NCBI GenBank assembly: GCA_965219955.1
Contig: OZ244799.1
Location: 2,560,001-2,624,000 of the forward strand
Source of the DNA: a bacterium
GTDB lineage: Bacteria > UBA8248
Reading direction: 5' to 3'
DNA: 64,000 nt
In this document: one piece after another, positions 1 to 64,000 of the stretch
Position numbering within the stretch: position 1 is the stretch's first letter
How the letters are laid out: each line of letters begins with the position of its first letter
Program-made: the position numbers and the translations under genes
Notes under the pieces: generated by a model
Seen by the model: the letters and a program-made list of their open reading frames with translations, nothing else
The model's database searches: none
Told to the model about the DNA's origin: nothing

Positions 1-485
1 CCGCCGCCGTGAAGCTGGCGGGCAAGGCCGCGGACGTTTTCCTGTTCAACGGCCGTTCGCTCGCGGACGCGAGGGAGTTGATGGCCGCCGTGAACCATGA
101 AGCGCAGGCTTGCGGGAGATCCATCCGCCACGGGATGAGCTCGTTCATCGTCTGCCGCGACACCGACGAGGAGGCCGGGGCGGAACTCGAGCGCCTGTTC
201 TCGCTCATCACCGAGCCGCCCAGGCTCACGGGCGTCGACAGGGCCGCCCAGCACAGGAAAACGAGCGCGAAGGCCGGCGGCGTCGGTTCGAACGGCGGCA
301 CGGCGACGGGCCTCGTCGGCTCGCCCGAGACCATCGCCGAGCGCATCATGGCGTTTCACGAGGCGGGGGTGGAGTTGTTCCTGCTCCAGTTCCATCCCAT
401 GTTCGAGGAGATGGAGCGCTTCGCCTCGCAGGTCATGCCCCTCCTGCCCCTGGGCGGGAAAGCGCCCGGGGCGGCGAAAGCCTAG
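1..485 (+). CDS. LLM-class flavin-dependent oxidoreductase (SsuD/SfnG-like), 5' truncated by window
   Basis: C-terminal motif LVGSPETIAERIMAFHEAGVELFLL...ERFASQVMPLL typical of luciferase-like monooxygenases. Confidence 0.85.
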   Translation, partial: AAVKLAGKAADVFLFNGRSLADARELMAAVNHEAQACGRSIRHGMSSFIVCRDTDEEAGAELERLFSLITEPPRLTGVDRAAQHRKTSAKAGGVGSNGGTATGLVGSPETIAERIMAFHEAGVELFLLQFHPMFEEMERFASQVMPLLPLGGKAPGAAKA

Positions 486-492
486 CTCCCGC

Positions 493-966
493 TCACTCCA
501 GGATTACGCGCGCGCCCAGCCCGAAGCCGTTTCTCAGGAACCAGCCCTGGTTCACCTCCAGCACCCGGCGGACCTTGTGGCGCGACGTGTAGGAGGGAAT
601 CGGCGTCCCCGGCCTGTGGGGCTGTAAGTGTATGATTTCCAGCACCTCTCCGCTCTTGTCGATGAAGGCGAGCGAGAGCGGAATCCGCGTGTTCTTCATC
701 CAGAAGAACCGCCGCGCGTCATCCTCGTAGACGAAGAGCATCCCGGCGTTCTCGGCCAGCCGCTCCCGGCCCATCAAGCCCTGCGTGCGGGCTTTGGGGG
801 TATTTGCGATCTCGACCGAAAGCGTCGCCTCGCGCCCCTCCTGGGCGATGCGCACCACGCCGCGCTCGAAAGTCTGCGCGGCGGACGCGCCCATGAGCAG
901 CGCCCAGACGAGCGAGGCGGCGCAGGCAATCCTGATTCCCGAAATGGACCGCACGTATAACCTCAT
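493..966 (-). CDS. DUF192 family exported protein
   Basis: Signal peptide, then VEIANTP...GLMGR...GMLF...FWMKNTRIPLSLAFID...VLEVNQG; start could be 966 or 1008. Confidence 0.9.
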   Translation of the reverse strand: MRLYVRSISGIRIACAASLVWALLMGASAAQTFERGVVRIAQEGREATLSVEIANTPKARTQGLMGRERLAENAGMLFVYEDDARRFFWMKNTRIPLSLAFIDKSGEVLEIIHLQPHRPGTPIPSYTSRHKVRRVLEVNQGWFLRNGFGLGARVILE

Positions 967-1189
967 ATAGAACAGCTGCTTAAAGAGGCCGGCGAAGGCC
1001 AACCACACCGGATATTTTCACCACGCATTTCCCCGCATTTGCCGTCATCGAGCCGCTCTCCGGTTATGGCAGGATTCCCCTGTACTGCGCCCCGGCGGCG
1101 TCTCCTCCCCCCGAAACAATTTGCGGTTATTTATCGAAAGACACGTTAAATATTTCACCCCACGGACAATCGTACGACTGGATACCCTG

Positions 1190-1233
1190 AAGCATGATAA
1201 ATTGCTGTATTCAAAGCGGTAATTATCATGCTT
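1190..1233. repeat. 11-bp perfect inverted repeat near the left ICE boundary (terminator or att core candidate)
   Basis: AAGCATGATAA (1190-1200) / TTATCATGCTT (1223-1233), followed by TCTTTTT. Confidence 0.6.
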
Positions 1234-1249
1234 TCTTTTTCGCCTCTCC

Positions 1250-1278
1250 TTGAATTTACGTCATATTTACGCTATAAT
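1250..1278 (+). promoter_or_regulatory. sigma70-type promoter of the integrase operon
   Basis: TTGAAT (1250-1255), 17 bp, TATAAT (1273-1278). Confidence 0.7.
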
Positions 1279-1365
1279 GGACTCATATTTGATGCCGGAC
1301 GTATGCGTTTTGATTACGGATCGTCCATATCCTCCGGCTTGTGACACAATTTCCGGGGAGCGCCC

Positions 1366-2544
1366 ATGCCGAAAAGAAGCGAACGCAAGCTTACCAAACG
1401 CGTCGTCGACGCGCTATCCGTCGAGAAGGACGACGGCGTCTTCTGGGACCGGGAACTGGCGGGTTTCGGGGTGCGGGTCTACGCCACGGGCCGGAAGGTC
1501 TACGTGGTGCAATCGAGAGGGCCGTGGGGCCCCAGGCGCGTGACGCTGGGCCGGCACGGCGAGATGTCCACTGATGAGGCGAGGAAACAAGCCGCACTCG
1601 TCATCGACCGCATCAAGCGGGGCGAGGCACCCGAACCCAGGCCGCCCGAGGCGGAACCCACCGTGGCCGTCCTTTGCGATCGCTTCATGCGCGACCACGT
1701 CGAGACGCACTGCAAGCCCGATACCGCCGCGACCTACCGCTCCTATATCGGGAACCACATCCTTCCGGCGCTGGGCGGGAAGGCGCTCGCCGATGTCGGC
1801 CGGGCGGAGGTATCGGCGCTTCATCACGACCTGCGCGCGACGCCCGTCGCGGCCAACGTGATCCTGGGACTGCTCTCGAAGATGTTCAAGATGGCCGAGG
1901 CGTGGGGCCTGGTTCCGGCCGGGGAGAACCCCTGCCGGGGGCTTCGCCGCTACAGGACGCGCAAGCGGGAGCGGTTCCTGACGCCAGAAGAGTTCCGCCG
2001 CCTCGGAGGTGCGCTCCGTGACCTGGAGGTAGAGGGGAAGACGTGGCCCCCTGCCGTCGCAGCGATCAGGCTCCTGGCGCTGACCGGGTGCAGGCGGGGC
2101 GAGATACTGGACTTGCACTGGGACGACGTGGACCGCACGGCGGGGGAGTTGAGGCTCAGGGACGCCAAGACGGGTCCGCGCATGGTTCCCCTGACCAAAC
2201 CCGTATTGAGGGTGCTGGAGGGGGTTCCCCGCTCGCCGGACGATTCCTGGGTGATCTCCAGAGGGAACGGGAAGGACCGCCCGTTGAGCCTCTCCTACTA
2301 CTGGGAGGCCGTGAGGGAGCGGGCGGGGTTTCATGATGTCCGCATTCATGACCTCCGGCACTCGTACGCCAGCCGGGCGCTGGCGCTCGGCGAGAGTCTG
2401 TCTGCGATCGGCAGGCTGCTCGGCCACCGTCACGTGGTGAGCACGGCGCGCTACGCGCACCTGATGCGAGAGGCCGAGAAGGCGGCGGCCGCCCGCGTGG
2501 GCGAGAGCATCGGCGTCCATGTCACGAACGGGAGGGTCGAGTGA
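1366..2544 (+). CDS. Tyrosine integrase 1 with N-terminal arm-binding domain (P4-like)
   Basis: WDRELAGFGVRV arm domain; catalytic motifs TGCRRGEI, DAKTG, HDLRH, LGH, RYAH. Confidence 0.95.
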   Translation: MPKRSERKLTKRVVDALSVEKDDGVFWDRELAGFGVRVYATGRKVYVVQSRGPWGPRRVTLGRHGEMSTDEARKQAALVIDRIKRGEAPEPRPPEAEPTVAVLCDRFMRDHVETHCKPDTAATYRSYIGNHILPALGGKALADVGRAEVSALHHDLRATPVAANVILGLLSKMFKMAEAWGLVPAGENPCRGLRRYRTRKRERFLTPEEFRRLGGALRDLEVEGKTWPPAVAAIRLLALTGCRRGEILDLHWDDVDRTAGELRLRDAKTGPRMVPLTKPVLRVLEGVPRSPDDSWVISRGNGKDRPLSLSYYWEAVRERAGFHDVRIHDLRHSYASRALALGESLSAIGRLLGHRHVVSTARYAHLMREAEKAAAARVGESIGVHVTNGRVE

Positions 2545-3710
2545 TGACGAAGTCCATGATGAAAACGCTCTCGAACCGTTGGGTCGCGAAACTGAAAGTC
2601 AAGAAGGACACCGTGTATTGGGATCGCGATCTCACCGGCTTCGGGGTGCGGGTCTACCCCACGGGGAGCAAGGTCTATATCGCCCAGGCGCGCGGAACCG
2701 AAGGACCGAAACGGGTGGCGGTGGGCCGCCACGGCGTGATCCATGCCGATCAGGCGCGCAAGCGCGCGGCGCTCGTCATCGCGCGCATCAAGGCGGGCGA
2801 GGAACCTGTGCCTGAGCCGATGAAGCCCGCCTGCGGTCCCACGGTGGCCGAGCTCGCAAGGCGCTATCTCGCCGAATACGTATCCGTGCGGTGCAAGCCG
2901 CGCACCGTGAAGACGCTCCGCTCCGTGGTCGGCAGGAACATCGTGCCCGCGCTGGGCGCGATGCCGATATCCGCGGTCGAGCGCAAACACGTGGCGGAAC
3001 TCCACCAGCGGCTGAGCGCCACGCCCGCGGCGGCGAACCATGCCGTCCGGGCGCTGTCCGCGATGTACCGCCTCGCAGGTGAATGGGGTCTCGTGCCCGA
3101 GGGCGTGAATCCGTGCCGCGCCATCGCCGAATACCCGGTCGGCCGCCGGGAGCGCTTCCTCACCGAGGCGGAATTCATGCGTCTGGGAAAAACGCTTGAC
3201 GAGATAGAGGCCGGGGGCGGCGCGTCCGCGAGTGCTGTGGCGGCGATCAGGCTCCTGATCCTGACCGGGTGCCGGAAGTCGGAGGTCCTCACGCTGCGCT
3301 GGGAGGAGTTGGCGCTCGATCAAGCGGAACTGCGGCTCTCAGACTCCAAGACGGGCCCGCGGGTCGTTTCGCTCTCAGAGCCCGCGGTGAAACTCCTCGC
3401 GGGTCTGCCGCGCACCCCCGGCAATCCCTGGGTGCTCCCCGGCAGGAAGCCGGGTACGCACCTTCGGAAGCTCGATGACGCCTGGCAGTCCGTCCGCTCG
3501 CGCGCGGGGCTTCACGACGTGCGCCTCCATGACCTGCGCCATTCGTTCGCCTCGAGAGCTCTCGCGCTCGGCGAGGGGCTTTCCACGATAGGGAAATTGC
3601 TCGGCCACGCCCGGATCGAGACCACCTCGCGCTACGCGCATCTCGCGCGCGATTCGGTGCGCGAGTCCGCCGAGCGGGTCGCCGCGAGCATCGCCGAAGA
3701 CCTGCTGTAG
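2541..3710 (+). CDS. Tyrosine integrase 2, paralog translationally coupled to integrase 1
   Basis: WDRDLTGFGVRV; TGCRKSEV, DSKTG, HDLRH, LGH, RYAH; start overlaps the TGA of int1. Confidence 0.95.
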   Translation: MMTKSMMKTLSNRWVAKLKVKKDTVYWDRDLTGFGVRVYPTGSKVYIAQARGTEGPKRVAVGRHGVIHADQARKRAALVIARIKAGEEPVPEPMKPACGPTVAELARRYLAEYVSVRCKPRTVKTLRSVVGRNIVPALGAMPISAVERKHVAELHQRLSATPAAANHAVRALSAMYRLAGEWGLVPEGVNPCRAIAEYPVGRRERFLTEAEFMRLGKTLDEIEAGGGASASAVAAIRLLILTGCRKSEVLTLRWEELALDQAELRLSDSKTGPRVVSLSEPAVKLLAGLPRTPGNPWVLPGRKPGTHLRKLDDAWQSVRSRAGLHDVRLHDLRHSFASRALALGEGLSTIGKLLGHARIETTSRYAHLARDSVRESAERVAASIAEDLL

Positions 3711-3793
3711 GGCGCCGGGCGCAACTACCGGGAATCCGGTCGATGATGATCTGACCGCCGCGCACGCAAGAACCAACCGTGAATGCGGTTTTC

Positions 3794-6631
3794 CTATATT
3801 TCCATCAGGCGATCGAAACGCGTCCTCTCCATCGCAGGCTGCCGCCCTTCACCCGGATGCAGCGCTTCGGTCTGCTTCTCTGTCCCGATGCTCCCGGCCT
3901 TGCTCCCTCCTATCGCCTCCAGAGCCGCGATCCGCTCCCCCGTCGCGGCTTCGAGCCGCTCGCACAGGACCCCCGCATCATCGGTCACGAGTTCCGCCCG
4001 GTCCCGGGCGCGGCTGATCTCGACGTACAGCGTCTTCTGGTTGGTGAGTTCGGGGTGGTTCGCCTCCATCGCGGCGATGACGGTATCGACCGTCCGTCCC
4101 TGAAAGGCATGGACGGTCGAGGCCCAGGCGCGGTCGACGTGGCGAAGCTGGGGATCGGCGGTCGTCATGTCGAGGACGCGCCCGTCCTCGATGCGGAAGG
4201 TGACGCGCCCGCCCCTGACATCCGTCACCTCGGCGGCCTGGCTGTTCATGAGACCGAGGTCCGGGTCGTTCCGGGTCCAGCGGATCTTGTCGCCCTGGCG
4301 CAGCTCCATATGCTCGACCTTGTAGACCTCGACACCTCCGCTGCGCGCCGCGAGACGGCGGGGCTCCCAGCGGATTTCCCGCCCGTGCCTGCCTTCTAGA
4401 ATCACCGCGGCGCCCTTGTGATCGACACCCGCCACACGCAGCTCGTCTCCCTTCTCGACGCCGATGCGCTTGTAGGGGCGGTGGAAGGCGACGACGTCAC
4501 CGGGGGCGTAGTTCGCGGCGAGCGATTTCTCGGGGTTCGTGTAGCCGCGCGAGACGAGGCGTTCCGTGAGGAAGGCCGGACCGTGGACGACGCCCTCCCG
4601 GACCAGGCGCTCACGGACGATTGCGTTGATCTTCTCGCGGATCGCATGGCTCGGCGCCATGAGCCCGGCGTTTGCACGCGCCTCGGGCGGGAGCGCCAGC
4701 CAGCGCGCGGCGGCGGCGCCCGCGAGGTTGTCGGGTTTCACCTCGGCCACGTTGGAGCCCAGCTTCTCGAAGGCGCTCTTCACGTCGCCTGAGAGAGTGG
4801 ACTCGACGGCGGCCTTCAGGTCCTGGTCGCGCTGGCGCATGATCTCCTCCATCACCGCCGTCTTCATGCCTGCGGCCTGCAGCTGCGCGAAGGGTTTGCC
4901 GGCGTCGACGGCGTCCAGTTGTTTCGCGTCGCCCACCAGAACGACCCGGGGCAGGCGCAAGGTCTGCGCGATACGCAGGAGTTTGCGTACCTCGCGCGTG
5001 GAGGCGAGGGAGCCTTCGTCCACGACGAGGGCGGTCTTCGCGTAGCCCGCGCGCAACTGTTTTTGGGCTTTCCTCTTCAGGCGGCCCCCGGCGACATCCG
5101 CGTTTCGCGTGAGGAAGCGCTGCAGCGTCTCGCTCGCGATGCCGGCTTCTGCTTCAAGTGTCCGCGCGGCCGAGGCGGAAGGCGCCAAACCCTTCACGTT
5201 GTAGCCGCGCTTTTCGAGGAGCGCGCGGGCGCGTTTCAGCATCCTGGTCTTGCCGGTGCCGGCGTAGCCCTGCACGCCGACGACCCGGTCGGAGTCCGTG
5301 AGGATCAGTTTGACGGCCTCGCGCTGGCCATGGGTCAGCGGGCCGTTTCTCAAGGCCTTGTCCACGGCGCGGCCGCGCATGGCGGGCGCGCCCCGTCCCC
5401 TGCCGGCCTCCACGAGCGCGATGGTCTCGCGCTCTGCCGCCGCGGCCTTCTCCGTCGTGATCATGTCCTTCACTCCGGGCAGGTCCGCCGCGTGCAGGAC
5501 GCCGGTCTTCTCCAGCCTCCTGACCTCGCGCTGTGCTCCCGCCATCGACACCGCGCCCGGCCGCCAGGCGAGTGCGCCAGCGAGCAGGGCGGCGCGGTCG
5601 AAGACGGCTTCTCTTTCCGCCAAGTGCGCTACGGCCCATTCCACGGCCTCGCGGGCGGGCTCGACGTCCGCCGCGCTCCGGGCGGAGTCGCGGGATACGG
5701 CGCTCCTCGCCATTGCCTGGACGGCGAGGACCCCGGCGTTGAAGCCGAGATCAGCAGCCTGTTTTTGCCATACGGCCGCGATCGCCGTCTTGTCGACGTC
5801 CCGCTTGCGCGCGCGGGTCATGAGCGCGGCCCTCTGGGCTGCGCGCTGGTTCTCCGCCGTCGCGCCAAGTCCACGCTCGGCCATCGCAGCCTCTATCTCC
5901 GCCCGCCGGGTCGAGAACGCCTCGATCACGTCCCTGGGCACGCCCGCGACCTCGAAGCGCCCGTCCGCGTGGGTCTTCTCGACCCGGTAGCCGAGTTCTC
6001 CCAGTTCCCTGGCGAGTTCGGTCCGGTACATCGCGCCGATCAGCATCTTGTTCGCATAGAGTTTTTCGTTGGACATCGTGCGCCACTTGCCGTCCGTCCC
6101 CTGCACCATGTTGGCGATGACGGCGTGCGTGTGGATCAGGGGGTCAAGGTTGCGCGACGTGTCGTGCCGGAATGTCGCGACCACGCTCTTCTGGTCTCCC
6201 GCCCGGACGATGCGCCTGGTCGCAGGGTCGCTCATCCTGGTCTCCGCGACGTTTCGCTCGACCCAGTCCAGGGTGCGCGCGACGGCAACGTCGTGGGCAC
6301 TGATCGCGCGCGCGTCGCCGCCGACGTACGCGAGGAGGGAGACGGATTTCGGGGCCGAGAGGGTGAGGTCGCGGCCGGGGCGGTGGTGGAACGACCCGTC
6401 CTTTCCCGGGCGGCCGAGCCTGCGGCCGGAACCGTCGGGGACCACGCCTTCGAGAACCGCGCGGAAGGTATCGGGGTCCACCGGACCCGACAGTCCCAAA
6501 TCCTTCGCGCCCCTGCCTTGCCAGGCGCTCGCTTCGCGGTGGGCCGGATCGTCCTTCGCATAGTAGCCGTCGCGTTCGTAGTAGGACGCCCCCTGCGCGG
6601 GGGCGGCGACGGCGCCGATGGACGCCACCAT
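3794..6631 (-). CDS. traI: MOBF conjugative relaxase-helicase (TrwC/TraI-like)
   Basis: YYERDGYY tyrosines, DLTLSAPKSVS, HDTSRNLDPLIHTH (HUH); helicase motifs GYAGTGKT, DEGS, HAFQGRT. Confidence 0.95.
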   Translation of the reverse strand: MVASIGAVAAPAQGASYYERDGYYAKDDPAHREASAWQGRGAKDLGLSGPVDPDTFRAVLEGVVPDGSGRRLGRPGKDGSFHHRPGRDLTLSAPKSVSLLAYVGGDARAISAHDVAVARTLDWVERNVAETRMSDPATRRIVRAGDQKSVVATFRHDTSRNLDPLIHTHAVIANMVQGTDGKWRTMSNEKLYANKMLIGAMYRTELARELGELGYRVEKTHADGRFEVAGVPRDVIEAFSTRRAEIEAAMAERGLGATAENQRAAQRAALMTRARKRDVDKTAIAAVWQKQAADLGFNAGVLAVQAMARSAVSRDSARSAADVEPAREAVEWAVAHLAEREAVFDRAALLAGALAWRPGAVSMAGAQREVRRLEKTGVLHAADLPGVKDMITTEKAAAAERETIALVEAGRGRGAPAMRGRAVDKALRNGPLTHGQREAVKLILTDSDRVVGVQGYAGTGKTRMLKRARALLEKRGYNVKGLAPSASAARTLEAEAGIASETLQRFLTRNADVAGGRLKRKAQKQLRAGYAKTALVVDEGSLASTREVRKLLRIAQTLRLPRVVLVGDAKQLDAVDAGKPFAQLQAAGMKTAVMEEIMRQRDQDLKAAVESTLSGDVKSAFEKLGSNVAEVKPDNLAGAAAARWLALPPEARANAGLMAPSHAIREKINAIVRERLVREGVVHGPAFLTERLVSRGYTNPEKSLAANYAPGDVVAFHRPYKRIGVEKGDELRVAGVDHKGAAVILEGRHGREIRWEPRRLAARSGGVEVYKVEHMELRQGDKIRWTRNDPDLGLMNSQAAEVTDVRGGRVTFRIEDGRVLDMTTADPQLRHVDRAWASTVHAFQGRTVDTVIAAMEANHPELTNQKTLYVEISRARDRAELVTDDAGVLCERLEAATGERIAALEAIGGSKAGSIGTEKQTEALHPGEGRQPAMERTRFDRLMEI

Positions 6632-6632
6632 T

Positions 6633-8561
6633 TCAGAAATTCCTCAGGTTTTCCGGCTGCGGCTCCCCGGAGCCGGGCGTGTCGTTTCCACTCTTTTCCG
6701 GCAGGGGAGGAGCAGGTTCGTTTTCGTGATCATCGACCTGCGTCGTTTCCTCACCGGAGAGAACGTCCCCGGTCCCGGGCGCTTCGGTTCCCGCGATTTC
6801 ATTCGCCTCGGGAAGCGTCGCGCCCTCGCGGGGTATGAAACTCTCGGCCGCCCCGGGCCTTTTCACGTAGTCGAGCTCGACCCGCGCCACCGGCCAGGGA
6901 CCCGGGAACTTGAGGTAGCCGTGCAGGTTTTCCAGGCGCATGATCTCGGAGGGCAGCGCCAGGGGGCGCATCTCGCGGCGCTGCGTGAGCGATACGCCGT
7001 CGCGCATGGCGCTCGCGCCGTAGCTCAGCCCCTCCGCGTACTCGGTGACCTCGCCGCGCCCCAGGCTCTCGGCCGACCAGCGCGCCGTCTCCTGGTCGGG
7101 CGCGGCCAGCACCACCCGGGTGCCGCAGAGACCCGATACGGTCTCGGCGCCGTTTCGCCCGTAGAGGTCGCGCAGGGCGGAGATCACCTGGATGCCGAGC
7201 ACGAAACACCCCCCGAACTGGCGGGACTCGGCGAGACCGGGCTGCAGGCTCGGCACCTGGTGCAGGGTGGGAAGCTCGTCGAGCACGATCCATATCCTGC
7301 GCGCGTCGTCCCCGCCGAGGGAGAGGAGCGCGTTCACGGCGATCTCTAGCCAGGTCGAGATGAGGCCCCGGAGGCTCGCGTGCTGGTCCCCGCGCGAGGT
7401 CAGGAACAGGAAGCCGGTCTCGTCCTCGCGCTCCACCCATTCCCTTATCGAGAAGGGCTTCCCTGAGTCGGGCAGGCATTCGAGCGCGCCCAGATGCGCC
7501 GTCAGCATGGCGCGCACCGAGAGCGCCGTCTTGGGGTTCTCGGGGTCCACGATGGACTGCGCCACCGTGCCCTCCATGGCCTCGGCCAGGGAGGTGAGTT
7601 CCGTCTTGAGCAGGTGCTCGACGAGTATCCGGTTCTCCGTCACGCCGCGCTTCCACAGGACGCCCGCGCCGTTCGCGAACAGCTGCCGGGCGGCCGTGAC
7701 CCAGAAGGGGTCCACCGTGTCCTTCTGCTGAGGTATCAGGGCGGCCGCCATCGTGTCGAAGTCCCTGGGCGTCCTGGCTTCCAGGAAGGGGGACCACCGC
7801 GGTGCCCGGGCGTCCAGGGGATTCATCAGGACGTCGCGGGCGGGGTCGAAGAACGCCCGCGTGTAGCTTCCCATCTTGTCGTAGAGGATGCAGCGCTCGC
7901 CCCGTTCGCGTATCTGCGCGACCAGGTCCGATATCAGGACGGTCTTCCCCGAACCCGTGGTGCCCGAGACGATGGTGTGCTGGGTCTCGGCGCGCTTGGG
8001 CCAGGGGACCCCCGCGATGCGGGGTCTGGACTTGCGCGCCTTCTGGAAGAACTTCCCCGCCAGGTGCGAGAAAACGGACTGGACGCGCCTCCCGAGCGCC
8101 CCGGCCGATGTCATCTCCGCACCCCGCACCCTGTGCGCCCTCGCCATGCGCCGGCCCAGCAGCCAGAAGAAGAAGGCGAACAGGGCCACGCCGGCCAGGC
8201 CGAGCCAGAGGCCCAGCCACGCCTTCTTGTAGATGGTATCGAGAATGCGCCTCCTGATCCGCTCGATCCTGGGATCGCTTGCGATGAGGGATATGCGCTC
8301 CACGGTCCGCTCGCCCGCGCCCCACTCGTAGACCTGGCCCGAATCGGGGGAATACCCGATGCCGAGCTTGGCCTCGGCCAGCGTGCCCAGGCCGATGACG
8401 CGCCACTCGTGCGCGCTCGTCGTCCTGAAGACCGTGATCGCGGGCGTCAGGACGACAGTCAGGACGAGTCCCAGGACTGCCCAGCGTGCGAGCTGGCCCC
8501 ACATCCTGGCGTCGTGGAGCAGGGTCTGGCCGCCGCGCAGTGTGGCGTTTCCGATGGTCAT
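6633..8561 (-). CDS. traD: Type IV coupling protein (TraD/TrwB family)
   Basis: Two N-terminal TM segments, Walker A GTTGSGKT, Walker B LDELP, PSEIMRL motif. Confidence 0.93.
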   Translation of the reverse strand: MTIGNATLRGGQTLLHDARMWGQLARWAVLGLVLTVVLTPAITVFRTTSAHEWRVIGLGTLAEAKLGIGYSPDSGQVYEWGAGERTVERISLIASDPRIERIRRRILDTIYKKAWLGLWLGLAGVALFAFFFWLLGRRMARAHRVRGAEMTSAGALGRRVQSVFSHLAGKFFQKARKSRPRIAGVPWPKRAETQHTIVSGTTGSGKTVLISDLVAQIRERGERCILYDKMGSYTRAFFDPARDVLMNPLDARAPRWSPFLEARTPRDFDTMAAALIPQQKDTVDPFWVTAARQLFANGAGVLWKRGVTENRILVEHLLKTELTSLAEAMEGTVAQSIVDPENPKTALSVRAMLTAHLGALECLPDSGKPFSIREWVEREDETGFLFLTSRGDQHASLRGLISTWLEIAVNALLSLGGDDARRIWIVLDELPTLHQVPSLQPGLAESRQFGGCFVLGIQVISALRDLYGRNGAETVSGLCGTRVVLAAPDQETARWSAESLGRGEVTEYAEGLSYGASAMRDGVSLTQRREMRPLALPSEIMRLENLHGYLKFPGPWPVARVELDYVKRPGAAESFIPREGATLPEANEIAGTEAPGTGDVLSGEETTQVDDHENEPAPPLPEKSGNDTPGSGEPQPENLRNF

Positions 8562-8726
8562 TCTCTTCTCCCTTTAATATCTGATGGATAGTCGAGCTAC
8601 CAGCTTCGATGCCAGGCGATGCGCCGCGCGGAGGCCGAGGAGGGCGTGTCAGGGGCGAAAGAGCGGGGTCCCGGGAGAGTCCGTGGCCCCGTCAACCGAT
8701 GAATGACAACTCATGAGGAGCCACCC

Positions 8727-9074
8727 GTGAAAAACCGGAAACCATCCAGGGCGGCGCGGGCATTCGTCCTCTCCGGACCCGCCATCGCGTTTCTATTCAC
8801 CCTCTATGTCCTCGTGACCGGGAGCGGCGCAAGCCTGTTGTTCGCCGCCTGGTTCTGGGCCGCTGTCTGGATTTTCCTGGCGGCGCTCGCGGGCGCCCTG
8901 TGGCGGGGATTGCGCCGCCGCGACTGGTCCGCCTTAACCGGGTACGAGCTCCCCGAAGGGGACGCCGACAGCTTCGAGTGGGCCACCCGCACGGGGCGTT
9001 ACGCCTGGCGCCGGGACTATGAGGAGGGGGGACTTTACGATGACGATCCCTTCGATCACGGTCCCATCACCTGA
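8727..9074 (+). CDS. Small two-TM membrane protein, candidate entry-exclusion protein
   Basis: GAGGAG RBS before GTG 8727; two hydrophobic helices; convergent with and overlapping the traG 3' end. Confidence 0.55.
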   Translation: MKNRKPSRAARAFVLSGPAIAFLFTLYVLVTGSGASLLFAAWFWAAVWIFLAALAGALWRGLRRRDWSALTGYELPEGDADSFEWATRTGRYAWRRDYEEGGLYDDDPFDHGPIT

Positions 9075-11983
9075 TCGCCCGAAAACCCGCTCCCGCCTCC
9101 GCTTTCCTTCTTCCTCTCCGGTTCAGACACGTCTTTCTTCCCATCCCCTCCGGGCGCCGCGTTGCGCGCCGTGCCGTAGAGTTTCCCGCCCAGCCATTCG
9201 CCCACGACGGGCAGGTCCTTCACGACGTGCTCGGCGAGAGGTTTGTCGGTTTCGGCGGCGATTCCAGGGCGTCCCTCCCCGATTCGCTCCCCCGTCACGC
9301 CCCTGCGGGCCGCACGTCCGGCCTCCCTGATGTCGAGTTCGGTCTCGATCTCCGCACGGCCCCGTACCGCCCGTTCACTGGCGCCCCCCGACACCGGCGC
9401 CCCTGCGCCCCGCGCGCGTTCACGCACCGATCCCGACCAGTCCGACCAAGCCGCGTCCGTCCCGCCCGTTTCGCGCAGCCTCTCTCTCGCCTGCTCAAAA
9501 TCCGTCCGGCCGGGAGCCGCCTCCGGCCCTCCGCCCGCCGGATAACGCTCGGCGATGAAGGCGGCGGCGTGGGCGCGCAGCACTTCCGCGTCTTCCGGAG
9601 TCTGTGGTGAGGCGATGCGCATCGCGCCCGCTACGCCTATCTCGCGCCCGTCCGCCCCCTCGCGCGCGGCGAGCCACGAGAAGAAGGGCTGGCCGAGCTC
9701 GCTCTCGATCGCACGGGAGTTTCCGCGCACCCGAGCCGCCTGGCTCGACCAGCTCTCGGCCTCCCTGCGGCTCACGGCCTCCTGCTCGGAGAAGCGGCGC
9801 ATCCGCGTGAGGTTTGCCCCTAAACTCTCATCCAGGCTCTTCATTTCGCTCTCGCCGGTAGCCGTCGCGTAGCGTCTCGAGGCGTCCGAGACACGCGACC
9901 ACAGGTCGAGCAACCCGTGCTGTCCCGCGTAGTCGGTCATCCGGTTCCACGCCTCGCGCGAGAAGGTCTGCCCGCGCCAGCTCGCCGACCCGTCCGCGCC
10001 TACCTTGACGATGAAGTCGAAGCCGCCGCCCATCCTGGCCTCGCCCGTCAAGACGGCGGCCTGCTCCTTCGTGATGCCGCCGGCCTGTGAGAGTTTTTCG
10101 AGGTGGGATTCGAGACGCTGCGCGCCCTGGTTCTCGCTCTCCGTCACCCCCCGCGCGTGGGTGAGGCCCGAGCGCACGTCGTGGGAAAATCGCTCGACCA
10201 TGGCCGCGGAGTCGGTCGCGGCGGCCGTACGCGCGGCGGCGGCTTCCGCCGAGAAGTGACGGGCCTGCTCGACCGCTTCGCCGGCTCTAACCTCGTGGCT
10301 CACAGCCAAAGACTCCGACAATCTGACGCCCGCGGCAGGCACCCGGCTCGTGGCGGAGCCTGCGTCCATCACGGCGCCGCCCTCTCCGGTCACGGTGTAG
10401 GCGGCGCCGCCCGGCGCGAAACCCGTGTAGCGGCCCGTATCGACGTGCGCCGAAGTCCTGAGCTGGTGTCCTTCCATCGTCGCGAAGCGGTGCGTGTCGG
10501 CTGTGGTGTTTCCGAGCGAGATGTTGCCCGTCGTACCCTCCTGCGCGGCGGCGGAGGCCGCCTCCTGTCCGACCGAGAGGACCGAAGTGGCGAGGCTCGT
10601 CGCCCGTCCCACACCGTAGGCGAGGGCGGCGGCGAGGAAGGGCACCGACATCGAGAGGTAGCCCGACATCACGGCCACGTCTGCCGCCACGGCCCGTATC
10701 CCCGCCTGGGCCACGAGCGAGACGCCAATGTCTCCTCCCGGCATGAGCGCCGCGGCGCTCATGCGCTCCGCGGCCTCGCCCATGGCGATGCGGTGAAGAA
10801 TCGCGTAGAGCGGCCCCCAGCTCTGGAGCCAGACGAGGCCCGAGAAGTAGGAGCGGAATATGGCCCCGCCCGCAGGCGTCAGCATCAACAGGACCGCCAT
10901 GGGGAACGCCCCCACGTAGAGGCACTCGAACACGACTCGAAGCATCGGGACCCAGGTTTCCGCCTGCCTGCCGATCGCCCGGTAGGCGGAGACGGTCTGA
11001 GCCTCCGCCCTGGCCTCGGTGTAGGACCTCAGCGCCGCGGCGTTCCCGGCCTCGGCGCTCCATTGTTCGCCCGCGTCGTGCATGGCGTTCAGCACCATCT
11101 GCTGGCGCAGGACCTCGGCCGCGCTCCGCGATACTCCAATCAGGAAGTCGTGTGCGGCGGGAAGCGCCGCCATGAGTTCCGTACGGGCAAGCGCCTCAGT
11201 CGCCGCCCCGGGGAAGAGCCTCTGGCCAAAGACGCCTGTGGCGCGGGTGACCTCCGCCCCCCATAGGACGTCGAGACGCGAGGCTGCCGTGGCGCACGTC
11301 ACGATCTCCCGGTCCAGCGTCGTTGCGCCCGTGCCCGCGAGTGCCCCACGGGTCACGTATTCGACCATGCGCGCGGGCGAGGCGCCCGCAGACGGCGAAC
11401 CCGAGGCGGTGACGAGCGCCCACAGGTCCGTGCTCTCGCGCAGGTCATCGGCGGAAATATGACCGAGCAGCAGGGCATGGAACACGCATTGCCGCGCGTA
11501 GGCTCTCAGGTTCCGGGAAAAAACGGCGTCGGTGACTTCCATCCGGGTCGCGGCGGCGGCGAGCCGCGCGCCGAAGATGAGCCCGTGCCTGCGGTAAACG
11601 AGGTCGTCCGGCAGGGCGAAGGCCTGCTCGCTCAGGCGCGTCAACCCTTCCCCCACCCGGCTCGTGAGCGAGGCGAAGAGCGCGAGTCCCAGCGGCACGT
11701 TCGCAACGACCGCGGGCGCGAGGGCGGGATCGAGGCGGTCCACCACCCGCACCGTCGCCCTGGGAACCACCAGCGCGCCCCAGACGCAGACGAAGAGAAG
11801 CAGCCACTTCGCGTTGTCCTTCCACGACCCGCCGAATGCGGTGCGGAACAGCGCCCAGGCGAGTCCCGTCACGCCCGCGATCTGGGCGAGCGTCACGAAG
11901 GCGCCCCCGCCCGTGATCGCGGCGACCGCGTTCAGGAGGTCGACCAGGTAGGTCCCGCCGCCAAGTGTGAAGATTTCATGCAT
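9056..11983 (-). CDS. traG: F-type mating-pair stabilization protein TraG
   Basis: Real start MHEIFTLGGG (11983); VANVPLGLA, WLQSWGPLYAILH, GYLSMSVPFLA motifs. Confidence 0.92.
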   Translation of the reverse strand: MHEIFTLGGGTYLVDLLNAVAAITGGGAFVTLAQIAGVTGLAWALFRTAFGGSWKDNAKWLLLFVCVWGALVVPRATVRVVDRLDPALAPAVVANVPLGLALFASLTSRVGEGLTRLSEQAFALPDDLVYRRHGLIFGARLAAAATRMEVTDAVFSRNLRAYARQCVFHALLLGHISADDLRESTDLWALVTASGSPSAGASPARMVEYVTRGALAGTGATTLDREIVTCATAASRLDVLWGAEVTRATGVFGQRLFPGAATEALARTELMAALPAAHDFLIGVSRSAAEVLRQQMVLNAMHDAGEQWSAEAGNAAALRSYTEARAEAQTVSAYRAIGRQAETWVPMLRVVFECLYVGAFPMAVLLMLTPAGGAIFRSYFSGLVWLQSWGPLYAILHRIAMGEAAERMSAAALMPGGDIGVSLVAQAGIRAVAADVAVMSGYLSMSVPFLAAALAYGVGRATSLATSVLSVGQEAASAAAQEGTTGNISLGNTTADTHRFATMEGHQLRTSAHVDTGRYTGFAPGGAAYTVTGEGGAVMDAGSATSRVPAAGVRLSESLAVSHEVRAGEAVEQARHFSAEAAAARTAAATDSAAMVERFSHDVRSGLTHARGVTESENQGAQRLESHLEKLSQAGGITKEQAAVLTGEARMGGGFDFIVKVGADGSASWRGQTFSREAWNRMTDYAGQHGLLDLWSRVSDASRRYATATGESEMKSLDESLGANLTRMRRFSEQEAVSRREAESWSSQAARVRGNSRAIESELGQPFFSWLAAREGADGREIGVAGAMRIASPQTPEDAEVLRAHAAAFIAERYPAGGGPEAAPGRTDFEQARERLRETGGTDAAWSDWSGSVRERARGAGAPVSGGASERAVRGRAEIETELDIREAGRAARRGVTGERIGEGRPGIAAETDKPLAEHVVKDLPVVGEWLGGKLYGTARNAAPGGDGKKDVSEPERKKESGGGSGFSGDQVMGP

Positions 11984-11994
11984 GGATGTTTTTC

Positions 11995-13407
11995 CTAGCG
12001 CGAGCCGGCGGCGCCGCGCGAGAAGGCGAGCGCCGCGCGGAGGTCCGCCGAGAGCGCGCCCGCGAGTTCGGTCTCGATGAGACGCAGTTTCTCGACCACG
12101 GCCAGGGCGGTGTTGAAGCGCTTGAGGCCCTCGCCCCGATGCCTGGCGAGGGCGGCGCGGTTCCTGCGCAGTCCCTCGCGCCAGCGCGTGAGCCGTTCGC
12201 CGTCGGCGACGTCCATGGATCCCGCGCGCTCCTCGATGGTGCGATGCAAGTCCGATATCCAGACCTGCAATACGTCGAGCGCCACCGCTTCGGCGAGCGC
12301 GTCCACCTCCTGTTCCACCACCGCGCCGCGGTAGGCGGCCGCCGCGTTCACGAGCCGGTAGACGGGAAGCGTCGTGAGGTTCACGAGTCCCAGGGCGTCG
12401 GCCGGAGGCGCCGTGTCCGTCCGCACCGCGTCGACCAACTCGCGGAGCAGCTCCGCGACCCGGTTCCGGAAACCCCGCGCCGCGGGCACCGTGAGGCGTC
12501 CGAGCGTGGGGTTGAGACACTCGACGGGCGTGTCGCACCTGTAGACCGGCAGTTCGCCGCCGCCTTCCATCAGGACCTCGGTCACGCGGCGGTCGAGCGC
12601 CAGGGGCTCCAAGACGCGCACGCGGGGACCGGAAGAATCGGCGTCGGTGACCGGCGCGGTCACGATGATCGATCCTGAGACCGACATGGCGAACTCGCCC
12701 AGGTCCCGGTCCGAAGCCAGGAAGCCCGAAGCCCGCATTGCGCGCCAGGCGTAGTTCACGTTGACGGGCGCCTGTTCCTTGAGCGGCCCCGATGCCGCGG
12801 CCAGGGTCGAATTGCGCTTCCCGTCCGCCCCGCAACCGTGGCGCGCGGCGGCGTAGTCCGAAAATATCCCCTGCCGCGTCCCGACCGCGGCGCAGATGGC
12901 CGCACTCGCGCGATCGTTCTTGGACCAGACGGCGCCGACCAGGGCCTGGGCCGTCTCGCAGGAGTTCAGGTTCTGGTTGTTCACCCACTGGGCGAGCGCA
13001 CGGAGTTTCGACATCGTCTCGGCGATCACGGGCGATATGGTCTCCAGCGCCAGTTCGAAGGCGAATCCCGCCGCGTTCTGCGCGACGGCGCGCGCGAAGG
13101 CGATCATCTGGTCAGAGTCGATGAAGGAAAACGCGCCCGCGAACGCGTCGATGCCGCCGCAGCCGGCGCGGTATGAGGGCAGGCTCACAGTTGCGATGGA
13201 TTCGGACCTCACCGGCGCCCTGAGATACAGGTTGCCGAGCGTCCAGTGGCCCGAAGCCTGGCCGTCGAAGGCGGTGGGCCCGGTGGTGTTCACCGCCGCG
13301 CCCCGCCAGAAGTTTTCCATCTCGGAGAGAACGTCCGCGCGTGCGGGGGCGGCAAAAAGGAACGCGGCGCCCAGGATGAGCAATATGAAAATTCGGCTAG
13401 TAGTCAC
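11995..13407 (-). CDS. traH: F-type pilus assembly protein TraH
   Basis: LPSYRAGCGGIDAFAGAFSFI, NSCETAQALV. Confidence 0.93.
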   Translation of the reverse strand: MTTSRIFILLILGAAFLFAAPARADVLSEMENFWRGAAVNTTGPTAFDGQASGHWTLGNLYLRAPVRSESIATVSLPSYRAGCGGIDAFAGAFSFIDSDQMIAFARAVAQNAAGFAFELALETISPVIAETMSKLRALAQWVNNQNLNSCETAQALVGAVWSKNDRASAAICAAVGTRQGIFSDYAAARHGCGADGKRNSTLAAASGPLKEQAPVNVNYAWRAMRASGFLASDRDLGEFAMSVSGSIIVTAPVTDADSSGPRVRVLEPLALDRRVTEVLMEGGGELPVYRCDTPVECLNPTLGRLTVPAARGFRNRVAELLRELVDAVRTDTAPPADALGLVNLTTLPVYRLVNAAAAYRGAVVEQEVDALAEAVALDVLQVWISDLHRTIEERAGSMDVADGERLTRWREGLRRNRAALARHRGEGLKRFNTALAVVEKLRLIETELAGALSADLRAALAFSRGAAGSR

Positions 13408-14182
13408 TTCCCACCTCCCTGGCGGTGAGGGCGAAGATGCGCTCCGCCAGTTGGTCCTCGGCCACGACGCCGTAGGAGACCGGGATCGCGCGTTTTATCT
13501 TCGTGTCGTAGAGCACGACGGCGGGCAGGACCGGGGCCTTTATTCCAAGACGAGCGGCGCGGCCGTTGTCCGGGACCGCCTCTGGCCAGCCCTCAATAGC
13601 ACCGCCGGTCATCGAGACGGCGAGAACTTCCAGCCCGTGGCGAAGCGCGAAGGCGCGAAGGAGGGGCCCGAAGACGCGGCATCCCGGACATTTCTCAGAA
13701 CCCAGGTAGATGAGGCCGTAGCGCTCGCCGAGCCCTTTCAGGACGCCCTCGCGCTCCGCTCTTCGCTCTTCTGTCCAGAGCCTCTTGGCCAGCGCGCCAA
13801 CCGGGCGCCTCAGCGTGTAGTCGAGAGCGGGATTCGCCCAGACCGCGCGGCGGAAGGCGTCCGAGAACGCGGCGGCGGATTGTAAGGCCTCCTGCTGAAG
13901 GCGGAGGTAGGCCGTTACGTTCCCGGGCGTCGGCTCCAGGATCGCCTGCGCGCGGGCTTCTTCCAGCGCCCGGTGTGTCGCGAGGATCTGCTCTTTGGCG
14001 CTCGTGGCCGGCGGCGCCTTCGTCGCCTGCGCCTCATCTTCCGTTACCTCCTCGCTCCGGTCGCAATAGAAGTGCCAGCCGAGGGGAGCTTCCGCGCCGC
14101 ACCAGGCGCGTAACTCCCGCGCCTGCGCAGTAAGCGCGCTGAGCGTCATGAGCATGAAGACCAGGATATAGATAACGGTCAT
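13397..14182 (-). CDS. traF: F-type TraF (thioredoxin-like)
   Basis: GWHFYC, CPGC motif, position between traN and traH. Confidence 0.88.
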   Translation of the reverse strand: MTVIYILVFMLMTLSALTAQARELRAWCGAEAPLGWHFYCDRSEEVTEDEAQATKAPPATSAKEQILATHRALEEARAQAILEPTPGNVTAYLRLQQEALQSAAAFSDAFRRAVWANPALDYTLRRPVGALAKRLWTEERRAEREGVLKGLGERYGLIYLGSEKCPGCRVFGPLLRAFALRHGLEVLAVSMTGGAIEGWPEAVPDNGRAARLGIKAPVLPAVVLYDTKIKRAIPVSYGVVAEDQLAERIFALTAREVGSDY

Positions 14183-14191
14183 GTTCGTTCC

Positions 14192-15268
14192 TCACTTCTT
14201 CCTGTCATAGAAATCGCGTATGCGCCCTCTCATCACGGAGCCGGTATCCCCGGAGTCGGGGAGCGTGACGGAAGGCTCGCTCGCGCCGTCCATGAGATCA
14301 TCGGTGAACTCGGACAGGTCCACGGCCTCGAAGTCGATCCGCTCCATCTCCGAGACTGTAAAGCCCCGGCAGCTGCTCCAGCCGATCCCGAACTGCGCCC
14401 GCGCCGCCTCCTGCAGGATGCGGCCGAGCTTGGACCCGAAGACGCACCAGACCCGCTCCCTGCGGACGCAGACCCCGAATATGCGCTTCGCGCACCGCGT
14501 GCCCAGGTAATGCGTCTTCCCGGCGTGGCGCTCCTGCGCCAGGAGTCGCTCGCCCTCGGTGCAGTCGCCCAGGCCGATGAGGAGGCCCGAGTTCTTGCAA
14601 CAGTTCGCCAGCCCGCCCCAGCGGATCCGGCACGATCTGCGCTCGCCCCGGAAGAAGAGCAGGTTTTCGCGGTCGAATTCTTCGCCGCCCAGTTCGAGAA
14701 CCATGTTGAGTTTGGCCGCAGCGCCCACGAACCCGGTGTTAGCCTGAGAGGTCCTGGTCTCGCAGTCCGCTCCAACGCACCAGGTAACGGAGCCGCAGGC
14801 GCCGCCCGATTCGGCCTGATCGAGACCCAACGCGCAGTCGGATACCGACCCCGACGCCAGGCCTGCGGCACCGAAACGCGAAGCGCCCGGGTCGTCCTGT
14901 ATCTCCTCGCCGCGCACGGGGATCGGGTCGTCCGTTCCGACCGGCGCTTCAGGGCGCTCGGTCGTCCCCTCGATCACGGCGCGCCCTGCGCGGCCGCCCG
15001 GGTCATCGGGATCGGCGAGCGCGCGGGCAGCGGCGTCTTCCAGATCGGCAGCACCCAGGTCCCGCTCGGGCCTGCTCGTTCCCGCATAGCCGGGCACATT
15101 GGATGCCGAAGCGGGATCCTTGGCGACGGCGGCCGCCGCCGACCGTCCCGCATTGCCCATCGCGCGGGCGGCCGCCTTGGGGTCCTCCGCGCGGGCACCG
15201 CCGCCAGCTGCGAGATGAATCAGGAAAAAAAGCAGGGCGGTCACCCCAATCGGTGCGTTTCGCTTCAC
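14192..15268 (-). CDS. traN: Mating-pair stabilization protein TraN (short form)
   Basis: Cys-rich C-terminus ANCCK...WCVFGSKLGRILQE...CRGFT...IDFEAVDLSEF; GTG start at 15268. Confidence 0.88.
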   Translation of the reverse strand: MKRNAPIGVTALLFFLIHLAAGGGARAEDPKAAARAMGNAGRSAAAAVAKDPASASNVPGYAGTSRPERDLGAADLEDAAARALADPDDPGGRAGRAVIEGTTERPEAPVGTDDPIPVRGEEIQDDPGASRFGAAGLASGSVSDCALGLDQAESGGACGSVTWCVGADCETRTSQANTGFVGAAAKLNMVLELGGEEFDRENLLFFRGERRSCRIRWGGLANCCKNSGLLIGLGDCTEGERLLAQERHAGKTHYLGTRCAKRIFGVCVRRERVWCVFGSKLGRILQEAARAQFGIGWSSCRGFTVSEMERIDFEAVDLSEFTDDLMDGASEPSVTLPDSGDTGSVMRGRIRDFYDRKK

Positions 15269-15975
15269 CTGGAATCTCCTCTTAATTCTGCAAGATGACG
15301 CCGCGCCGTCTCGCGTCCCGGCCCGCCTTCCTGGGCGATCGCAGCGAGCGCCGCTTCGAGGCCGATGTTCCCCCCGATAACTTCGTGGGGAGGTGCTGTG
15401 TCCGCCGAACAACCGCGGGTCGCACAAGGCGGGACGCCGCCTGGAATGACGGCGACGGCGGGGACCGCCTCGATGCCAAACAGCCGGAAAAGGCGCGGGT
15501 CTATGGCGGCGCCGGCATTTGCAGGGAGATACGCACCCACGCGCTTCACCGTAGCCCTGAGTCCTCCCCGCACGACGCCGCGCAGAACCAGCGGCGCGCC
15601 GATCCTGGCCGCCTCCACGCTCCATTCACCCCAGGCCGCTGCGGGAACCGATAGACTCATGAAGACGATGACCTCAGAACCTTGTGGAGGTTCGGAGAAC
15701 CTGCCCGCCAGGCGGCCGGCCTGATCCTCGGCCGGGAGGGGGGCGGGGGTCTCAGGGGCGTTTTTTCCGGCGCGTTCGAGGGCGCGCTCCAGCACGGAAC
15801 GCGACCAGGCGCCCAAGTCGGCGGGTGGAGGTTTTTTCTTGTTCCGTAATGCCCTTTCCACCATATCCCGGGCGGTCTCTTCGGCTGTTTCCTGCGCGAG
15901 GGCCGGAGCAGACAACGCCGCGAGAAGGAGCGCATATGAGAGAACAACGCTTCGCAGAATCAGGAATCGTTTCAT
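15265..15975 (-). CDS. trbC: F-type pilus assembly protein TrbC
   Basis: IVFMSLSVP...VLRG...IDPRLFRLFGIEAVPAV. Confidence 0.88.
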   Translation of the reverse strand: MKRFLILRSVVLSYALLLAALSAPALAQETAEETARDMVERALRNKKKPPPADLGAWSRSVLERALERAGKNAPETPAPLPAEDQAGRLAGRFSEPPQGSEVIVFMSLSVPAAAWGEWSVEAARIGAPLVLRGVVRGGLRATVKRVGAYLPANAGAAIDPRLFRLFGIEAVPAVAVIPGGVPPCATRGCSADTAPPHEVIGGNIGLEAALAAIAQEGGPGRETARRHLAELRGDSR

Positions 15976-15988
15976 CCAATCCACCCAA

Positions 15989-16990
15989 TCAGAGGAGGCA
16001 GCAGTTGCGCTTGCGCCAGAGGAGATAGCCAAAGTTTTCTCCCGCGACGGGAAGTTCGCGGAGCGCCTCCCAGAGCACGGTGGAGCGGCCCGTGGGGTTG
16101 CAGCCCGTGAGCGAGGAGGTGGCGGGCACCGGCTGGGTCATCTGCCAGCGGTACTGTGATTTCTTCATGATGGGCATGGGGTAGCGGCCGCACAGGGCGG
16201 CCGAGCCCGACGTGCCCCAGGCGAGAAGCATGCGGTGCAGGCGGAAGACGAGCCTTTGCGCTGCGAGGAGCGATGCCTGCACGCCGCCCACGTGGGCGCC
16301 CACGTTGCCCGTCAGGGGGTACATCGCGCCCTGACAGCCCGCGCACCAGTAGAGCGCGTCGAGCGGGAGACCCGCAGAGGCCGCCGCGCAGTCGGCGGCG
16401 CAGGCCGCCTGGGCGGGCAGGTCCGCGAAGAGGGCGGCTTCGGGGTTCAGCAGAAACGACAGCTCATCATCCCGCCAGGCGGGGTCGAGTTCCGAGACCC
16501 AGGCGATGTCGAGGCCGCCGCCTTCCAGGCAGCCGAGGTCCAGCAGCGCCCCGATCCACGAGAGCAGGGGATAGACGTAGTAGTGGGCGTGCCATGTGGA
16601 GCCCTGAGCGCCGTCCCCGCCCGATGCGCCCGTCCGACCGCGTCCCGCCGGCAAACCCCCGTCGATGGTCAATCCACCGAGATTCGGAAAACACCAGGGC
16701 GCGCGGCTCGCGTCGATCAGGCGCGCCGGCTCCCAGACACCGAGCGAGAGACCGATCCGGGGGATGGGACTCCCGCAGTAACAGATCGGGGACCCCGGGT
16801 TGGGCGTATCCGGCGCGCCGGCGGCCGCGCCTATCCGGATCGGTCCTATCGATATCGGAAAAAGGCACTCCCAGCACACGTCCGTCACGGGGTTCACGAA
16901 ACGGCCCGTGCACGACTGCGCGGATGCCTTCCCGGCCCAGAGGGCGAAGGAGAGGAGAAGGATTGAAATGAATAAAATCCGGCGCTTCAT
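15989..16990 (-). CDS. traU: TraU
   Basis: CTGRFVNPVTDVCWECLFPISIG, WCAGCQG, WRKRNCC. Confidence 0.95.
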   Translation of the reverse strand: MKRRILFISILLLSFALWAGKASAQSCTGRFVNPVTDVCWECLFPISIGPIRIGAAAGAPDTPNPGSPICYCGSPIPRIGLSLGVWEPARLIDASRAPWCFPNLGGLTIDGGLPAGRGRTGASGGDGAQGSTWHAHYYVYPLLSWIGALLDLGCLEGGGLDIAWVSELDPAWRDDELSFLLNPEAALFADLPAQAACAADCAAASAGLPLDALYWCAGCQGAMYPLTGNVGAHVGGVQASLLAAQRLVFRLHRMLLAWGTSGSAALCGRYPMPIMKKSQYRWQMTQPVPATSSLTGCNPTGRSTVLWEALRELPVAGENFGYLLWRKRNCCLL

Positions 16991-17652
16991 GGGCGCTCCC
17001 CCGCGCTTTCGGGTTCGTCTTCGAGCGGCACTTCCGTGATCCGCAGGAAGACTCCATCCGCCGCGACCAACGAAGGCGTGGCGACGACGCCCAGGCGCCT
17101 CGCGAGCCTGCCGCCCTGGTCGAAGAAGAAAGCCCGCCCGTGGGCGCGGGTTAGATCTAGCGGACGGCCCGCGAGCAGTACGATGACCGAGGGTTTATCG
17201 CGGGCAAGCGCCCAGTCGACCTCAACCGGACGCGCCCCGTCGATGAAGAGCAGCTCTCGCGTGAGGGGACGTCTTTCGAGCGGATTGATCCGCGTCCCCC
17301 GGGCCGCGACCAGCGTCCCCTCGGCCGTCCTGATGTCCTGTTCGACCGTGACTGTGGGGTCGAACCGCCTGATCCTGAGAAACCGCGCGGGCGCGACGCC
17401 CGCGACGCGGGGAGGCGCCTCGACCCGCTCCCGGGCGCGTTCCACGGCTTCGCGCCTCATGCGGTCCGCCTCGCCCGTGTCCTCCATCGCCTTGAGCCTG
17501 GCCTCGATCTCGCGCAAAAGGTCGGGCTCCTCGATGGGCCATACTGCCCCGCGGACGCCAAGGTCCTTCGCCGCAGCGGTGCCCGCTGCGAGAGCGAGGA
17601 CGCATGCCATCACGGCCCTCATGAGACGTGAATGAAGCAAGTGTCGCCTCAT
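16987..17652 (-). CDS. traW: TraW
   Basis: DLGVRGAVWPIEEPDLL, FDPT, INPL, FFDQGG. Confidence 0.93.
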   Translation of the reverse strand: MRRHLLHSRLMRAVMACVLALAAGTAAAKDLGVRGAVWPIEEPDLLREIEARLKAMEDTGEADRMRREAVERARERVEAPPRVAGVAPARFLRIRRFDPTVTVEQDIRTAEGTLVAARGTRINPLERRPLTRELLFIDGARPVEVDWALARDKPSVIVLLAGRPLDLTRAHGRAFFFDQGGRLARRLGVVATPSLVAADGVFLRITEVPLEDEPESAGERP

Positions 17653-18203
17653 GGCCGCGCCTCCTCGGGCTTCGCGAGGGGGCCTTGGAGGCCCAGCCAG
17701 GGGAGGTCGGGGAGCGGAAGGGCGCGGCCCCGGATGCGTCCGCGCGGCACCAGGCCGATCTCCGCGTACCGGCTGTCGTGGCTGTCCGCGTGATCAGCGT
17801 GGACGAAGTAGCGGCCGGGCGGGATGACGCCGGGCGCTACGGCGTCCAATTCGCGGCCGTTCAGTGCGCGCCGCTTGGCGATTCCGATGAATTCTCCTCT
17901 CACGAAGACACGGCGCTCGGAATCCACCGCCACGCTGTCTCCCGGCAGGCCGATAACGCGCTTCATGTAGGGGATGGTGGAACCCGTGGCTTCGGGCGGG
18001 TCGAACAGCACGAGGTCGCCGCGCCCGGGCGCGCCCATCACCGGCAGCGAGAAATACCCCCATGCGCCGTCCGACCAACTCGCGTTCACGTGGACGCGCG
18101 AGGCCGCCACGAGCCACAGGCCCGAGAGCACGGCCATCAAGATCAGCAGCCTGAAGCCCCGGGGGTTTTTTCGGTTCGGCGTCTTGTCGTCTATCACCAT
18201 CAT
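17649..18203 (-). CDS. Conjugative S26 signal peptidase (TrhF-like)
   Basis: VNASWS, KRVIGLPGD, SHDSRY motifs. Confidence 0.88.
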   Translation of the reverse strand: MMVIDDKTPNRKNPRGFRLLILMAVLSGLWLVAASRVHVNASWSDGAWGYFSLPVMGAPGRGDLVLFDPPEATGSTIPYMKRVIGLPGDSVAVDSERRVFVRGEFIGIAKRRALNGRELDAVAPGVIPPGRYFVHADHADSHDSRYAEIGLVPRGRIRGRALPLPDLPWLGLQGPLAKPEEARP

Positions 18204-18580
18204 TTGATTTTTTCCTCCTTCTTCGTGGAACCCTTGCGGGATGCGAGCGCCGCCATCGCCGCCTCGACCTCGCGCGTCAAATCCTGTGCGCCCGCGGCGA
18301 CGGTACCCGCCGTGAGCAGGACGACGCCCCGGCGCGCGGCGGTTCGCGCGAGCGCCTCCTCCAGCCGTCTCGCCCAATCGCGCGCCTCGTCCAGGGCCTT
18401 CTTCGAGTCCCCACCATCGCGCAGCGACCTCGTCACGTAGTCCGCCGTGAGGCTCGACAGGCGCACGCTCGCGATACGGGGGATATTTTCGGTGACGAGG
18501 CGCACCGTCACGGCCGATACGGCGGCGGAGACGCCGGCGGCGAGGAGAAGAGCGGCCGCGAACGCGGAAACCCCGTTCAT
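18200..18580 (-). CDS. trbI: TrbI-like F-type protein
   Basis: N-terminal TM, VVLL..TVAAGAQDLT tail, operon position. Confidence 0.75.
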   Translation of the reverse strand: MNGVSAFAAALLLAAGVSAAVSAVTVRLVTENIPRIASVRLSSLTADYVTRSLRDGGDSKKALDEARDWARRLEEALARTAARRGVVLLTAGTVAAGAQDLTREVEAAMAALASRKGSTKKEEKIK

Positions 18581-18825
18581 GGTCGTTCCCCCGCGGTGCA
18601 AAGCGCATCATTCATCTCGACCCATTCCGCGGCGTCCTGACGTCTGAACCAGGCCGTTCCCTCCTCGTCATGAAACATGTAGTGGAACCGGCCCGCGTAG
18701 AGGCGTTCATTGGCGTCGGCCGAGAGCACGCCCGAAGCGATAGCCGCGCGGAACACGGCGTCGGTGTCCTCATACACCCGGATGAAGCGCCCCCGTTCCG
18801 AGTGCCGCCTGCACTCAGGCCGCAT
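18577..18825 (-). CDS. Hypothetical protein within the tra operon
   Basis: Overlaps both neighbours; AVFRAAIASGVLS...YAGRFHYMFHD. Confidence 0.55.
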   Translation of the reverse strand: MRPECRRHSERGRFIRVYEDTDAVFRAAIASGVLSADANERLYAGRFHYMFHDEEGTAWFRRQDAAEWVEMNDALCTAGERP

Positions 18826-19543
18826 CGCGCGAACCTCCCGCCTGAGGCGTCCCTGTTTCCTCTGTCGCCGCTTGCGCTTTCGTGGCATGTGGTTCCTCCT
18901 GTCGTGTCGAGTGGTCATCTTCGCCCGGCGCATTCGTTTCGGACGCGCCCGAGCCTGGCGTTTCCCTGAGCGCACTCAGGCGCTCGAGCCAGAGCCTCGC
19001 CGCGCGGGCGGGGTCGAGACTCCTGATGCGCCGGTCGAACGGCGGAAAGGCGACGTCAGGCGCCGGGTTTTCGCTCGCGCCGGGGACGTCGCGCACCTCC
19101 GCGGCTTCCGCCATCCGCGCCACGAAGCACACGAGTTCCGCATGGGCAGAAGTCGGTTTCGTGCCGAGTCCGGCCGCCTCGCGCACGGCCCGGTCTATTT
19201 TTTCACCGAGCCGTCTCAGCTTCGGTGTCGACCGCCTCGAGGGGGCGGCGTCGGGGCCGATCCAGGCGACACTCGCCTCGTACAGCAGGGCATGGAGCGC
19301 CGCCTCCCTCACGTCGCCGCCTGCAGTGGCGGTCAGGTCCTCAATCGCCTCGCTCATCGTCACCCCATGGGCGGCCAGGGAGTGGAAGCGCCTGAGTCGC
19401 CCGTCCCGGCGGCAGGTGTTGGCCAGAACGAAGGCCAGGGCTTCAAAGTCTACCGATTCGGCCGTCAGCGATTCGGGGTCGCCCGGCCAGTCGAGGGGTT
19501 TTTCCTCCGCGCCGTTTGCGGACGCTCTTCTTCTCGCGTTCAT
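18815..19543 (-). CDS. HD-domain (YfdR/YfbR-like) protein with degenerate metal-binding motif
   Basis: LANTCRRDG...FHSLAAH...ALHALLYEASVAWIG parallels LS..CRF.GH...YSVAQH...ALLHDAAEAY.GD. Confidence 0.7.
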   Translation of the reverse strand: MNARRRASANGAEEKPLDWPGDPESLTAESVDFEALAFVLANTCRRDGRLRRFHSLAAHGVTMSEAIEDLTATAGGDVREAALHALLYEASVAWIGPDAAPSRRSTPKLRRLGEKIDRAVREAAGLGTKPTSAHAELVCFVARMAEAAEVRDVPGASENPAPDVAFPPFDRRIRSLDPARAARLWLERLSALRETPGSGASETNAPGEDDHSTRQEEPHATKAQAATEETGTPQAGGSRDAA

Positions 19544-19600
19544 GTGATCTCTCTCCATTCGGGTTGTCGTTCGTTTTCAGGTGTCAGGGATGACGAAACG

Positions 19601-22105
19601 TCACGGCGCGTCCTCTTCCTCGGCGACCCGCTCGACGGCTTCCTCGGTGGTGAGACCCTCGTTTTTCAGTTTCTCGATGGCGGCGAAGGCGGGCCCGCGT
19701 GAGGAGTAGAGCGCCTGCGACCAGCGGTCGAGCGCGAGGCGCGCCACCCGCCAGCCGTCGGGGCCGTGGAGCACGATCTCCGCGTGGCGCCCGTCCACGG
19801 TGGCGAGGCTCTTGAGCGCGCGCTCCATCCCGGGGTCGCAGTGGATGCGCTTCTCCTGCTTGAGGAGTTCGACGGACTCGTCCTTCTGCGCGAGAAATAT
19901 CACCCAGTCGGAGTTGTCCCAGGCCGCCCGGGCTGCTGCGTTCGCGTAGTAGTCGTTCACGCTCTGGGTACCCGTGACGAGCGCGCCCCGGTATTTTCTC
20001 GCGCGCCTTGCGGCGCCTTCCAGGAACGCCTTGCTGTCTTCGCCCGAGAGCAGGTCCCATGCCTCATCAATAACGATCGCCTTGGGCCGCGTCCTCGGGC
20101 CGTGGTACATGCGCTGGGTGGCCAGGAAGACGACGAGCATGAGCACGACGCCCTGGAGGTCGCCGCGGCCCTTGAGCTCGGCGAGTTCGAACACGGTGAG
20201 CGCGGCGTCGAGCGCGGGCGTCCCGCCCCCCTCGAACAACCGCCCCATCGCGCCGCCAGGACACCAGGGTCCCAGCGCCATGCCCAGGTCCGACGCGCGC
20301 CTGTCGCCCGCCGCTTCGAGACCTTTCTGCACAAGGCTCAAATCCGCGTCGTTGCCCGCTTCCTCCCAGGCGCGCGCGATGGCCTCATCGATCAGCGCCG
20401 CCTCGATGTCGTCGATCTGCCCGCGCCTCCGACACATGCGTCCGACCACCGAGGCCAGCATGGCGAAGCATTCTTCCCTGTAGTCGCCGTCCCTCGCCGC
20501 GGTCTCGGCGTCGATCATGGCGAAGGGGTTCAGCCGCGCGGGGTCCTTGCCGAAGGCGATGAAGGCGCCGCCCAGGGCTTCGGCCGTGTGCTGGAAGGAG
20601 CGCCCGTCGTCGATCACGACCGCCTCGCCGCCCGCGCCCGCGATGCCCGCGATCAGTTCCTGCATCAGCACCGACTTCCCGGAGCCGGACTTTCCCGTCA
20701 CGGCCACGTTGTAGTTCCCCGCCTCGTTCGCGAAGGGGGACCAGGGGGCGGGCTGCCCGCGCCTTCCCAGCAACAACAATGCGGGCGGCGCATCCGGCCG
20801 CGCCCGCTGGCCGCGCCACTCACCGTGCACGGGCGCGAGGTTGACGGCCGATGAAGTCAAGAGCGTCTTCATCCGCCCCATCCGGGCGAGGTCGGCGTCG
20901 AGTCCGCCAGCGGGGACCATTGGCAGGCAGGAGAGCCAGCACGGCAGGTGCGCGTAGCGCTCCGCCCCCAGCCGCCAGCCCTGTCCGTGGTAGATGGCGC
21001 GCACCGCCTGTTCGGCCTCGTCTATCGCATCCAAAGGCGCGTAGACCGCCGTCATGTAGGAGGCCCGCACCAGGCGCTCGCCCTCTTTGAGCCGCTCGGT
21101 CACGAAGCGCCAGTCCCGGGCCTTCTCGGGAAGGCCGGGCAGGTAGCGCGCGATGCCCGTCCCCGCCTGCTGCGTCGCGCGAGCTGATTTGAGGAACGCG
21201 CGCTCCCCGTCGGCCGCCTCGCCCATCATCACGGTGAGCGCGGTCAGGACCGGCGCGCCGGGTTGCAGGAAGTCGCGGTAGAAGTCTCCTATCAGGGCAT
21301 TGCCCCGCCAGCCGGGCCAGACTTCGGGGTATGCGCGCGCGGAGAGTACCCGCACGGCCACGTCCGTCCCGTCCGGGTGGTGGAATACGAGGCCTCCGGG
21401 CGCCACGCTCATCGCCCGTCCGGGCGCCGCGCACTGCAGGTGGATTGGATCCCTGGGCGACCAGCGCCTCCCGGGCCGCTCGAGCCCGCCGTCGTGGACG
21501 CCTTCGGTATCCGGCGAGGTGAGTTCCGCCGCGAGCGAGAGCAGCGCGTCCGGCTCCATCCGCCGCGCCCAGGCGCCGATCGAGGCGAGCGCGCCCTCGA
21601 TCGCCCGGCGGAAGCCGCCCAGCGCGGTCTCTGAAACCGGTCCCGGCCGCCCCGGCAGACTCGCCGTGAGGAAAACGCGGCAGTCGTTCATCGTAAAGGG
21701 CGGTCCCCCCGCGTGGAGCGGACGCCAGCCCGCGCCGGTGAACAGCGCCGCGCGGCGTTTCGCCATCACCGCCTGCAGGCCGCCCGCAGCCTCCCTCGGT
21801 CCGGCCCACTCCGCGATCGCCGCGCCGTAGCGCGGGCTCGTCCAGTGGATCACCTGCACCACCGAGCGATCGGGCGCGGAGTCGGCCAGGGTTCCCGCCA
21901 GGGCGTCCAGGGTGCCCTCGTCCACGCCCGCGAAGGGCGGGAGTTCCAGGACGAAGCCCAGGCTCCCCGCGTTCACGTAGAATTCGCCCGCCTCGTCCCA
22001 GGCCCGCCAGGGGAGCAGGTCCACGAGCGGGGCGGGCGTGGCCGGAAGCGTCCAGGGCTGGAGCGCGTCGCCATCGCCGAAGATGTCCTTCAGGCGCTCG
22101 ATCAC
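19601..22105 (-). CDS. traC: VirB4-family ATPase TraC
   Basis: NYNVAVTGKSGSGKS, IDEAWDLL, RRARKY; GTG start overlapping the traV stop. Confidence 0.95.
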   Translation of the reverse strand: MIERLKDIFGDGDALQPWTLPATPAPLVDLLPWRAWDEAGEFYVNAGSLGFVLELPPFAGVDEGTLDALAGTLADSAPDRSVVQVIHWTSPRYGAAIAEWAGPREAAGGLQAVMAKRRAALFTGAGWRPLHAGGPPFTMNDCRVFLTASLPGRPGPVSETALGGFRRAIEGALASIGAWARRMEPDALLSLAAELTSPDTEGVHDGGLERPGRRWSPRDPIHLQCAAPGRAMSVAPGGLVFHHPDGTDVAVRVLSARAYPEVWPGWRGNALIGDFYRDFLQPGAPVLTALTVMMGEAADGERAFLKSARATQQAGTGIARYLPGLPEKARDWRFVTERLKEGERLVRASYMTAVYAPLDAIDEAEQAVRAIYHGQGWRLGAERYAHLPCWLSCLPMVPAGGLDADLARMGRMKTLLTSSAVNLAPVHGEWRGQRARPDAPPALLLLGRRGQPAPWSPFANEAGNYNVAVTGKSGSGKSVLMQELIAGIAGAGGEAVVIDDGRSFQHTAEALGGAFIAFGKDPARLNPFAMIDAETAARDGDYREECFAMLASVVGRMCRRRGQIDDIEAALIDEAIARAWEEAGNDADLSLVQKGLEAAGDRRASDLGMALGPWCPGGAMGRLFEGGGTPALDAALTVFELAELKGRGDLQGVVLMLVVFLATQRMYHGPRTRPKAIVIDEAWDLLSGEDSKAFLEGAARRARKYRGALVTGTQSVNDYYANAAARAAWDNSDWVIFLAQKDESVELLKQEKRIHCDPGMERALKSLATVDGRHAEIVLHGPDGWRVARLALDRWSQALYSSRGPAFAAIEKLKNEGLTTEEAVERVAEEEDAP

Positions 22106-22605
22106 GGCAGCCTCCAGCCCGCGGGCCTTATGACTGCGCGTACCCAATAACCCTCGTGATAGTTGTTCTGCGCGTCCACGTAGGGCGCTATCCATATCCG
22201 CGCGATCCGCTCCTTCGTGCGGAGGTTTTCATTCGGCTCTACCGGCGTCTCTTCCGAAGCCTGCGTAACGATCAGCGGCTCGGCCGTGGCCACCTCCTCG
22301 TCGTCTTCCTCATCAAGACGGAAGAGTTCTGCGAACCAGGCGAGGATGCCGCCCAGGAACGCCGTACCGGTGGTTTCAACGGAACGGCCCGGGGAGGGGA
22401 GGGTCGTTTCCCGTGCTTCCGCCGTTGCCGCAACGGCGGGGTCCGCCTCCGAAACGCTCGCGCACGCCGTCCCCTGCGCGATGGGGCATTGCCAGCTCTC
22501 GCCCACGTGGCTCCCTCCCGCGCAGCCCGTGATGAGCAGGACTCCAAGGAGCATGGCGAACGCTCGCAAGGGTATTCCGGTTCTTTGTCGGATATTCGTT
22601 TTCAT
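22102..22605 (-). CDS. traV: Lipoprotein TraV
   Basis: Lipobox ITGC, WQCPIAQGTACASVSEA, RIWIAPYVD. Confidence 0.88.
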   Translation of the reverse strand: MKTNIRQRTGIPLRAFAMLLGVLLITGCAGGSHVGESWQCPIAQGTACASVSEADPAVAATAEARETTLPSPGRSVETTGTAFLGGILAWFAELFRLDEEDDEEVATAEPLIVTQASEETPVEPNENLRTKERIARIWIAPYVDAQNNYHEGYWVRAVIRPAGWRLP

Positions 22606-23831
22606 CCGTTTCTCCTCCGTTTCCTGTCTGTTTTTTTCTTCTCGTGCTGCCCGTCGATCCGGGTCCCCTCGATGAACACGACCGTGACCCGCGTTCCCGT
22701 CTGCAGCTGAATCACCGGCTGGTACTGCTCGGCCCTCCGGATCAGGTAGTCCGCGACGCGCCTGCCGGCCGACCCGGCGCCCGCCCCCAGCCCCGCGCGT
22801 CCCAGGTCGCCCAGGCTCGCCGCGTTCTCGTCCCCCGACGCCCCGGCAGGCGCCTGGAGCACGTTGGCGGCGGTCTCGCCCGCACCCGATACCAGGCCCG
22901 CGAGGAAGGCCTTCTCCACGAGCGCTCCCTCGCGGCTCACCACCGGACCCCGCACGCCGGCCTTGCCCCCGCCCGCCACGAAGCCCGAGACGTTCGTCTC
23001 GATCACGGTCCCGGGGTCGGGACCAGCGCAAGTCATGGTCTGGAGCCGCACGTAGACCTTCTCGGACGACAGATCCCCGTAGGCGGCGCCCGTCAGCGTG
23101 CAGCCCTCGACGTCTGCTTCCATCGCCTTGCCTTCCGCCGCAGCGCTCCGCGCCATGCCCGTGAGGCGAAGCAATACGGGCCGCGGGTCGCCCTGGGACG
23201 ACACGCCCGCCGAGGCGTCCACGCCCGCCAGCACCACCGCCTCAGCGTAGGCGCCCGCGGGCAGCCAGGAGGAAAGGGGGCGCGGGCCAGAAGCAGGGTT
23301 GTTTGTTCGCTCACCTCCCGTTTCAATATGAAATTCCTGGATCATGGGCGGGTTCGCCGATGAGGCTTTCCCGCCGGGAGGGGTGCGGTTCCCCTTCACG
23401 CGCGCCGCAGGCCGCTTCGCCCGGACGGGGGCGACGGGGCGGGTCTCCAGTTTCCTGCGCAGCTCGTCGATCGCCGCCGCCTGGCGGTCGATCACCATCC
23501 GTCCGTCCGCAGCACCCTTGGCGAGGCGCGCCCTGAGCCGCGCGTTCTCCTCCTCCGAGCGCCGGTTCTTCGTCTCCACCTCCCTGAGCCGCGCCTCCAC
23601 CTGTCCAATCCGGCTCTCCGATCGCCTGACCCAGACGGCTTCCGCGGACCCTGCGCCCGCGAGTTCCGCATGGACCCCGCCGCGTGGCGGCGGCGCCTCG
23701 CCGCCTCCCGCCGAGAACCAGGCCGCGAAGGCGATCAATATCGCCGCGGCGATACCCGAGAACAGCAGCAGCTGCCGCCCCCGGACTTTCCGGCTCTCGG
23801 CGTCCATCGGGGTCTTCTCCTGCCCGCTCAT
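22602..23831 (-). CDS. traB: TraB (VirB10-like)
   Basis: LPAGAY, GDLSSEKVYVR, GKAGVRGPVVSREG, YLIRRAEQYQPVI. Confidence 0.93.
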   Translation of the reverse strand: MSGQEKTPMDAESRKVRGRQLLLFSGIAAAILIAFAAWFSAGGGEAPPPRGGVHAELAGAGSAEAVWVRRSESRIGQVEARLREVETKNRRSEEENARLRARLAKGAADGRMVIDRQAAAIDELRRKLETRPVAPVRAKRPAARVKGNRTPPGGKASSANPPMIQEFHIETGGERTNNPASGPRPLSSWLPAGAYAEAVVLAGVDASAGVSSQGDPRPVLLRLTGMARSAAAEGKAMEADVEGCTLTGAAYGDLSSEKVYVRLQTMTCAGPDPGTVIETNVSGFVAGGGKAGVRGPVVSREGALVEKAFLAGLVSGAGETAANVLQAPAGASGDENAASLGDLGRAGLGAGAGSAGRRVADYLIRRAEQYQPVIQLQTGTRVTVVFIEGTRIDGQHEKKKTDRKRRRNG

Positions 23832-24577
23832 CGCACCACCCCCGCGCGGGCGGTATCGAGCACCGCGACCGCGAGCCGTCCTCCCGAGGGAGCGCTCTCG
23901 GGCTTCCCCGTCCAGAGCGCGGCTGCCCCCGGCGCGAGGCCTTGCATGAGGGCCTGAGGGTCGTCGCCCGGGCCTGAGTCCGCCTCGTAGACGCGCGCGG
24001 TGAACCGGCGCCCGCGCCAGGTTTCCAGGAGAGAGATGCCCTCCGGGCGCGGCGTTCCGGATGCCGTGTGAATCACATAGCCGGGGAGAACTTCACGAAG
24101 CACGACCGCGCGGACCAGCGCCACGATCGCGCTCACTCTGCCCTCGCGGGGTCTGCCGGCCTCCGGTTCGTTCGACGCGGCGGAAGCATTTCGAATCAGA
24201 ATCTGCGCCGAGCCGCGCGCGGCGGTCCTCAGCGTCAGCCGGTAGGTGAAGCCCTTCGCCGTCCCGATGAACAGCGTAAGCGGCGCGCTACTCCCGCTCG
24301 CGCGCTCCAGGGGCCGCAGGTATAGGTCGCCGCGCGCCTTGTCGTGTTCCACCATGAAACCGTCCGGGCCCCGGACCACGCGCGCCACCCGGTCACCGGC
24401 CAGCGTTATCCGGCTCACCGAACGGTCCGATATCTCGGCTGCGAGCTCCGCATGGTCTGCGGCGTCGAGTATCTGCATCGCGGACGCCGGCGCCGCCCAC
24501 AGAAAGATCGCGGCCAGGAGGAGCGCCGCGGCCGGCAGGGAAGGGAAGATATTTCGGGTTCTCATCGTTCGCGTCAT
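23828..24577 (-). CDS. traK: TraK
   Basis: Signal peptide, SRITLAGDRV, GDLYLRP; between traE and traB. Confidence 0.85.
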   Translation of the reverse strand: MTRTMRTRNIFPSLPAAALLLAAIFLWAAPASAMQILDAADHAELAAEISDRSVSRITLAGDRVARVVRGPDGFMVEHDKARGDLYLRPLERASGSSAPLTLFIGTAKGFTYRLTLRTAARGSAQILIRNASAASNEPEAGRPREGRVSAIVALVRAVVLREVLPGYVIHTASGTPRPEGISLLETWRGRRFTARVYEADSGPGDDPQALMQGLAPGAAALWTGKPESAPSGGRLAVAVLDTARAGVVR

Positions 24578-24578
24578 C

Positions 24579-25136
24579 TTATTTCTTCTCCTCCAGTTCC
24601 TCGAATCGAAGCAGGCCGATCCGGCCCGCGTCCACGCGGAAGGACAACCGGTAGCGCTTCCGCTCGCGCGAGACCGGCTCGCGCCCCACCCAGGTCGCGA
24701 GCTCCCCGCCCACGACGACCGTCAGCCTCTTGGGGTCCGCCTCGATCCGCCCGGGATAGAACGCCGTCGAGAGGTCGCGCCGCGCCATGCGCCCGGCCTC
24801 GGCCGCGACCCAGGCGCCGATCGCGCCCCGTGCCGAGGCGTGGGCGAGCCGCGCCGCCGCCTCGCGGGCGTGCTCCGCGTTCTCGGGCGTGAGCGTCAGA
24901 AGTGTCACCGCCACGGTCCGCCCCATGTCCTCCAGGTAGCGGAGCCCCGTCCGACCGCCACCGACCTTCCACGCCGGCCCCGCCACCGCGGGCACCAGCA
25001 CCGTCATGCGCTCCACTGAGGCGAGCCCCACGCTCAGTCCCAGGTTGGCCAGCAGCGAGAGGCCGAGAAGTATCGCCAGCGCCGCTCGTCCGTCCCGAAC
25101 GCGCCTGCGCTCGGCTTCCATCAGTTCGCGTTCCAC
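24579..25136 (-). CDS. traE: TraE
   Basis: TM, TVLVP, YLEDMG...LLTLTPEN, TAFYP. Confidence 0.88.
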   Translation of the reverse strand: MERELMEAERRRVRDGRAALAILLGLSLLANLGLSVGLASVERMTVLVPAVAGPAWKVGGGRTGLRYLEDMGRTVAVTLLTLTPENAEHAREAAARLAHASARGAIGAWVAAEAGRMARRDLSTAFYPGRIEADPKRLTVVVGGELATWVGREPVSRERKRYRLSFRVDAGRIGLLRFEELEEKK

Positions 25137-25149
25137 GATGATAACCTCC

Positions 25150-25443
25150 TCATCCGATGAAGCGGCGCAGGTGGCTCGGCGGCGCGCCCCTGAAACCCAG
25201 CGCGAAGCCGGGAAGGAACCAGTAGAGCGCGCAGACGCATAAGTCCGCCCCGCCGCCCCGCTTCGCGCGGCGCAACAGCGCCCAGCCCGCGAGACCGGTC
25301 AGCAACCCGGTCAGGAAGGCGTTCGCCGCCAGCCCCAGCAGCGCCGGTCCCAGGAGCGCCGCCGCCTCGTCCAGGGTCCAGAACAGCCAGCGTTCCGGAT
25401 CGTCGAGGCGAGAGGGGATAGCGTGTCTGGCCTGATCGTTCAT
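25150..25443 (-). CDS. traL: TraL
   Basis: IPSRLDDPERWLFWTLDE...LYWFLP...PPSHLRRFIG. Confidence 0.92.
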   Translation of the reverse strand: MNDQARHAIPSRLDDPERWLFWTLDEAAALLGPALLGLAANAFLTGLLTGLAGWALLRRAKRGGGADLCVCALYWFLPGFALGFRGAPPSHLRRFIG

Positions 25444-25452
25444 CCGTCCCCC

Positions 25453-25752
25453 TCACACGATCGCCGTGCCGACGAGGCCCGTGACGATGCCGGTGCCCGC
25501 ACCCGCAGCGATACCCACCCCGACCGCGCCCGCGAGCTGGGCCGCGTTGAAACGGAGCACCGAGCCCACCAGGGCGGCGCCCACGGCGAGCGCCGCCGCG
25601 AGCTGGCCGCCCGTGCCCCCCACGATCCCGGTCACCGTGTCTAGCGGACCTGAGAACGTCGTGTCCGTCGTCGCCCAGGCGGCATCCAGGCTGCACAACG
25701 CCCAGGCGAGCGCCGCGAGGGCGGCTTTCCCCCAACAATGCGTTCTCATCAC
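25453..25752 (-). CDS. traA: Conjugative pilin precursor
   Basis: 99 aa, signal peptide plus two hydrophobic helices, directly upstream of traL. Confidence 0.75.
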   Translation of the reverse strand: MMRTHCWGKAALAALAWALCSLDAAWATTDTTFSGPLDTVTGIVGGTGGQLAAALAVGAALVGSVLRFNAAQLAGAVGVGIAAGAGTGIVTGLVGTAIV

Positions 25753-26486
25753 GCAATCCTCCTTCCGTCATCCGAGGTGGAGGTCCTGCGCCCCGCTGCG
25801 GCCCAGGCCTCAATGTCGGTGAGCAGGTAGCGCACCCTCGAACCCAGACGGTGGAATACCGGTCCCTCGCCGGTCACCCGGTAACGCTCCAGCGTCCTCG
25901 GCGAGAGACCCAGCCAGGCGGCCGCCTCCCGCGTACTCAGGTAATGCTTATCGTTCTCGTTCATGTACATCTCTCCTTCTGTTTCGGTCCCGGCAATCGG
26001 GACCCTTCTGGTTTGCAAGCAGGACGTCGCCCCGGGTAGTGGTTTCATGTCGGCCGTATCCTCTACCCGGGCGCGGATGGTCCGTCGTTCTTCTTCACTT
26101 ACATGAGAAGCCATCCAGGCGCGCACCCGATCGAGCGTCGCAAGCCGCGGCGAATACCCGCGGCGCAGTTTCCACACGAAGGAAGGGCTGCCCGTGGCCT
26201 CCTCGCCCAGCACCGGCGGCTTCGTCCCGGTCACGGCCAGAAAAGCCTCGACCTCGCTTTTGAAGGCCGGACCCAGCGGCGGCTTCCCCATGAAGGCGAG
26301 CACCCGGTCCGCCGTCTTCATCCCCACGGAGCGTCCCCGGCGCAGCGCGTCCATGAAGTCCGGATCTCCAAGCGCAGCCACCCCGAGATATCTCGCACTC
26401 ACGCCGTGGCGCGCGCACCAAGCGGCAACGAAGCGTCTCAATCGGTCATCAAGAAGGATGTCTTTGTTGTGGTCGGACATAATCAT
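25749..26486 (-). CDS. Two tandem Cro-like HTH repeats fused to an HTH_17 excisionase-like domain
   Basis: Repeats LGVAALGDPDFMDALRRGRS / LGEEATGSPSFVWKLRRGYS; C-terminal YLSTREAAAWLGLSPRTLERYRVTGEGPVF. Confidence 0.8.
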   Translation of the reverse strand: MIMSDHNKDILLDDRLRRFVAAWCARHGVSARYLGVAALGDPDFMDALRRGRSVGMKTADRVLAFMGKPPLGPAFKSEVEAFLAVTGTKPPVLGEEATGSPSFVWKLRRGYSPRLATLDRVRAWMASHVSEEERRTIRARVEDTADMKPLPGATSCLQTRRVPIAGTETEGEMYMNENDKHYLSTREAAAWLGLSPRTLERYRVTGEGPVFHRLGSRVRYLLTDIEAWAAAGRRTSTSDDGRRIA

Positions 26487-26493
26487 GTGATGG

Positions 26494-26522
26494 TTTATAT
26501 ATAGTCATATTTACAAATACAA
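26494..26522 (-). promoter_or_regulatory. sigma70-type promoter of the xis-tra operon
   Basis: Minus strand TTGTAT, 17 bp, TATAAA, in an AT-rich island. Confidence 0.6.
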
Positions 26523-26982
26523 TATATATTTATATCTAGTTACCTACGTTTTTCACACATTCCTGCTCGGGCTTGCGAACGGCTACGCAGGGATGCGGCA
26601 AAAAAATTTTTCAAAGCGATTGCATCTACGGGAGCAGGACGAAGTCCTGCGAATTCGCACGAGAGGGAAGCTTCCGGGTCAGTCCGGGGAGCTACGCGTC
26701 CCGAAAATACGAATATAATACGAAAATAAATCGATTGCAACGCGGGCCCGAATCGGGAAACCCGCGGTCGCTCGAAATGCATGGCTACGCCTGTGCGGCG
26801 CCTCCGTTGCGAATCACCCCGCCCCGAACGCATGCAAACCCGTAACGACGGTTCACCGCTTTGCTCTCTTGCGTCTCGCCTCTCTCCACCGGGAGGCGGA
26901 GCCGGGCGGGGCGTGGGCGAAGCCGGGAAGGTTCGAGAGCGTTCCCGGCACGTTCCCATCCCATCCACAGGAGGAAATTCGT

Positions 26983-29265
26983 ATGGCTCAGGCTGAACCG
27001 CTTATCCGTTCCATCCCGCTCAGCCGGCTGGAACTCGCGCCGGAGAACGTCCGCAAGACCCCGCCCGACCCCGACTTTTTCGCGGAGCTCAAGGCCTCCA
27101 TCGCGGCCCACGGTCTGATGAAGAACCTGGTCGTCAGGACAGAGGACACAGGCTATGACCCCGGATCGGGTCCGGCTCCGGCCGAGCGCTATGCCGTGGT
27201 CGCCGGCGGACGCCGCCTCGCCGCCATGAACGCCCTGGCCGAAGAGGGCGTCCTCGACGCGGACCACCCCGTGCCCTGCCGGGTGATCGGCGCGTCGGAG
27301 AACGCGGAAGAATTCTCGCTCGCCGAGAACGTGGTGCGCGTCGCCATGCACCCCGCCGACCAGGTGGTCGCGTTCGGTAAGCTCGCGAACGCGGGGATAT
27401 CCGTATCCGCCATCGCGGCGCGCTTCGGCATGACGGATCGCATGGTCGAGCAGCGCCTGAGTCTCGGCGGCGCCGCCCCCGAACTGCTCGACGCCTACCG
27501 GGCCGAAAAGATGGACCTGGACACCCTGAAAGCCTTCACGGTCACGACCGACCGCGCCCGGCAGATGGCGGTCTGGGAGCAGGTGAAGGAATACGGCTAC
27601 GGGCCGAGCGGCTGGCAGGTGAGGCGCATACTGACCGAGGAGAACGTCCCCGCCGTATCGGCCGTGGCGCGCTTCGTGGGCGAAGAAGCCTACGAGGCGG
27701 CGGGCGGTACGCTCACGCGGGATCTGTTCGCCGAAGAGGACGCCCGGGGCATATGGTTCGACGATCCCGTCCTCCTGAACGAACTCGCGACGGAGAAGCT
27801 CCGCGCGGCGGCGGAGGAACTGAAGAAGCGCTGGAAGTGGGCCGATGCGGTGGTCGAGGCCGACTGGAGCGTGATCTCGGGCTTCGGGCGAATCCACCCC
27901 GAACCGGGCGCTCCCACCGATGAGGAGAAGGCCGAGCGGGAGAGGCTGTGGGCCCGCCACGGCGAACTCGTCGAATTGTATGAGGACGACTGGACGGACG
28001 AACTCGGCCAGGAGGCCGAAGCGATCGAGGCGCGCCTGCGCGCGATCGACGAAGCAGTGAACGCGCGGGCCGCCTTCCAGCCGAGCGATTACGAGTTGGC
28101 GGGCTGCATCGCCACGGTCGGCCACGACGGCGAGCTCAAGATAGTCGAGGGCCTCGTGAGGCCCGAGGACATGCCCGAGCGCACGGACGCGGGCGACGCG
28201 AACGGCGCCGGTCCGGGCCGCGTGGACGCGCCGCTCGCGTCGCCGGCCGACCCGCGCGCGAAAGCCCGCAAGGAGACGGGGATCGGGATCGGACTCGCCG
28301 ACGATTTGCGCGCCGTTCGCACGACGCTCGTCAAGGCGCACCTGTCGGGAGACTTCGAGGCGGCCTTCGACCTCACGCTCTTCCAGCTTGCCCGGGCCGC
28401 GTTCGCCGATGACCACATGGCGGGCGCCCTCGACATCGTCTTCAAGGAGACCGCCGACAGGCCGCCTTCGAGGGCGGGCGACGAGGATTTTTCCGCCTGG
28501 AGTCCTGGCGAGGTCATGCTGGCGGAACGTCCGGACCTCTCCCTGGCCTGGATGGAGAACGAGGACGAAGACGCCGCCTTCGCGGCGATGCGGGCGCTGC
28601 CCCAGGCGGAGAAAGAAGCCATCTACGCGGCGGCGGTCGCTCGCTCGCTCAAGGGACAGCTCGCCTTCGAGCCCGACGCCCGGCCCGTACTCGAAGCCAC
28701 GATAGCCCGCCTCGACGTCGACTTCGCGAAGCACGTGCGTCCTTCCGCCGCGATGTTCTGGTCGCGCATCACGAAGGCCCGCATCCTCGCCATCGCGCGC
28801 GCGACGCTGGGGCCCGTCTGGACCTCCGCCCGCGCGAAGTACAAGAAGGCCGACCTGGCCCTGGCGATGGAAGAAGCCTTCACCGCCGACCCGCCCGAGA
28901 ACCTGACCCCGAGGGTCCGTGCCGTTTTGGCCTGGACGCCGCCGGGGTTCGCGCCCTTCGACAAGGGACTGGTGGGGGAGGCCGTGGACGAAGACCCGCC
29001 GGCCGAAGATCCCGGAACGGAAGCCGTCGATGAAGAGGCCTCCGGCGCAGACGGCGGCGACGCTCTCGCCGACGCGGAATCAGGCCCCGGCACGGACGAT
29101 ACCGCCGGTGGCGACGCCCCCGCGGGCGGGGAACTCGCCCGGGCGGTCGACGCGATGAACGCGGTGCCCACCGCGGACGGCAGTCCGAGGGTGATCGTGC
29201 ACGGAATCGATCTCGCAAACGGCCAGGGGGAGCAGGAGAACGACGTCCCCGAATTCCTGCGCTGA
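26983..29265 (+). CDS. ParB/RepB/Spo0J-like protein of conjugative leading regions
   Basis: ENVRKT, ELKASIAAHGLMKNLVV, VVAGGRRL, SLAENVVRVAMHPADQ; AGGAGG RBS. Confidence 0.9.
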   Translation: MAQAEPLIRSIPLSRLELAPENVRKTPPDPDFFAELKASIAAHGLMKNLVVRTEDTGYDPGSGPAPAERYAVVAGGRRLAAMNALAEEGVLDADHPVPCRVIGASENAEEFSLAENVVRVAMHPADQVVAFGKLANAGISVSAIAARFGMTDRMVEQRLSLGGAAPELLDAYRAEKMDLDTLKAFTVTTDRARQMAVWEQVKEYGYGPSGWQVRRILTEENVPAVSAVARFVGEEAYEAAGGTLTRDLFAEEDARGIWFDDPVLLNELATEKLRAAAEELKKRWKWADAVVEADWSVISGFGRIHPEPGAPTDEEKAERERLWARHGELVELYEDDWTDELGQEAEAIEARLRAIDEAVNARAAFQPSDYELAGCIATVGHDGELKIVEGLVRPEDMPERTDAGDANGAGPGRVDAPLASPADPRAKARKETGIGIGLADDLRAVRTTLVKAHLSGDFEAAFDLTLFQLARAAFADDHMAGALDIVFKETADRPPSRAGDEDFSAWSPGEVMLAERPDLSLAWMENEDEDAAFAAMRALPQAEKEAIYAAAVARSLKGQLAFEPDARPVLEATIARLDVDFAKHVRPSAAMFWSRITKARILAIARATLGPVWTSARAKYKKADLALAMEEAFTADPPENLTPRVRAVLAWTPPGFAPFDKGLVGEAVDEDPPAEDPGTEAVDEEASGADGGDALADAESGPGTDDTAGGDAPAGGELARAVDAMNAVPTADGSPRVIVHGIDLANGQGEQENDVPEFLR

Positions 29266-29287
29266 ACCGCATCCCCGTTCAATCACG

Positions 29288-29326
29288 GCGCCCCGCGGCA
29301 TTTGCTGCGGGGCGCTTTTTTGTTTT
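29288..29326 (+). terminator. Intrinsic terminator
   Basis: GCGCCCCGCGGCA / TGCTGCGGGGCGC stem followed by TTTTTTGTTTT. Confidence 0.8.
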
Positions 29327-29348
29327 CACGTCTAAAGGAGTCCAGGAC

Positions 29349-31058
29349 ATGAACGACACACCGAATGTTTCACCGCGTCCCGAGCGGATCCGCGCCCGGA
29401 TCCACGAGGGCGCCCTTCATCGCGTCACGAGGATGTACACGGCGCGGCTCGCCGACGTCTTCACCGAGGCGCTGCAGAACAGCCGCCGGGCGGGAGCGAC
29501 GCGCGTCCGCGTCGCCATCGAGGAGGCCTCCGGCGCGCAGGCCGTCACCATCACCGACGACGGGGCCGGGATCGCCGACCCCGCCGTGTTGCTCTCCTTC
29601 GGCGAAAACGGCTGGAGCGAAGAACTGGTAAGGCGCGAGGACGCGGCGGGGATGGGGTTTTTGAGCCTGGCGCGCCGCGGCTGCACGGTCGCGTCGAGGA
29701 CGCCCTCGGGCGCCGGCTGGCGCGTCGAACTCACGCCCGCGCACTTCCGGGGAGAGGCGGAGGCGGAAGTCCTCTCAGGCGCTGATGCGCCGGAGCCCCA
29801 CGGGACGGCGGTCCGCTTCCGTACGGAAGAGAACCGCGAGGTGATCCGGCGCGCGCTCGAAAACGCGGCCCGGCACTACCCGCTCCCGGTCATGCTGAAC
29901 GGCGGATCCCTCCCGCGCCGGGATTTTCTCGAAAACGCCGTCCACACGGAGTCCTGGCGCGGCCTCGCCTTCGGAGTCTTCGCGAACAGAAGCCGCTACC
30001 GCGACGAACCCGACCTGAACTTCCACGGCCTGGTCCTGCCCGTGCGCCTGCCCACGGTCCATCCCGTGGACGGCCCCGCCTGGTCGGTCAGGGCCGATGT
30101 CGCGAACTGCCCGGAACTCGAACTCGTCCTGCCGGCGCGAAAGGAGGCGGTCGAGACGCCCTTCCTGCAAGACATGCGCGAAGCGGCGCGGACCGCGATC
30201 TACCGGGCGATGGCCAAGGCCGAAACCGCACCCGTCATCGCATTCGAGGAGTGGCGGCGCGCGCGTGCGGCCGGGGTCGAACTGCCGGCGCCTTCGCCCG
30301 CGCTTCGCCCCTGGCGGCCTCCGATCGCCGATATCGACAACTGGCTCGCGGGACCCGCGCCCGCACCCCTGCCCGCAGACGCGCTCCTGATGGATACGGA
30401 ACTCGGACCCCCCGAAGCGCAGGCGCTCTGGCGCGCGGCGAAACGCGGCGGGACGGCGCCGAGGCTCTTCGAGAGCGACCGCAGGTTCGAGGGCTACCCC
30501 TGGTACGACGCCCTCCCGCGCGTCAAGGACGTCCGGACCGATGTCGCGCTCGGCGGCGAGGCCCGTCCCCTCGAGGATTTTCAGGCCCCGTCCGACCGGT
30601 CGAGTCCCTCCGGTGAGCCGCCGCCGCGTCCGGATGCGATCCGCATGAGCCTCGACGTCGAGGGCCCGGAGGATGCGAGCGAGACCCTGGCGCTCGACGC
30701 CGACCTCGTCTTCGCCGGGGAGGCCTGGGCCTGGCTCGCGGACGTGGAGCCGCTCGTTACGGCGGACAGCGCCATCGAGCCGGCCGAACTCGCCGACGTC
30801 CTGCGCGACGCCTGGTTCTCGCCGTCGGACGAGGCGGACGCGGACAGCTGGGATACCCAGCGCGCCCGCTTCGAGGAGGAAGCCCTCCACCTGGCCATCG
30901 GCCTTTTGTGTTCGGAAGAGGAGGCGCTCAGGCGCACGATCGCCTGCGCGGTGCGGCGCGAGCTGTTCTGGCTCATTCCCAAAGACCGCGCCGTCACCAT
31001 CACCGTGCGAGGCGGCGCCGTCGTCATCGACCTGGCCGAAGAGGAGGTATCTCCATGA
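29349..31058 (+). CDS. GHKL (HATPase_c)-fold ATP-binding protein
   Basis: EALQNSRRAGA (N-box), DDGAGI (G1), AGMGF (G2), GTAV. Confidence 0.8.
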   Translation: MNDTPNVSPRPERIRARIHEGALHRVTRMYTARLADVFTEALQNSRRAGATRVRVAIEEASGAQAVTITDDGAGIADPAVLLSFGENGWSEELVRREDAAGMGFLSLARRGCTVASRTPSGAGWRVELTPAHFRGEAEAEVLSGADAPEPHGTAVRFRTEENREVIRRALENAARHYPLPVMLNGGSLPRRDFLENAVHTESWRGLAFGVFANRSRYRDEPDLNFHGLVLPVRLPTVHPVDGPAWSVRADVANCPELELVLPARKEAVETPFLQDMREAARTAIYRAMAKAETAPVIAFEEWRRARAAGVELPAPSPALRPWRPPIADIDNWLAGPAPAPLPADALLMDTELGPPEAQALWRAAKRGGTAPRLFESDRRFEGYPWYDALPRVKDVRTDVALGGEARPLEDFQAPSDRSSPSGEPPPRPDAIRMSLDVEGPEDASETLALDADLVFAGEAWAWLADVEPLVTADSAIEPAELADVLRDAWFSPSDEADADSWDTQRARFEEEALHLAIGLLCSEEEALRRTIACAVRRELFWLIPKDRAVTITVRGGAVVIDLAEEEVSP

Positions 31059-31534
31059 AAAAGACCTGGACCGTCCGGTGCGGATACGCGGCCCGCTTCG
31101 CCGATTCGTTCACCGTGGAGGCGGAGACCCTGGAGGAGGCGCTGGAGAAGGCCGTCGAGAACGCCCATGCAGACCGGGGGGCGAGCGTTCGTTGCCGCAG
31201 GGTTTTCGTGGACGCCGCCTGGGAGGGCGCCGATACCCGGGACCCGGACGCGGAATGGCCGGTCCCCGACCGGTTCACCGAGCGGGGCGAGCCGCCCCTC
31301 ATCACCCTGACCGATCCCGGCCGGGCGGGCGGCGGCGCCGTCGAGGTGTCCCGGGGGCGGGTCCTGCTCCGCTTCGAGACACCCGAGGCCACGCTCACGA
31401 ACGAGCTATCCGATCCGCCCCATCCGCCCCGCAACAAGCCGCTCGTGACGATCCGCCGCCGCGCCGACGGCGCACCCGACGTCACCGTGACCGGGGGCCG
31501 GGCGCGGGTACGGTTTCTCGGCTACCCGGCCTGA
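31055..31534 (+). CDS. Hypothetical protein
   Basis: GAGGAGG RBS, ATGA coupling to the upstream gene. Confidence 0.7.
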   Translation: MKKTWTVRCGYAARFADSFTVEAETLEEALEKAVENAHADRGASVRCRRVFVDAAWEGADTRDPDAEWPVPDRFTERGEPPLITLTDPGRAGGGAVEVSRGRVLLRFETPEATLTNELSDPPHPPRNKPLVTIRRRADGAPDVTVTGGRARVRFLGYPA

Positions 31535-31592
31535 CTGTACCGGAATCCCTTCACTGTTTCCGTTTCCGTATTTCACCTAAAGGAGAACGCCG

Positions 31593-31976
31593 ATGGAACT
31601 CGTCACACCGGAACAACGCGAGCAATTGCTCGCAAACGGCGCCAGGCGCGGCGCCGACCACGTGCCCGTGGTCAAGCTGTTCAACCCCTGCGGCGCAGGG
31701 ACCTGGTTCGTCACCGAACTCGACCCCGAGGATGAGTCCATAGCCTTCGGGCTCGCCGACCTCGGCTTCCAAACACCGGAAGTCGGGAGCTTCAGTCTCA
31801 GTGAGCTGGAAGCCTTCCAGGGGCCGTTCGGCCTGGGAATAGAGCGCGACCTGTACTTCGAGGCGAAGTTCACCCTCTCCGCCTACGCCGAGGCCGCCCG
31901 CGCCGAGGGCCGGATCGTCGAATACGGCACCGAGCTCGAGGCCGCCGGTCGCGGAAAGGCCGTCGCCGGTGGCTGA
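31593..31976 (+). CDS. DUF2958 family protein
   Basis: PVVKLFNPCGAGTWFVTELDP...FGLADLG...PEVGSFSLSEL...IERDLYF. Confidence 0.9.
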   Translation: MELVTPEQREQLLANGARRGADHVPVVKLFNPCGAGTWFVTELDPEDESIAFGLADLGFQTPEVGSFSLSELEAFQGPFGLGIERDLYFEAKFTLSAYAEAARAEGRIVEYGTELEAAGRGKAVAGG

Positions 31977-32011
31977 CCTGTCCGTTTCCCGTACACATTC
32001 TGGAGAAAGCC

Positions 32012-32329
32012 ATGCCCGACACCGAATCCCGGACTGCGACCACACACCCCATGGACCCCCGGCGCGGTGAGAGCCTCTCGCCGATGTTCGCGGCCTTTCT
32101 CTGCTGGCTCCTCGCACTGCCGCCCGTGACGGAACCAGCCATCACGGGCGTCGCGGTCGCGGGGGACAGCGTCCTCGCGGCCACGGACGCCGATCCCTTC
32201 TTCAACGCCCATCTCGGCAGCCTCGGGGAATTCGAGCGCAACCTGAGAGGCTGGGGCGAGGCCTGCGGCGCAGACGCCGCCATGATCGAGAGCCTCGTCA
32301 CGAAGCTCCGAAGCGCCGGACGGACCTGA
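32012..32329 (+). CDS. Hypothetical protein
   Basis: GGAG RBS, co-oriented with the leading region. Confidence 0.6.
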   Translation: MPDTESRTATTHPMDPRRGESLSPMFAAFLCWLLALPPVTEPAITGVAVAGDSVLAATDADPFFNAHLGSLGEFERNLRGWGEACGADAAMIESLVTKLRSAGRT

Positions 32330-32448
32330 CCTCCATTCACACCGCGTAGAGGCCGAGTCCGGGCCTGCCGGGGCGTTCCGGGAGGTCCCGGGGGAGCGAT
32401 CCCCCGGGGACGCCCTCCCTCATTCCCACGACAACCGAGGAGAGAGCC

Positions 32449-35400
32449 ATGCCGCAAGCCCTGACGGCGGAGGTGCGTCCGCGCGCCCCCCGCTCCAGTA
32501 CGCCCGCCGAAGCCGATGCGCTCTATGAAGCCGCCGGGACCCTGCTGCCCGTCCTGGCGGCGGGACGCCCGCTCGACGCGAACGCGCTGCGCGAAGCCAT
32601 GACGAGCGCTTTCGGCGCGAATGACGCCGGGGGCGCCTGGGTCTGGAAGGACGCCTACGAGGCGGCGGAAGCCGCCGTCGTGCTCTTCCTGAAACGCTAC
32701 GGGCGGGCCATGCGCCAGCGGGCGGGGGCCGGACCCGATGGTCCCGCCGCCATGCTGGCCATGCTGGAAAAACTGTCCGCGCTGGAACCCTCCCACACGA
32801 AGCGCTCCGAAGACCAGGTGCGCCTGCAGCAGTTCTCGACCCCGCTCGGCCTGGCATACGCCGCGGTGCGGGCGGCGGCGCTCCGGTCAGGCGACGTCGT
32901 TCTGGAGCCAAGCGCCGGGACCGGGATGCTCGCCGTGATGGCGCAGTGCGCGCTCGGGAGCGAAAACACGCTCCACCTGAACGAGATCGCGAACGTCCGG
33001 GCCGGCCTCCTCGCTCATCTCTTCCCGAATGCGGGCGTCACCCGCCACGACGCCGAGGCCGTCGCCGACCGCCTCCCCGGGGTCCGGCCGGACGTCGTCC
33101 TCATGAACCCGCCGTTCTCTGCCACGCCGGGCGTCGCCCGGGTCCGTCATGACGCGGACCTGCGCCACCTGCGCTCGGCCTTTTGCGCGCTGGTCCCTGG
33201 CGGGCGGCTGGTCGCCGTCACGTCGGCGGGCTGCGTCCCGGGCGATGTGGCCTGGAAGGCGGCCTTCTCATCCCTGGAGATACCCGCCCGCGTCGTCTTC
33301 ACGATGGCGATCGACGGGCGCGCCTACGCGAGGCGCGGCACCACCTACGACACCCGGCTCACCGTGATCGAAAAGAGCCAGAAACCCGGTGTCACCGTCG
33401 ACTCGGAAAACCGCGCCGCGGACGCAGCCGAACTGCTCGATGCGGTTACGGCGCATGTTCCGCCGCGCCTGCCTGCTTCTGCCGCCGAGACGCCCGCATC
33501 GGACGCCCCGCTCCGCGATCTTTTCGGCGAGCCGACGGCGTCCGAGACGAAAGCGCGCAAGACCAGGGTGAGGGACAACGGGCGGCCGGCGTCGGACTCC
33601 ACCCATGACCGGGGAGCGGTCGCCGAGCTCGCATACGAGGCGGCCCCGCCTTGCGGCGAGGACGAGACGGCAGGCCCCTACGCGCCCTGGCGGCCGGGCG
33701 TCGTCCACGTACCGGGCGCCGTAGCGCATCCCACGCCGCTCGTCCAGTCGGCCGCCATGGCCGCCGTCGCGCATCCAAAACCCGCGCACCGCCCGCTGCT
33801 GCCCGAACGCGTCGTCACGGAGGGTTTGCTCTCCGACGCCCAGATCGAGAGCGTCGTCCTGGCCGGCGAGGCGCACGAGCGCCACCTCTCCGCACGCTAC
33901 CGGGTCGGATCGGGCTGGGAGACGGTCCGCCGCTTCGATGAGGAAGGCGGGACCACGGCCGAGGAAGCCGTGACGGAAGACGGGGAAGTCCTCTCGGCGC
34001 CCGTGCGGTTCCGCAGGGGCTGGATGCTGGGCGACGGCACCGGGTGCGGCAAGGGCCGGCAGGTGGCCGCGGTCATCCTCGACAACATACTCCGCGGCAG
34101 GAGGCGCGCGCTCTGGCTATCGGCCTCCGCCAACCTGCTCGAAGACGCGCGCCGTGACTGGTGCGCCCTCGGGGGAAGCGCCGAGGACGTGATCCCGCTG
34201 GGGAACTTCCGCCAGGGGGCCGACATCCCGCACGAGAGCGGTATCCTGTTCGCGACTTACGCCACGCTGCGCGCGCCGGCCCGGGAGGGCAAGGCGTCGC
34301 GGCTCGAACAGGTGGTCGCCTGGCTCGCGGGCGGCTTGGACGAGGAAGACCTCCACGGCTTCGGCGGCGTGATCGTGTTCGACGAGTCCCACGCGATGGC
34401 GAACGCGGCGGGTTCCAGGGGCTCGCGCGGCGCCGTCAAGCCCTCCGCCCAGGGACGGGCGGGACTCAGGCTCCAGAACGCGCTTCCGGGCGCCCGGGTG
34501 CTCTACGTCTCGGCCACCGGAGCCACGACCGTGACCGGCCTCGCCTACGCTGGCCGCCTGGGCCTCTGGGGCGCGGGAGAGACCCCCTTCGAGAACCGCG
34601 AGGAATTCGTAACCGCGATGGAGGCGGGCGGCGTCGCCGCCATGGAAGTTGTGGCGCGCGATCTCAAGGCCCTGGGGCTGTACCAGGCGCGGGCCCTTTC
34701 GTATGAAGGGATCGAGGTCGACATACTCGAACACCCGCTGAGTCCCGAGCAGCGCCGCATCTACGACGCCTACGCCGGCGCCTTCAAGGTCATCCACGCC
34801 AATCTCCAGGACGCGCTCGAGGCCACGGGCATCATGCAGGGCGAGGAGACGCTGAACAGGAACGCGAAGTCAGCCGCGCTCTCCGCCTTCGAGGGCGCGA
34901 AGCAGCGCTTCTTCGGCCACCTTTTGACCTCGATGAAGTGTCCCTCGCTCATCCGGGCGGTGGAGACGGACCTCGACGCCGGCCGCTCGGCCGTTATCCA
35001 GTTGGTCTCCACCGGAGAGGCCCTGATGGAGCGGCGGATCGCGGAGATCCCGGCGTCTGAATGGGACGACCTGTCGATCGACCTCACGCCCCGGGAATAC
35101 GTGCTCGACTTCCTCGCCCACGCCTTCCCGGTGCAGTTGCAGGAGCCCTTCACAGACGATGAGGGGAACCTCATGAGCCGGCCCGCCGTCGACGAGGACG
35201 GGAACCCCGTACTCTCCCAGGAGGCCCTCGCCAAACGCGAGGCGCTGATCGCGAAGCTGGCGTCGCTGCCGCCCGTTCCATCCGCGCTGGACCAGATCGT
35301 GCACCGCTTCGGCCACGACGCCGTGGCCGAGGTGACGGGCCGCTCCAGGAGGGTGCTCCGTATCGAGGACGCGGGGGGTACCAGGCACGCGCTCCGTCCC

Positions 35401-36891
35401 CGGCCGGCCTCGGCCTCTCTCGCCGAGACGGCGTCCTTCATGGACGGAGACAAGCGGATCCTGGTCTTCTCGATGGCGGGCGGCACGGGGCGCAGCTACC
35501 ACGCCGACCTCTCCGCCGCCAATACGCAGCGGAGGGTCCACTACCTGCTCGAACCCGGCTGGCGGGCGGACCAGGCGATACAGGGCCTGGGACGCACCCA
35601 CCGGACGCACCAGGCTTCGGCGCCGCTTTTCCGGCCCGTGACCACCGACGTGAAGGGCGAGAAACGCTTCATCGCCACCATCGCGCGTCGGCTCGATTCC
35701 CTGGGCGCCATCACGCGCGGACAGCGCAACTCCCAGACCGCCATGGCCGGGAGCGAGGCGACGCTCTTCCGCGCGGGCGACAACCTCGAGAGCCCCTACG
35801 CCCGGGCGGCGCTGCGCCAGTTCTACGGCGCCTTGTGGCGGGGCGGTCTCCCCGGCTGGTCTCTGGAGCGCTTCGAGGAGGCGACCGGTCTCAAGCTCAC
35901 CTACGAGGGATCGCTGAAAGAAGACCTCCCGCCCATGCCGAGGTTCCTGAACCGCCTGCTCGCGCTCCCCATAGCGGAGCAGAACGCGCTGTTCGCGGAA
36001 CTCGAATCCCGCGTCGAGTCCAACATCGAGGCGGCCGTCGAGGCGGGAACGTACGAGGTCGGCGTCGAGACCCTGAGCGCGGACTCTCTCACGGCGGCCG
36101 GCAGCGAGACCCTCTACGTTCATCCCGGCACAGGTGCGGAAACAGGCCTCGTCGAGATCCTCCGCCGCGACAGGCTCGTGCCCGTGACCGCCGCCGCCGC
36201 GCTCGAGACGGCGGGTAAGTCCGGCGCGCCTGCGCTGGTCGTGAACGACCGCTCGAAACGCGCGGCCGTCGTCCTGCCCGCCCCCTCGATGCTGTTCGAC
36301 GACGGGGGCGTGCAGGAACGCGCAAGGCTTCTGAGACCCGCGGCGCGGGAGGGGGTGGTGAGAGCCGAACTCGATGCCTCGAACTGGCGCGAGGCGGATG
36401 AGGCCGAATGGCGCTCCCTCTGGGAGGAGGAGGTCGCCGCACTCCCCTCGCACCGGGAATCGCGCTTCTGGCTCGTGACGGGGCTCCTCCTGCCGGTCTG
36501 GGACCGGCTGGGTGCGGAGAACATGCGGGTGCACCGTCTCGCCACCGATGCGGGAGAGGCGATGATCGGGCGCGCATTGGACGCAACCGGCGTCCGGGCC
36601 GTGCGCGCCGCCTTCGGCCTCGACGGGGGGCCGTCTCTCGGTCCAGACGAGGCATTCGACGCCGTCATGGGACGCGGCGAGGTCCTGACCCTCGCGAACG
36701 GCTGGCGCCTCGCGCGCCGCCGCGTCATGGGAGCGCAGCGCCTGGAGATCGAAGGCCCCGACGACCGCCAGGTCACCGCCCTCAAGCGCGCGGGCTGTAC
36801 GGTCGAGATCATCTCCTGGAGAGCGCGGGTCTTCGCGCCCGACGCAGCCGCTCTCGCCCGCGTCCTCGAAGACCGGCCCCTCGCCGACTGA
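32449..36891 (+). CDS. DNA methyltransferase-like domain fused to a strawberry-notch family SF2 helicase
   Basis: LEPSAGTG and MNPPF; LGDGTGCGKGRQ, FDESH, SATGA, QGLGRTHRTHQ. Confidence 0.92.
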   Translation: MPQALTAEVRPRAPRSSTPAEADALYEAAGTLLPVLAAGRPLDANALREAMTSAFGANDAGGAWVWKDAYEAAEAAVVLFLKRYGRAMRQRAGAGPDGPAAMLAMLEKLSALEPSHTKRSEDQVRLQQFSTPLGLAYAAVRAAALRSGDVVLEPSAGTGMLAVMAQCALGSENTLHLNEIANVRAGLLAHLFPNAGVTRHDAEAVADRLPGVRPDVVLMNPPFSATPGVARVRHDADLRHLRSAFCALVPGGRLVAVTSAGCVPGDVAWKAAFSSLEIPARVVFTMAIDGRAYARRGTTYDTRLTVIEKSQKPGVTVDSENRAADAAELLDAVTAHVPPRLPASAAETPASDAPLRDLFGEPTASETKARKTRVRDNGRPASDSTHDRGAVAELAYEAAPPCGEDETAGPYAPWRPGVVHVPGAVAHPTPLVQSAAMAAVAHPKPAHRPLLPERVVTEGLLSDAQIESVVLAGEAHERHLSARYRVGSGWETVRRFDEEGGTTAEEAVTEDGEVLSAPVRFRRGWMLGDGTGCGKGRQVAAVILDNILRGRRRALWLSASANLLEDARRDWCALGGSAEDVIPLGNFRQGADIPHESGILFATYATLRAPAREGKASRLEQVVAWLAGGLDEEDLHGFGGVIVFDESHAMANAAGSRGSRGAVKPSAQGRAGLRLQNALPGARVLYVSATGATTVTGLAYAGRLGLWGAGETPFENREEFVTAMEAGGVAAMEVVARDLKALGLYQARALSYEGIEVDILEHPLSPEQRRIYDAYAGAFKVIHANLQDALEATGIMQGEETLNRNAKSAALSAFEGAKQRFFGHLLTSMKCPSLIRAVETDLDAGRSAVIQLVSTGEALMERRIAEIPASEWDDLSIDLTPREYVLDFLAHAFPVQLQEPFTDDEGNLMSRPAVDEDGNPVLSQEALAKREALIAKLASLPPVPSALDQIVHRFGHDAVAEVTGRSRRVLRIEDAGGTRHALRPRPASASLAETASFMDGDKRILVFSMAGGTGRSYHADLSAANTQRRVHYLLEPGWRADQAIQGLGRTHRTHQASAPLFRPVTTDVKGEKRFIATIARRLDSLGAITRGQRNSQTAMAGSEATLFRAGDNLESPYARAALRQFYGALWRGGLPGWSLERFEEATGLKLTYEGSLKEDLPPMPRFLNRLLALPIAEQNALFAELESRVESNIEAAVEAGTYEVGVETLSADSLTAAGSETLYVHPGTGAETGLVEILRRDRLVPVTAAAALETAGKSGAPALVVNDRSKRAAVVLPAPSMLFDDGGVQERARLLRPAAREGVVRAELDASNWREADEAEWRSLWEEEVAALPSHRESRFWLVTGLLLPVWDRLGAENMRVHRLATDAGEAMIGRALDATGVRAVRAAFGLDGGPSLGPDEAFDAVMGRGEVLTLANGWRLARRRVMGAQRLEIEGPDDRQVTALKRAGCTVEIISWRARVFAPDAAALARVLEDRPLAD

Positions 36892-37031
36892 ACCCGCACG
36901 TGCGGCCGGCCCGCATGCGTATGGCCGGCCCATCAACGGCCGGCGGGGGCTGTTCCACCAATCTATCCGTATTGTCGACCGCCCGGCGTCGTTCGCCGGG
37001 GGGTCCGCCATCAACCAAGGGAGTCCGTTCC

Positions 37032-37292
37032 ATGACCTCACAGACACTGCCGGAAGACCCCGACTTCGCCTTCTGTCCGGCCTACGGCCCGGCCGACGCG
37101 CCGCAGGAGATACGGCTCGTTATCGAAGGGATGACGGGGTGCATCTCCACCTCCCTCGTCGCCCTGAACCTGGAAGACGCGGAACGCTTTTGCGATCGGC
37201 TGAACGCCCGCCTCGGAAAAGACAGGGAGGCATGGTCCGCCCTGTCCGCGCGCTCGATGGGCCCGGCGCAGGACGACGAGACCGCAGGTTGA
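37032..37292 (+). CDS. Hypothetical protein
   Basis: AAGGGAG RBS, 86 aa, co-oriented. Confidence 0.6.
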   Translation: MTSQTLPEDPDFAFCPAYGPADAPQEIRLVIEGMTGCISTSLVALNLEDAERFCDRLNARLGKDREAWSALSARSMGPAQDDETAG

Positions 37293-37464
37293 GCCGCCCT
37301 CCTTGTGCGCAGCCGCCCTGGCGGGGGCGGGAGCGTTCGCGGTCCGCGGGCGAACGCGTGCAGCTTCTCGACAAGATGAGCAGGAACGCAACGGAGCGCA
37401 CCCCGAGACGGCGGCGACCGCCGCAGGCATGGGGGGGAGATATTCCGCTCTGCTCCTTTCACGG

Positions 37465-37493
37465 GCCGGCGTCCCGGCGTCGGCTTTTTTTTT
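37465..37493 (+). terminator. Intrinsic terminator just upstream of the toprim gene RBS
   Basis: GC-rich stem followed by a run of 9 T. Confidence 0.65.
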
Positions 37494-37518
37494 GCTGGTT
37501 ATCCAGAGGAGGTCCATC

Positions 37519-38514
37519 ATGCCCCGAACACCATCTCCCGCGGCCGGGATCGCCGCAGCGCTCGCCTCGCGGGCAGAGGACGTCTGCCGCCAATACCTGC
37601 CCGGGGGCAAGAAGCAGGGCCGCTATTGGATAGCGGGCGACCTCAAAGGCTCGCCCGGACGCTCGCTCTTCGTCCGCCTGAAGCCTCCGGGCGCGCCGGG
37701 CAAGTGGACCGACGCGGCCACCGGCGAGCACGGCGACCTGCTCGACCTGATCCGCAGCCGTTGCGCCGCGCCGACGCTGCGCGCGGCCATGGACGAGGCA
37801 CGCGCCTTCCTCGCCCTGCCCGCTCCGCCGCCCACCGGCGAGGGCCCGCCATACGACGCCAGGGAAGCGGCGCGGCGCATCTGGCGGGGTTGCCGTCCGC
37901 TCGACGGCGGCCCGGGAGAGGCCTACCTCCGCGCCCGGGGGATCACGCGGTTCCGCTTCCCCTCCCTGCGCTTCCACCCAGCGCTCTACCATCGCGAAGC
38001 CGACCGCCGTCTGCCCGCCCTGGTCGCCGCCGTGACCGACACCGAAGGCGCGCTCCACGGGGTGCACCGCACCTGGATCGATCCCGGTGCGTCCGCCAAG
38101 GCCGGCGTCCTCCCCACTCGTAAAGCGCTCGGCCGGGTCTTCGGATACGCCGTGCGTTTCGGCGCCCCCGGCGCCGCCCTCCTGGTCGGGGAGGGCATCG
38201 AGACGGTTCTCTCGGTAGTCACCGCGGCGCCCCGTGTCCCCGCCGCGGCCGCCCTCTCCGCAGGCAGCCTCGGCGCCTTCGTCCCCCCCGAGGGGGTCTC
38301 TTGCCTCATCGTCGCACGAGACAACGACCCGGAAGGCGAGAGGGCTACGGAACGCCTGGCCGCTCGCTGCACACGAATCGGGGTCGCCACCCGCGTCATC
38401 GTCTCCGAACGCGGAGACTTCAACGACGACCTCGCTGCGCTCGGCGCCGCCGTCCTCGCCGCACGGCTCGCTCCGCTCTTCCGCCTGGCAGGAGTCGGAG
38501 AGGAGCGGGGTTGA
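37519..38514 (+). CDS. Toprim-domain primase-like protein
   Basis: GKWTDAATGEHGDLLDLI, YLRARGI, GEGIET, ARDND, DFNDDL. Confidence 0.9.
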   Translation: MPRTPSPAAGIAAALASRAEDVCRQYLPGGKKQGRYWIAGDLKGSPGRSLFVRLKPPGAPGKWTDAATGEHGDLLDLIRSRCAAPTLRAAMDEARAFLALPAPPPTGEGPPYDAREAARRIWRGCRPLDGGPGEAYLRARGITRFRFPSLRFHPALYHREADRRLPALVAAVTDTEGALHGVHRTWIDPGASAKAGVLPTRKALGRVFGYAVRFGAPGAALLVGEGIETVLSVVTAAPRVPAAAALSAGSLGAFVPPEGVSCLIVARDNDPEGERATERLAARCTRIGVATRVIVSERGDFNDDLAALGAAVLAARLAPLFRLAGVGEERG

Positions 38515-38547
38515 GTGGGGCGAAGCCCTGGTGAAAGGAGGGAGAGA

Positions 38548-38775
38548 ATGGACACCATCACCTTCAAGCGAATCGCCCCGCACGAGTCCCGCATCTACGC
38601 CGGGGGCGAGTATGTCGGCGACGTCTACCGCCGCGACGATATCCTCGCCCCCGGCCATGTCTTCTACGTCGTGCACCTCGACGAGGACCCCCGAGGTCCC
38701 CGGCGCGTGCACGAACGCCGCCGCATCCGCGAGGTCGCGCAGCGCCTCGTCGATTCACACCCGTTGTGGTCGTAA
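38548..38775 (+). CDS. Hypothetical protein
   Basis: AAGGAGG RBS, 75 aa. Confidence 0.6.
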   Translation: MDTITFKRIAPHESRIYAGGEYVGDVYRRDDILAPGHVFYVVHLDEDPRGPRRVHERRRIREVAQRLVDSHPLWS

Positions 38776-38991
38776 TCGGGAGTCAGTCGGCCGCGCCTGC
38801 ACGTGCAGCCGGCCTATATACGTCTGGCGGGGGGGCGGCGGAAGGATAACGCCGTCCTGCTGCACAGCCGGCCCGCCGCCGGGGGGTCGCCTCCCGGCGG
38901 CGGCTCCGCCGTTCGTCGTATACGTATCGCCGTCTCGAAGCCGTCCAGGTTTCCTCTCGCCGGGGACCGCAGGCCGGTGCCTCAAAACGGG

Positions 38992-39265
38992 CTAGCTCAC
39001 GGCGTCCCTGAGCGCCTTGCCCGCCCTGAAGACCGGCGTATTCGAAGCCGCAATGGCGACGCTCTCGCCCGTGCGCAGGTTGCGCCCGGTGCGGGCCGGA
39101 CGGCTTCTCCTTGAGAACCTGCCGAACCCGACGATGGCGACGGCCTCATCGCGCGCAAGCGCCTCGCCGATGGCCGACAGCATCGCTTCGAGCGACCTTC
39201 CCGCGGCCGCGTGGCTCAGGCACGTCTCAGAGGCCAGGTGGAGCGACGACTTCAAGCTTCCTCAT
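38992..39265 (-). pseudogene. HU family DNA-binding protein with a 1-nt frameshift after codon 8
   Basis: GFGRFS...ARTGRNLRTGE...PVFRAGKALRDAV; the ATG at 39265 (MRKLEVVA) is out of frame by one base. Confidence 0.8.
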
Positions 39266-39493
39266 TCGTTCCCTCCCGGTATGGGCGGTGGATTGCACGC
39301 CACTATGCACCACCGGGATGCCGCTGAGAAGCGGACGGCGGCCCCTCACGTCCCACGAAAGTTCCGACACCGGTTGCGGACCCACCCTGGCAGAGGAAGA
39401 GCGAAGCGGGGAGCCGGGCAAATGCCCGGTAGGGAGAGGGAGACGGTCTCCAACTCCCGCTGCCGGGTGCGACAACTGATAGGAGGCTTAGCC

Positions 39494-39625
39494 ATGTACG
39501 AGAACGACTTCGACGTCGATGTTCCCACCACGGACGAACTGCTCGCAGAACTCGGACTCGACGCGTACACGATCCGCAAGATTCGCGACGAGGCGGGGGG
39601 CGAGGAGGAGTTCAGGAGGGAATAG
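39494..39625 (+). CDS. Small acidic protein (43 aa)
   Basis: AGGAGG RBS; MYENDFDVDVPTTDELLAELGLD... Confidence 0.55.
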   Translation: MYENDFDVDVPTTDELLAELGLDAYTIRKIRDEAGGEEEFRRE

Positions 39626-39701
39626 GGCAGATTGGGGGATCGGGGAGAGAGGCTTCCCGGCCCCTTCCACTTCATCATCTACACCACGAAGGAGAATCAT
39701 C

Positions 39702-40145
39702 ATGGCATTCGGACTCAACAGAGCGGAACTGATCGGGCGTCTCGGCGCCGACGCCGACATCAACCACCTCACGAGCGGCGGTCGCGTCGCCAACCTGTCC
39801 ATCGCGACGGATGAGGGCTACGTCGACAAGCAGAGCGGCGAGCGGGTGGACAAGACCGAGTGGCACCGAGTCGTGACCTTCCAGCCCGGGCTGGTCGACA
39901 TGTTCGAAAAGCACGCGAAGAAGGGCCGCCTGGTCTACATCGCGGGCAAGCTCCAGACCCGCCGCTGGAAGAAGGACGAGGAGGACTCTGATCGGTTCTC
40001 GACCGAGATCCTCATCGCGCCGGGCGGGCGCGTGCAGTTCCTCGACAAGGTGAACGGGAACGGAAATGGCAACGGTAACGGCAACGGCGCGCACGCCGAG
40101 GCGACGGTGCCCGCAGGCGTAGCCGGGGACGACATCCCGTTCTAG
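39702..40145 (+). CDS. ssb: Single-stranded DNA-binding protein
   Basis: LNRAELIGRLGAD, TEWHRVV, GKLQTRRW, C-terminal DDIPF. Confidence 0.95.
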   Translation: MAFGLNRAELIGRLGADADINHLTSGGRVANLSIATDEGYVDKQSGERVDKTEWHRVVTFQPGLVDMFEKHAKKGRLVYIAGKLQTRRWKKDEEDSDRFSTEILIAPGGRVQFLDKVNGNGNGNGNGNGAHAEATVPAGVAGDDIPF

Positions 40146-40151
40146 GTTCGC

Positions 40152-40188
40152 AAGGGGTCGGCGCTTCGGCGTCGGCCCCTTTTTCTTT
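40152..40188 (+). terminator. Intrinsic terminator after ssb
   Basis: GC-rich stem closed by a CTTCGG loop, followed by a T tract. Confidence 0.8.
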
Positions 40189-40284
40189 GCTCCTTATCCA
40201 GAGAAGGTCCGCTCTGTCTGCCCTCTCATCTACCGGGAACACCCGGTAAATCCTCCGGTTCCGTGAACGTGTATGGACGCGCCC

Positions 40285-40539
40285 AGGATTGCAAGCATGG
40301 TCTTGAATAGTTCGGCGCAAAGTGGTCAGGCGCATTCGTGTATCCGGCCTCTCGATTGCGGCGTTTTTTTGCCGCGGGCCCGTATGGAGATGCGAGGATC
40401 GGGTCCATATCGATGAAGCGAGCTTGAAAGCTCTCCGTTCAGCGCCTGGTTTTCCCGATCCCGTCTCGATGACCGTTTGCCCCTACGTTATCCTCCGACC
40501 TGCTCACATTCCTCCCGGCTATACTTGCTCGCCCGCCGA
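40285..40539 (-). ncRNA. Bridge/seek RNA of the IS1111-type element (limits approximate)
   Basis: Segments matching target (40436-40441, 40411-40417) and donor junction (40353-40358, 40337-40343). Confidence 0.8.
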
Positions 40540-41565
40540 TCAGATGACCGGCGCAGGCTCCCTGTAGACCTGTTTGTTCGTCATCAGCGCCCAGGCGATG
40601 CGCGCCATCCTGTTCGCCAGCGCCACCGCGACCAGCATACGAGGCTTGCGCGCCAGCATCCGGGCCAGCCACGAGCCCGGTGGCGCGCCGCGCTGGTCCG
40701 CCCAGCGCACCACCACCATCGCGCCCATGATCAACAGCCGCCTGATGTCGCGCTGACCCATCTTCGATATCTTGCCCAGCCGCGCCTTGCCGCCCGTGGA
40801 GTGCTGCCGGGGTACGAGTCCGAGCCAGGCGGAGAAGTCCCGCCCGCACCGGAAGCTCTCCATCGGCGGCGCGAAGGCCAGTATCGCCGACGCGCAGATC
40901 GGCCCGACCCCCGGGATGCTCATCAGACGCCTCGCCTCTTCGTCCTCGTAAGCGCCGGCCCGGATACGGCTCTCCAGGTCCCCGATCTTCCTGTTGAGGC
41001 CGGCAATTTGCCCGAGCAGAAGCCCGCCCAGTTCGTGCACCGTCTCCGGCAGCCCCGAGTCCGGGTCCGCAACGGCCGACGCCAGCCGCGCGACGTGAGC
41101 GAGACCCTTGGGAGCGATGACGCCGAACTCCGCCAGGTGCCCGCGCAAGGCGTTGCTCGTCTGCGTACGCTGGCGAACCAGCAAGTCGCGTGTGCGGAAC
41201 AGCATCCCCAGGGACTGCTGCTCTTCGGTCTTCACCGCCACGAACCGCATCGTCGGCCGGGAGGCCGCCTCGCAGATCGCTTCCGCATCCGAGGTGTCGT
41301 TCTTCTGCCGTTTGACGAAAGGCTTCACGTAGACCGGTGGCATGATCTTCACCTCATGGCCGAGTTCACCGATCTCGCGGCCCCAATAGTGCGCGCTCCC
41401 GCATGCCTCCATCGCAACCTCACACCGCGGCTGCGATTCCAGAAAACCCAATACCTTCCCCCGGGTCAGCTTCTTGCGGAACGCGACCGACCCGTCCGGG
41501 CGCGCACCGTGGAGTTGAAAACCGTGTTTCGCCAAGTCGATACCGATGATGTGGACCTGTTCCAT
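40540..41565 (-). CDS. IS110 family DEDD recombinase/transposase (341 aa)
   Basis: IGIDLAK, MEACG, KNDTSDAEAI, GLVPRQHSTGGK; GGAGG RBS. Confidence 0.95.
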   Translation of the reverse strand: MEQVHIIGIDLAKHGFQLHGARPDGSVAFRKKLTRGKVLGFLESQPRCEVAMEACGSAHYWGREIGELGHEVKIMPPVYVKPFVKRQKNDTSDAEAICEAASRPTMRFVAVKTEEQQSLGMLFRTRDLLVRQRTQTSNALRGHLAEFGVIAPKGLAHVARLASAVADPDSGLPETVHELGGLLLGQIAGLNRKIGDLESRIRAGAYEDEEARRLMSIPGVGPICASAILAFAPPMESFRCGRDFSAWLGLVPRQHSTGGKARLGKISKMGQRDIRRLLIMGAMVVVRWADQRGAPPGSWLARMLARKPRMLVAVALANRMARIAWALMTNKQVYREPAPVI

Positions 41566-41858
41566 CTCGCTCCTCCCGCAGGGCGGTAGACGATGTCGTC
41601 TCGCCCTAGTGTGATGGCGCCGGGAGGGCGCGTCCACCCCATCGATGAACCGTGTTCCCGGAAGATCGGCATGCTCCTGCCAATCATTCCATATTCAAGA
41701 CAGTGGCTCGATCTACCCCCCGCTGCGGGAATTTCGGGCCGAAAAAACGGCCCGAAATGACCCTTTCCGCAGCATGAGAGACTGTTTCCCGATGAGCTTC
41801 GCCTTCATCGTGAAACACCAAAGGCTCTTGTGTCCCGGTGGCGGTACTACCCTCTCTC

Positions 41859-42049
41859 TCTTAGCGCTCCCATTTTAGCACGCACGGCGCGGGGTCAAGG
41901 GTGCTTTTGCAAAAAACGCAAAAGCATCTTTTTTCAGAAAAAATCGGTGAAGCGTGGATTTTTTCCGCTGCGCGCCCTCCGGGTGAAAAAAGACTGAAAA
42001 CCGCCCCTGACGCCCACACCTAGCACGTGCTGAAAATGGGACGCTAAGA
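41859..42049 (+). promoter_or_regulatory. Frpo-like single-stranded-DNA promoter hairpin
   Basis: Long imperfect IR TCTTAGCGCTCCCATTTTAGCACG / CGTGCTGAAAATGGGACGCTAAGA with nested hairpins; TTGACC and TAAAAT on the minus strand of the left arm. Confidence 0.65.
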
Positions 42050-42084
42050 AGCGCATCCGTTAACTCTCTGGAAAGGAGAAAGGC

Positions 42085-42456
42085 ATGGAAACCACCGTGG
42101 TGAACCTGAACGAATATGTAGCAGAAAAAGGCCGTGGCTTGCTGGTCAGGATCGACCGCACCACGAAATGGGGAAATCCCTACCATCTCGGCGTGGATGG
42201 GGTCCGCGACAGCGTGATTGAAAAATACCGGCGATGGCTCTGGGGAAAAATCCAGGGCCAGGAGATCGATCTTCACGAACTCGCCGACCTGCAGGGAATG
42301 GAGCTTGGCTGCCACTGCCATCCCCTTCCGTGCCACGGCGACGTCCTCGCACGCGCCATCGATTGGGCCGCCGGCTATCTCGACAAGATGCCGAAAGAAG
42401 TGGGGCGCAACGAGCGTGGCTACGCTCTTCCCGAATTCAACTATCCCCTCGCTTGA
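42085..42456 (+). CDS. DUF4326 family protein
   Basis: IDRTTKWGNPY...IEKYRRWL...LGCHCHPLPCHGDVL. Confidence 0.9.
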   Translation: METTVVNLNEYVAEKGRGLLVRIDRTTKWGNPYHLGVDGVRDSVIEKYRRWLWGKIQGQEIDLHELADLQGMELGCHCHPLPCHGDVLARAIDWAAGYLDKMPKEVGRNERGYALPEFNYPLA

Positions 42457-42477
42457 GGACAACGAAAGGAGTGAACG

Positions 42478-43431
42478 ATGACTGCCACCGCGACACACAA
42501 GGAGATGATCATGCACGAGCATACGGAACACGAAGCGCAGAACGAATCCTTCACCGCCATGGTCTGCGAGCAGGCCGCACTCTTCGGCGCGACCCCCGGG
42601 CCGGACGAGTTCGACAACCGGCCCGTCTGGGGCGAGGCGGAGTCCACCGCCGCCGTCCTCAAGGCCTTCGTCGCACTCGCCGAAGCCGCACCCGACGGAA
42701 CCCAGCTGGCGGACGAGCGGGCGAGCCTCCTGTGGGGCTTCGTCAACACCCTGGACGCCCAGACACAGCGGCTCGACCGCGCCGCCGACAAGCTCATCCC
42801 CGGCATCCGTGAAATGCAGCGCGAGCAGGACGGCTCCGAGATCAGGTCGCGTGAACTCGAACTCGCGACCGACCGGGCGCAAAACCTCACCGCCCGCCGC
42901 GACGCCTTCGAAGGACTGCGCGACGCCGCCGCAGAGGCCTACCGCGTCGAGACCGGCGAGGTATGGCGCCCGAGGCGAGGATCGCACGTCAGCCAGACCG
43001 GCAAGCTCACGTCGGCGGTGATCGAGGCGCGCGACTTCCAGCGCGCGAAAAAGGACCGCGAGAACACGGCCCACCTCCCCCAGGGAACGCTCGTCGCCGT
43101 CGCGGGAGGCAAGGAAGCCACCGACGCCGGTAAAATCATCGGCCAGCTCGACAAGCTGAAAGCCAAGTACGCCGACGTCGTCCTCGTCCACGGCGGCGGC
43201 CCCGGTGCGGAGAAGATAGCGGCTGGCTGGGCCGAGCGGAACGGCGTCCACCAGATCGTCTGCAAGCCCGACTGGGACGCCCACGGCAGGGCCGCTCCCT
43301 TCAGGCGCAACGACGAGCTGCTCTCCCTCCTCCCCAAGGGCGTGATCGCCTTCCCGGGTTCGGGCATCACGGACAACCTCGTCGACAAGGCCCGCACCCT
43401 CGGCATCCCCGTGCAACGCGTGGCCGCCTGA
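42478..43431 (+). CDS. DUF2493 / YspA-like SLOG domain protein
   Basis: VAVAGG, LVHGGGPGAEKIAAGWA, AAPFRRNDELL, IAFPGSGIT. Confidence 0.88.
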   Translation: MTATATHKEMIMHEHTEHEAQNESFTAMVCEQAALFGATPGPDEFDNRPVWGEAESTAAVLKAFVALAEAAPDGTQLADERASLLWGFVNTLDAQTQRLDRAADKLIPGIREMQREQDGSEIRSRELELATDRAQNLTARRDAFEGLRDAAAEAYRVETGEVWRPRRGSHVSQTGKLTSAVIEARDFQRAKKDRENTAHLPQGTLVAVAGGKEATDAGKIIGQLDKLKAKYADVVLVHGGGPGAEKIAAGWAERNGVHQIVCKPDWDAHGRAAPFRRNDELLSLLPKGVIAFPGSGITDNLVDKARTLGIPVQRVAA

Positions 43432-43616
43432 TGTGAACACTCCTCGGGTCGCGTCGTCGTCGCCCGGCGGCGGCGCGGCCCGTCGCTTCTCCTGATTGCT
43501 CCGCTCGCCTCCTCTCGCTCACTCGCCGCGGCGGCTCCCGCTCGCCATCCTCTCCGGCGAAAATTCCCCTGTCGTTCGTTCCCAAGAATCCGCCGTTAGC
43601 CGCCCTTCGGCGCTTC

Positions 43617-43903
43617 GGATTTCACACCGGACGCATCGCCGATGCGGGTGTTGCGGAGGCTGCGAATAACTGCGACCCCCTGCGCTCCTCCTTGATTGTT
43701 CATCCCCCCGCGCATCCCCGTCGTGCCGAGATAAGTGCGTCGCATTTGCGACGAACCTCGATCCGGGCAACAATATCAACAGGTTAGGGGGAGGCCTGAT
43801 GCGCTCTTACGGTATAGATTCTCCGCCAGATACCAATTGCGTCGCAGACCGGTGTTCGCACGAATATGACTCCTTACAGCTTGCGTCGCAAAAACGACGC
43901 AAG
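43617..43903 (-). promoter_or_regulatory. oriT: MOBF nic site plus accessory-protein boxes
   Basis: Minus strand CGCATC-GGC-GATGCG hairpin running into TGCGTCCGGTGT/GAAA; three TGCGTCGCA boxes. Confidence 0.8.
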
Positions 43904-44051
43904 ACACGGATGCGCAGGGACATGATCGATCGGCGCATCCAGGCGCGAGAATGCGGTGCGTAACTCTGTTTCGGCTTCCAAAAGGCGCCTACAAGAGTCA
44001 AAAACATCTCACATAAACGGCAATTCAGAGAACGAAACGGGGGAGCACGCC

Positions 44052-44393
44052 ATGGGAAAAACGATCAACAAGCACATCCGAATCGATGAAGACCACTGGA
44101 AACGGATCGAAAAAGCCGCTCATGAGCGGGGGATTTCCCCGAGCCGGTTCATGACCTCGGCGGCGCTCGAGGCGATCGAGGGGCGGGATTGGCCGCGCAC
44201 GGAGGCGGAAATTCACCTGCTTCGCTCCGCCATGTTCACTGCGCAGGCCATCATCCGCGACATGGAGAGGGCCGGACGCGAGGAAGAAATCGAGCAAATC
44301 AGCAAAAGCATTTCCCAAGTCGCACCTGAATTGCCGGGCAATTCGGCAGCCGAACCTTTGGATCAGGCGGATACAAGAACCAACGATTCGTGA
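44052..44393 (+). CDS. Ribbon-helix-helix protein, probable relaxosome accessory factor
   Basis: KHIRIDEDHWKRIEKAAHERGISPSRFMTSAALEAI; adjacent to oriT. Confidence 0.75.
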   Translation: MGKTINKHIRIDEDHWKRIEKAAHERGISPSRFMTSAALEAIEGRDWPRTEAEIHLLRSAMFTAQAIIRDMERAGREEEIEQISKSISQVAPELPGNSAAEPLDQADTRTNDS

Positions 44394-44789
44394 ATCGATA
44401 TCCACCATCCAGGTGTCAATAGCGCAACGAAACGGTTGGAAAGTTCAGTCTCGCTGGGTCGCGATAACGGGCATCTTCCCGGACCCCTTCGGCATCGGGC
44501 TACGACGGGATACGCTCATTTGGCTGACAGCCACTTTGACGATCCAGCGGAGAGGCTCGGAAACGTGGTTATCGCAACTGTGACAAGACGCAAAACATCA
44601 GACCCGCCATGACACACCCCTCGCTCACTTCTCCGGCAAATCGGGCCTATTTCGTCGTACCGAATTGGTAAGATACCGTACTTCTTCCTGGTGTTACGGG
44701 CGACTGAGGGTTGAGGACACTCACGAAAGTAAAACCATTTGGTTTGGGAATCATATGGCCATTTCGCCGCCAGGAGGAGGTATTTTGAA

Positions 44790-46100
44790 TCATCGTGATT
44801 TCAACTCTCTCACAGAACGGACGAAATCGACATGTTTCGCGCGAGATTCCGCAGTAACAGGGATTTCGGCCGCCCTTATCTCGGCACAGATCGTTTCCAT
44901 CTCCTCGCGCGTCAAGTCCGGATACGATGAGCAATTAGAGGAGCTAACGATGTAGCGGTACAGATCCGCCAAACCCATGCAAATCACGCCTCGCATCCGC
45001 CATGTTTCATTCTGATTCGCTATCTTCTCGTGTTCATCAAACGGCAGGAATTCGTCCGCCGTTTTCAGGTGTGCATCCCCCACGAACGCCACGATTGGCC
45101 GAAGCAGCCAACGATCAACGATGTTGAGTTTAAGAAGAGCCTTTGCGTGCCCTTCGTTTTGCAATAGCGGATTGTAAAACTTGAACTTCTTCGACTTGAT
45201 TCCTGCTTTACGAGACCGGCGGCCTGCCTTGAATAATTGCGTCCACTGCTTCTGGCCAGGCTTTCCGAAGACCCACCCGCTCATTTCTTTGGTCTCAATC
45301 AAAAATACAGCGCTTGGCGACACCAAGATATGGTCGATCTGCGTTGTCCCTTGTCCGGAAGGCAGCATGACGTCATTGATCAGCATCCAATCCCTGTAAC
45401 GTCTCATCAACTCCCGACCCACCAAACGCTCGCCGTCGTTAATCGGAGTTGCTGTCAAATCTCGTGCATGGCCGTCCTGAATCCAGCGGCCTACCCTCCC
45501 GTTTCTTTTATGTCCAAACCATCGATGAACCTCACGTCGGCGATCATGTCTGTCAGATGACGGAAGCCGCGTAGCCAGCCCTGTCGCTTCTCGGCGCTCA
45601 TGGCGAACTGATGCACGAGACGCAGCGCCGTCTTCTCGCTCAGGCAGTTCCTGGTCTTCGCCGTTCGCGGCCGGATGGTGGCGAAGGTCTACTTGATGGG
45701 GTTTATCGTCCGAAGGCTCTGCCAGTGCGTCGCCGGGAAGTCGTAGAGGACGAGCAGTTCCTCCCGACGGCGTTGGCTGAGGCGAAGCAACTTTTGTGGT
45801 GCCGAGTTTCCGGCCGAGCAGATACAGGAGAAGTGCTAAAACGATAGCGCCCCCGACCCAAACATCCAATAGGCCATCCACCAGGTCAGGAACTAATGCC
45901 GTCCAGGACACGGCACTCTCGGAAGCGGAAAATTCAGGCATATTTGCGTTGTAGACAACAATCTTTTGGCCAACCAGCACCAAATCAGGATTTTCGATAT
46001 GATTCCATCTCTGCAATGCGTCCACGCTGACGCCGTAACGAGCCGCTATCTCGGAAAGCGTCTCTCCTGGCTCGACATGCGCAACTATGATTTTGTTCAT
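44790..46100 (-). CDS. LysM - transmembrane - NERD nuclease fusion protein
   Basis: VEPGETLSEIAARYGVSVDALQRWNHIENPDLVLVGQKI; TM helix; GERLV...QIDHILVSPSAVFLIETK...NPLLQNEGH. Confidence 0.88.
   Translation of the reverse strand: MNKIIVAHVEPGETLSEIAARYGVSVDALQRWNHIENPDLVLVGQKIVVYNANMPEFSASESAVSWTALVPDLVDGLLDVWVGGAIVLALLLYLLGRKLGTTKVASPQPTPSGGTARPLRLPGDALAEPSDDKPHQVDLRHHPAANGEDQELPEREDGAASRASVRHERREATGLATRLPSSDRHDRRREVHRWFGHKRNGRVGRWIQDGHARDLTATPINDGERLVGRELMRRYRDWMLINDVMLPSGQGTTQIDHILVSPSAVFLIETKEMSGWVFGKPGQKQWTQLFKAGRRSRKAGIKSKKFKFYNPLLQNEGHAKALLKLNIVDRWLLRPIVAFVGDAHLKTADEFLPFDEHEKIANQNETWRMRGVICMGLADLYRYIVSSSNCSSYPDLTREEMETICAEIRAAEIPVTAESRAKHVDFVRSVRELKSR
45446..45769 (-). mobile_element. 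IS256-family 3' fragment with terminal inverted repeat, embedded in the LysM-NERD ORF
   Basis: Alternate frame REELLVLYDFPATHWQSLRTINPIK*TFATIRPRTAKTRNCLS...VRFIDG, then CACGAGATTTGACAGCAACTC. Confidence 0.85.
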
Positions 46101-46174
46101 TTCGGCTCCGCGCCAAGACGAGGTCAACTAAAGATTTTGCATTCTCTGAAATCTGCCGAACCAACCTCTCGTGT

Positions 46175-46588
46175 TCATTTCGGAAACGGCATCCAGCCGA
46201 CAATGTCTCCTGGGCCAGTGGTGAGAATCCATGTCTTCCCGGTTTGACAGTCCATCAGGAATGTATGTCGAACTGCTAATCCTGAGGTGAATACAAAAAA
46301 CCTCGCTTTACGCGTACCGGATGTATCCGGTAGACTCAGTACGAGCATTTTCTGCCAAGTTACTTCGCCAATTCGTGTCTTCACCAACTGATCTACATTC
46401 CCTGTGTATCGGTCCAATCGAAACGTCCACTTCGCTGCCAAGGGAGACTGCACAATCGCAAATCGACCCTCTCGCGGCTGTGGTGTGGATTGGTGGACTC
46501 TGGCAGCGATAGACTGCGACGATGCCGAACCAGCCATAATAAAGACTATGCAAATAACCACTCCAACGGGTATAGAACTGCGCATCAC
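46175..46588 (-). CDS. Exported hypothetical protein
   Basis: Signal peptide ending ASS-Q; duplicated motif RFAIV..S.LA...TF.LD..TG. Confidence 0.75.
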   Translation of the reverse strand: MMRSSIPVGVVICIVFIMAGSASSQSIAARVHQSTPQPREGRFAIVQSPLAAKWTFRLDRYTGNVDQLVKTRIGEVTWQKMLVLSLPDTSGTRKARFFVFTSGLAVRHTFLMDCQTGKTWILTTGPGDIVGWMPFPK

Positions 46589-46887
46589 TCCTTCTCCGAT
46601 TCTTTCGTCAAGTCATGACAGTATGCGTTATCAGAAAAAAATCTCGCTTCAATTTTTGTCTACGAAAATAGTGTGTTTTCTTGTCAATTCCAAGCAACGG
46701 TCTGTATTTATATGCACAAGAAGCTCTTTATCGTCTTCATACGGAGGTAGTGAAAGGCAACTTGGAATTGGTGGGTAGGCATCTCACCATGATGAGGAAA
46801 GCGACATTGATCGTGACCCGCCGTTGCCGTATGTGCGTTCATGATCTTTCCCGCCGTCGCGGTAGCCTTGCAGAGTTCTCAATTCTA

Positions 46888-47265
46888 TTATGCCGGTAAC
46901 TTCAAGAGAGTCATCTTCGCTTCTGACGAAACCTCGAGAACATGGTTGACAATAACGTCCATCGGGTTGCCGTACCCAGATAGAAAAACGATCGCATCAC
47001 GCAACAGCGCCTCAGAACGTTCCCGGCCCACGCTCGGCAGGATGATTAGGCCGGGGTGCACTTCCTGAGTGGAAACGAGCGCGCGGAAATCGCGCGCGTT
47101 GGCCGTCACGAGTACGAGGTCTTGCTCGACGCATCTGGCCAGGACATGGTGATCCGACGCGCCAAGCCCACCGAAGTCGCGCGGATGCAGAGCAACATGA
47201 ATCCCTTCGGAATTCAGAACTTGGGCAATTTTAGGGGACAGACACTCATCGAGAAACAACCGCAT
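46888..47265 (-). CDS. DUF5615 PIN-like toxin (VapC45-like)
   Basis: MRLFLDECLSP, GASD, LVTANARDF, HPGLIIL. Confidence 0.85.
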   Translation of the reverse strand: MRLFLDECLSPKIAQVLNSEGIHVALHPRDFGGLGASDHHVLARCVEQDLVLVTANARDFRALVSTQEVHPGLIILPSVGRERSEALLRDAIVFLSGYGNPMDVIVNHVLEVSSEAKMTLLKLPA

Positions 47266-47285
47266 CGTCTTGCCGCAACCGCCGC

Positions 47286-47876
47286 CTAGGCCGCGTTTCG
47301 CCAGGGTCTGCCGGACGGGCGCCCCCGAAGAGGGTGGCATTTGGCATAGATCTCGGCGGCCTCGAACGCTTCGCGCGGAATCTCAGGGTAGTCCTCTGTG
47401 AGACCGTCGATGCCATCGCCGTCCTGCAGCCGCCCGAGAATCGCGTAAACGCTCAACCGCGTTCCGGCGATGACCGGCGTGCCGCCGAGGATGTCCTCAT
47501 CCGATGTGATGTAACGATCACGGGCTTTTCGGTATCGCTCGGCGTTACGTAGAGAGTCCGCCGCAAGACGCTCGAGATCGAGCATCGCGCCGGGAGTGAA
47601 TTCGATGGTCTCGAGCTGCATGGGCTCAAGACGAATCATATTCGTCCAGATCGCCCGTTTATGGCGTAAAGGGAGGTCCGTAAGATTGGCTGCTTTCAGG
47701 GTATGGAAATAGACCACGGCCCGGACCGGGAGATAGCGCATCGCGCCGCCGCGAAGACGGGCCGGGCCGGTGAGGGCCTGCAAGACGCGGGCTTCCAGGG
47801 CTTTTTCGATCGTTGTCCGGGACACCCCCGAGAGGGCAGCGGTTTCCCTGATTGTCAAATCGGCAGTGATAGGCAT
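47286..47876 (-). CDS. DUF433 antitoxin with N-terminal HTH (VapB45-like)
   Basis: ITSDEDILGGTPVIAGTRLSVYAIL...EDYPEI. Confidence 0.88.
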   Translation of the reverse strand: MPITADLTIRETAALSGVSRTTIEKALEARVLQALTGPARLRGGAMRYLPVRAVVYFHTLKAANLTDLPLRHKRAIWTNMIRLEPMQLETIEFTPGAMLDLERLAADSLRNAERYRKARDRYITSDEDILGGTPVIAGTRLSVYAILGRLQDGDGIDGLTEDYPEIPREAFEAAEIYAKCHPLRGRPSGRPWRNAA

Positions 47877-47898
47877 AATTCACCTCCTTTCGGGGATG

Positions 47899-47927
47899 AA
47901 TATAAGGAAAGACCGTATGGTTTGCAA
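47899..47927 (-). promoter_or_regulatory. sigma70 promoter of the DUF433-DUF5615 operon
   Basis: TTGCAA, 17 bp, TATATT. Confidence 0.65.
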
Positions 47928-48329
47928 GTCTTGCCAGATTCGGTAATTCGCTTACCGGGCGGTAGCGATCCCACCACGCCCCGGTGTGATGTTTTCGGGA
48001 AGGCGCGTTTATCCCATTCTTTGGAGACACGGATTCGCAGAAGGAATGCGCAGGAGTTTGAATTCGTCCGCTTCCGTTTTGATTGCATATAGAGGCAGGA
48101 GAATCTTGGGCGAAATTCCAAAAAACAAATACCTTCAAGAAACTGCCAAAATTTCATGGCCATTGAAAACAACCGAATGTCTGAAAACGGCCGAAGTGCG
48201 TACCGAGGTGAGAGATTCTTCAGGAATTACCAGGAAGACTCGACAAACTCCAGACTTAATTTTTAGAGCGGAAAAAGATACTAATCAGCCGGATATTTCG
48301 TCACCCCCACTCCATCATTCTTGCCTTTT

Positions 48330-49739
48330 CTATCGCGTTCCACCGAATCCGGCAGACATATCGCTTCTCTCGACGACACCGCCCATGCCCTCATGCGCTG
48401 GTCCGAAGAACGCGCCCGTAACCTCGCCGGCATCGCCGCCGGTTTGGATGAAAGTATTCTTTCTGACGATGACGCTGTACCTGAGGTCGCCGTCATTCCA
48501 CATCGTTCCTGAATCGATATATTCCAAGTCTGTGAAGTCAATCTGTCCCCTGAGCGTTCCGATGTTGATGTTCAATCGGGTATCTCCGCTCAATGGCTCG
48601 GAACCGGGAGTCATTCCCAGGAGGCGGCCAGACCAGCTTACGCTTCCCGATAGCGACTGGTTATCGGCCAGGTCGTTTTCCGGCTTGGGGCCTCTTGCCC
48701 AGGTCTGAACCAGGCCGTTTCTCGATGCCGCGCCGAATGCGATATCTCCAATATCTCCGCGAACGTGGAACGATATATCGCTCCATGCGCCAAGTCTGTG
48801 CACGTCCGTCTCGCCCGGCTCATAAGCGGCGTAAAGGGCCTGAATCGCGTCATGGTCAACCGGGCCGAGAATGCGGTCTGAATACGAACGTGGAACACGC
48901 GAACGCATAATCGAGTCATGGTAAGTGTCGTAATCCGGGTGTCCTGGTTGTAAACCAAGGGCGTGTAGAAGTTCGTGGGCCAGCAGCAGAATATTGGCCT
49001 CATCAGTAAACTGCCCGAGCCTGTCCTCGTTTATCCATATTCTGGCGCTGTGCATTTTAACGAATGTCACTAGCCCGCCTTCATATTCGGCGGTGGATAA
49101 AGGAACCGTACGCGTTACACCGCGATATACCAGTCTGCTCGGCGGGTTCCATCGTCTGTGCGGCGCGTAGTCGATAAATATCTCTCCTTCGTCAACTTCA
49201 AAGGTGCCGACGCCTGGCGGGGACGGAACGCTGCTGAATCGCAGCCTGTTCTCACGAGGAAGATATGCGTTGATTATCTGTACTGCCTGAACGGCATAAT
49301 CCGTTTGCCTGGGGGTGGCTCCTTCCGCTACGCGGACTACCGGCGGACTTTCCCATGTATGAAGCGACGGTTCGTCTTCGTGGAGCTGGCTGAAGTTTTC
49401 GATGAATTGGCCCACGAATGCGATAACGGCCTCACGGCCCGCTCCATCCCGCACATGACCGGATGAGATAACCGTATCGCCATCCTGTCTCACTGCTCCA
49501 AGTTGGTTCGCCTCCGGCTTGACTCCGGCTCCCACATGCAAGGTATCGCTGTATTCGATTATCGGGGCCTGTCGCGCATGAACAGGAGCTTGCAACGGAA
49601 TAACAGAAGATGGAATGACAGAAGGTGTTCTCGGGATAACCGCACTCCCGCCGCCGCCTCCACCGCAACCGGGCAATATCAACGCGAACGATAGAAGGAC
49701 GGTGAATGCCTTTTGAGCGAAACGATTATTGTTTCTGAT
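48330..49739 (-). CDS. Lipoprotein with metzincin-like zinc peptidase domain and C-terminal TbpB-like barrel (start uncertain)
   Basis: Lipobox LPGC plus poly-Gly; HELLHALGLQPGH and SIM Met-turn; VTGAFFGP...GFGGTR. Confidence 0.75.
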   Translation of the reverse strand: MRNNNRFAQKAFTVLLSFALILPGCGGGGGGSAVIPRTPSVIPSSVIPLQAPVHARQAPIIEYSDTLHVGAGVKPEANQLGAVRQDGDTVISSGHVRDGAGREAVIAFVGQFIENFSQLHEDEPSLHTWESPPVVRVAEGATPRQTDYAVQAVQIINAYLPRENRLRFSSVPSPPGVGTFEVDEGEIFIDYAPHRRWNPPSRLVYRGVTRTVPLSTAEYEGGLVTFVKMHSARIWINEDRLGQFTDEANILLLAHELLHALGLQPGHPDYDTYHDSIMRSRVPRSYSDRILGPVDHDAIQALYAAYEPGETDVHRLGAWSDISFHVRGDIGDIAFGAASRNGLVQTWARGPKPENDLADNQSLSGSVSWSGRLLGMTPGSEPLSGDTRLNINIGTLRGQIDFTDLEYIDSGTMWNDGDLRYSVIVRKNTFIQTGGDAGEVTGAFFGPAHEGMGGVVERSDMSAGFGGTR

Positions 49740-49925
49740 TTGATTTCTTCTTATGAAAGGGTGAATTTTGAAGCACCATACACATACATCCGCGAGCCGG
49801 ATGCAAGGATTTCACCAGCCGCTGGAAGTACCCTGTGACCATAAACGAGCAAAGACATGAGGAGCCCCTTCGCAGAGCGCTTCTCAAACGCGTCTCATCA
49901 CCCACGGTGCCTTGCCGATGATTCG

Positions 49926-50328
49926 GACATCCAAGACGTGAACCTCGCCGATCAGACGGTCCTGCTCGGCCGCTCCAGGATGGATCAGGAGGGTGTGAGC
50001 GTCGTGCGGTACCTGGGGGAGCCGACGGGCTCATGGAGGGGGCGCTCCTGAGACCTCTCCACAAGTCGGGTCGGCTGCGCGAGGGTCGCCTCACCGAGAG
50101 GAGCATACGGAGCATCATTATCCGCCGAGCGCGCGATGCGGGGGTTCAGGGCCGCATCAGAGGGAACAACCAGAGAGTGGCAGCGCGCAGAGCCTGGCGA
50201 ATGCGGGCGCCACTCTGGCCGAGATGCAGTCCGCCGGGCGCTGGCGCTCCCCCGTCATGCCGGTGCGCTACGCGCAGGAAAAACGCCCGCGGCAGGGCGC
50301 CGTGGCGAGGCTTCGCTACGGGCGTTGA
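49926..50328 (+). pseudogene. Decayed Cre-like tyrosine recombinase, C-terminal half
   Basis: GRSRMDQEG...YLG; IIRRARDAGVQGRIRGNNQRV (eroded SGHSLRV); EMQSAGRWRSPVMPVRYA; frameshifts. Confidence 0.8.
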
Positions 50329-50454
50329 CGAACAAGGCCGCGAGTGCTCGCCGCCCTCACTCGGGATCCCGGTATTTTTTCCATACAGGTTTGGCGCCAT
50401 TCCTAGCTGATCTCCATCACCTCACGAGCGAGAGTGGTTACCTCAGAGAAAACC

Positions 50455-50585
50455 CCGCATCGAAGCGGAGATTCACCCGTTGGCCTCCGCCATGTTCACC
50501 GCACAGGCCATAATCCGTGATATGGAGAGGAGAGGAAATCGAGTAAATCAGCAGAACTATCTCTGAAGTCGCTCCCGAATTACCG
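50455..50585 (+). pseudogene. Degraded partial paralog of the RHH gene at 44052-44393
   Basis: Nucleotide similarity, e.g. ctccgccatgttcaccgcacaggccataatccgtgatatggagagg vs ctccgccatgttcactgcgcaggccatcatccgcgacatggagagg. Confidence 0.85.
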
Positions 50586-51013
50586 TGTAAATTGGCGAAT
50601 GGTTCAGGGAATCGGGCGGATTCTGTTACAGGGGACGAGTGAGTTTTCCTAAGACTTGATCCGCCGCGCTGAAGAGCATAAACCCGAGCACCATGCTCAA
50701 CAATGCGATTACCGTCCGGTAAAGGATGCTCACAGCCATCTTCCGTTCTTGCTTTTCTTTTACGCGATGAACTGTAGTTGGATGAGGACTTAAAGGACGG
50801 TGCATTGTATATGTATACAGGAAAGCCGGTCGTTTCACCTGCGCTCCGAATTATGTGCCCGCCTTTCGGTGTTTTGTCGAACGTCTGTATCCTTTGATAC
50901 AAAAGTCCGTCCTAGTGTGGCCCACCTCTGGCAAGGATTCCCGCGCTTCTCTCCGGGTTGAAGAACATATCCTGGAGGGTTTCGTTACGAGCGCGTCCGG
51001 TCGGGAGGAGAAA

Positions 51014-51111
51014 AGGCCGACACCCCTCAAAGGGTTGGGTTGGCGAAAGATGGGAATTGTTGCGACACAATCCACGAGGTAACGCCGCCAGCCGAGTCGG
51101 GGTGTCGGCCT
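51014..51111. repeat. Long stem-loop with a 13-bp perfect outer stem
   Basis: AGGCCGACACCCC / GGGGTGTCGGCCT, with inner GGTTGGCG/CGCCAGCC and ATTGT/ACAAT stems. Confidence 0.65.
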
Positions 51112-51132
51112 ACTTCCATGAAGCGTAAAACA

Positions 51133-51235
51133 GGGGCTGCCCGCTGCTCCCGTTCCCGACCCGGAGGACTCAAACTCTCAGGCCGGGAACGGTACGCTTT
51201 GCTCCATCACGAGGGAAGCACCAGCGGACAACCCC
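51133..51235 (-). ncRNA. Candidate three-way-junction 3' UTR RNA (copy A')
   Basis: Exact reverse complement of 57912-58014. Confidence 0.6.
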
Positions 51236-51252
51236 GATTTCGCTCTCTTTTC

Positions 51253-53103
51253 CTAGTTTCTCGCGCCGAACGCGCCGGCCGCGACGCCGTTCCCGAAGCC
51301 GGCGTTGAACTCGCCCACCACGGTGTGCGGCTTTTCATCATTGTCATCACCCGTCGGGCCGTGGAAGGTGGCGCTGAAGCTGCCGTCGTCACTCGGGTGA
51401 CCGCCCTTCGCCGTGCCGGACGCGGTTGCATTGGACTCATCAATGTCACCGCTCAAAACCACTTCCCAGTTGTTCTCCTCACCGCCGGAGAGCTGGAAGT
51501 TGCTGATTGTCCCGGTCAGGGTGTTCAACTGACTCGGCGCGATGGTGCCCGTAGTGTCGGTGTCCGAAACAGGAACCTGACTGAAGGTCGCCGTCAAACT
51601 CACGGCCGCCGTGAAGTGGCCCGAAGTGGCCGCATCGACACTGCCGTCCGTCGTTTTGTAGGTTTCGTGCACGTATACGCCCACGGCGTCGCCGTTGTAT
51701 TCCGCGGTGCCCAGCACACTGGTAAGGCTTGAGGCTGTGGCGGGAACAGAAGAACCCGTGAAGGTCTGGACCGCGTTGTAGGTGACCGCGCCCTCAGAGT
51801 CCGTCGTCTTCATGATCCACACGCCGAAGTGCTTGAAGTCGGCATCCGAAACGTCGGAGGTCGCGCCCTCGGCGGGAGTGAATGCCCAACCCGCGCTCAT
51901 GGCTGTTATCGCGCCTTTATCACTGACCGTGACCGTGCAATCGGCGCTGGCGCTTGCACACCGGTACGTGCCCATCGCGCCGTTGTAGGTGCCCGCGGTT
52001 TCAAACGCCTTAATCGTCTGGTTTCCGTCGGTGCCCGCGTCGCTGTCCAGCTGGAACCTGGCGAAAGTGTGAACAGTGGACGAACCGCTGCCGGCGGCAA
52101 AGGCAGACGACCTGACCAGCTTTAGCGTGTCCCCCGTCGGAACCGTGGTGAGATCGTTGTCACTTGTACCACCGACCGAGAGAGCGGTCAGGTCGTTGTT
52201 AGCGGTGCCGTCGTTATCGGCGTCCTCGCTAAGCTCTAAGTCAACGTTCAGCGCCTGACCCGCCACCTTCGCGAACGCCGTCGCCTTCGGCGCCTCGATG
52301 TCGGTGCCGATGATCACGACTTCTTCTTCCACGTTGCCGTCGTCATCCGCTTCCATCGTGCGCGTGTGCATGCTGAAGGCGTTCTTGCCGCCGCCCAGAT
52401 CCATGGCGTGCATGAACTCGGGGTCGTCGTCACCTGCGCCCGGGACGGTAATCTCGATTTCCGTACCGTCTCGGTCGCGTGAGATGCCGATACCATAGTT
52501 ATTAGTAATCGTTGTAGCATCATCGAAGGGCGCTGCCGCGCTTGTAGCCTCCGCCGCGATGGCCGCTCTCTTCGAGGTGGCCGATTTCGTCACGGCCGCC
52601 GTCGCCGCCGCATCCGCCGCAGCTTGGGCCGCCATGCCCGACGCCGTCCGGGCATTCGCCAGCGCCGCTTCCGCATCGGCCTGCTGGCTTTCCGCTACGT
52701 CAGCGAGAGCCGACGCCGCATCCTGGCTCGACGCGTCTTGCGCCGCATTGCTCGCAGCCTCGGCTGCCGCGGCCGCCTCATTCGCCGCAGCTATCGCCGC
52801 AGCCGTTGCATCGTCATCCGCGTGGTCCAGCCCCGCAGCAGCCATAGCCGCCGCGCGCGCCGCGGTCGCCGCATCAGACGCTCTCTTTTTCGTCGCAGCC
52901 AGCTGTTCCGCCGCGAGATCAGCGGCCGACGTGCACGTTCCGTCTGCGTTATAGCGCCCACCGTCCGCCTCGCACATCTCTTGGGGTGTAGGAGTTGGTG
53001 CCGGCTCTTCTGCTGCAGTCCCACCACCGCCACCGCCGCAGCCCGCCAAACCAAGGGCAGCAACCAAGAGCGCCACCATGGTAAAGCTTCTCCATTTTTG
53101 CAT
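51253..53103 (-). CDS. Surface lipoprotein with Ala-rich stalk and TbpB-like C-terminal barrel (copy 1)
   Basis: Lipobox LAGC plus poly-Gly; ends GSFSATFHGP...VVGEFNA...AGAFGARN. Confidence 0.85.
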   Translation of the reverse strand: MQKWRSFTMVALLVAALGLAGCGGGGGGTAAEEPAPTPTPQEMCEADGGRYNADGTCTSAADLAAEQLAATKKRASDAATAARAAAMAAAGLDHADDDATAAAIAAANEAAAAAEAASNAAQDASSQDAASALADVAESQQADAEAALANARTASGMAAQAAADAAATAAVTKSATSKRAAIAAEATSAAAPFDDATTITNNYGIGISRDRDGTEIEITVPGAGDDDPEFMHAMDLGGGKNAFSMHTRTMEADDDGNVEEEVVIIGTDIEAPKATAFAKVAGQALNVDLELSEDADNDGTANNDLTALSVGGTSDNDLTTVPTGDTLKLVRSSAFAAGSGSSTVHTFARFQLDSDAGTDGNQTIKAFETAGTYNGAMGTYRCASASADCTVTVSDKGAITAMSAGWAFTPAEGATSDVSDADFKHFGVWIMKTTDSEGAVTYNAVQTFTGSSVPATASSLTSVLGTAEYNGDAVGVYVHETYKTTDGSVDAATSGHFTAAVSLTATFSQVPVSDTDTTGTIAPSQLNTLTGTISNFQLSGGEENNWEVVLSGDIDESNATASGTAKGGHPSDDGSFSATFHGPTGDDNDEKPHTVVGEFNAGFGNGVAAGAFGARN

Positions 53104-53280
53104 TACAATTCCTTCAGATATATTCTTTTTGTGCTAGGAAATGTTATGCTTGTATTCCTTTAATAAACATGCAGTTACAAGCTGTTGCGATATATCGTAT
53201 TTTTGGTCGGCGCGCCTCGTGTATCTGCCGAATCGCTCTCTTACTTGTACGGTTCCGCTAGCGTTGGAAACTTCCTTGCA

Positions 53281-53610
53281 TCAATCCTCGCTTGGCACCC
53301 GCAACCAGCCTGCAATGTCGCGCGCCCCATGCAGGATACGCCAGACGTCAATCTCGGTTTCCCTCTCGACATAGAAGACAAGATACGGATACTTCTCTAC
53401 GGTACGGAAGCGCAGGCCGGTGAGGTTGAGCTCATGCGCATAGCGGGGCGAACCCGCCTCCGGTCGTTCACTGATATGGCGGATGGCATCTTCGAGCGCG
53501 TCAATGAAGGTCAGCGCAACTGCTTCTCCCGACTCGGCCAGATAATGCTCGACTGCCTCTTCCACATCGCGCTGCGCACGCTCGCGAAGGACAACCTGTT
53601 TGCCGCTCAC
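53281..53610 (-). CDS. parE: ParE/RelE family toxin
   Basis: RERAQRDVEEAVEHY...PEAGSPRY...YPYLVFY...VWRILHGARDI. Confidence 0.9.
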   Translation of the reverse strand: MSGKQVVLRERAQRDVEEAVEHYLAESGEAVALTFIDALEDAIRHISERPEAGSPRYAHELNLTGLRFRTVEKYPYLVFYVERETEIDVWRILHGARDIAGWLRVPSED

Positions 53611-53846
53611 TGCGCAGGTGTTTGGCGAACCAGGCTGCGGAGCTGGTTGAAGTAGTCCTCATCGGCGGTATTTGCCGGTGGAGATGAAGCACCTTCGAGA
53701 AGCAGACCGCGCAGATATTGGCAATCCCGGTCCTTGCGGATCAATTCGCGTACATACTCGCTCGAAGTGCTGTAGCCGCGTGCGCTGACTTGATCGTCAA
53801 CGAAGGATTTCAGTGTCTCCGGCAATGATATGTTCATCGTATTCAT
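53607..53846 (-). CDS. parD: ParD family RHH antitoxin
   Basis: TMNISLPETLKSFVDDQV..RGYSTSSEYVRELIR. Confidence 0.9.
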   Translation of the reverse strand: MNTMNISLPETLKSFVDDQVSARGYSTSSEYVRELIRKDRDCQYLRGLLLEGASSPPANTADEDYFNQLRSLVRQTPAQ

Positions 53847-53852
53847 GGTTGA

Positions 53853-53881
53853 ATTCTGCCAGTATTGGCAAATTTTGTCAA
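53853..53881 (-). promoter_or_regulatory. parDE promoter with overlapping operator palindrome
   Basis: TTGACA, 17 bp, CAGAAT; TGCCA-GTAT-TGGCA palindrome at 53857-53870. Confidence 0.6.
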
Positions 53882-53966
53882 GAATCCATATTAAACGATT
53901 AAACGAACGAGAAACGAGTTCAAGATGCGCTCCTTGGTGATAAAGCAACTAAGTAAAGGGTATCCT

Positions 53967-54041
53967 ACCTTCCTCGGCCCGCCGACGGATGACGCTTAAC
54001 CGCCCATCGTGGCCAGCGCGTTCGGTGCGAGAAAGCAATGA
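53967..54041 (+). pseudogene. Remnant 3' end of a third TbpB-barrel lipoprotein gene
   Basis: Reads TFLGPPTDDA*PPIVASAFGARKQ*, compared with TFHGPTGDD...VAAGAFGARN*. Confidence 0.7.
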
Positions 54042-54138
54042 AGTTCCACTGGAGCAAGGCGCCTTCGGCCCTAGGGCTTGACAGCGCCGTGGCGAAGTTT
54101 GTATGAGAAAAAAGTGGAGGTTCCCTGAAAATAGCTTC

Positions 54139-54244
54139 GGGGGTTGCTCATTGGTTGCTCCACATCGTCGGGAGCAAATCGTACCGACTCGCGTTACAGA
54201 GTTTGAGTCCTCTCGGCGCGGGAAGGGAGCAATGAGTGACCCCC
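54139..54244 (+). ncRNA. Candidate three-way-junction RNA, diverged copy B
   Basis: Same fold as copy A with compensatory changes; shared GGAGCAAA-N-CGTACCG and AGAGTTTGAGTCCTC. Confidence 0.6.
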
Positions 54245-54736
54245 ACTTCAGGCTCACGGCCTGAGTCTTGTAGTCCCCCGGAAGTATGGCTCGAGAGGGC
54301 GGCCCCCGAAACGCCGTCTGCGCACCCGTGGCTGTACAACTCCGTGAAAGCCTCCTGCTCCTGAGTCTGAAGGCAGGTATCTCCCAACCCCGCTTCTTGA
54401 GCAGCCCCCCATCGGTCGATGAGCGATTCTGGATTGTATGCGTGCGCCGCCAATGAGCGGAGAATTTATCGGCTTCGGCCTTGCGTGAAAACGGTGCGCC
54501 GGATCCGCCGCGCTTCTCCGGGGGCCGTAGTCACGACGTGAAGGAAACGACTCCCCGGGTCGTGATGCCGTTCGTTCAAGACTCGTTAAAGAGGTTCGCG
54601 TGAGAGGCTGGCGACTATATGAGGCGGCTCCCCTTCGAGCGCGCTGGAACAGCGTCATCGAATCACAAGCGAATCGACTGAAACCCCCGCGCCGACTCCG
54701 GGGTCTTGTCCGCACATCCTGATTGGCTGCCCGCCG

Positions 54737-54997
54737 CTAGTCGGCTCTGCGGGCAACGAGGTCCAGGGTTCTCGGCTGGTCGCAGCGGACGATACCGGTT
54801 GTTCGGGTGCCCGCGAGAGAAACCGCGAAGCCCGCCCTGCGCGCAATGTCGCCGTCCGGTGCGACCGGCAAGACCACGGGCGTCCCGGTGAGCCTGTTGA
54901 ACGCGTCGGGGGATACGATCAGTACCGGACGGGCACCCTGTCGTTCATGGCCTGCGGCGGGGTCGAGACCGACGAGCCAGATTTTCTCCCGCTTCAC
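54737..54997 (-). CDS. pemK: PemK/MazF family toxin, C-terminally truncated
   Basis: LDPAAGHERQGARPVLIVSPDAFN...GIVRCDQPRTLD; only 86 aa. Confidence 0.8.
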   Translation of the reverse strand: MKREKIWLVGLDPAAGHERQGARPVLIVSPDAFNRLTGTPVVLPVAPDGDIARRAGFAVSLAGTRTTGIVRCDQPRTLDLVARRAD

Positions 54998-55254
54998 TAC
55001 AACAACTCGCTGCCGACCGGACCGGCCTCAACCCAGGCGCGGTCCCCGGCGAGCTGCGCAGCGGTCCCGACGCATTGCGCCAGAAGCTCATCGAGTGAAT
55101 AGGCGGGACGTGTCTTGGGCGCAACGATCAGGCGACCGTCCTCCACGGCGACGTCCACCTTCGCTCCGGCCCGGAGTTTCAGTAGGTCCAGAAGGTCGGG
55201 GGGAGCGGCGAGCATGATGGAACCACCGACCTTGCGGAGATTCGTCGTATGCAT
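54997..55254 (-). CDS. pemI: PemI/MazE (AbrB-fold) antitoxin
   Basis: MHTTNLRKVGGSIML...YSLDELLAQC...PVGSELL. Confidence 0.88.
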   Translation of the reverse strand: MHTTNLRKVGGSIMLAAPPDLLDLLKLRAGAKVDVAVEDGRLIVAPKTRPAYSLDELLAQCVGTAAQLAGDRAWVEAGPVGSELL

Positions 55255-56043
55255 GGCACCCTCCGGATGATACATAAATACAACATACCGAGGCCGGCAA
55301 TGCAATTTGGAGACATTCCTGAACCGGGTTTCGGGATGGTGCGCGTCCCGGTTCTACGAAACCGAAGAAAAGAAGAGCCGGTGGAACCGATGAGCTACAA
55401 TCCTGCGCAATGCGCGAGACAGCGACAGCACTCCTCGGGCAGCAGCGTGGCGCTATACTTCCCAGTGGTGTTGTGATCGGCGAAAGTTCTTTTAGAATAT
55501 GATCCTGCCTCCTTTTGTGAGAGGAGACACGATCACGAGGAGCGTTCACGCCGCCCCGGGCTGCTGAAAAATCCCTGTCCGGAGAGCCTGTATATGAATC
55601 TATATCGCCGTGTCGACGAAGTGATGACGGAAGGCGTGGCGCCAGAGAACGATCGAGGGACGGCGACGCCGCCCGGGGGTTTTGTCCCGGCTCTTGTTTC
55701 CCGGCGGTTGCACCCAGCGGGAAGGGCGGGTAGAATCACCGAACATACGGCTTGACTTTGATGCCTCGTTATGCAAGATTTTGTCGTAATATCTATTGAC
55801 TCGTAGAGTCGGATGCCGTAATAAAGACTTTAATCATCTGGACTTCGCCCGAACCTTTACGATAAAGTAAACAATAATGAACTATCAGGGTATACAACGG
55901 GAGGAGGACATAACGAAAGATTCAGCAAAATGAAGCGGAACAGAAAACGAAGGAATACGGGAAGAATCTCAAGATAGAAAAAAGGAATAATCTACATCGC
56001 CCGCTGTGGGCAATCCAACAAGTAATTTTAGGGAGGAATTGTA

Positions 56044-57894
56044 ATGCAAAAATGGAGAAGCTTTACCATGGTGGCGCTCTTGGTTGCTGCCCTTGGTTTG
56101 GCGGGCTGCGGCGGTGGCGGTGGTGGGACTGCAGCAGAAGAGCCGGCACCAACTCCTACACCCCAAGAGATGTGCGAGGCGGACGGTGGGCGCTATAACG
56201 CAGACGGAACGTGCACGTCGGCCGCTGATCTCGCGGCGGAACAGCTGGCTGCGACGAAAAAGAGAGCGTCTGATGCGGCGACCGCGGCGCGCGCGGCGGC
56301 TATGGCTGCTGCGGGGCTGGACCACGCGGATGACGATGCAACGGCTGCGGCGATAGCTGCGGCGAATGAGGCGGCCGCGGCAGCCGAGGCTGCGAGCAAT
56401 GCGGCGCAAGACGCGTCGAGCCAGGATGCGGCGTCGGCTCTCGCTGACGTAGCGGAAAGCCAGCAGGCCGATGCGGAAGCGGCGCTGGCGAATGCCCGGA
56501 CGGCGTCGGGCATGGCGGCCCAAGCTGCGGCGGATGCGGCGGCGACGGCGGCCGTGACGAAATCGGCCACCTCGAAGAGAGCGGCCATCGCGGCGGAGGC
56601 TACAAGCGCGGCAGCGCCCTTCGATGATGCTACAACGATTACTAATAACTATGGTATCGGCATCTCACGCGACCGAGACGGTACGGAAATCGAGATTACC
56701 GTCCCGGGCGCAGGTGACGACGACCCCGAGTTCATGCACGCCATGGATCTGGGCGGCGGCAAGAACGCCTTCAGCATGCACACGCGCACGATGGAAGCGG
56801 ATGACGACGGCAACGTGGAAGAAGAAGTCGTGATCATCGGCACCGACATCGAGGCGCCGAAGGCGACGGCGTTCGCGAAGGTGGCGGGTCAGGCGCTGAA
56901 CGTTGACTTAGAGCTTAGCGAGGACGCCGATAACGACGGCACCGCTAACAACGACCTGACCGCTCTCTCGGTCGGTGGTACAAGTGACAACGATCTCACC
57001 ACGGTTCCGACGGGGGACACGCTAAAGCTGGTCAGGTCGTCTGCCTTTGCCGCCGGCAGCGGTTCGTCCACTGTTCACACTTTCGCCAGGTTCCAGCTGG
57101 ACAGCGACGCGGGCACCGACGGAAACCAGACGATTAAGGCGTTTGAAACCGCGGGCACCTACAACGGCGCGATGGGCACGTACCGGTGTGCAAGCGCCAG
57201 CGCCGATTGCACGGTCACGGTCAGTGATAAAGGCGCGATAACAGCCATGAGCGCGGGTTGGGCATTCACTCCCGCCGAGGGCGCGACCTCCGACGTTTCG
57301 GATGCCGACTTCAAGCACTTCGGCGTGTGGATCATGAAGACGACGGACTCTGAGGGCGCGGTCACCTACAACGCGGTCCAGACCTTCACGGGTTCTTCTG
57401 TTCCCGCCACAGCCTCAAGCCTTACCAGTGTGCTGGGCACCGCGGAATACAACGGCGACGCCGTGGGCGTATACGTGCACGAAACCTACAAAACGACGGA
57501 CGGCAGTGTCGATGCGGCCACTTCGGGCCACTTCACGGCGGCCGTGAGTTTGACGGCGACCTTCAGTCAGGTTCCTGTTTCGGACACCGACACTACGGGC
57601 ACCATCGCGCCGAGTCAGTTGAACACCCTGACCGGGACAATCAGCAACTTCCAGCTCTCCGGCGGTGAGGAGAACAACTGGGAAGTGGTTTTGAGCGGTG
57701 ACATTGATGAGTCCAATGCAACCGCGTCCGGCACGGCGAAGGGCGGTCACCCGAGTGACGACGGCAGCTTCAGCGCCACCTTCCACGGCCCGACGGGTGA
57801 TGACAATGATGAAAAGCCGCACACCGTGGTGGGCGAGTTCAACGCCGGCTTCGGGAACGGCGTCGCGGCCGGCGCGTTCGGCGCGAGAAACTAG
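56044..57894 (+). CDS. Surface lipoprotein with TbpB-like C-terminal barrel (copy 2, identical)
   Basis: Same 616-aa translation as 51253-53103. Confidence 0.85.
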   Translation: MQKWRSFTMVALLVAALGLAGCGGGGGGTAAEEPAPTPTPQEMCEADGGRYNADGTCTSAADLAAEQLAATKKRASDAATAARAAAMAAAGLDHADDDATAAAIAAANEAAAAAEAASNAAQDASSQDAASALADVAESQQADAEAALANARTASGMAAQAAADAAATAAVTKSATSKRAAIAAEATSAAAPFDDATTITNNYGIGISRDRDGTEIEITVPGAGDDDPEFMHAMDLGGGKNAFSMHTRTMEADDDGNVEEEVVIIGTDIEAPKATAFAKVAGQALNVDLELSEDADNDGTANNDLTALSVGGTSDNDLTTVPTGDTLKLVRSSAFAAGSGSSTVHTFARFQLDSDAGTDGNQTIKAFETAGTYNGAMGTYRCASASADCTVTVSDKGAITAMSAGWAFTPAEGATSDVSDADFKHFGVWIMKTTDSEGAVTYNAVQTFTGSSVPATASSLTSVLGTAEYNGDAVGVYVHETYKTTDGSVDAATSGHFTAAVSLTATFSQVPVSDTDTTGTIAPSQLNTLTGTISNFQLSGGEENNWEVVLSGDIDESNATASGTAKGGHPSDDGSFSATFHGPTGDDNDEKPHTVVGEFNAGFGNGVAAGAFGARN

Positions 57895-57911
57895 GAAAAG
57901 AGAGCGAAATC

Positions 57912-58014
57912 GGGGTTGTCCGCTGGTGCTTCCCTCGTGATGGAGCAAAGCGTACCGTTCCCGGCCTGAGAGTTTGAGTCCTCCGGGTCGGGAACGGGAG
58001 CAGCGGGCAGCCCC
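57912..58014 (+). ncRNA. Candidate three-way-junction 3' UTR RNA (copy A)
   Basis: P1 GGGGTTGTCCGCTG/CAGCGGGCAGCCCC; P2 TGCTTC/GGAGCA; P3 CCGTTCCCGGCCTG/CGGGTCGGGAACGG capped by GAG-TTTGAGTC-CTC. Confidence 0.6.
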
Positions 58015-58060
58015 GTTTCCTTGACATGAGACATTGTCCGTCCTCAACAACCCCTCTTCA

Positions 58061-61000
58061 ATGATGAATCCTCTCGACAAACCCTGCCCGGGTATCGCTT
58101 GCTCTTCGCGCCGCGCCCCTGGCGTCGCCATAGCGGTACTTCTCTTTATCGCCACCCTCTCTTGCCTGATGCCGCAAACGGCGTCGGCGCAGGATAGCGC
58201 CACCTACACCTTCACCTTCGAGGGCAACTGGAACCTGCGGAGCGCGCCCAAGGGGGTTCCGTCCAACGCGTATTTCACGGCGATCATCTGGCGCACTCAC
58301 GACAGCGGGATCACCTACTGGAAGCCGGGCGGCATGGCGAGCAGGGGCGTGGAGGTGGTCGCGGAAGACGGCGCCACTCATATTTTCGCCGATGAAACCA
58401 TCGCCGAAGGGGCAAGGGACCACCTGGGAACTGGCGATGTGTTCGGTGTGCCGAGAGGCGGTAATACGAGGGGGAGCACGAAAATCCGTTTCCGGAGCAA
58501 GAAATACCCCCGTCTCACCTTCCTGTCGATGCTCGGCCCCACACCGGACTGGTTCGTGGGCGTCTCGGGCATCTCGCTGCTGGATTCGAAAGGCAACTGG
58601 GTCCGTTCGAAAACCATGAGTCTGTATGCTTACGACGCCGGCACCGAGGAGGGGAGCGAGTATACGCAGAACAACCCCGCTTCGAACCCTCACGTGCCGA
58701 TATTCAGCCTCAAGGGCAAAGGCAAGTTTTCGGGTTCGAGCGTTCCGGTGGCGAGGATCAGACTCGAACTAGACGTTCCGCCGAACCCGGTAAACCTCAA
58801 GGTGGGCGGGAAAACCGCCGCCGTCATCGGCGAAGGCGGCGCACTCGATATCACGGCGGCGCTGAACAGCGTCAACGACTCGGGTGGTGCTCTCGCCATT
58901 CCCATCCGGGTACGAAGCAATGGCTCCACCGCCGGGAGCAATGACTACACGCTGGGCGCGGCTTCTGTCGCCATCGCCGACAACGCACGCACCGGTACGG
59001 TGAAGTTTACGGCGAACGATGACGGCGCCGATGAACCGCCGGAGAAGGTGATTGTGGAACTGGGCAGTTCCTTGCCGAAAGGCGTCACGGCCGGGTCCGG
59101 CAATACGGTGACGATCACCATCGCCGACGACGACGCCACGGTGGTGAGTCTCGCGCGAACCGATTCGGGCGCTATCGCCGAGGGAGGGACGGGCGCGAGG
59201 GAAAACGCCGAATTCACGGTAAGCCTGGGCCGTGCGCTGGCCGCCGGAGAGCGCATAGACGTTCCGCTGGTATTCTCCGGCGCGGGCATCACCTCGGCCG
59301 ACCTCGAGGCACTGGCATTGAAGTCCGGCAGCCACCTCAACACGGGCGTTACGCTTTCCGGGGCCGGGACGCTCACGCCCGTGATCCGCTTTCAGGGCGC
59401 GAACGCCCGGACCGCCACACTGGAACTGACGCCAGCCGACGATGACGAGGTGGAGGGCAACGAGAGCCTGCGTGTCGCCCTCGGCCCGGACGGGAGCGGG
59501 ACGAACGGGTTTGACCGCAGCGCCCTCGGCACGAACGTCGGCGGCGGATCGGACCCTCACAAAACCAGCAATTCCTTCAATCTGATACTTGAATCGGATG
59601 ACGATCCACCACCTTCGACGCCTGTTGTGAGCATAGCGGGCGGCAGCGCCGTCACCGAGGGCGGCACGGCGACCTTCACACTGAGTGCGTCTCCCAAGCC
59701 CCCGGCTGGTATTACCGTGAGGGTGACGGTCACCGACAGCGGCGCGTTCGCCGGGAGCGGTCAGTCGGGTACGAGGACGCTCGCCATGGGAACGGGCGGC
59801 ACGGCCGTCCTCACGGTCACGACGCTCAACGACGAAATCGACGAGGAGAACGGCTCGATCACGGCGACGGTCGCTGCGGGCGATGGGTATTCACCATCAA
59901 ATACCAAAGGCACGGCGACGGTCGCGGTGAGCGACGACGACTTGCCGCTGCCTGTGGCGTCGTTCTCCTCCTCCTCGCAAAGCGCTGGGGAGAACGCGGG
60001 AACGCGCAACGTGAGGGTGAACCTGTCCCGGACCCCGGCTTCGGGCTTCACGCTGAACTATTCGGTAAAGGGTACGGCAGTCTCGGGCGTGGACTACACG
60101 GCGCTTCCGGGCAGCGTTTCGGTGTCATCGGGTGCGGCGAGTGTGGATATTCCGGTGAAAATCACCGACGACGGAGCGGACGAGGGTAGCGAGACGGTTT
60201 TGCTGACACTCACCGCGGGCGAGGGCTACGAGGTGGGGAGCACGAACGTCCACACACTGACCATCGAAGACAATGACGATCCACCACCTTCGACGCCTGT
60301 TGTGAGCATAGCGGGCGGCAGCGCCGTCACCGAGGGCGGCACGGCGACCTTCACACTGAGTGCGTCTCCCAAGCCCCCGGCTGGTATTACCGTGAGGGTG
60401 ACGGTCACCGACAGCGGCGCGTTCGCCGGGAGCGGTCAGTCGGGTACGAGGACGCTCGCCATGGGAACGGGCGGCACGGCCGTCCTCACGGTCACGACGC
60501 TCAACGACGAAATCGACGAGGAGAACGGCTCGATCACGGCGACGGTCGCTGCGGGCGATGGGTATTCACCATCAAATACCAAAGGCACGGCGACGGTCGC
60601 GGTGAGCGACGACGACTTGCCGCTGCCTGTGGCGTCGTTCTCCTCCTCCTCGCAAAGCGCTGGGGAGAACGCGGGAACGCGCAACGTGAGGGTGAACCTG
60701 TCCCGGACCCCGGCTTCGGGCTTCACGCTGAACTATTCGGTAAAGGGTACGGCAGTCTCGGGCGTGGACTACACGGCGCTTCCGGGCAGCGTTTCGGTGT
60801 CATCGGGTGCGGCGAGTGTGGATATTCCGGTGAAAATCACCGACGACGGAACGGACGAGGGTAGCGAGACGGTTTTGCTGACACTCACCGCGGGCGAGGG
60901 CTACGAGGTGGGGAGCACGAACGTCCACACACTGACCATCGAAGACAATGACGATCCACCACCTTCGACGCCTGTTGTGAGCATAGCGGGCGGCAGCGCC

Positions 61001-64000
61001 GTCACCGAGGGCGGCACGGCGACCTTCACACTGAGTGCGTCTCCCAAGCCCCCGGCTGGTATTACCGTGAGGGTGACGGTCACCGACAGCGGCGCGTTCG
61101 CCGGGAGCGGTCAGTCGGGTACGAGGACGCTCGCCATGGGAACGGGCGGCACGGCCGTCCTCACGGTCACGACGCTCAACGACGAAATCGACGAGGAGAA
61201 CGGCTCGATCACGGCGACGGTCGCTGCGGGCGATGGGTATTCACCATCAAATACCAAAGGCACGGCGACGGTCGCGGTGAGCGACGACGACTTGCCGCTG
61301 CCTGTGGCGTCGTTCTCCTCCTCCTCGCAAAGCGCTGGGGAGAACGCGGGAACGCGCAACGTGAGGGTGAACCTGTCCCGGACCCCGGCTTCGGGCTTCA
61401 CGCTGAACTATTCGGTAAAGGGTACGGCAGTCTCGGGCGTGGACTACACGGCGCTTCCGGGCAGCGTTTCGGTGTCATCGGGTGCGGCGAGTGTGGATAT
61501 TCCGGTGAAAATCACCGACGACGGAGCGGACGAGGGTAGCGAGACGGTTTTGCTGACACTCACCGCGGGCGAGGGCTACGAGGTGGGGAGCACGAACGTC
61601 CACACACTGACCATCGAAGACAATGACGATCCACCACCTTCGACGCCTGTTGTGAGCATAGCGGGCGGCAGCGCCGTCACCGAGGGCGGCACGGCGACCT
61701 TCACACTGAGTGCGTCTCCCAAGCCCCCGGCTGGTATTACCGTGAGGGTGACGGTCACCGACAGCGGCGCGTTCGCCGGGAGCGGTCAGTCGGGTACGAG
61801 GACGCTCGCCATGGGAACGGGCGGCACGGCCGTCCTCACGGTCACGACGCTCAACGACGAAATCGACGAGGAGAACGGCTCGATCACGGCGACGGTCGCT
61901 GCGGGCGATGGGTATTCACCATCAAATACCAAAGGCACGGCGACGGTCGCGGTGAGCGACGACGACTTGCCGCTGCCTGTGGCGTCGTTCTCCTCCTCCT
62001 CGGTGGCTCTCCAGATAGGGACGCTGCCGGAGGGAGGCCTGTCACTCGATGAGGGGGATTCGGCAAGCTACACATTGGTGCTGACGGCGCAGCCCACGGA
62101 CCCGGTGAGAGTGACACCCGAAAGTGCGCACCCGGAGGCGGTGTCGGTGCGTCCGGCGTGGCTGGAATTCACTCCGGACAACTGGGACGCGCCGCAAAAT
62201 GTGACCCTGACTGCTGTGGTCGATGGAGACGCCCAAGACGAGAGCGTGGTTGTCTCTCACGCAGTATCGAGCGCAGACGCGCGCTACGGGGGGCTCGACG
62301 GCGGGACGGTGCGGGTGAGTGTCTCGGACGCTAGTGGACCGCAGTTCGTGTCGACGCATTTCGCGTTCACGATAGCGGAGAACACGGTGGGTCCGACGCC
62401 CGTACGCGGTGCCGGGGGTAGCCCCGGAGCGGTGCGCGCGACTGGGAACGGCGTCAGGTACACCATGGCCGGCGGCGGCGAACTTTTTCTGGTCGATGCG
62501 GAGACGGGTGCAGTGACCTATACGGGCTCGGGCGAACCGACGGGGCGCCATGAACTGACCATTCTTGCCAGCGACGCGCTGGGGCGCGTCGCCAGGACAC
62601 GGGTAAGCGTACGGGTTATAGAGGATCCGTCGTCTGTGGCCGCAGGACTGCTGCGTATTGCGCGCACCGGGGCGGACCACGTGCTGGAGGGCATCGCCTC
62701 GCGACTTGAAGCAGTGCGAAGACTGGGTATCGAGGTTCGCCTGGCAGGACAAGACATTCTGGCCCTTGAGGGGAATGATGGAACGTCAAGCCTTGCGTCT
62801 GCGATCAACTCTGCGCACGGGCGTCGAGGTGAAAGGATGGAGGCACGATCGGTCGGACGTGCCCTGTCGGAAGAGGAATTGCTGAGGGGGGTGGCGTTCG
62901 CGCTGAGCGGAGATATGACGCCGGGCGGCGCGTCCTGGTCGGCCTGGGGCAGGGGGACCGGTTCCCGATTCGACGAACAGGAGGGAGAGCGCTCCATGCA
63001 GGGCGAGGTGCTGACGGGCATCGTCGGCCTCGACAGGAGAGAGGGACGGTGGCTGACGGGCCTGGTGGTTTCACGCAGCGCAGGTGAGGGTGAGTGGAGC
63101 GGACCAGGCAACGAGCGATGGCAGATGGAGACCGACCTCACGATCCTCGCGCCCTATACGGCGTTCAGTCTCTCGGACCCGGTCACGCTCTGGGGGACGG
63201 TGGGCTACGGGCGGGGTTCGCTCGGGGTGAAGCGCCCCGGAGGCGGTTCGAGCGAGACCGACGTAGATACGACCTTGTTGGCGGCGGGCGTCCGGGGGGA
63301 GTTGATCGAGGCGCCGCCCGGGGGCGGGTTCGGCCTCGCCGTTAAATCGGACGTGCTGTGGCTGCGGGCGAATTCGGACGAGGAGAACGGTCTCTCCGCC
63401 ACGTCGCAGGACGCGACCAGGTCCCGGCTCGCTCTGGTAGCCTCGTGGCGTGGTAGATTCGAGGGTTATGGTGAACTGGGAATGAAGCTGGAGTTGGGTG
63501 GGCGTCATGAAGGAGACGACGCGGAGAGCGGTTTCGGGGTGGAAGCGGGCGTTGCCGTAAACTGGAGCGACCAGAGGCGCGGAATCGGTATTCAGGTCGA
63601 AGGACGGGTTCTGACGCTTCACGACGCCTTCGATACGAGTGAGGAAGGCCTCTCGGTTTCTCTTTCCTGGATGCCGGGCGGGACGTCGCCGCTGGGTCCC
63701 TCGATCGCGTTCCGTCTCGACAGGGGAGCGCCTTCTCCGGGTGGGCTCGATCGCCTGGCGGCGTCCGGTACCGGAACGGCCTCGGACGAAGCGACTGGCC
63801 GGGCTTACTCTTTCGAGGCGGCCTGGGGTTTCCCTGCCTTCGGTGGGCGGTTCGTGGGTAGCCCCTATATCCGTCACGGTTTCTCCTCTGCGGCGAACGA
63901 CTATACCTTCGGCTGGCGCCTTGCCCCGGCCGCGCCCGAGGCTTTCGACCTCACCCTCGGGGTTCAAGCCACGATGAGCGAGAACGGAGACGAGAATCCC
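58061..64000 (+). CDS. Large adhesin-like autotransporter: signal peptide, Spondin_N, Calx-beta-like repeats, cadherin-like domain, beta-barrel (runs off window)
   Basis: Not in the ORF track; frame consistent at checkpoints to the window end; SMLGPTPDWFVGVS and YDAGTE (spondin); WSAWGRG...GEVLTGIVGLD (autotransporter barrel). Confidence 0.88.
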   Translation, partial: MMNPLDKPCPGIACSSRRAPGVAIAVLLFIATLSCLMPQTASAQDSATYTFTFEGNWNLRSAPKGVPSNAYFTAIIWRTHDSGITYWKPGGMASRGVEVVAEDGATHIFADETIAEGARDHLGTGDVFGVPRGGNTRGSTKIRFRSKKYPRLTFLSMLGPTPDWFVGVSGISLLDSKGNWVRSKTMSLYAYDAGTEEGSEYTQNNPASNPHVPIFSLKGKGKFSGSSVPVARIRLELDVPPNPVNLKVGGKTAAVIGEGGALDITAALNSVNDSGGALAIPIRVRSNGSTAGSNDYTLGAASVAIADNARTGTVKFTANDDGADEPPEKVIVELGSSLPKGVTAGSGNTVTITIADDDATVVSLARTDSGAIAEGGTGARENAEFTVSLGRALAAGERIDVPLVFSGAGITSADLEALALKSGSHLNTGVTLSGAGTLTPVIRFQGANARTATLELTPADDDEVEGNESLRVALGPDGSGTNGFDRSALGTNVGGGSDPHKTSNSFNLILESDDDPPPSTPVVSIAGGSAVTEGGTATFTLSASPKPPAGITVRVTVTDSGAFAGSGQSGTRTLAMGTGGTAVLTVTTLNDEIDEENGSITATVAAGDGYSPSNTKGTATVAVSDDDLPLPVASFSSSSQSAGENAGTRNVRVNLSRTPASGFTLNYSVKGTAVSGVDYTALPGSVSVSSGAASVDIPVKITDDGADEGSETVLLTLTAGEGYEVGSTNVHTLTIEDNDDPPPSTPVVSIAGGSAVTEGGTATFTLSASPKPPAGITVRVTVTDSGAFAGSGQSGTRTLAMGTGGTAVLTVTTLNDEIDEENGSITATVAAGDGYSPSNTKGTATVAVSDDDLPLPVASFSSSSQSAGENAGTRNVRVNLSRTPASGFTLNYSVKGTAVSGVDYTALPGSVSVSSGAASVDIPVKITDDGTDEGSETVLLTLTAGEGYEVGSTNVHTLTIEDNDDPPPSTPVVSIAGGSAVTEGGTATFTLSASPKPPAGITVRVTVTDSGAFAGSGQSGTRTLAMGTGGTAVLTVTTLNDEIDEENGSITATVAAGDGYSPSNTKGTATVAVSDDDLPLPVASFSSSSQSAGENAGTRNVRVNLSRTPASGFTLNYSVKGTAVSGVDYTALPGSVSVSSGAASVDIPVKITDDGADEGSETVLLTLTAGEGYEVGSTNVHTLTIEDNDDPPPSTPVVSIAGGSAVTEGGTATFTLSASPKPPAGITVRVTVTDSGAFAGSGQSGTRTLAMGTGGTAVLTVTTLNDEIDEENGSITATVAAGDGYSPSNTKGTATVAVSDDDLPLPVASFSSSSVALQIGTLPEGGLSLDEGDSASYTLVLTAQPTDPVRVTPESAHPEAVSVRPAWLEFTPDNWDAPQNVTLTAVVDGDAQDESVVVSHAVSSADARYGGLDGGTVRVSVSDASGPQFVSTHFAFTIAENTVGPTPVRGAGGSPGAVRATGNGVRYTMAGGGELFLVDAETGAVTYTGSGEPTGRHELTILASDALGRVARTRVSVRVIEDPSSVAAGLLRIARTGADHVLEGIASRLEAVRRLGIEVRLAGQDILALEGNDGTSSLASAINSAHGRRGERMEARSVGRALSEEELLRGVAFALSGDMTPGGASWSAWGRGTGSRFDEQEGERSMQGEVLTGIVGLDRREGRWLTGLVVSRSAGEGEWSGPGNERWQMETDLTILAPYTAFSLSDPVTLWGTVGYGRGSLGVKRPGGGSSETDVDTTLLAAGVRGELIEAPPGGGFGLAVKSDVLWLRANSDEENGLSATSQDATRSRLALVASWRGRFEGYGELGMKLELGGRHEGDDAESGFGVEAGVAVNWSDQRRGIGIQVEGRVLTLHDAFDTSEEGLSVSLSWMPGGTSPLGPSIAFRLDRGAPSPGGLDRLAASGTGTASDEATGRAYSFEAAWGFPAFGGRFVGSPYIRHGFSSAANDYTFGWRLAPAAPEAFDLTLGVQATMSENGDENP
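59598..62002 (+). repeat. 675-bp in-frame tandem repeat, about 3.6 copies
   Basis: Unit starts at 59598, 60273, 60948, 61623; one difference seen (60851 A vs G at 60176 and 61526). Confidence 0.97.

Follow-up and report, generated by a model that had tools for sequence, protein, structure and literature searches.

Insertion sequences of the IS110/IS1111 type encode RNA-guided recombinases that are under development as programmable DNA-insertion tools. According to the available text of PMC11208160, the IS1111 group is defined by subterminal inverted repeats of 7–17 bp, and its bridge RNAs are located in the right end of the element. PMC11187229, in its accessible part, describes IS1111 seekRNAs in which the match to the target's top strand lies 5' of the match to the bottom strand, as well as the recombinase motif GL-P----S(t)G and its TG variant.

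Here we describe a single minus-strand IS110-family element of the IS1111 group, at 40270–41642 of the 64,000-nucleotide stretch of bacterial DNA that we analysed (the window). We consider it probable, at roughly 88%, that a gene for a DEDD/Tnp-domain recombinase is followed here by a bridge RNA (seekRNA) whose guides read the target and the element's own ends. This reading starts from direct observations of the ends, the empty sites, the protein domains and the conserved RNA structure.

Boundaries, insertion site and recombinase

The insertion sequence is 1373 bp long, and its CG core also stands on either side of it at 41643–41644 and 40268–40269. Both ends and the common core were fixed by five uninterrupted copies of a 145-nt repeat in the same genome: when an empty copy was compared with the genome by blastn, we recovered five whole copies and the two halves that surround the element (left part 41643–41730, right part 40220–40269, minus strand). 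The insertion point, TTCAT-CG-TTCA on the minus strand, lies inside this repeat, and the five empty copies read ...GGTTCAT-CG-TTCACGG..., with TTCAA in one and TTCGCGG in two. Since the flanks overlap by exactly CG when set against these empty sites, the element consists of 40270–41642 plus one CG. Judged on one insertion of the exact element, integration was site-specific and precise, with the common CG as the sole duplication. The left target half TTCAT (41645–41649, minus strand) precedes the core CG at 41644–41643 and is, with this core, identical to the left target guide of the RNA; the right target half TTCA (40264–40267, minus strand) follows the core CG at 40269–40268, and the right target guide is complementary to CGTTCA. 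The plus-strand target is TGAA-CG-ATGAA. An initial annotation of this DNA had reconstructed that target together with the ends and a CG core, and the empty sites show it to be right on each point, the core having further support from covariation among relatives.

Inside the left end (ATGGGG, 41642–41637) we found a subterminal inverted repeat 6 nt from the terminus, TGGACGCGCC (41627–41636, minus strand), with its partner GGCGCGTCCA (40274–40283, minus strand) standing 4 nt (TACA) inside the right end. The paired repeats span 10 bp, within the 7–17 bp of the IS1111 group, and relatives share the layout with repeats of 10–13 bp.

The recombinase gene (40540–41565, minus strand) is an open frame of 341 amino acids with GGAGG upstream of its ATG. 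Its product matches PF01548 (1.5e-16, 61 bits) and PF02371 (1.8e-24, 86.3 bits), both above the cut-offs, as well as the structure chains of ISCro4 (9t56) and IS621 (8wt6); the two domains and the subterminal repeats bear out the assignment to the IS110 family made at first reading. The catalytic residues D10, E53, D90 and D93 and the T257-G258 pair stand in motifs aligned to ISCro4, with the IS621 residues taken from the available text of PMC11208158. The protein thus carries the D-E-D-D residues and, within the GL-P----S(t)G motif (here GLVPRQHSTG), the S/T-G pair. There are 270 nt of non-coding sequence after the stop codon versus 78 nt before the ATG, so that the longer non-coding region lies 3' of the gene, as in the IS1111 group. 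The copy had been called intact, and so it is in its reading frame, its catalytic residues and its two ends. A search that returned 8000 proteins at E <= 1e-30 yielded no named insertion sequence, "IS110 family transposase" being the only name among the 120 listed, and a plasmid search likewise gave no named insertion sequence.

For the host genome the locus is ordinary, with one apparently intact and possibly quiescent insertion sequence in a repeat that adjoins the ssb gene. The element is single-copy, and eight exact 11-mer targets elsewhere in the genome are unoccupied. The same insertion is present in contigs from another study's run. A further contig, from X5, joins 40252 to 41643 with 14 letters between them, which is an uninterrupted repeat copy; it may be a paralogue and gives no sign of excision.

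A conserved structured RNA 3' of the gene

Comparative alignment indicates that the 270-nt region 3' of the recombinase gene holds a conserved structured RNA, whose core lies at 40322–40482 (minus strand). A covariance-model alignment, which the initial annotation had suggested as a check, was built from 27 sequences and bears this out: the model (R1) produced 95 matches at E <= 1e-5 from 91 sources, 12 of them in the own genome, and matched the window at 166.9 bits (E 1.6e-37, model positions 1–160), a score that is partly by construction because the 27 training rows include the window. The consensus structure is paired in 98.1% of 782 cells, and 11 of its 29 pairs are changed on both sides versus 3.7 in shuffles, a count reached by 0 of 500 shuffles; slid controls were at most 45% paired throughout, and RNAalifold independently recovers helices P1 to P5.

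The target arm is formed by P1 and P2, which close an internal loop, and by the hairpin P3, which caps it. P1 pairs GGAUCGGG (40454–40461, minus strand) with CCCGAUCC (40403–40396), and seven of its eight pairs show changes on both sides among the 27 sequences. P3 (GAGC, loop UUUCAA, GCUC; 40420–40433, minus strand) is paired in 100% of cells, with compensatory changes in two of four pairs. The donor hairpin (40346–40380, minus strand) comprises P4 (GGCC/GGCC), P5 (GCGGC/GCCGC) and the internal loop AAUCGAGA (40357–40350). Because both P4 and P5 are nearly invariant in the alignment, covariation does not prove their pairing, which is supported by RNAalifold and by one distant relative in the own genome, in which GCAGG/CCUGC replaces P5. 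We also tried a closing helix P0 (GGUCA with UGACC) and rejected it as ambiguous, since RNAalifold favours a local GUC/GAC hairpin and the lone compensatory case (L081) is compatible with either. Rfam scans of 39500–42500 (E <= 1) and of one empty target site returned no relevant match. Assembled contigs of relatives at ~93% identity occur in two RNA libraries, where DNA can also occur, so that they do not prove transcription, nor do they reveal the ends, strand or level of an RNA.

Covariation of the guides with their DNA

The segments UGAACG, UUCAUCG and AUACACG occupy the variable positions of the otherwise conserved scaffold. All strings named in the initial annotation, and the GAGC/GCUC hairpin between the target guides, do stand at the minus-strand positions assigned to them. 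The right target guide UGAACG (40436–40441, minus strand) lies on the 5' strand of the target loop and would pair with top-strand CG+TTCA. The left target guide UUCAUCG (40411–40417, minus strand), on the 3' strand, has the same sense as top-strand TTCAT+CG and would therefore pair with the bottom strand. The two loop strands thus match both target strands and overlap at the core, and their order in the RNA (40441–40436 before 40417–40411) places the top-strand match 5' of the bottom-strand match, as in the IS1111 seekRNAs.

We assessed guide-DNA covariation over 63 unique insertions whose ends were placed from the model alignment; 30 of the 95 model matches, in which at least one end was out of reach, were left uncounted. 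In fixed register the left target guide matches its own left flank at 7 of 7 positions in 39 of the 63 insertions and at 6 or more in 53, and only 1 of 3340 non-cognate pairs reaches 7 of 7. At the type level 81 of 95 informative positions are identical versus 27.5, which none of 100,000 shuffles reached. The 5' loop strand likewise tracks each element's own right flank, with a longest match averaging 5.97 versus 3.25 over the 63 insertions and 6.19 versus 3.26 by type (0 of 5,000 shuffles). Four rows (L032:2787-2949, L041:2788-2950, L062:2587-2744 and L072:2581-2743) were dropped from both counts, and L089:2587-2744 was dropped at the type level and kept at the insertion level, where it is the single 3/7 outlier; the dropped rows had taken their ends from a neighbouring element or a false motif. 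The target-binding loop that had been proposed, with two guides flanking a hairpin, is therefore backed by covariation across relatives.

Covariation extends to the donor arm, where AUACACG (40337–40343, minus strand) reads in the sense of the right end A+TACA+CG. This segment matches at 7 of 7 positions in 57 of 63 insertions, and all eight of its variants equal the element's own right end, including one change of core from CG to TG, which confirms its assignment as the left donor guide. The donor arm also repeats the layout of the target arm, with a hairpin, a 2-nt spacer and a 7-nt guide that ends in the core. Three guides therefore covary with DNA across the relatives compared. The family forms a natural series of at least 19 left-target, 26 right-target and 8 left-donor variants on one scaffold, and the label "programmable" would follow from this natural retargeting. 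A sister element (79% identical, 8 copies) stops at the same ends; its two right-target guide variants agree with two kinds of repeat flank in 6 of 8 copies, which is not significant alone. As a separate observation, L029 encodes a 99% identical protein, but its left target guide differs and, at its contig end, 15 unexplained bases stand in place of ATGGGG.

The fourth guide is where our reading departs from the initial annotation, which had given CAAUCG (40353–40358, minus strand) the part of right donor guide; it would bind CG+ATGG of the left end with a single mismatch. We regard this full four-guide reading as unlikely. CAAUCG agrees with the expected CCAUCG in five of six positions in the window, four of them contiguous, which is not above chance on its own, and the exact hexamer CCAUCG is absent from the 270-nt region. 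The leading C ends P5, and the other five bases belong to the internal loop. In several relatives CAUC(G/A) does follow P5, and it agrees with the core in L061, the L094 type, L074/75 and L104/105, and the available text of PMC11208158 describes IS621's own right donor guide as short and interrupted. Yet the loop offers at least five contiguous complementary bases in only 4 of 23 donor-loop/left-end combinations (four in the window) and three or fewer in 13, and the segment varies freely (AAUCGAGA, AACGAAGA, AAAAGAGA, AUAGAGA, AUCAACA and others) among elements whose left end is always CG followed by ATGGGG. It also sits on the 3' side of the donor hairpin, the same side as the left donor guide, whereas the target guides flank their hairpin. 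A better-fitting candidate would be CUCCAU (40384–40389, minus strand), on the 5' strand adjoining the donor hairpin, which complements the left end ATGGGG, counting one G.U pair, and can pair with each element's own left end (Watson-Crick or G.U) in 19 of 23 combinations. It shows no covariation because it hardly varies, and the bases 3' of it do not follow the core. Looking by eye for an IS621-like handshake, we found that GA 3' of UGAACG and GG 3' of the CUCCAUACG segment mismatch the expected positions. The right donor guide of this subfamily is thus not readable by eye, which matters for donor reprogramming.

Two further explanations would take the donor arm, or the RNA as a whole, out of the account. 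One holds that only the target arm carries guides, as in a short seekRNA, and that AUACACG is a second DNA copy of the right-end recombination site, which recombination keeps similar or which the protein uses. For ISEc11 the accessible part of PMC11187229 reports that an 82-nt RNA with only the target matches sufficed for movement and leaves the role of the long RNA open. L005 and L093 carry a tandem duplication that runs from the guide-coding site up to the right end, implying DNA recombination at that site, and identity between guide and top strand alone cannot tell RNA-DNA pairing from DNA-DNA likeness. We nevertheless hold this explanation to be improbable: the donor arm lies in a conserved structured context laid out like the target arm, its eight left-donor variants are kept in register through a core change, and the available text of PMC11208160 predicts donor loops for IS1111 elements. 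It is far less credible still that the matches reflect chance or target symmetry, with UGAA and UUCA lengthening a hairpin in an ordinary 3' untranslated structure or terminator. UGAA and UUCA are indeed mutually complementary in the window, and the minimum-energy fold of the single sequence, which differs from the family consensus, pairs part of them (z-score -2.3; 3 of 200 shuffles fold as well). Over 200,000 mononucleotide shuffles of the 270-nt region the right-target 6-mer alone recurs in 7.4%, the left-target 7-mer in 0.6% and the left-donor 7-mer in 1.8%; all three together appear in only 1 of the 200,000, and relatives whose loop strands are not mutually complementary (for example CCGGACG with GUAAGCG) still match their own flanks.

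Under the preferred reading of a bridge RNA with target and donor arms, GG-AUACACG after the P4/P5 hairpin would read the element's own right end and core, and CUCCAU before it could bind the left end ATGGGG. If it behaves like ISEc11/ISPa11 and IS621, an active copy would excise as a circle joining ...ATACA-CG-ATGGGG... (CCCCAT-CG-TGTAT on the plus strand), and a promoter driving the recombinase gene and the RNA would arise at the junction. The RNA would then be made and bound by the recombinase, and the complex would recombine the junction with TTCAT-CG-TTCA, exchanging strands at CG. Inspected by eye, TTGCAA (40289–40294, minus strand) is a possible -35 element of the junction promoter; in a circle CACGAT would stand 17 nt downstream of it, across right end, core and left end, and GCTTGCA is conserved at this place in relatives. 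A promoter scan of the linear copy found no promoter-like site.

The relatives also admit a bolder joint reading, which we offer tentatively and think rather less likely to hold than to fail. Donor recognition in this abundant subfamily may be asymmetric, in that the covarying guide specifies only the right end and core and the left end may be held by an invariant CCAU/ATGG contact and by the subterminal repeat; guide-coding DNA may act as a pseudo-donor, which would give the tail duplications at the right ends of L005 and L093; and the elements L062/L089, L091 and L032/L041, which are inserted in the ends or RNA genes of other mobile elements, may have been retargeted onto other members' RNA genes or right ends as a form of RNA-guided parasitism. 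IS4321 and IS5075 reportedly target the terminal repeats of Tn21-family transposons, as Partridge and Hall are said to have described in 2003, a likeness limited to these relatives and not extending to the element in the window.

Comparison with described systems

Set beside ISEc11, ISPa11 and ISKpn4, as the available part of PMC11187229 describes them, the element shares a long non-coding region 3' of the gene, subterminal inverted repeats, a recombinase of ~340 amino acids with GL-P----(S/T)G, two short target matches, the top-strand one leading, that overlap where the element is inserted, close relatives that are naturally retargeted, and the use of repeats as targets. It differs in its target, TTCAT-CG-TTCA in a 145-nt repeat beside ssb (compared by description rather than by sequence), and in being known from its sequence alone. 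Whereas PMC11187229, in that same part, assigned no donor-reading part, the left donor guide here covaries with the right end.

With IS621 (available text of PMC11208160 and PMC11208158; PDB 8wt6) the element has in common a two-arm RNA with target and donor arms, guides for both strands that overlap at the core dinucleotide, a composite active site of DEDD plus Ser/Thr, and a C-terminal recombinase domain that matches the IS621 protein at E 5.7e-14. Several features set it apart from IS621 as described there: its RNA lies 3' of the gene instead of preceding it, the guides in each loop come in the opposite order, CG (with TG or AA in relatives) takes the place of CT as the core, the element has long subterminal repeats, Thr (T257) replaces Ser at the nucleophile position, and CUCCAU, should it be the right donor guide, shows no visible reading of the core. 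The best match to a solved structure is ISCro4 (PDB 9t56, the depositors' name; E 8.7e-15), a distant sequence relative whose alignment covers the GIDxxK, xMEA and KxDxxDA motifs and the GLxPRxxxSG loop. Our analysis contributes a readable guide RNA of the IS1111 type, with CG as its core, and a natural series of guides, each variant with its own DNA partner, which shows the changeable positions and their register. Measured against these systems, the element is a good but ordinary example of the recently described RNA-guided IS110/IS1111 system.

Ends of the element and its recombinase

When the element plus flanking sequence served as query against its own genome, both flanks were found to adjoin at five other places, overlapping there by two bases. 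These are uninterrupted copies of a 145-nt repeat in which the join reads ...GGTTCAT-CG-TTCACGG..., and therefore the IS1111-group element spans window positions 40270-41642, with one CG common to both ends. These five empty sites bear out the CG core of the initial annotation, whose target, circle junction and all five coordinate ranges also proved correct on re-reading the sequence. The repeat copies, six in all, are ~90% alike; blastn returned exactly five whole copies (3701223-3701347, 1866851-1866994, 2786865-2787010, 2776810-2776954 and 1897936-1898070 of the genome) together with the window's own two halves (40220-40269 and 41643-41730), and an Rfam scan of an empty target site matched no family. 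The interrupted copy is bordered on one side by an ssb gene and its terminator, on the other by the DUF4326 and YspA-type SLOG protein genes. The neighbours (Toprim/DUF7146, HU-like protein, SSB, DUF4326 and YspA-type SLOG; 37303-39255 and 42085-43431) form a set typical of integrated mobile elements, and the surroundings look like part of one.

The element starts with ATGGGG-TGGACGCGCC, finishes with GGCGCGTCCA-TACA and has subterminal inverted repeats of 10 bp. Its gene (41565-40540, minus strand) encodes a 341-aa protein and is followed by 270 nt of non-coding sequence versus 78 nt before it, the longer stretch after the gene being the IS1111 layout (PMC11208160; PMC11187229). A domain search identified PF01548 and PF02371, both domains of IS110-family recombinases, and the C-terminal domain matches two recombinases of solved structure, ISCro4 and IS621. 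Motifs aligned to solved recombinases place D10, E53, D90 and D93, with Thr-Gly at 257-258, corresponding to the DEDD residues and serine loop of IS621 (PMC11208158); the surrounding GLVPRQHSTG fits the GL-P----S(t)G motif described in IS1111 transposases (PMC11187229).

Predicted bridge RNA and its target loop

Alignment of the post-gene regions revealed a strongly conserved scaffold with a few blocks differing between elements, and the proposed guides fall within these variable blocks. For the RNA core (40322-40482) we wrote a structure from the window sequence, comprising P1 (GGAUCGGG/CCCGAUCC), P2 (CCA/UGG), P3 (GAGC/GCUC), a possible P0 and, on the donor side, P4 (GGCC/GGCC) and P5 (GCGGC/GCCGC), and scored it on 27 distinct sequences. 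Pairing was found in 98.1% of 782 cells, and both-sided changes occurred in 11 of 29 pairs versus 3.7 in shuffles (0/500 shuffles equal it); with the partners displaced by one to three columns, pairing fell to 20-45%. Compensatory changes were present in P1 (7/8 pairs) and P3 (2/4 pairs), while P4 and P5 are nearly invariant across the 27 sequences, such that pairing counts there neither support nor contradict them. RNAalifold independently recovered P1 to P5, and a distant relative in the same genome carries GCAGG/CCUGC at the P5 position.

A covariance-model alignment, suggested earlier as a check, recovered a conserved RNA with 95 matches in 91 sources. Twelve places lie in the element's own genome, namely the window copy, eight sister copies, two orphan RNAs and one distant element. 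The window copy scores 166.9 bits, partly by construction since the 27 training rows include it, and an Rfam scan of 39500-42500 found no family matching the RNA. Both orphan RNAs, bridge-RNA-like sequences at contig positions 1860716-1860875 (minus strand) and 3812417-3812577 (plus strand) with 138.5 and 129 bits, are without an intact recombinase gene upstream; one stands only behind a gene's last part and the other directly 3' of an apparent tRNA gene. At the relative locus L037 (2581-2928), an insertion of ~190 nt splits the RNA gene within the P1 3' strand.

The initial annotation had assigned UGAACG (40441-40436) and UUCAUCG (40417-40411) to a target-binding loop. On its 3' strand, as aligned by the model, this loop runs from the hairpin through a two-base spacer and a seven-base stretch to AU. 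In 39 of 63 unique insertions this seven-base stretch is identical to the element's five left-hand flanking bases and the core, and in 53 of 63 it agrees at six or more positions, versus a full match in 1/3340 non-cognate guide/flank pairs. At type level, with one row per left-target variant (19 variants) and five non-core positions only, 81/95 positions were identical versus 27.5 with randomly dealt flanks, a figure reached by 0/100,000 shuffles. The 5' strand holds core plus right flank as their reverse complement; because elements differ by one or two bases in its register, we used the longest exact match, which averaged 5.97 versus 3.25 for non-cognate pairs and 6.19 versus 3.26 at type level (26 variants; equalled by 0/5,000 shuffles). 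The window's own values are 7/7 on the left and 6 on the right. These family-level matches to each element's own flanks uphold the proposed target loop. Judged by the window sequence only, pairing of UGAA with UUCA would be an alternative, but the two strands are mutually unrelated in relatives, and this self-pairing reading therefore falls away. The order of the two target guides, top-strand match first, is that determined experimentally in ISEc11, ISPa11 and ISKpn4 and the reverse of IS110-type RNAs (PMC11187229).

In many elements the 5' strand covers the second core base only. At five relative loci (L004, L009, L029, L078 and L082) the two junctions disagree in their first core base (right-hand core GG, CA or CC versus CG at the left), which would fit tolerance at core position 1, uncovered by many right target guides. 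L029 encodes a recombinase with 99% identity to that of the window, yet its left target guide is GUAACCG; at this locus (1-60 and 1202-1480), which lies at a contig end, 15 bases (GCGTCCCTACCGCAA) replace the expected ATGGGG.

Some relatives are inserted into other IS1111-type elements. At L032 and L041 (both 2547-2950), an element whose guides are GCAAACG and UUUUGACCG lies inside another family member's RNA gene, at the conserved scaffold GGGCAAA-CG-GTCAAxCGAGAC, parting the host gene from its RNA. At L062 and L089 (second RNA match at 1218-1376) and L091 (1231-1381), the insertion is in another relative's right subterminal repeat, at GGGGG-CG-TCCATAGA or TCCATATA, and the right target guide follows the host element's right end.

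Proposed donor-side guides

The P4/P5 hairpin is followed by GG and then seven bases, which equal the last five of the element's own right end plus its own core in 8/8 variants. With a CG core these read ATACACG (window), ATATACG, ACATACG, ATGCACG, ATAGACG and ACACACG, while ATAGATG and ATACATG track a core change from CG to TG; the distant own-genome element with core AA also keeps the rule. Given this agreement and an arrangement repeating the one seen for the left target guide, AUACACG (40343-40337) is thus well supported by sequence comparison as the left donor guide, as first proposed, although top-strand identity alone would fit either RNA-DNA pairing or likeness kept at the DNA level. 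That distant element (contig positions 2634540-2635990, ~10 kb past the window's end; 46.8 bits) has the left end ATGGTA and 12-bp subterminal repeats, and its guides fit its own flanks and right end. At L005 (contig positions 4138591-4139967 and ~70 nt beyond) and L093 (1839-2122), a tandem duplication runs from the DNA coding for the left donor guide to the right end; here the right end seems to have recombined with the site encoding the guide, which shares its 7-9 bases.

CAAUCG (40358-40353), named initially as the other donor guide, is probably the wrong assignment. Starting at the base that closes P5, it otherwise falls within the P5-P4 internal loop, and it shares its side of the hairpin with AUACACG. 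Donor arm and left end occur in 23 distinct combinations, of which 4 have at least five contiguous complementary bases in this loop, 6 (window included) have four and 13 have three or fewer. The loop differs freely among elements sharing the left end CG-ATGGGG. The strand just 5' of P4, the counterpart of the right target guide position, reads CUCCAU-ACG in the window (40389-40381), and its hexamer is complementary (G.U allowed) to the first six bases of the element's own left end in 19 of the 23. Hexamer and left end are both too constant to covary, and the bases after CCAU do not track the core (CG, TG or AA); the CG of CUCCAU-ACG could reach the core with one bulged A. The right donor guide of IS621 is short and interrupted (PMC11208158), and a guide that is short or bulged would thus be unsurprising here. 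CUCCAU appears the better candidate for the right donor guide.

Copy number, expression and the wider subfamily

The element is single-copy in its genome, where eight exact 11-mer targets stand free versus 0.8 expected, and may be recent or quiet. Its sister element, 79% identical, has eight copies there (L002-L009, e.g. contig positions 496647-498030), inserted beside GGACATATATGTCC / GGACACGCAGGTCC repeats. Two variants of the right target guide occur among them, AUGCGUGUCC and AUAUAUGUCC, and the variant fits the copy's own right flank in 6/8, alone not significant; one copy, L003, has the variant left guide GAGGGCG.

Scanning both strands of the linear copy revealed no sigma-70-like site. 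The right end contains TTGCAA (40294-40289), inside GCTTGCA kept by relatives, and in a circle CACGAT would stand 17 nt after it across the junction, a candidate promoter resembling the junction promoters of the IS110/IS1111 family (PMC12288879, PMC11187229). We compared public runs through assembled contigs throughout. In X5, a sponge metagenome from another study, contigs bridge both junctions with few differences, and therefore the same insertion exists outside the source sample. Relatives' contigs differ from the window at, among others, 40413, 40415 and 40417 (left target guide) and 40443/40444. In the RNA library X20, a 488-nt contig from a relative spans 40274-40671 at ~93% identity, and in the RNA library X19 likeness stops at 41644, the core's outer base; neither establishes transcription of the window copy.

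Scanning one genome per species gave 80 loci at 66-99% protein identity in assemblies of Alphaproteobacteria, Vicinamibacterales, Gemmatimonadota, Longimicrobiales and Nitrospinota, and plasmids of many Alphaproteobacteria carry 65-68% identical DNA across ~90% of the element. A protein search yielded at least 8000 related proteins at E <= 1e-30; among the matches listed, neither a specific name for the relatives nor a name for the element itself was found, ISfinder lying outside that scope. The subfamily is very common.

Collectively, these findings confirm what the initial annotation observed and, of its interpretation, sustain the class, target loop, core and left donor guide, with the right donor guide probably misassigned. 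RNA-guided systems of the IS110/IS1111 kind were described in 2024 (PMC11187229, PMC11208160, PMC11208158); the kind itself is already known, and this element is a further member of a very large, mostly metagenomic subfamily.

Follow-up and report, generated by a model that had tools for sequence, protein, structure and literature searches.

Within the window, the 64,000-nucleotide stretch of DNA analysed here, a surface lipoprotein gene is present twice in inverted orientation, and the two copies are indistinguishable over almost 2 kb. How did such a pair arise, and how are its copies kept identical? The host is a sponge-associated bacterium, and the island around the locus is full of repeats, rearrangement-prone and populated by lipoprotein genes, toxin-antitoxin modules, IS elements and integrases.

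Extent and surroundings of the two arms

The two arms and their parts are arranged as follows:

50988..51132, minus strand: 'domain 2', a second conserved structured 3'-UTR domain, after the left copy only (fold)
51133..53113, minus strand: left arm of the inverted duplication, 1981 bp (contig breaks at both ends)
51133..51235, minus strand: structured 3' element, left copy (model R1, 102 bits)
51253..53103, minus strand: CDS of the 616-aa surface lipoprotein, left copy (lipobox LAGC; predicted TbpB/fHbp-like fold)
53104-53113, minus strand: mirrored copy of AGGAATTGTA, left arm
56034..58014, plus strand: right arm of the inverted duplication, 1981 bp (base-by-base identity, contig breaks)
56034..56043, plus strand: AGGAATTGTA, Shine-Dalgarno site and spacer, the opening bases of identity
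56044..57894, plus strand: CDS of the 616-aa surface lipoprotein, right copy, P0001 (ORF list, fold)
57912..58014, plus strand: structured 3' element, right copy (P1 of 15 bp, P2 hairpin, long P3 hairpin)

In a base-by-base comparison, positions 51133-53113 matched the reverse complement of 56034-58014 at 1981/1981 positions. The duplicated unit comprises a Shine-Dalgarno site, the gene for the 616-aa lipoprotein and an RNA element of 103 nt with a three-way junction. Identity begins with the first base of AGGAATTGTA-ATG and ends with the final C of the element's closing stem, and the arms carry neither a promoter nor the terminator domain of the family. The 60 nt outside the arm ends are 67-70% mismatched (42/60 and 40/60), and local alignments over 400 nt revealed no residual flank homology: the upstream flanks score 18 (shuffle mean 18.8) and the downstream flanks 17 (shuffle mean 18.9). 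A repeat search gave arms of 1999 nt, the extra 18 nt matching at a chance level of 10/18, and BLAST extends the outer end by 5 nt with one gap, CCCC(T)GTTT.

Reading of the junction sequences revealed no direct repeats or target duplication at the outer or inner junctions, and family scans, which within the spacer covered the four toxin-antitoxin ORFs, detected no transposase in the 6.9-kb structure. An IS, composite transposon or MITE, which would bring a transposase, or terminal inverted repeats with a target-site duplication, was rejected. The 103-nt element taken alone also showed no flanking duplication in the alignment of its copies.

The spacer and the region to the right of the arms contain the following features:

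53114..56033, no strand: spacer, 2920 bp between the arms
53281..53610, minus strand: ParE toxin gene (PF05016, E = 5e-14)
53607..53948, minus strand: ParD antitoxin gene (TIGR02606, E = 1e-11; true start probably internal)
54139-54240, plus strand: orphan third element (type 2), in the spacer behind no lipoprotein gene (100 bits)
54737..54997, minus strand: MazF/PemK-like toxin gene, 86 aa (PF02452, E = 2e-18)
54997..55305, minus strand: MazE antitoxin gene (NF052488, E = 8e-13)
58034..64000, plus strand: spondin_N/Calx-beta surface protein ('adhesin'), running off the window (ORF and family matches)

The four spacer toxin-antitoxin ORFs scanned all match toxin-antitoxin families, the MazF/PemK-like protein covering profile positions 1-86 of 109, and no recombinase was found in or adjoining the unit. 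The nearest integrases lie ~11-13 kb to the right. The sole nearby reverse transcriptase (RT), that of a group II intron, has been interrupted by an insertion and is 18 kb distant, and a further RT sequence is present in the genome at 2322885. The spondin/Calx-beta gene, which contains perfect 675-bp tandem repeats, can start past the right arm at a TTG (19 bp) or an ATG (46 bp). A scan called no promoter-like site between it and the right copy; a TTGACA hexamer with a poor -10 partner is readable at 58021-58026.

These results bear out much of the preliminary description of the locus, which had reported inverted 1981-bp copies running from the RBS to the last base of the P1 stem, unrelated upstream regions, no IS ends or target duplication, and a 2.9-kb spacer with two toxin-antitoxin modules. 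It had placed the adhesin gene 46 bp past the right copy, where the ATG indeed lies; the TTG is nearer.

The lipoprotein family and the structured 3' element

The protein carries a lipoprotein signal peptide with a lipobox cysteine (MQKWRSFTMVALLVAALGLAGC); a database entry, P0002, starts 8 codons downstream of P0001. Its AF2 model (pLDDT 81.4) combines a long N-terminal helical domain, residues 60-187, with a C-terminal handle and 8-stranded barrel. Foldseek matched the model to TbpB, fHbp, NHBA, HpuA and hemophilin (E from 5.6e-5, probability 0.85-1.00), the whole-chain TM-score being low because the lipoprotein has several domains. No Pfam or PDB match was obtained at the sequence level. 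The genome also encodes SlipAM/Slam (PF04575, 94.8 bits, 2998776-2999645) with a 68%-similar paralogue adjoining it, at a site that is not beside the duplicated locus. The lipoprotein is predicted to be a member of the Slam-type (TbpB/fHbp-like) surface lipoproteins. With the known Slam-dependent lipoproteins (TbpB, LbpB, fHbp, HpuA, NHBA and hemophilin) it shares the lipobox, the handle/barrel fold, a genomic Slam and membership of a multigene mosaic family, whereas the absence of a sequence-level match and the long N-terminal helical domain set it apart.

Homologues occur in sponge symbionts of many phyla, and this genome contains ~21 lipoproteins with a CGGGG lipobox. Paralogues are conserved at their 5' and 3' ends and variable in the middle. 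P0003 is a mosaic allele, with ~165 N-terminal residues identical and the rest ~55-60% identical, indicating that recombination shuffles the lipoprotein genes. Segmental duplications of lipoprotein loci, some inverted and some direct, are also seen in the relatives G013 and G020. The AGGAATTGTA leader and the MQKWRSF N-terminus of the duplicated gene were found in no other family member of this genome.

The right-copy 3' element folds with an MFE z of -6.5 and scores 106 bits with covariance model R1, and the apex of P3, GAGUUUGAGUCCUC, is invariant. Twelve copies are scattered over the chromosome on both strands. The element was found in 16/22 other genomes of the genus and in 1/18 genomes searched outside it. 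In the alignment, 95.2% of cells are paired, compared with 35-63% when the partners are slid, and compensatory change was observed in 17/35 pairs; no shuffle out of 500 came up to these values. The sense strand is rich in G-U pairs. Rfam 15 returned no family at the gathering threshold, the best permissive matches (E = 0.12-7) being irrelevant. The structured element is new, combining absence from Rfam with strong covariation. Its most likely role is that of an RNA, read from the mRNA-sense strand, that forms a 3'-end structure of the lipoprotein operons or regulates them. The preliminary description had overlooked the orphan element in the spacer, domain 2 after the left copy only, and the dispersed element family.

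Across 37 elements, the downstream flanks fall into ~18 with domain 2 (class A), ~8 of class B, 2 of class C and 9 that are unique. All 37 diverge 0-6 nt past the closing stem, which makes this edge a recurrent breakpoint. The outer repeat end probably falls at the stem because the element is a discrete module with a locus-specific downstream neighbour. The block immediately 3' of the genes is the best-conserved part of the paralogues (92-95%). Domain 2 has a closing stem of 12-13 bp followed by UUUUCU and has 75-80% matches at dozens of family loci; the right copy lacks both domain 2 and its terminator. In the 10 nt past the element's stem, ~3-7 T were counted by eye in all flank classes, against ~2 expected from base composition. 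A terminator pattern scan called no intrinsic terminator at the element, whose 'loop' is ~70 nt, and the better terminator in class A copies lies after domain 2.

Strain comparison and possible spacer inversion

Logan contigs were available from X1, a source-like run, and from X6 and X8, independent sponge metagenomes of another study. In all three, contigs stop at 51162, 53084, 56063 and 57985, each a repeat end offset by the 30-nt overlap of the graph. The repeat contig is covered 1.4-2.5 times as deeply as the flanks, roughly double (13.5-14.6 vs 5.8-10 in X1, 26.2 vs 10-10.8 in X6 and 49.9 vs 21.7-29.1 in X8). The X6/X8 repeat, a single 1979-nt contig at 1.9-2.4 times flank depth and with arm ends as in the window, carries 26-27 substitutions and 4 gaps relative to the window (1.3%), whereas the flanks differ by 0.3-0.7%. 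The same ends and the doubled depth in a strain diverged by 1.3% show that the duplication is real and older than the split from the X6/X8 strain. An assembly artefact, in which one copy or two diverged paralogues were collapsed or mirrored by the assembler, is a general risk attached to 2-kb perfect repeats and has nothing further in its favour; with all four junction contigs present in X1 and both independent metagenomes, and the repeat at about twice the flank depth in each, it is scarcely credible. Not every strain need carry two full arms, as one X5 contig crosses the inner end of the right arm unbroken, with a branch at 57356/51791.

The arms thus differ between strains but apparently not within one strain; for X6/X8, identity within the strain is read from one contig, in which Logan bubble popping may hide a few differences. 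With that caveat, the copies change together as concerted-evolution duplicates do. The arms have probably been homogenised by gene conversion, in agreement with one of the two options, copied or homogenised, raised in the preliminary description.

A close parallel is provided by tufA/tufB of Salmonella and E. coli, inverted duplicates in which RecA-dependent gene conversion preserves identity. The present locus resembles them in having inverted whole-CDS copies that are identical in the genome, change together between strains and would allow inversion of the segment between them. It differs in that the arms are 2.9 kb apart, carry a 3' RNA element, end exactly at the Shine-Dalgarno site and the stem end, and contain genes of a variable surface-protein family.

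Crossing-over between the arms should also invert the 2.9-kb spacer. Such a flip would swap the two upstream regions before two identical coding sequences, and only the right-hand copy could read on into the large surface protein gene, because it alone lacks domain 2. None of the contigs reaches across an arm, and the junctions read alike in either orientation. The earlier suggestion that a flip exchanges the promoters reading toward the adhesin is right in its geometry and plausible in mechanism. In the sap locus of Campylobacter fetus and in the 'flip-flop' of plastid inverted repeats, a segment is inverted by homologous recombination between long inverted repeats. Here too, long inverted arms flank an upstream/promoter segment, and no dedicated invertase would be needed. 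The sap inversion sets one promoter before different S-layer genes, whereas the protein encoded here is the same in both arms, and the only difference lies in the downstream context.

We consider it unlikely that the locus is a working phase-variation switch for the right lipoprotein copy and the spondin/Calx-beta gene, maintained by selection. Several features fit such a switch: the arms are long, perfectly identical and inverted, strain contigs bear signs of ongoing recombination between them, the upstream regions are unrelated, and the arrangement is retained in the diverged strain. In addition, the right copy, without domain 2 and terminator, abuts the surface-protein gene with no promoter called between. 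However, no invertase is linked, and with one protein encoded by both arms the level of read-through alone could change. Spacer content also varies by deletion and insertion between strains (X5 lacks 515 bp, and X6/X8 contigs break at 54933-54936 and about 53131), unlike that of a conserved switch cassette. A site-specific invertible switch of the Hin/Gin, Fim or Piv type was rejected, given arms of 1981 bp in place of short inverted repeats, toxin-antitoxin matches for all four spacer ORFs scanned, and nearest integrases ~11-13 kb away.

Origin of the duplication

The account we favour, and hold to be reasonably probable, is a genuine inverted duplication of a Slam-type lipoprotein gene and its 3' element that originated at the DNA level, with identity owed to ordinary homologous recombination. 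Such recombination, rather than a new copying mechanism, most likely keeps the arms identical. A DNA-level duplication would have created the two arms, and gene conversion between them would maintain identity as far as the shared sequence extends. On the outer side it would end at the closing stem, beyond which the left copy keeps domain 2 and the terminator and the right copy has neither. The inner limit at the Shine-Dalgarno site could reflect chance or the minimal gene that is still functional, and would need no special explanation. It counts against this account that both ends fall on functional edges to the nucleotide, which ordinary duplication does not predict. The pair is also atypical, since other paralogue pairs all include the leader and terminator regions. 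In this genome, similarity in those pairs continues ~150-170 nt beyond the element, and in G013 and G020 tracts of 91.9-98.6% identity continue 319-495 nt beyond it and end 14-56 nt upstream of the element.

Alternatively, two old, separately located family members may have been made identical by repeated gene conversion, leaving no duplication junction. Ancestral homology would then stop at the stem, as family members share the module and have variable downstream neighbours. Frequent conversion in the family is apparent from the mosaic alleles and the paralogues with conserved ends and variable middles, and the concerted change between strains also fits. Conversion, however, needs outside homology, so that the outermost bases should differ, and none do. 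The leader and N-terminus unique to this pair within the genome speak against two old members as well, and a 5' homology edge exactly at the Shine-Dalgarno site would still be a coincidence. We judge this history to be improbable.

Far less probable is the copying of a promoterless, 'transcript-shaped' cassette by a dedicated mechanism acting via the 3' element, either by reverse transcription of a processed mRNA ending at the stem or through a recombinase or HUH-type cut at the stem foot. The ends do match the edges of a trimmed mRNA (Shine-Dalgarno site at -10; stem end plus (T)GTTT), promoter and family terminator domain are missing from the arms, the 37 copies recurrently break at the 3' edge of the element, and the genome contains RT sequences of group II intron and other kinds. 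Yet the tracts in other pairs of this genome, G013 and G020 end elsewhere, target duplication is absent, the nearest RT is insertion-split and 18 kb off, and no recombinase lies in or beside the unit. The element itself, with its RNA-type G-U pairing and conserved loops, does not have the layout of a recombination site. Furthermore, 50/56 lipoprotein homologue loci of other phyla are without the element, which argues that gene and element do not travel as one mobile cassette.

The preliminary description had proposed a mechanism using the 3' element, and had named as checks identity tracts that share both boundaries and linked recombinases or reverse transcriptases. The former fail to appear in this genome's other pairs and in G013 and G020, and none of the latter is linked, the integrases being ~11-13 kb away and the RT at 18 kb broken. 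With tracts ending elsewhere and no linked recombinase or intact RT, element-driven or RNA-mediated copying is unsupported.

Known cassette and donor systems offer partial likenesses. An integron gene cassette is a promoterless ORF with attC, an imperfect hairpin with R''/R' cores (RYYYAAC/GTTRRRY). The present unit resembles it in its promoterless ORF, minimal leader, folded boundary element and interspersed toxin-antitoxin modules. In contrast to attC, the element folds into a three-way junction whose loops are conserved, not into a core-site hairpin, and its boundary, CCCC followed by GTTTCC or TGTTTT, does not fit GTTRRRY. Its 12 copies are dispersed on both strands, not in a one-way intI/attI array, and other lipoprotein family members have their own leaders and terminators. 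An integron gene cassette was rejected for want of an attC-type hairpin, a core fit and a one-way array. In Neisseria pilE/pilS, a conserved Sma/Cla repeat lies 3' of variable surface-protein genes, much as a conserved block lies 3' of each copy here as a possible homology anchor. The element differs in its RNA-type covariation, and neither a donor array of silent, promoterless copies nor an expression locus was identified. A diversity-generating retroelement, which would pair a template with a variable repeat differing at adenines beside an RT, was rejected, with 0 differences between the arms and the nearest RT, 18 kb off, belonging to a split group II intron.

If the unit of Shine-Dalgarno site, CDS and stem were a new bacterial gene cassette, copied via its own transcript or by an enzyme at the element's foot and inserted with neither promoter nor terminator, which we regard as very doubtful, it would be the first natural case in bacteria of a gene duplicated in the shape of its mRNA, and might serve as a model for the origin of promoterless cassettes. 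In a weaker form of this reading, the element's invariant loop UUUGAGUCCUC would pair with the extended Shine-Dalgarno sequence of the family, GAGGACUCA, and so couple the 3' and 5' ends of the lipoprotein mRNAs.

Inverted duplication and its confirmation in public runs

A repeat search of the window returned a single inverted pair within 48000-61000. Base-by-base comparison of 51133-53113 with the reverse complement of 56034-58014 gave matches at 1981 of 1981 positions, confirming the identical inverted copies of the preliminary description.

Arms, spacer and flanking domain (window coordinates)
50988-51132: domain 2, a second structured 3'-UTR domain after the left arm, with a 12-13 bp closing stem followed by UUUUCU
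51133-53113, minus strand: left arm, with Shine-Dalgarno (SD), lipoprotein CDS and 3' element
53114-56033: spacer, 2920 bp
56034-58014, plus strand: right arm, with the same components

The identity tract runs from AGGAATTGTA-ATG to the final C of the long closing stem, the same two limits that had been read initially (SD-ATG and the last base of the P1 stem). In the 60 nt beyond the arm ends, 42 of 60 and 40 of 60 positions are mismatched. The 1999-nt arms of the repeat search consist of the 1981 bp plus 18 nt with only 10 matches, and BLAST extends the outer end by 5 nt with one gap, CCCC(T)GTTT. Local alignment of the 400-nt flanks scored 18 upstream and 17 downstream (shuffle means 18.8 and 18.9). 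With no flank homology above shuffles, the tract is the entire homology of the arms, and the upstream regions of the copies are unrelated, as first described. The junction sequences contain no direct repeat flanking the structure, in keeping with the reported lack of a target duplication. The spacer was also described correctly as a 2.9-kb segment with two TA modules, ParE/ParD and MazF/MazE. All four genes share the minus strand with the left lipoprotein copy and stand in tandem with it. ARAGORN detected neither a tRNA nor a tmRNA across the window. None of 22 congeners carries a close orthologue of the duplicated gene, the best match reaching 70% nucleotide identity over ~1.1 kb. Just past domain 2, at 50411-50893, lies an ORF of 154 aa with no Pfam hit; it has an 84% paralogue at genome 2631739-2632225, adjoining tandem integrases.

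We compared positions 49500-59500 with X1, a source-like public run, and with X5, X6 and X8, three sponge metagenomes from another study; all are k=31 graph contigs with a 30-nt overlap. Contigs of X1, X6 and X8 stop at 51162, 53084 (X1), 56063 and 57985, which are the four arm ends plus the overlap, and the arm forms a separate contig that is deeper than its flanks.

Depth of arm and flank contigs
X1: arm 13.5-14.6, flanks 5.8-10
X6: arm 26.2, flanks 10-10.8
X8: arm 49.9, flanks 21.7-29.1

The contig breaks at the arm ends and the raised arm depth in these three runs rule out an assembly artefact, and thereby contradict the collapse of copies that the preliminary description had left as an option. 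Partial cover of the left arm (X1, X5) or right arm (X6, X8) reflects placement of the repeat contig at one of its two positions.

The arm contig of X6/X8 is 1979 nt (51133-53113) and, aligned to the window, shows 26-27 substitutions and 4 gaps (1.3%). Divergence is 0.6% in the left flank and 0.3% and 0.7% in the two spacer pieces, and the start of the large downstream gene is 7.5% diverged, including a 15-nt insertion after 58059. Since the arm ends are the same in this diverged strain, the duplication is older than the strain split. Between the strains the arms changed together, a signature of gene conversion, with the caveat that contig building can pop bubbles and hide a few differences between arms.

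The spacer is unstable between strains. X5 carries a 515-bp deletion (55145-55659) that takes part of mazE and its upstream region, and one of its contigs crosses unbroken between spacer and right arm; a branch point lies at 57356 (corresponding to 51791). X6/X8 contigs break at 54933-54936 (4-nt overlap, inside mazF) and at ~53114-53131 beside the left arm, with unlike sequence beyond.

A structured RNA element at the 3' end of the lipoprotein genes

The last 103 nt of each arm form a three-way junction with a 15-bp P1 closing stem, a 6-bp P2 hairpin and a long P3 hairpin, whose apex, GAGUUUGAGUCCUC, is invariant. The fold has an MFE z-score of -6.5. Across 26 distinct element sequences from 17 genomes, 95.2% of cells are paired, versus 35-63% after shifting the partners by 1-3 columns. 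Compensatory change occurs in 17 of 35 pairs, and none of 500 shuffles reached the observed values. The G-U pairs, which are frequent, indicate that the mRNA-sense strand is the one that folds. Scanned at gathering thresholds, the window as a whole gave no Rfam 15 match for the element, and permissive searches of the two 3' regions produced nothing credible. The element is a new, well-supported structured RNA family, new here meaning absent from Rfam 15 rather than unpublished; a limited literature search on Nitrospinota, sponge and lipoprotein returned nothing relevant.

With a covariance model, 12 copies were located in this genome, all on the sense strand. Of 22 other genomes of the genus, 16 contain 3-16 copies; two other genera searched of the same family have none. 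The 16 remaining genomes searched yielded one weak match (39 bits).

Context of the 12 element copies in this genome
Behind an intact lipoprotein gene: 7
Behind an IS-interrupted lipoprotein gene: 2
Tandem pair behind a decayed lipoprotein C-terminus: 2
Orphan in the spacer, 54139-54240, plus strand: 1

The tandem copies (L039 4899-5185, genome 3669898-3670184) lie ~180 nt apart behind a decayed ..GEFQGAFGTH.. and are more divergent. Tandem pairs or triplets also occur in at least 10 congeners, an arrangement conserved across the genus.

A protein-first scan of homologous genes across phyla located the element at 6 of 56 loci, 71-86 nt past the stop on the gene's strand; the MAG records concerned are all either titled Nitrospinota or untitled ('bacterium'). 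In a genome from another family it sits ~280 nt after a homologous gene. On this distribution, the element is a lineage-specific 3' module of the gene family and does not belong to a cassette moving between phyla. In one Nitrospinota-labelled genus, the 3' ends of a multigene family of surface lipoproteins are marked by this uncatalogued, strongly covarying RNA of ~103 nt.

A U-rich run follows P1 in all flank classes, which suggests a 3'-end or terminator-like role; the run is not called by a terminator pattern scan. Pattern scanning called no promoter or terminator site in the element or in either upstream region, totals being near shuffle expectation.

A second candidate role, which we consider unlikely, is pairing of the loop UUUGAGUCCUC with the extended SD GAGGACUCA of first genes in element-ended lipoprotein operons, to which it is complementary. 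The loop complement GAGGACTCA is the extended SD in 6/6 'lipoA'-type first genes of element-bearing operons here and at 5/6 element-bearing loci of relatives; the sixth has GAGGGCTCA, where a G-U pair would still be possible.

Sites of the candidate loop-SD pairing
Element apex: window 57975-57985 and 51162-51172
Lipoprotein leaders with matching SD: genome 1631047, 1775441, 2359220, 2928909, 3302420 and 4270424

Genome-wide, GAGGACTCA is not enriched (35 found, ~33 expected), so that only the positions of the matches speak for this pairing. The elements themselves account for 10 of the 35, and many others lie just upstream of start codons, partly because the word is SD-like. At the duplicated gene, pairing with the loop is limited to GAGGA (right copy) or AGGA (left copy).

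Boundaries of identity and origin of the duplication

The sequence following 37 elements falls into domain 2 (~18), a second recurrent class (~8), a third class (2) and unique sequence (9), and in all of these contexts similarity is lost 0-6 nt from the end of P1. Domain 2 matches dozens of family loci at 75-80%, and the right arm is followed instead directly by the start region of a spondin/Calx-beta gene. Where two family members have different downstream modules, their common sequence can extend no further than the end of the stem, so a modular element by itself predicts the outer boundary, and no special mechanism is required. The inner boundary, at the first SD base, remains a coincidence without explanation.

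With moderate confidence, we favor an inverted duplication of one lipoprotein family member at the DNA level, in which gene conversion would keep the arms identical and the modular 3' RNA element would set the outer end of identity. Such inverted paralogues under concerted evolution are an ordinary type of event, yet this case is clean and independently confirmed, in an uncultured sponge symbiont.

The preliminary description had proposed a transcript-shaped cassette, copied or homogenised through the 3' element. Homogenisation stands, given the joint change of the X6/X8 arms; the part assigned to the element does not. Identity tracts elsewhere had been expected to end at the same two points, and they do not do so here or in the relatives' genomes G013 and G020. 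Among other paralogue pairs of this genome, 3' blocks (92-95%) begin 100-230 nt inside the CDS and end ~150-170 nt past the element, and 5' similarity begins at least 80 nt ahead of the start codon. Tracts of 91.9-98.6% in G013 and G020 extend 319-495 nt past the element and end 14-56 nt upstream of it. A search for linked enzymes found no reverse transcriptase (RT) or recombinase in or adjoining the unit. The nearest tyrosine integrases, two in tandem among IS256 and IS110 copies, lie ~11-13 kb to the right. The genome has three RT matches: two belong to a single group II intron RT broken in half, 18 kb to the right, and the third is at 2322885. Element-driven or RNA-mediated copying is therefore very improbable; the small probability that we keep for a cassette or transcript copy is due mainly to the inner boundary, exactly at the first SD base. 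Should exact SD-to-stem limits recur, they would be relevant to the old problem of the origin of promoterless gene cassettes.

The group II intron (L040 12029-16147, genome 2636029-2640147; RF02005, 127 bits) has its RT ORF split by a ~2 kb insertion and shares an island with the two tandem integrases, IS256 copies and an IS110 fragment abutting another element copy. Within the window, 40310-43736 holds two adjacent repeat families, probably IS or other mobile elements: one of ~1.35 kb (at least 8 genomic copies, ~79.5%) and one of ~1.8-2.1 kb (5-6 copies, 87-91%).

G013 and G020 also have inverted segmental duplications of lipoprotein loci, whose ends are not sharp, and the inverted arrangement of lipoprotein/element islands seems, by these comparisons, to be recurrent in the genus. 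Their islands (L100-L103, G020 36-130 kb; L097-L099, G013 1.92-1.97 Mb) are large, with mirrored duplications of 92-96% identity, and also contain ParDE and MazEF modules homologous to those of the spacer.

The lipoprotein family and a potentially invertible spacer

The product of the duplicated CDS is 616 residues long; its lipoprotein signal peptide ends in LAGC and is followed by a glycine run. The protein (P0001) matched no Pfam family and no PDB sequence, and NCBIfam gave only sub-threshold signal-peptide hits. Its AlphaFold2 model (15 homologues; mean pLDDT 81.4) has long helices at 60-187 followed by beta domains. Foldseek matched the model to TbpB, LbpB, fHbp, NHBA, HpuA and hemophilin (E from 5.6e-5, probability 0.85-1.00), and the genome contains one SlipAM/Slam translocon, adjoining a 68%-similar paralogue. 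On the predicted fold and the presence of Slam, the gene encodes a Slam-type, TbpB/fHbp-like surface lipoprotein.

A CGGGG lipobox and a G(A/S)FG C-terminus recur in about 21 lipoproteins of this genome. When paralogues within the genome are compared, the 5' and 3' ends are conserved but the middles cannot be aligned. In a related metagenomic protein (P0003), the first ~165 residues are the same as in P0001, and identity falls to ~55-60% over the remainder. Both patterns indicate segmental recombination as the mode of evolution in this family. Homologues were identified in sponge-symbiont MAGs under the titles Alpha-, Gamma- and Deltaproteobacteria, Chloroflexi, Nitrospira/Nitrospirales, Nitrospinota, Binatia and Thermodesulfobacteriota, a distribution that suggests extensive horizontal spread within the sponge microbiome. 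A mosaic-evolving TbpB/fHbp-like family common to symbionts of many phyla bears on surface variation of symbionts in the host. At loci L041-L096, the family is present at 32-56% identity in sponge-associated MAGs of at least 8 differently titled phyla or classes.

Given perfect inverted arms of 1981 bp that show signs of ongoing recombination, crossing-over between them should flip the spacer. No contig of X1, X5, X6 or X8 spans an arm, and the junction sequences are alike for both orientations. A flip would exchange two unrelated upstream regions before two identical CDSs.

Upstream regions of the two copies
Left: ~170 nt behind parE
Right: 738 nt, A+T-rich, divergent from mazE

The right copy alone has no domain 2 behind it and directly adjoins the large surface-protein gene; a pattern scan called no promoter-like site between the two. 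The earlier proposal of a promoter swap is coherent with this layout, in that exchanging the upstream regions could alter read-through into that gene. Flanked by perfect inverted arms, with a giant spondin/Calx-beta protein encoded immediately downstream, the 2.9-kb segment is a candidate recombination-driven expression switch. That it is a phase switch maintained by selection is quite improbable, as a spacer that varies between strains does not suggest a conserved switch. Within the spondin_N/Calx-beta gene itself, perfect tandem repeats of 675 bp occupy 59598-62002 (at least 3.5 units, 99.9-100% identical).

What the first reader, a model, noticed from the sequence alone, without database searches (positions are those of the whole stretch)
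57912..58014. Unrecognised ~103-nt three-way-junction RNA motif with covariation and a T-loop-like cap
Seen: copies A and B differ in their stems but keep pairing. P1 is GTCCGCTG/CAGCGGGC vs GCTCATTG/CAATGAGT, and P3 is CCCGGCC/GGTCGGG vs CTCGCGTT/GGCGCGGG. The junction GGAGCAAA-N-CGTACCG, the loop GAGTTTGAGTCCTC (like tRNA GTTCGAGTC) and the GGGAGCA junction are conserved. G-T pairs favour the mRNA-sense strand. I cannot match it to a riboswitch or ribozyme I know. Inference: a novel 3' UTR element such as a self-cleaving ribozyme, nuclease block, tRNA mimic or mobility signal.
Basis: partly seen in the sequence, partly recalled or inferred. Interest (0 to 1): 0.85.

Follow-up and report, generated by a model that had tools for sequence, protein, structure and literature searches.

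The report
Structured RNA element after lipoprotein genes
A 105-base sequence that folds into a conserved three-armed shape sits just after the stop codon of a family of surface-lipoprotein genes in one genus of uncultured bacteria; it matches no catalogued RNA family and most likely acts on the tail of those messages.

Summary
The window has three copies: 57912-58014(+), an exact twin at 51133-51235(-), and a divergent copy at 54139-54244(+). The own genome holds 12-13 copies. A covariance model finds 3-18 per genome in 16 of 22 other genomes of the genus. One further copy lies elsewhere in the class.

Across 83 distinct copies, 94.9% of cells pair, against 38-58% in slid controls. 16 of 31 pairs change on both sides. 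G-U pairs outnumber A-C 265 to 35, so the folded strand is that of the upstream gene. Rfam and ARAGORN find nothing.

74 of 113 copies lie 5-282 nt (median 75) after long ORFs of one unannotated lipoprotein family, whose model weakly resembles TbpB and HphA. Eight more follow remnants of such genes. Many copies are followed by an intrinsic terminator.

Best reading: an uncatalogued cis-acting structured RNA in the 3' UTR, probably a stability, processing or protein-binding module. It is kept similar between paralogous loci by gene conversion or movement. A DNA-level mobile or recombination element is the main rival. No target duplications, no Y1 transposase and no varied insertion contexts were found. 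No expression data could be had, so function is inferred.

The parts
57912..58014 (+). Element copy A (the finding). P1 57912-57925 with 58001-58014. P2 57927-57932 with 57942-57947, loop 57933-57941. J2/3 57948-57954 (AAGCGTA). P3 57955-57968 with 57984-57997. Cap stem 57970-57972 with 57981-57983, cap loop 57973-57980 (TTTGAGTC). J3/1 57998-58000.
   Evidence: Sequence; MFE fold; consensus fold; model match 57909-58017, 103.9 bits.
51133..51235 (-). Element copy A', the exact twin of copy A at the end of the other inverted arm.
   Evidence: model match 51130-51238(-), 99.2 bits.
54139..54244 (+). Element copy B. It is the divergent 'type II' form (GGGGGTTGCTCATTG...CAATGAGTGACCCCC). Its stems are changed but still pair.
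   Evidence: model match 54137-54246, 101 bits.
56044..57894 (+). 616-aa lipoprotein gene with an LAGC lipobox, ending ...AAGAFGARN. Its stop lies 17 nt before copy A.
   Evidence: No Pfam or NCBIfam family over cut-off. AF2 model with mean pLDDT 81.7. Weak Foldseek likeness to HphA and TbpB.
51253..53103 (-). Identical second copy of the 616-aa lipoprotein gene, followed by copy A'.
54000..54041 (+). Remnant of the 3' end of a family gene (...PPIVASAFGARKQ*, 13 open codons), 97 nt before copy B.
50968..51107 (-). Conserved downstream module that follows copy A'. It is a branched hairpin closed by GCCGACACCCC/GGGGTGTCGGC, followed by TTTTCTCC.
   Evidence: In the own genome all 6 matches lie after an element copy.
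51133..53114 (.). Left arm of the inverted duplication. It runs from about 10 nt before the start codon to the last base of the element.
   Evidence: arms given as 1999 nt. (my reading: identity starts near GGAATTGTAATG). (contig pieces break at 51133 and near 53084-53114; arm depth is about twice that of the flanks).
56033..58014 (.). Right arm of the inverted duplication. It ends exactly at the 3' end of copy A.

Best explanation
The element is an uncatalogued cis-acting structured RNA. It is transcribed as part of the 3' untranslated region of surface-lipoprotein mRNAs.

It folds into a three-way junction. A 14-15 bp G+C-rich closing helix (P1) can be lengthened by pairing of the purine-rich 5' flank with the pyrimidine-rich 3' flank. 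A short hairpin (P2) carries an invariant UCGU in its loop. A long hairpin (P3) is capped by the conserved loop UUUGAGUC (or UUGGGUC).

The stems change freely as long as they pair. The unpaired nucleotides of L2, J2/3 (NGUA), L3 and J3/1 (GGGAA) stay fixed. This is the pattern of an RNA with a defined tertiary fold or a bound partner.

Inferred mechanism: it sets the fate of the 3' end of the message. It would act as a barrier to 3'-to-5' exonucleases, or as a recognition or processing site for a protein or RNase, upstream of the terminator.

Shown: the structure, the strand, the position, the family link and the distribution. Inferred: that it is transcribed, and what it does. Its near-identity between paralogous loci is read as gene conversion between 3' ends (concerted evolution).
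For: Structure:
- On a MAFFT alignment of 83 of the 96 distinct copies, 94.9% of 2570 cells pair, against 38.2-58.5% when partners are slid by 1-3 columns. 16 of 31 pairs change on both sides, and 0 of 500 shuffles reach the covariation score.
- On the model-fitted alignment of 96 rows, 96.2% of cells pair and 24 of 36 pairs change on both sides.

Strand:
- There are 265 G-U cells against 35 A-C cells.
- The sense folds are more stable than the antisense folds: -68.0 vs -53.1 and -47.2 vs -37.1 kcal/mol.

Position:
- 74 of 113 copies lie 5-282 nt (median 75) after a long ORF on the same strand ending G[AGS][FY][GAST][AVT]. Eight more follow remnants. Only 1 has such an ORF end on the other side.
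- 14 of 14 further copies from metagenome contigs follow such ORFs at 63-118 nt.
- On the same strand the element is followed either by a strong hairpin plus U-run about 45 nt on or by a 150-nt branched hairpin module.

Conserved unpaired bases:
- The invariant columns include TCGT in L2, TA in J2/3, T-G-GTCCT in the cap and GG-A in J3/1.
- The one copy outside the genus (G042) keeps these while its stems differ (sequence; 58 bits).

Not coding:
- Copies differ by 1-2 nt indels in the P2 loop.

Co-occurrence with the gene family in the class (51 genomes):
- In the genus, 14 genomes have both, 2 the element only, 1 the gene only and 5 neither.
- Outside the genus, 1 has both, 1 the gene only and 26 neither. 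Kin are not independent.
Against: - There is no expression or 3'-end evidence at all.
- Element, 35-nt leader and downstream module are 86-100% identical between own-genome loci whose upstream coding 3' ends are only 58-68% identical. Also, 44 of 113 copies have their nearest relative in the same genome, against 12.4 in label shuffles. This fits gene conversion, but equally recent movement of a DNA element.
- The boundaries are sharp (GGGG...CCCC). The 1.98-kb duplication in the window ends exactly at the element's last base.
- Copies persist after gene remnants (copy B) and as tandem arrays of 2-3.
- G-T pairs are also tolerated in single-stranded DNA hairpins, so the strand bias does not prove RNA.
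- Other paralogues of the same gene family in the same genus do without it and carry a plain hairpin plus terminator. The family's genes in other phyla lack it too: 68 of 80 loci have no real match.
- The specific mechanism (nuclease barrier or processing site) rests on analogy only.
Confidence: 0.5

Rival explanations
1. It is a non-autonomous mobile or recombinogenic DNA element. This could be a MITE-like unit or a '3' cassette end'. Its terminal inverted repeats (P1) and internal hairpins would act as single-stranded or cruciform DNA. It would spread or be exchanged between the 3' ends of lipoprotein genes, perhaps as an anchor for gene conversion of these variable surface proteins.
For: - It is multicopy (3-18 per genome).
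- Its ends are perfect 13-15 bp terminal inverted repeats with sharp boundaries.
- It is 86-100% identical between loci whose genes are 58-68% identical.
- There is an excess of within-genome nearest neighbours, 44 of 113 against 12.4.
- Tandem copies occur.
- The duplicated arm ends at its last base.
- IS256-, IS110- and IS4-like transposase genes lie beside or inside some host loci.
Against: - There are no target-site duplications beyond chance: the longest flanking direct repeat is 0-4 nt in 95 copies, no more than in controls.
- Orientation and context are fixed: 82 copies follow a family gene or remnant on the same strand, against 1 on the other side.
- No Y1/RAYT transposase is found in the own genome.
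- The strand bias is 265 G-U to 35 A-C.
- Stems covary while loops and junctions stay invariant. That is not the decay pattern of a selfish repeat.
- Neither pattern match in viral contigs is a model match.
Confidence: 0.22
2. It is a stable small RNA cut out of the 3' UTR. This would be a 3'-UTR-derived trans-acting sRNA, or a protein-bound particle in the manner of Y RNA or tRNA-like RNAs. The long P0/P1 helix would serve as the processing site.
For: - It is a compact, self-contained fold with a long closing helix and conserved single-stranded loops.
- Flank pairing extends P1: mean duplex energy is -13.1 against -10.3 kcal/mol for shuffled flanks, sd 3.9.
- The sequence is identical at several loci, as expected if the product rather than the host mRNA matters.
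Against: - No Ro/TROVE gene is found in the own genome.
- No Rfam sRNA or Y RNA model matches.
- No promoter-like site of its own is found. That scan covers sigma-70-type promoters only.
- The flank-pairing excess is under one standard deviation.
- No RNA data exist.
Confidence: 0.15
3. It is a self-cleaving ribozyme or a ligand-sensing aptamer of a new class, placed in the 3' UTR.
For: A three-way junction with invariant junction and loop nucleotides and freely covarying stems is the usual look of ribozymes and aptamers.
Against: - No known ribozyme or riboswitch model matches, even at E up to 10.
- The position after the gene, not before one, is unusual for a riboswitch.
- The alternative pairing of GGGAGCA with the P2 5' strand that could make a switch is broken in most copies (GGGAACA).
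Confidence: 0.08
4. The functional product is an antisense small RNA. It would be read from a promoter-like TTGCCA-N18-TATAAG just downstream and end at P1 followed by the U-rich complement of the purine-rich leader.
For: - By my reading of the sequences, many copies carry TATAC...TGGCAA about 10-40 nt downstream. On the other strand this reads as -35 and -10-like hexamers aimed at the element.
- The complement of the leader is UUUUCGCUCUCC directly after the P1 helix.
Against: - The antisense strand would carry about three A-C mismatches per copy (265 G-U cells on the sense strand against 35 A-C).
- The antisense strand folds worse.
- The promoter scan did not call these sites.
- The motif is missing from copies with the other downstream module.
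Confidence: 0.04

Closest known systems
REP/BIME, ERIC and Correia-type repeated palindromes co-transcribed into 3' UTRs (recalled from the literature, not read here)
   Same: Short (35-155 nt) multicopy extragenic palindromes. They are often transcribed with the upstream gene, fold in the mRNA, and alter its stability or are cut by RNases. Their copies are kept alike within a genome.
   Different: Those are simple or imperfect hairpins scattered after many unrelated genes in both orientations. Several have transposase partners or target duplications. This element is a three-way junction with invariant loops, is tied to one gene family in one orientation, has no target duplication, and its genome has no Y1 transposase.
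Integron attC sites
   Same: A structured, strand-specific imperfect palindrome of 57-141 nt at the 3' end of a gene 'cassette'. Sequence varies but pairing is kept.
   Different: The recalled core-site order (RYYYAAC ... GTTRRRY) is not present; here GTT lies at the 5' end and AAC at the 3' end. Copies are dispersed on both strands rather than in a one-way array. The inner loops are conserved. No integron integrase was looked for.
tRNA and tRNA-like structures
   Same: The cap loop G-UUUGA-GU-C can be written as a T-loop (recalled motif: U-N-N-R-A closed by G-C). A second hairpin stands where a D arm would.
   Different: ARAGORN finds no tRNA and Rfam tRNA or TLS models do not match. There are three helices, not four. 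A 3-8 nt linker separates P3 from the 3' strand of P1. In 'type III' copies the loop is UUGGGUC, without the A.
Conserved 3' sequences of variable surface-protein loci, such as the Sma/Cla repeat after Neisseria pilin genes (recalled)
   Same: A sequence shared by the 3' ends of all or many paralogous loci of a variable surface protein. It is far better conserved than the genes and marks the edge of gene-conversion tracts.
   Different: That repeat is not known for a covarying strand-specific fold. Here pairing is maintained through changes on both sides.
Orphan structured RNA motifs found by comparative genomics (the Rfam 'motif' families)
   Same: A gene-associated conserved fold with covariation and unknown biochemical role.
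   Different: Most lie 5' of the genes they accompany. This one lies 3' of them, is multicopy, and is limited to one genus plus one copy elsewhere in the class.

Membership tests
Any Rfam 15 family (ribozymes, riboswitches, sRNAs, Y RNA, tRNA-like) | Covariance-model score at or above the family's gathering score | tested here: not met
   There are 0 matches in the 64-kb window. In 57850-58080 at E up to 10 there are four matches, all at E >= 1.6 and 8-15 bits against gathering scores of 40-100.
tRNA / tmRNA | Cloverleaf detected by ARAGORN | tested here: not met
   0 genes in the window.
tRNA-like structure | T-loop (recalled 5-nt motif U-N-N-R-A closed by a G-C pair) | tested here: inconclusive
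   The UUUGA in the cap of types I and II fits. Type III has UUGGG.
MITE (Correia/ERIC-like) | Terminal inverted repeats | tested here: met
   P1 is a 14-15 bp terminal inverted repeat, and is perfect in types II and III.
MITE (Correia/ERIC-like) | Target-site duplication flanking the element | tested here: not met
   The longest flanking direct repeat in 95 copies is 0 nt in 56, 2 nt in 37, 3 nt in 1 and 4 nt in 1. Controls give as much or more.
MITE (Correia/ERIC-like) | Insertions in varied contexts and in both orientations relative to neighbouring genes | tested here: not met
   82 of 113 copies follow a family gene or remnant on the same strand, and 1 has one on the other side. 14 of 14 metagenome copies do the same.
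REPIN / REP with RAYT | A Y1 (RAYT/IS200-type) transposase gene in the genome | tested here: not met
   PF01797 has 0 matches in the own genome (94% complete). The control rang in 6 of 14 known genomes.
Integron attC | One-way array of cassettes; core sites RYYYAAC...GTTRRRY (recalled consensus) | tested here: not met
   The 11 copies are dispersed over 2.6 Mb on both strands. The ends read GGGGGTTG...CAACCCC, the opposite order. The integrase was not searched for.
Bacterial Y RNA / YrlA | Ro (TROVE) protein encoded in the genome | tested here: not met
   PF05731 has 0 matches in the own genome. The control rang in 2 of 14.
Riboswitch | Aptamer 5' of the regulated gene with an expression platform | tested here: not met
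   The element lies 3' of its associated gene. Downstream genes are unrelated or on the other strand. Ligand binding is not testable here.
Self-cleaving ribozyme | Site-specific self-scission | not testable with these tools
   The only evidence is the absence of matches to known classes.
Intrinsic terminator | G+C-rich hairpin directly followed by a U run | tested here: not met
   The element is branched and is followed by UGUUUCGC or UGCUCUUCUUAUAC. Separate hairpin plus U6-9 terminators lie about 45 nt further on. The simple scan found none at the window copy.
TbpB/HphA-like surface lipoproteins (host gene, not the element) | Lipobox plus C-terminal handle/beta-barrel fold | tested here: inconclusive
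   An LAGC lipobox is present. The AF2 model has mean pLDDT 81.7 and a beta-rich C-terminal half. The best Foldseek hits are HphA 6om5 (E 1.1e-3, prob 0.96), TbpB 4o3w (E 1.1e-3) and 4qq1 (E 2e-3), and HphA 8gm3 (E 4.3e-3). None is below 1e-3 and TM scores are 0.15-0.37. There are no Pfam, NCBIfam or PDB sequence matches.

The most novel reading that the evidence does not exclude
The element would be a new class of self-contained structured RNA. It would be built from a T-loop-like cap and a sarcin-ricin-like (GUA/GAA) junction, and would itself be the unit that moves. That is, a 105-nt module, with its 35-nt leader and terminator module, copied between the 3' ends of surface-lipoprotein genes. 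It would both mark those messages for a dedicated RNA-binding or processing factor and supply the homology that lets the genes be swapped by conversion. The result would couple RNA-level control with diversification of surface antigens in an uncultured lineage.
Probability: 0.12. Interest if true: 0.8.

Novelty: new variant of a known kind. Interest (0 to 1): 0.6.

Why it matters
Well-supported structured RNAs in bacterial 3' UTRs are few. This one has unusually clean comparative support, a fixed link to one family of probable surface lipoproteins, and conserved unpaired nucleotides that point to a partner. If it controls the stability or processing of these messages, it would be a lineage-specific layer of control over cell-surface proteins in bacteria known only from metagenome-assembled genomes.

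If it instead moves between gene ends, it would be an unusual target-specific repeat. Either way it deserves an RNA-family entry and is small enough for direct biochemical tests. Its reach is narrow (one genus plus one copy elsewhere in the class), which limits its general importance.

Tried and rejected
Known families. The Rfam gathering scan of the window, the permissive scan of 231 nt and ARAGORN found nothing.

Expression. The look-up of sequencing runs (kind rna) on window:50500-58500 listed no RNA holder, only 4 runs of one sample and study held as contigs. So nothing can be said on transcription. Laying those contigs only confirmed the repeat boundaries and the roughly double depth of the arms. 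They probably come from the sample behind the assembly and are not independent.

Coding. The ORFs that the ORF listing and my script draw through the element are rejected, because copies differ by 1-2 nt indels.

Alternative pairing. GGGAGCA with the 5' strand of P2 is possible in copies A and B, but is broken by G-to-A in most copies.

Tertiary pairs. A mutual-information scan of unpaired columns gave no convincing pseudoknot or kissing pair. The L2-L3 pairing (CUCG with UGAG) is my reading and shows no covariation.

Flank pairing (P0). It is seen in several registers, but the excess over shuffled flanks is small: -13.1 against -10.3 kcal/mol, sd 3.9.

Element outside the genus. R1 on 80 loci encoding relatives of the lipoprotein gave 13 full forward matches in 12 loci. 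All 12 are from records titled 'MAG: bacterium' or 'MAG: Nitrospinota bacterium'. There was also one 32-nt piece at a contig end (E 0.28) and one 29-nt piece (E 0.49). The other 66 loci gave none. Of 2 pattern matches in viral contigs, 0 matched the model.

Literature. Three searches (listings and abstract starts only, no paper read) found nothing on this element or on its motif strings. This is not proof that it is unpublished. Supplementary files were not consulted.

Sequence-level PDB search with the lipoprotein profile found no relative: best E 0.09.

Rows dropped. Alignment A3 used 83 of the 96 distinct forward copies. Left out were the twin of copy A and the 12 lowest-scoring copies: the 'type IV' tandem partners, one G022 copy and the G042 copy. 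A6 includes them. Four opposite-strand echoes of real copies (E 3.7e-4 to 8.7e-4) were removed before all counts.

Full report
WHAT IS THERE. The conserved strings GAGTTTGAGTCCTC and GGAGCAAANCGTACCG each occur three times in the window, against 0.30 and 0.15 expected. The three copies are A (57912-58014, +), B (54139-54244, +) and A' (51133-51235, -).

A and A' are identical because they end the two arms of an inverted duplication, reported as 1999 nt. By my reading, true identity begins about 10 nt before the ATG. Contig pieces of four runs of one sample break at 51133, 53084-53114, 56034-56063 and 58014, and give the arms about twice the depth of the flanks. Each arm carries a 616-aa lipoprotein gene whose stop lies 17 nt before the element. 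Copy B follows a 13-codon remnant ending AFGARKQ*. It lies among ParE/ParD and MazF/MazE genes.

THE FOLD. Copy A folds at -68.0 kcal/mol (z -6.99) and copy B at -47.2 (z -3.71). The opposite strands fold at -53.1 and -37.1. Eight own-genome copies give a consensus three-way junction:
- P1, 15 pairs.
- P2, 6 pairs.
- P3, about 14 pairs, with a 3-4 bp cap stem and a 7-8 nt loop.

A model built from them (R1) found 113 forward-strand copies in the window and fetched loci, of which 96 are distinct.

On a structure-blind MAFFT alignment of 83 of these, with pairs that I wrote by hand for P1, P2 and outer P3:
- 94.9% of 2570 cells pair, against 38-58% when partners are slid.
- 16 of 31 pairs change on both sides.
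- No shuffle of 500 reaches the observed covariation score.

On the model-fitted alignment of 96 rows the figures are 96.2% and 24 of 36 pairs. That alignment leans towards the structure. Much of the covariation separates a few subfamilies (types I, II, III/IV and the A form), so the cell counts overstate the number of events. But several pairs show four to six pair types (for example 17-102, 58-88 and 59-87).

Unpaired positions are the most conserved:
- UCGU in the P2 loop.
- (N)GUA before P3.
- U.G.GUCCU in the cap.
- GGGA(A) after P3.

From memory, GUA opposite GAA next to C-G pairs is the look of a sarcin-ricin/loop E module, and G-UUUGA-GU-C that of a T-loop. Neither could be tested here.

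WHICH STRAND. Of the paired cells, 2174 are Watson-Crick, 265 are G-U and 35 are A-C. A-C cells would be G-U on the other strand. The folded strand is therefore the one that carries the upstream gene. This favours RNA, but single-stranded DNA cannot be excluded.

WHERE IT OCCURS. The own genome (4.28 Mb, one contig) has 11 copies by nhmmer and 12-13 by the models. Within the class (51 genomes held):
- The element is in 16 of 22 other genomes of the genus, at 3-18 matches each.
- It is in none of 19 genomes of other genera of the family.
- It is in none of 2 genomes of the other two families of the order.
- It is in 1 of 7 genomes of another family (G042, 58 bits).

It is in none of 15 genomes from other lineages. 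Thirteen metagenome contigs matching a strict pattern hold 14 more copies. Two pattern matches in viral contigs are not model matches.

WHAT IT GOES WITH. Of 113 copies, 74 lie 5-282 nt (median 75) after a long ORF on the same strand whose product ends G[AGS][FY][GAST][AVT]xx. Eight follow short remnants of such ORFs. Thirty-one show none by this strict rule. Most of these belong to one conserved locus with two or three tandem copies after a degenerate ...AFGTH... remnant. Only one copy has such a gene end on its other side. All 14 metagenome copies follow such ORFs.

The genes often come in pairs, and only the second is followed by the element. The proteins have a lipobox, a long helical region and a beta-rich C-terminal half. 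They match no Pfam, NCBIfam or PDB sequence. Their model resembles the haemophore HphA and TbpB only weakly (best E 1.1e-3).

Relatives are encoded in metagenome-assembled genomes whose titles name many phyla. There the element is missing. Of 80 such loci, only 12 hold it, all titled 'MAG: bacterium' or 'MAG: Nitrospinota bacterium'.

Even within the genus, other paralogues end with a small hairpin and a classical terminator instead. Across the class, element and gene family go together: 15 genomes have both, 2 the element only, 2 the gene only and 31 neither, not counting the own genome. These genomes are kin, not independent trials.

WHAT SURROUNDS IT. Upstream lies a G+C-rich hairpin and a purine-rich leader (GGAGAGCGAAAA or GGAAGAAGAGUGGAAAA). 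Downstream there are two arrangements:
- A 150-nt branched hairpin module. It has 6 matches in the own genome, all after an element copy, and follows 25 of 86 copies elsewhere.
- A pyrimidine-rich spacer, a small variable hairpin and a strong hairpin with a run of 6-9 U about 45 nt on.

The leader can pair with the spacer in several registers and so lengthen P1, but the excess over shuffled flanks is small. This layout (stop codon, element, terminator, all on one strand) is why I read the element as part of the 3' UTR.

HOW IT EVOLVES. Between own-genome loci the coding 3' ends are 58-68% identical. The element is 86-100% identical. In four loci the 35-nt leader is 97-100% and the 175 nt downstream 87-98% identical. 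Forty-four of 113 copies have their nearest relative in the same genome, against 12.4 (maximum 23) in label shuffles. So the 3' module is homogenised or moves between loci.

The window's duplication, which runs from the ribosome-binding site to the last base of the element, is a fresh example. Against transposition:
- No flanking direct repeats beyond chance.
- A fixed orientation and context.
- No Y1 transposase.

IS256-, IS110- and IS4-type transposase genes do lie in or beside some host loci.

VERDICT. The element is a new family of structured sequence, most likely an RNA in the 3' UTR of surface-lipoprotein messages (0.5). The conserved loops and junction serve as a recognition surface. 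The long closing helix serves as a nuclease barrier or processing site. That mechanism is inferred, not shown.

The rivals are:
- A DNA-level mobile or recombination element (0.22).
- An excised small RNA (0.15).
- A new ribozyme or aptamer (0.08).
- An antisense sRNA (0.04).

Noticed in passing
window 58064-64000 (+), repeats 59598-62297: A giant open frame (over 1978 aa, running off the window) has Spondin_N, Calx-beta and cadherin domains. It contains four perfect 675-nt (225-aa) tandem repeats. It starts about 50 nt after element copy A, with no terminator between.
   Followed up: partly
window 53281-53948 (-) and 54737-55305 (-): Two type II toxin-antitoxin pairs lie between the inverted arms: ParE (E 5e-14) with a ParD-like partner, and PemK/MazF (E 2e-18) with a MazE-like partner. 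Copy B and its gene remnant lie there too.
   Followed up: yes
window 50968-51107 (-); own genome at 1626926, 2634318, 2931432, 3306497, 4266399: A second conserved structured module of about 150 nt lies downstream of the element. It is closed by GCCGRCACCCC/GGGGTGTCGGC and has inner hairpins. In the own genome it is found only after element copies (all 6 matches).
   Followed up: partly
L019:1818-2102 (G000:C1:3669899-3670183); L106:1501-1977 (G006): One locus, found in many genomes of the genus, carries two diverged tandem copies of the element about 180 nt apart (three in G006). They follow a degenerate or intact gene end ...AFG(T/A)H(R/K)RR*, with the stop only 4-5 nt before the first copy.
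   Followed up: partly
L110, L123, L157, L168 (about 250-330 nt after the stop of element-less paralogues): Another shared sequence (GGGGGAGTTGATTTTAGGGGGCCGATGTAGCAGACTTCGGCATCGTCCGTTCGGATGGGGCTC) recurs downstream of several paralogues that lack the element. It may be a further repeat family.
   Followed up: no
L018:511-1734 and 2013-3233; L189:4291-5721: Transposase genes interrupt or flank lipoprotein loci that carry the element. A Mutator/IS256-type gene lies upstream and an IS110-type gene downstream of copy 2634191. A DDE_Tnp_1_4 gene lies inside the gene before copy 2364659.
   Followed up: yes
L037:1501-1607 (G042:C3:221867-221973): This is the only copy outside the genus. Its stems are largely rewritten, but L2 CGUG, J2/3 AGUAC, the cap UUGAGUCCUC and J3/1 GGAAC are kept. 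It lies 282 nt after a family gene ending AGAFGARKMEE*.
   Followed up: partly
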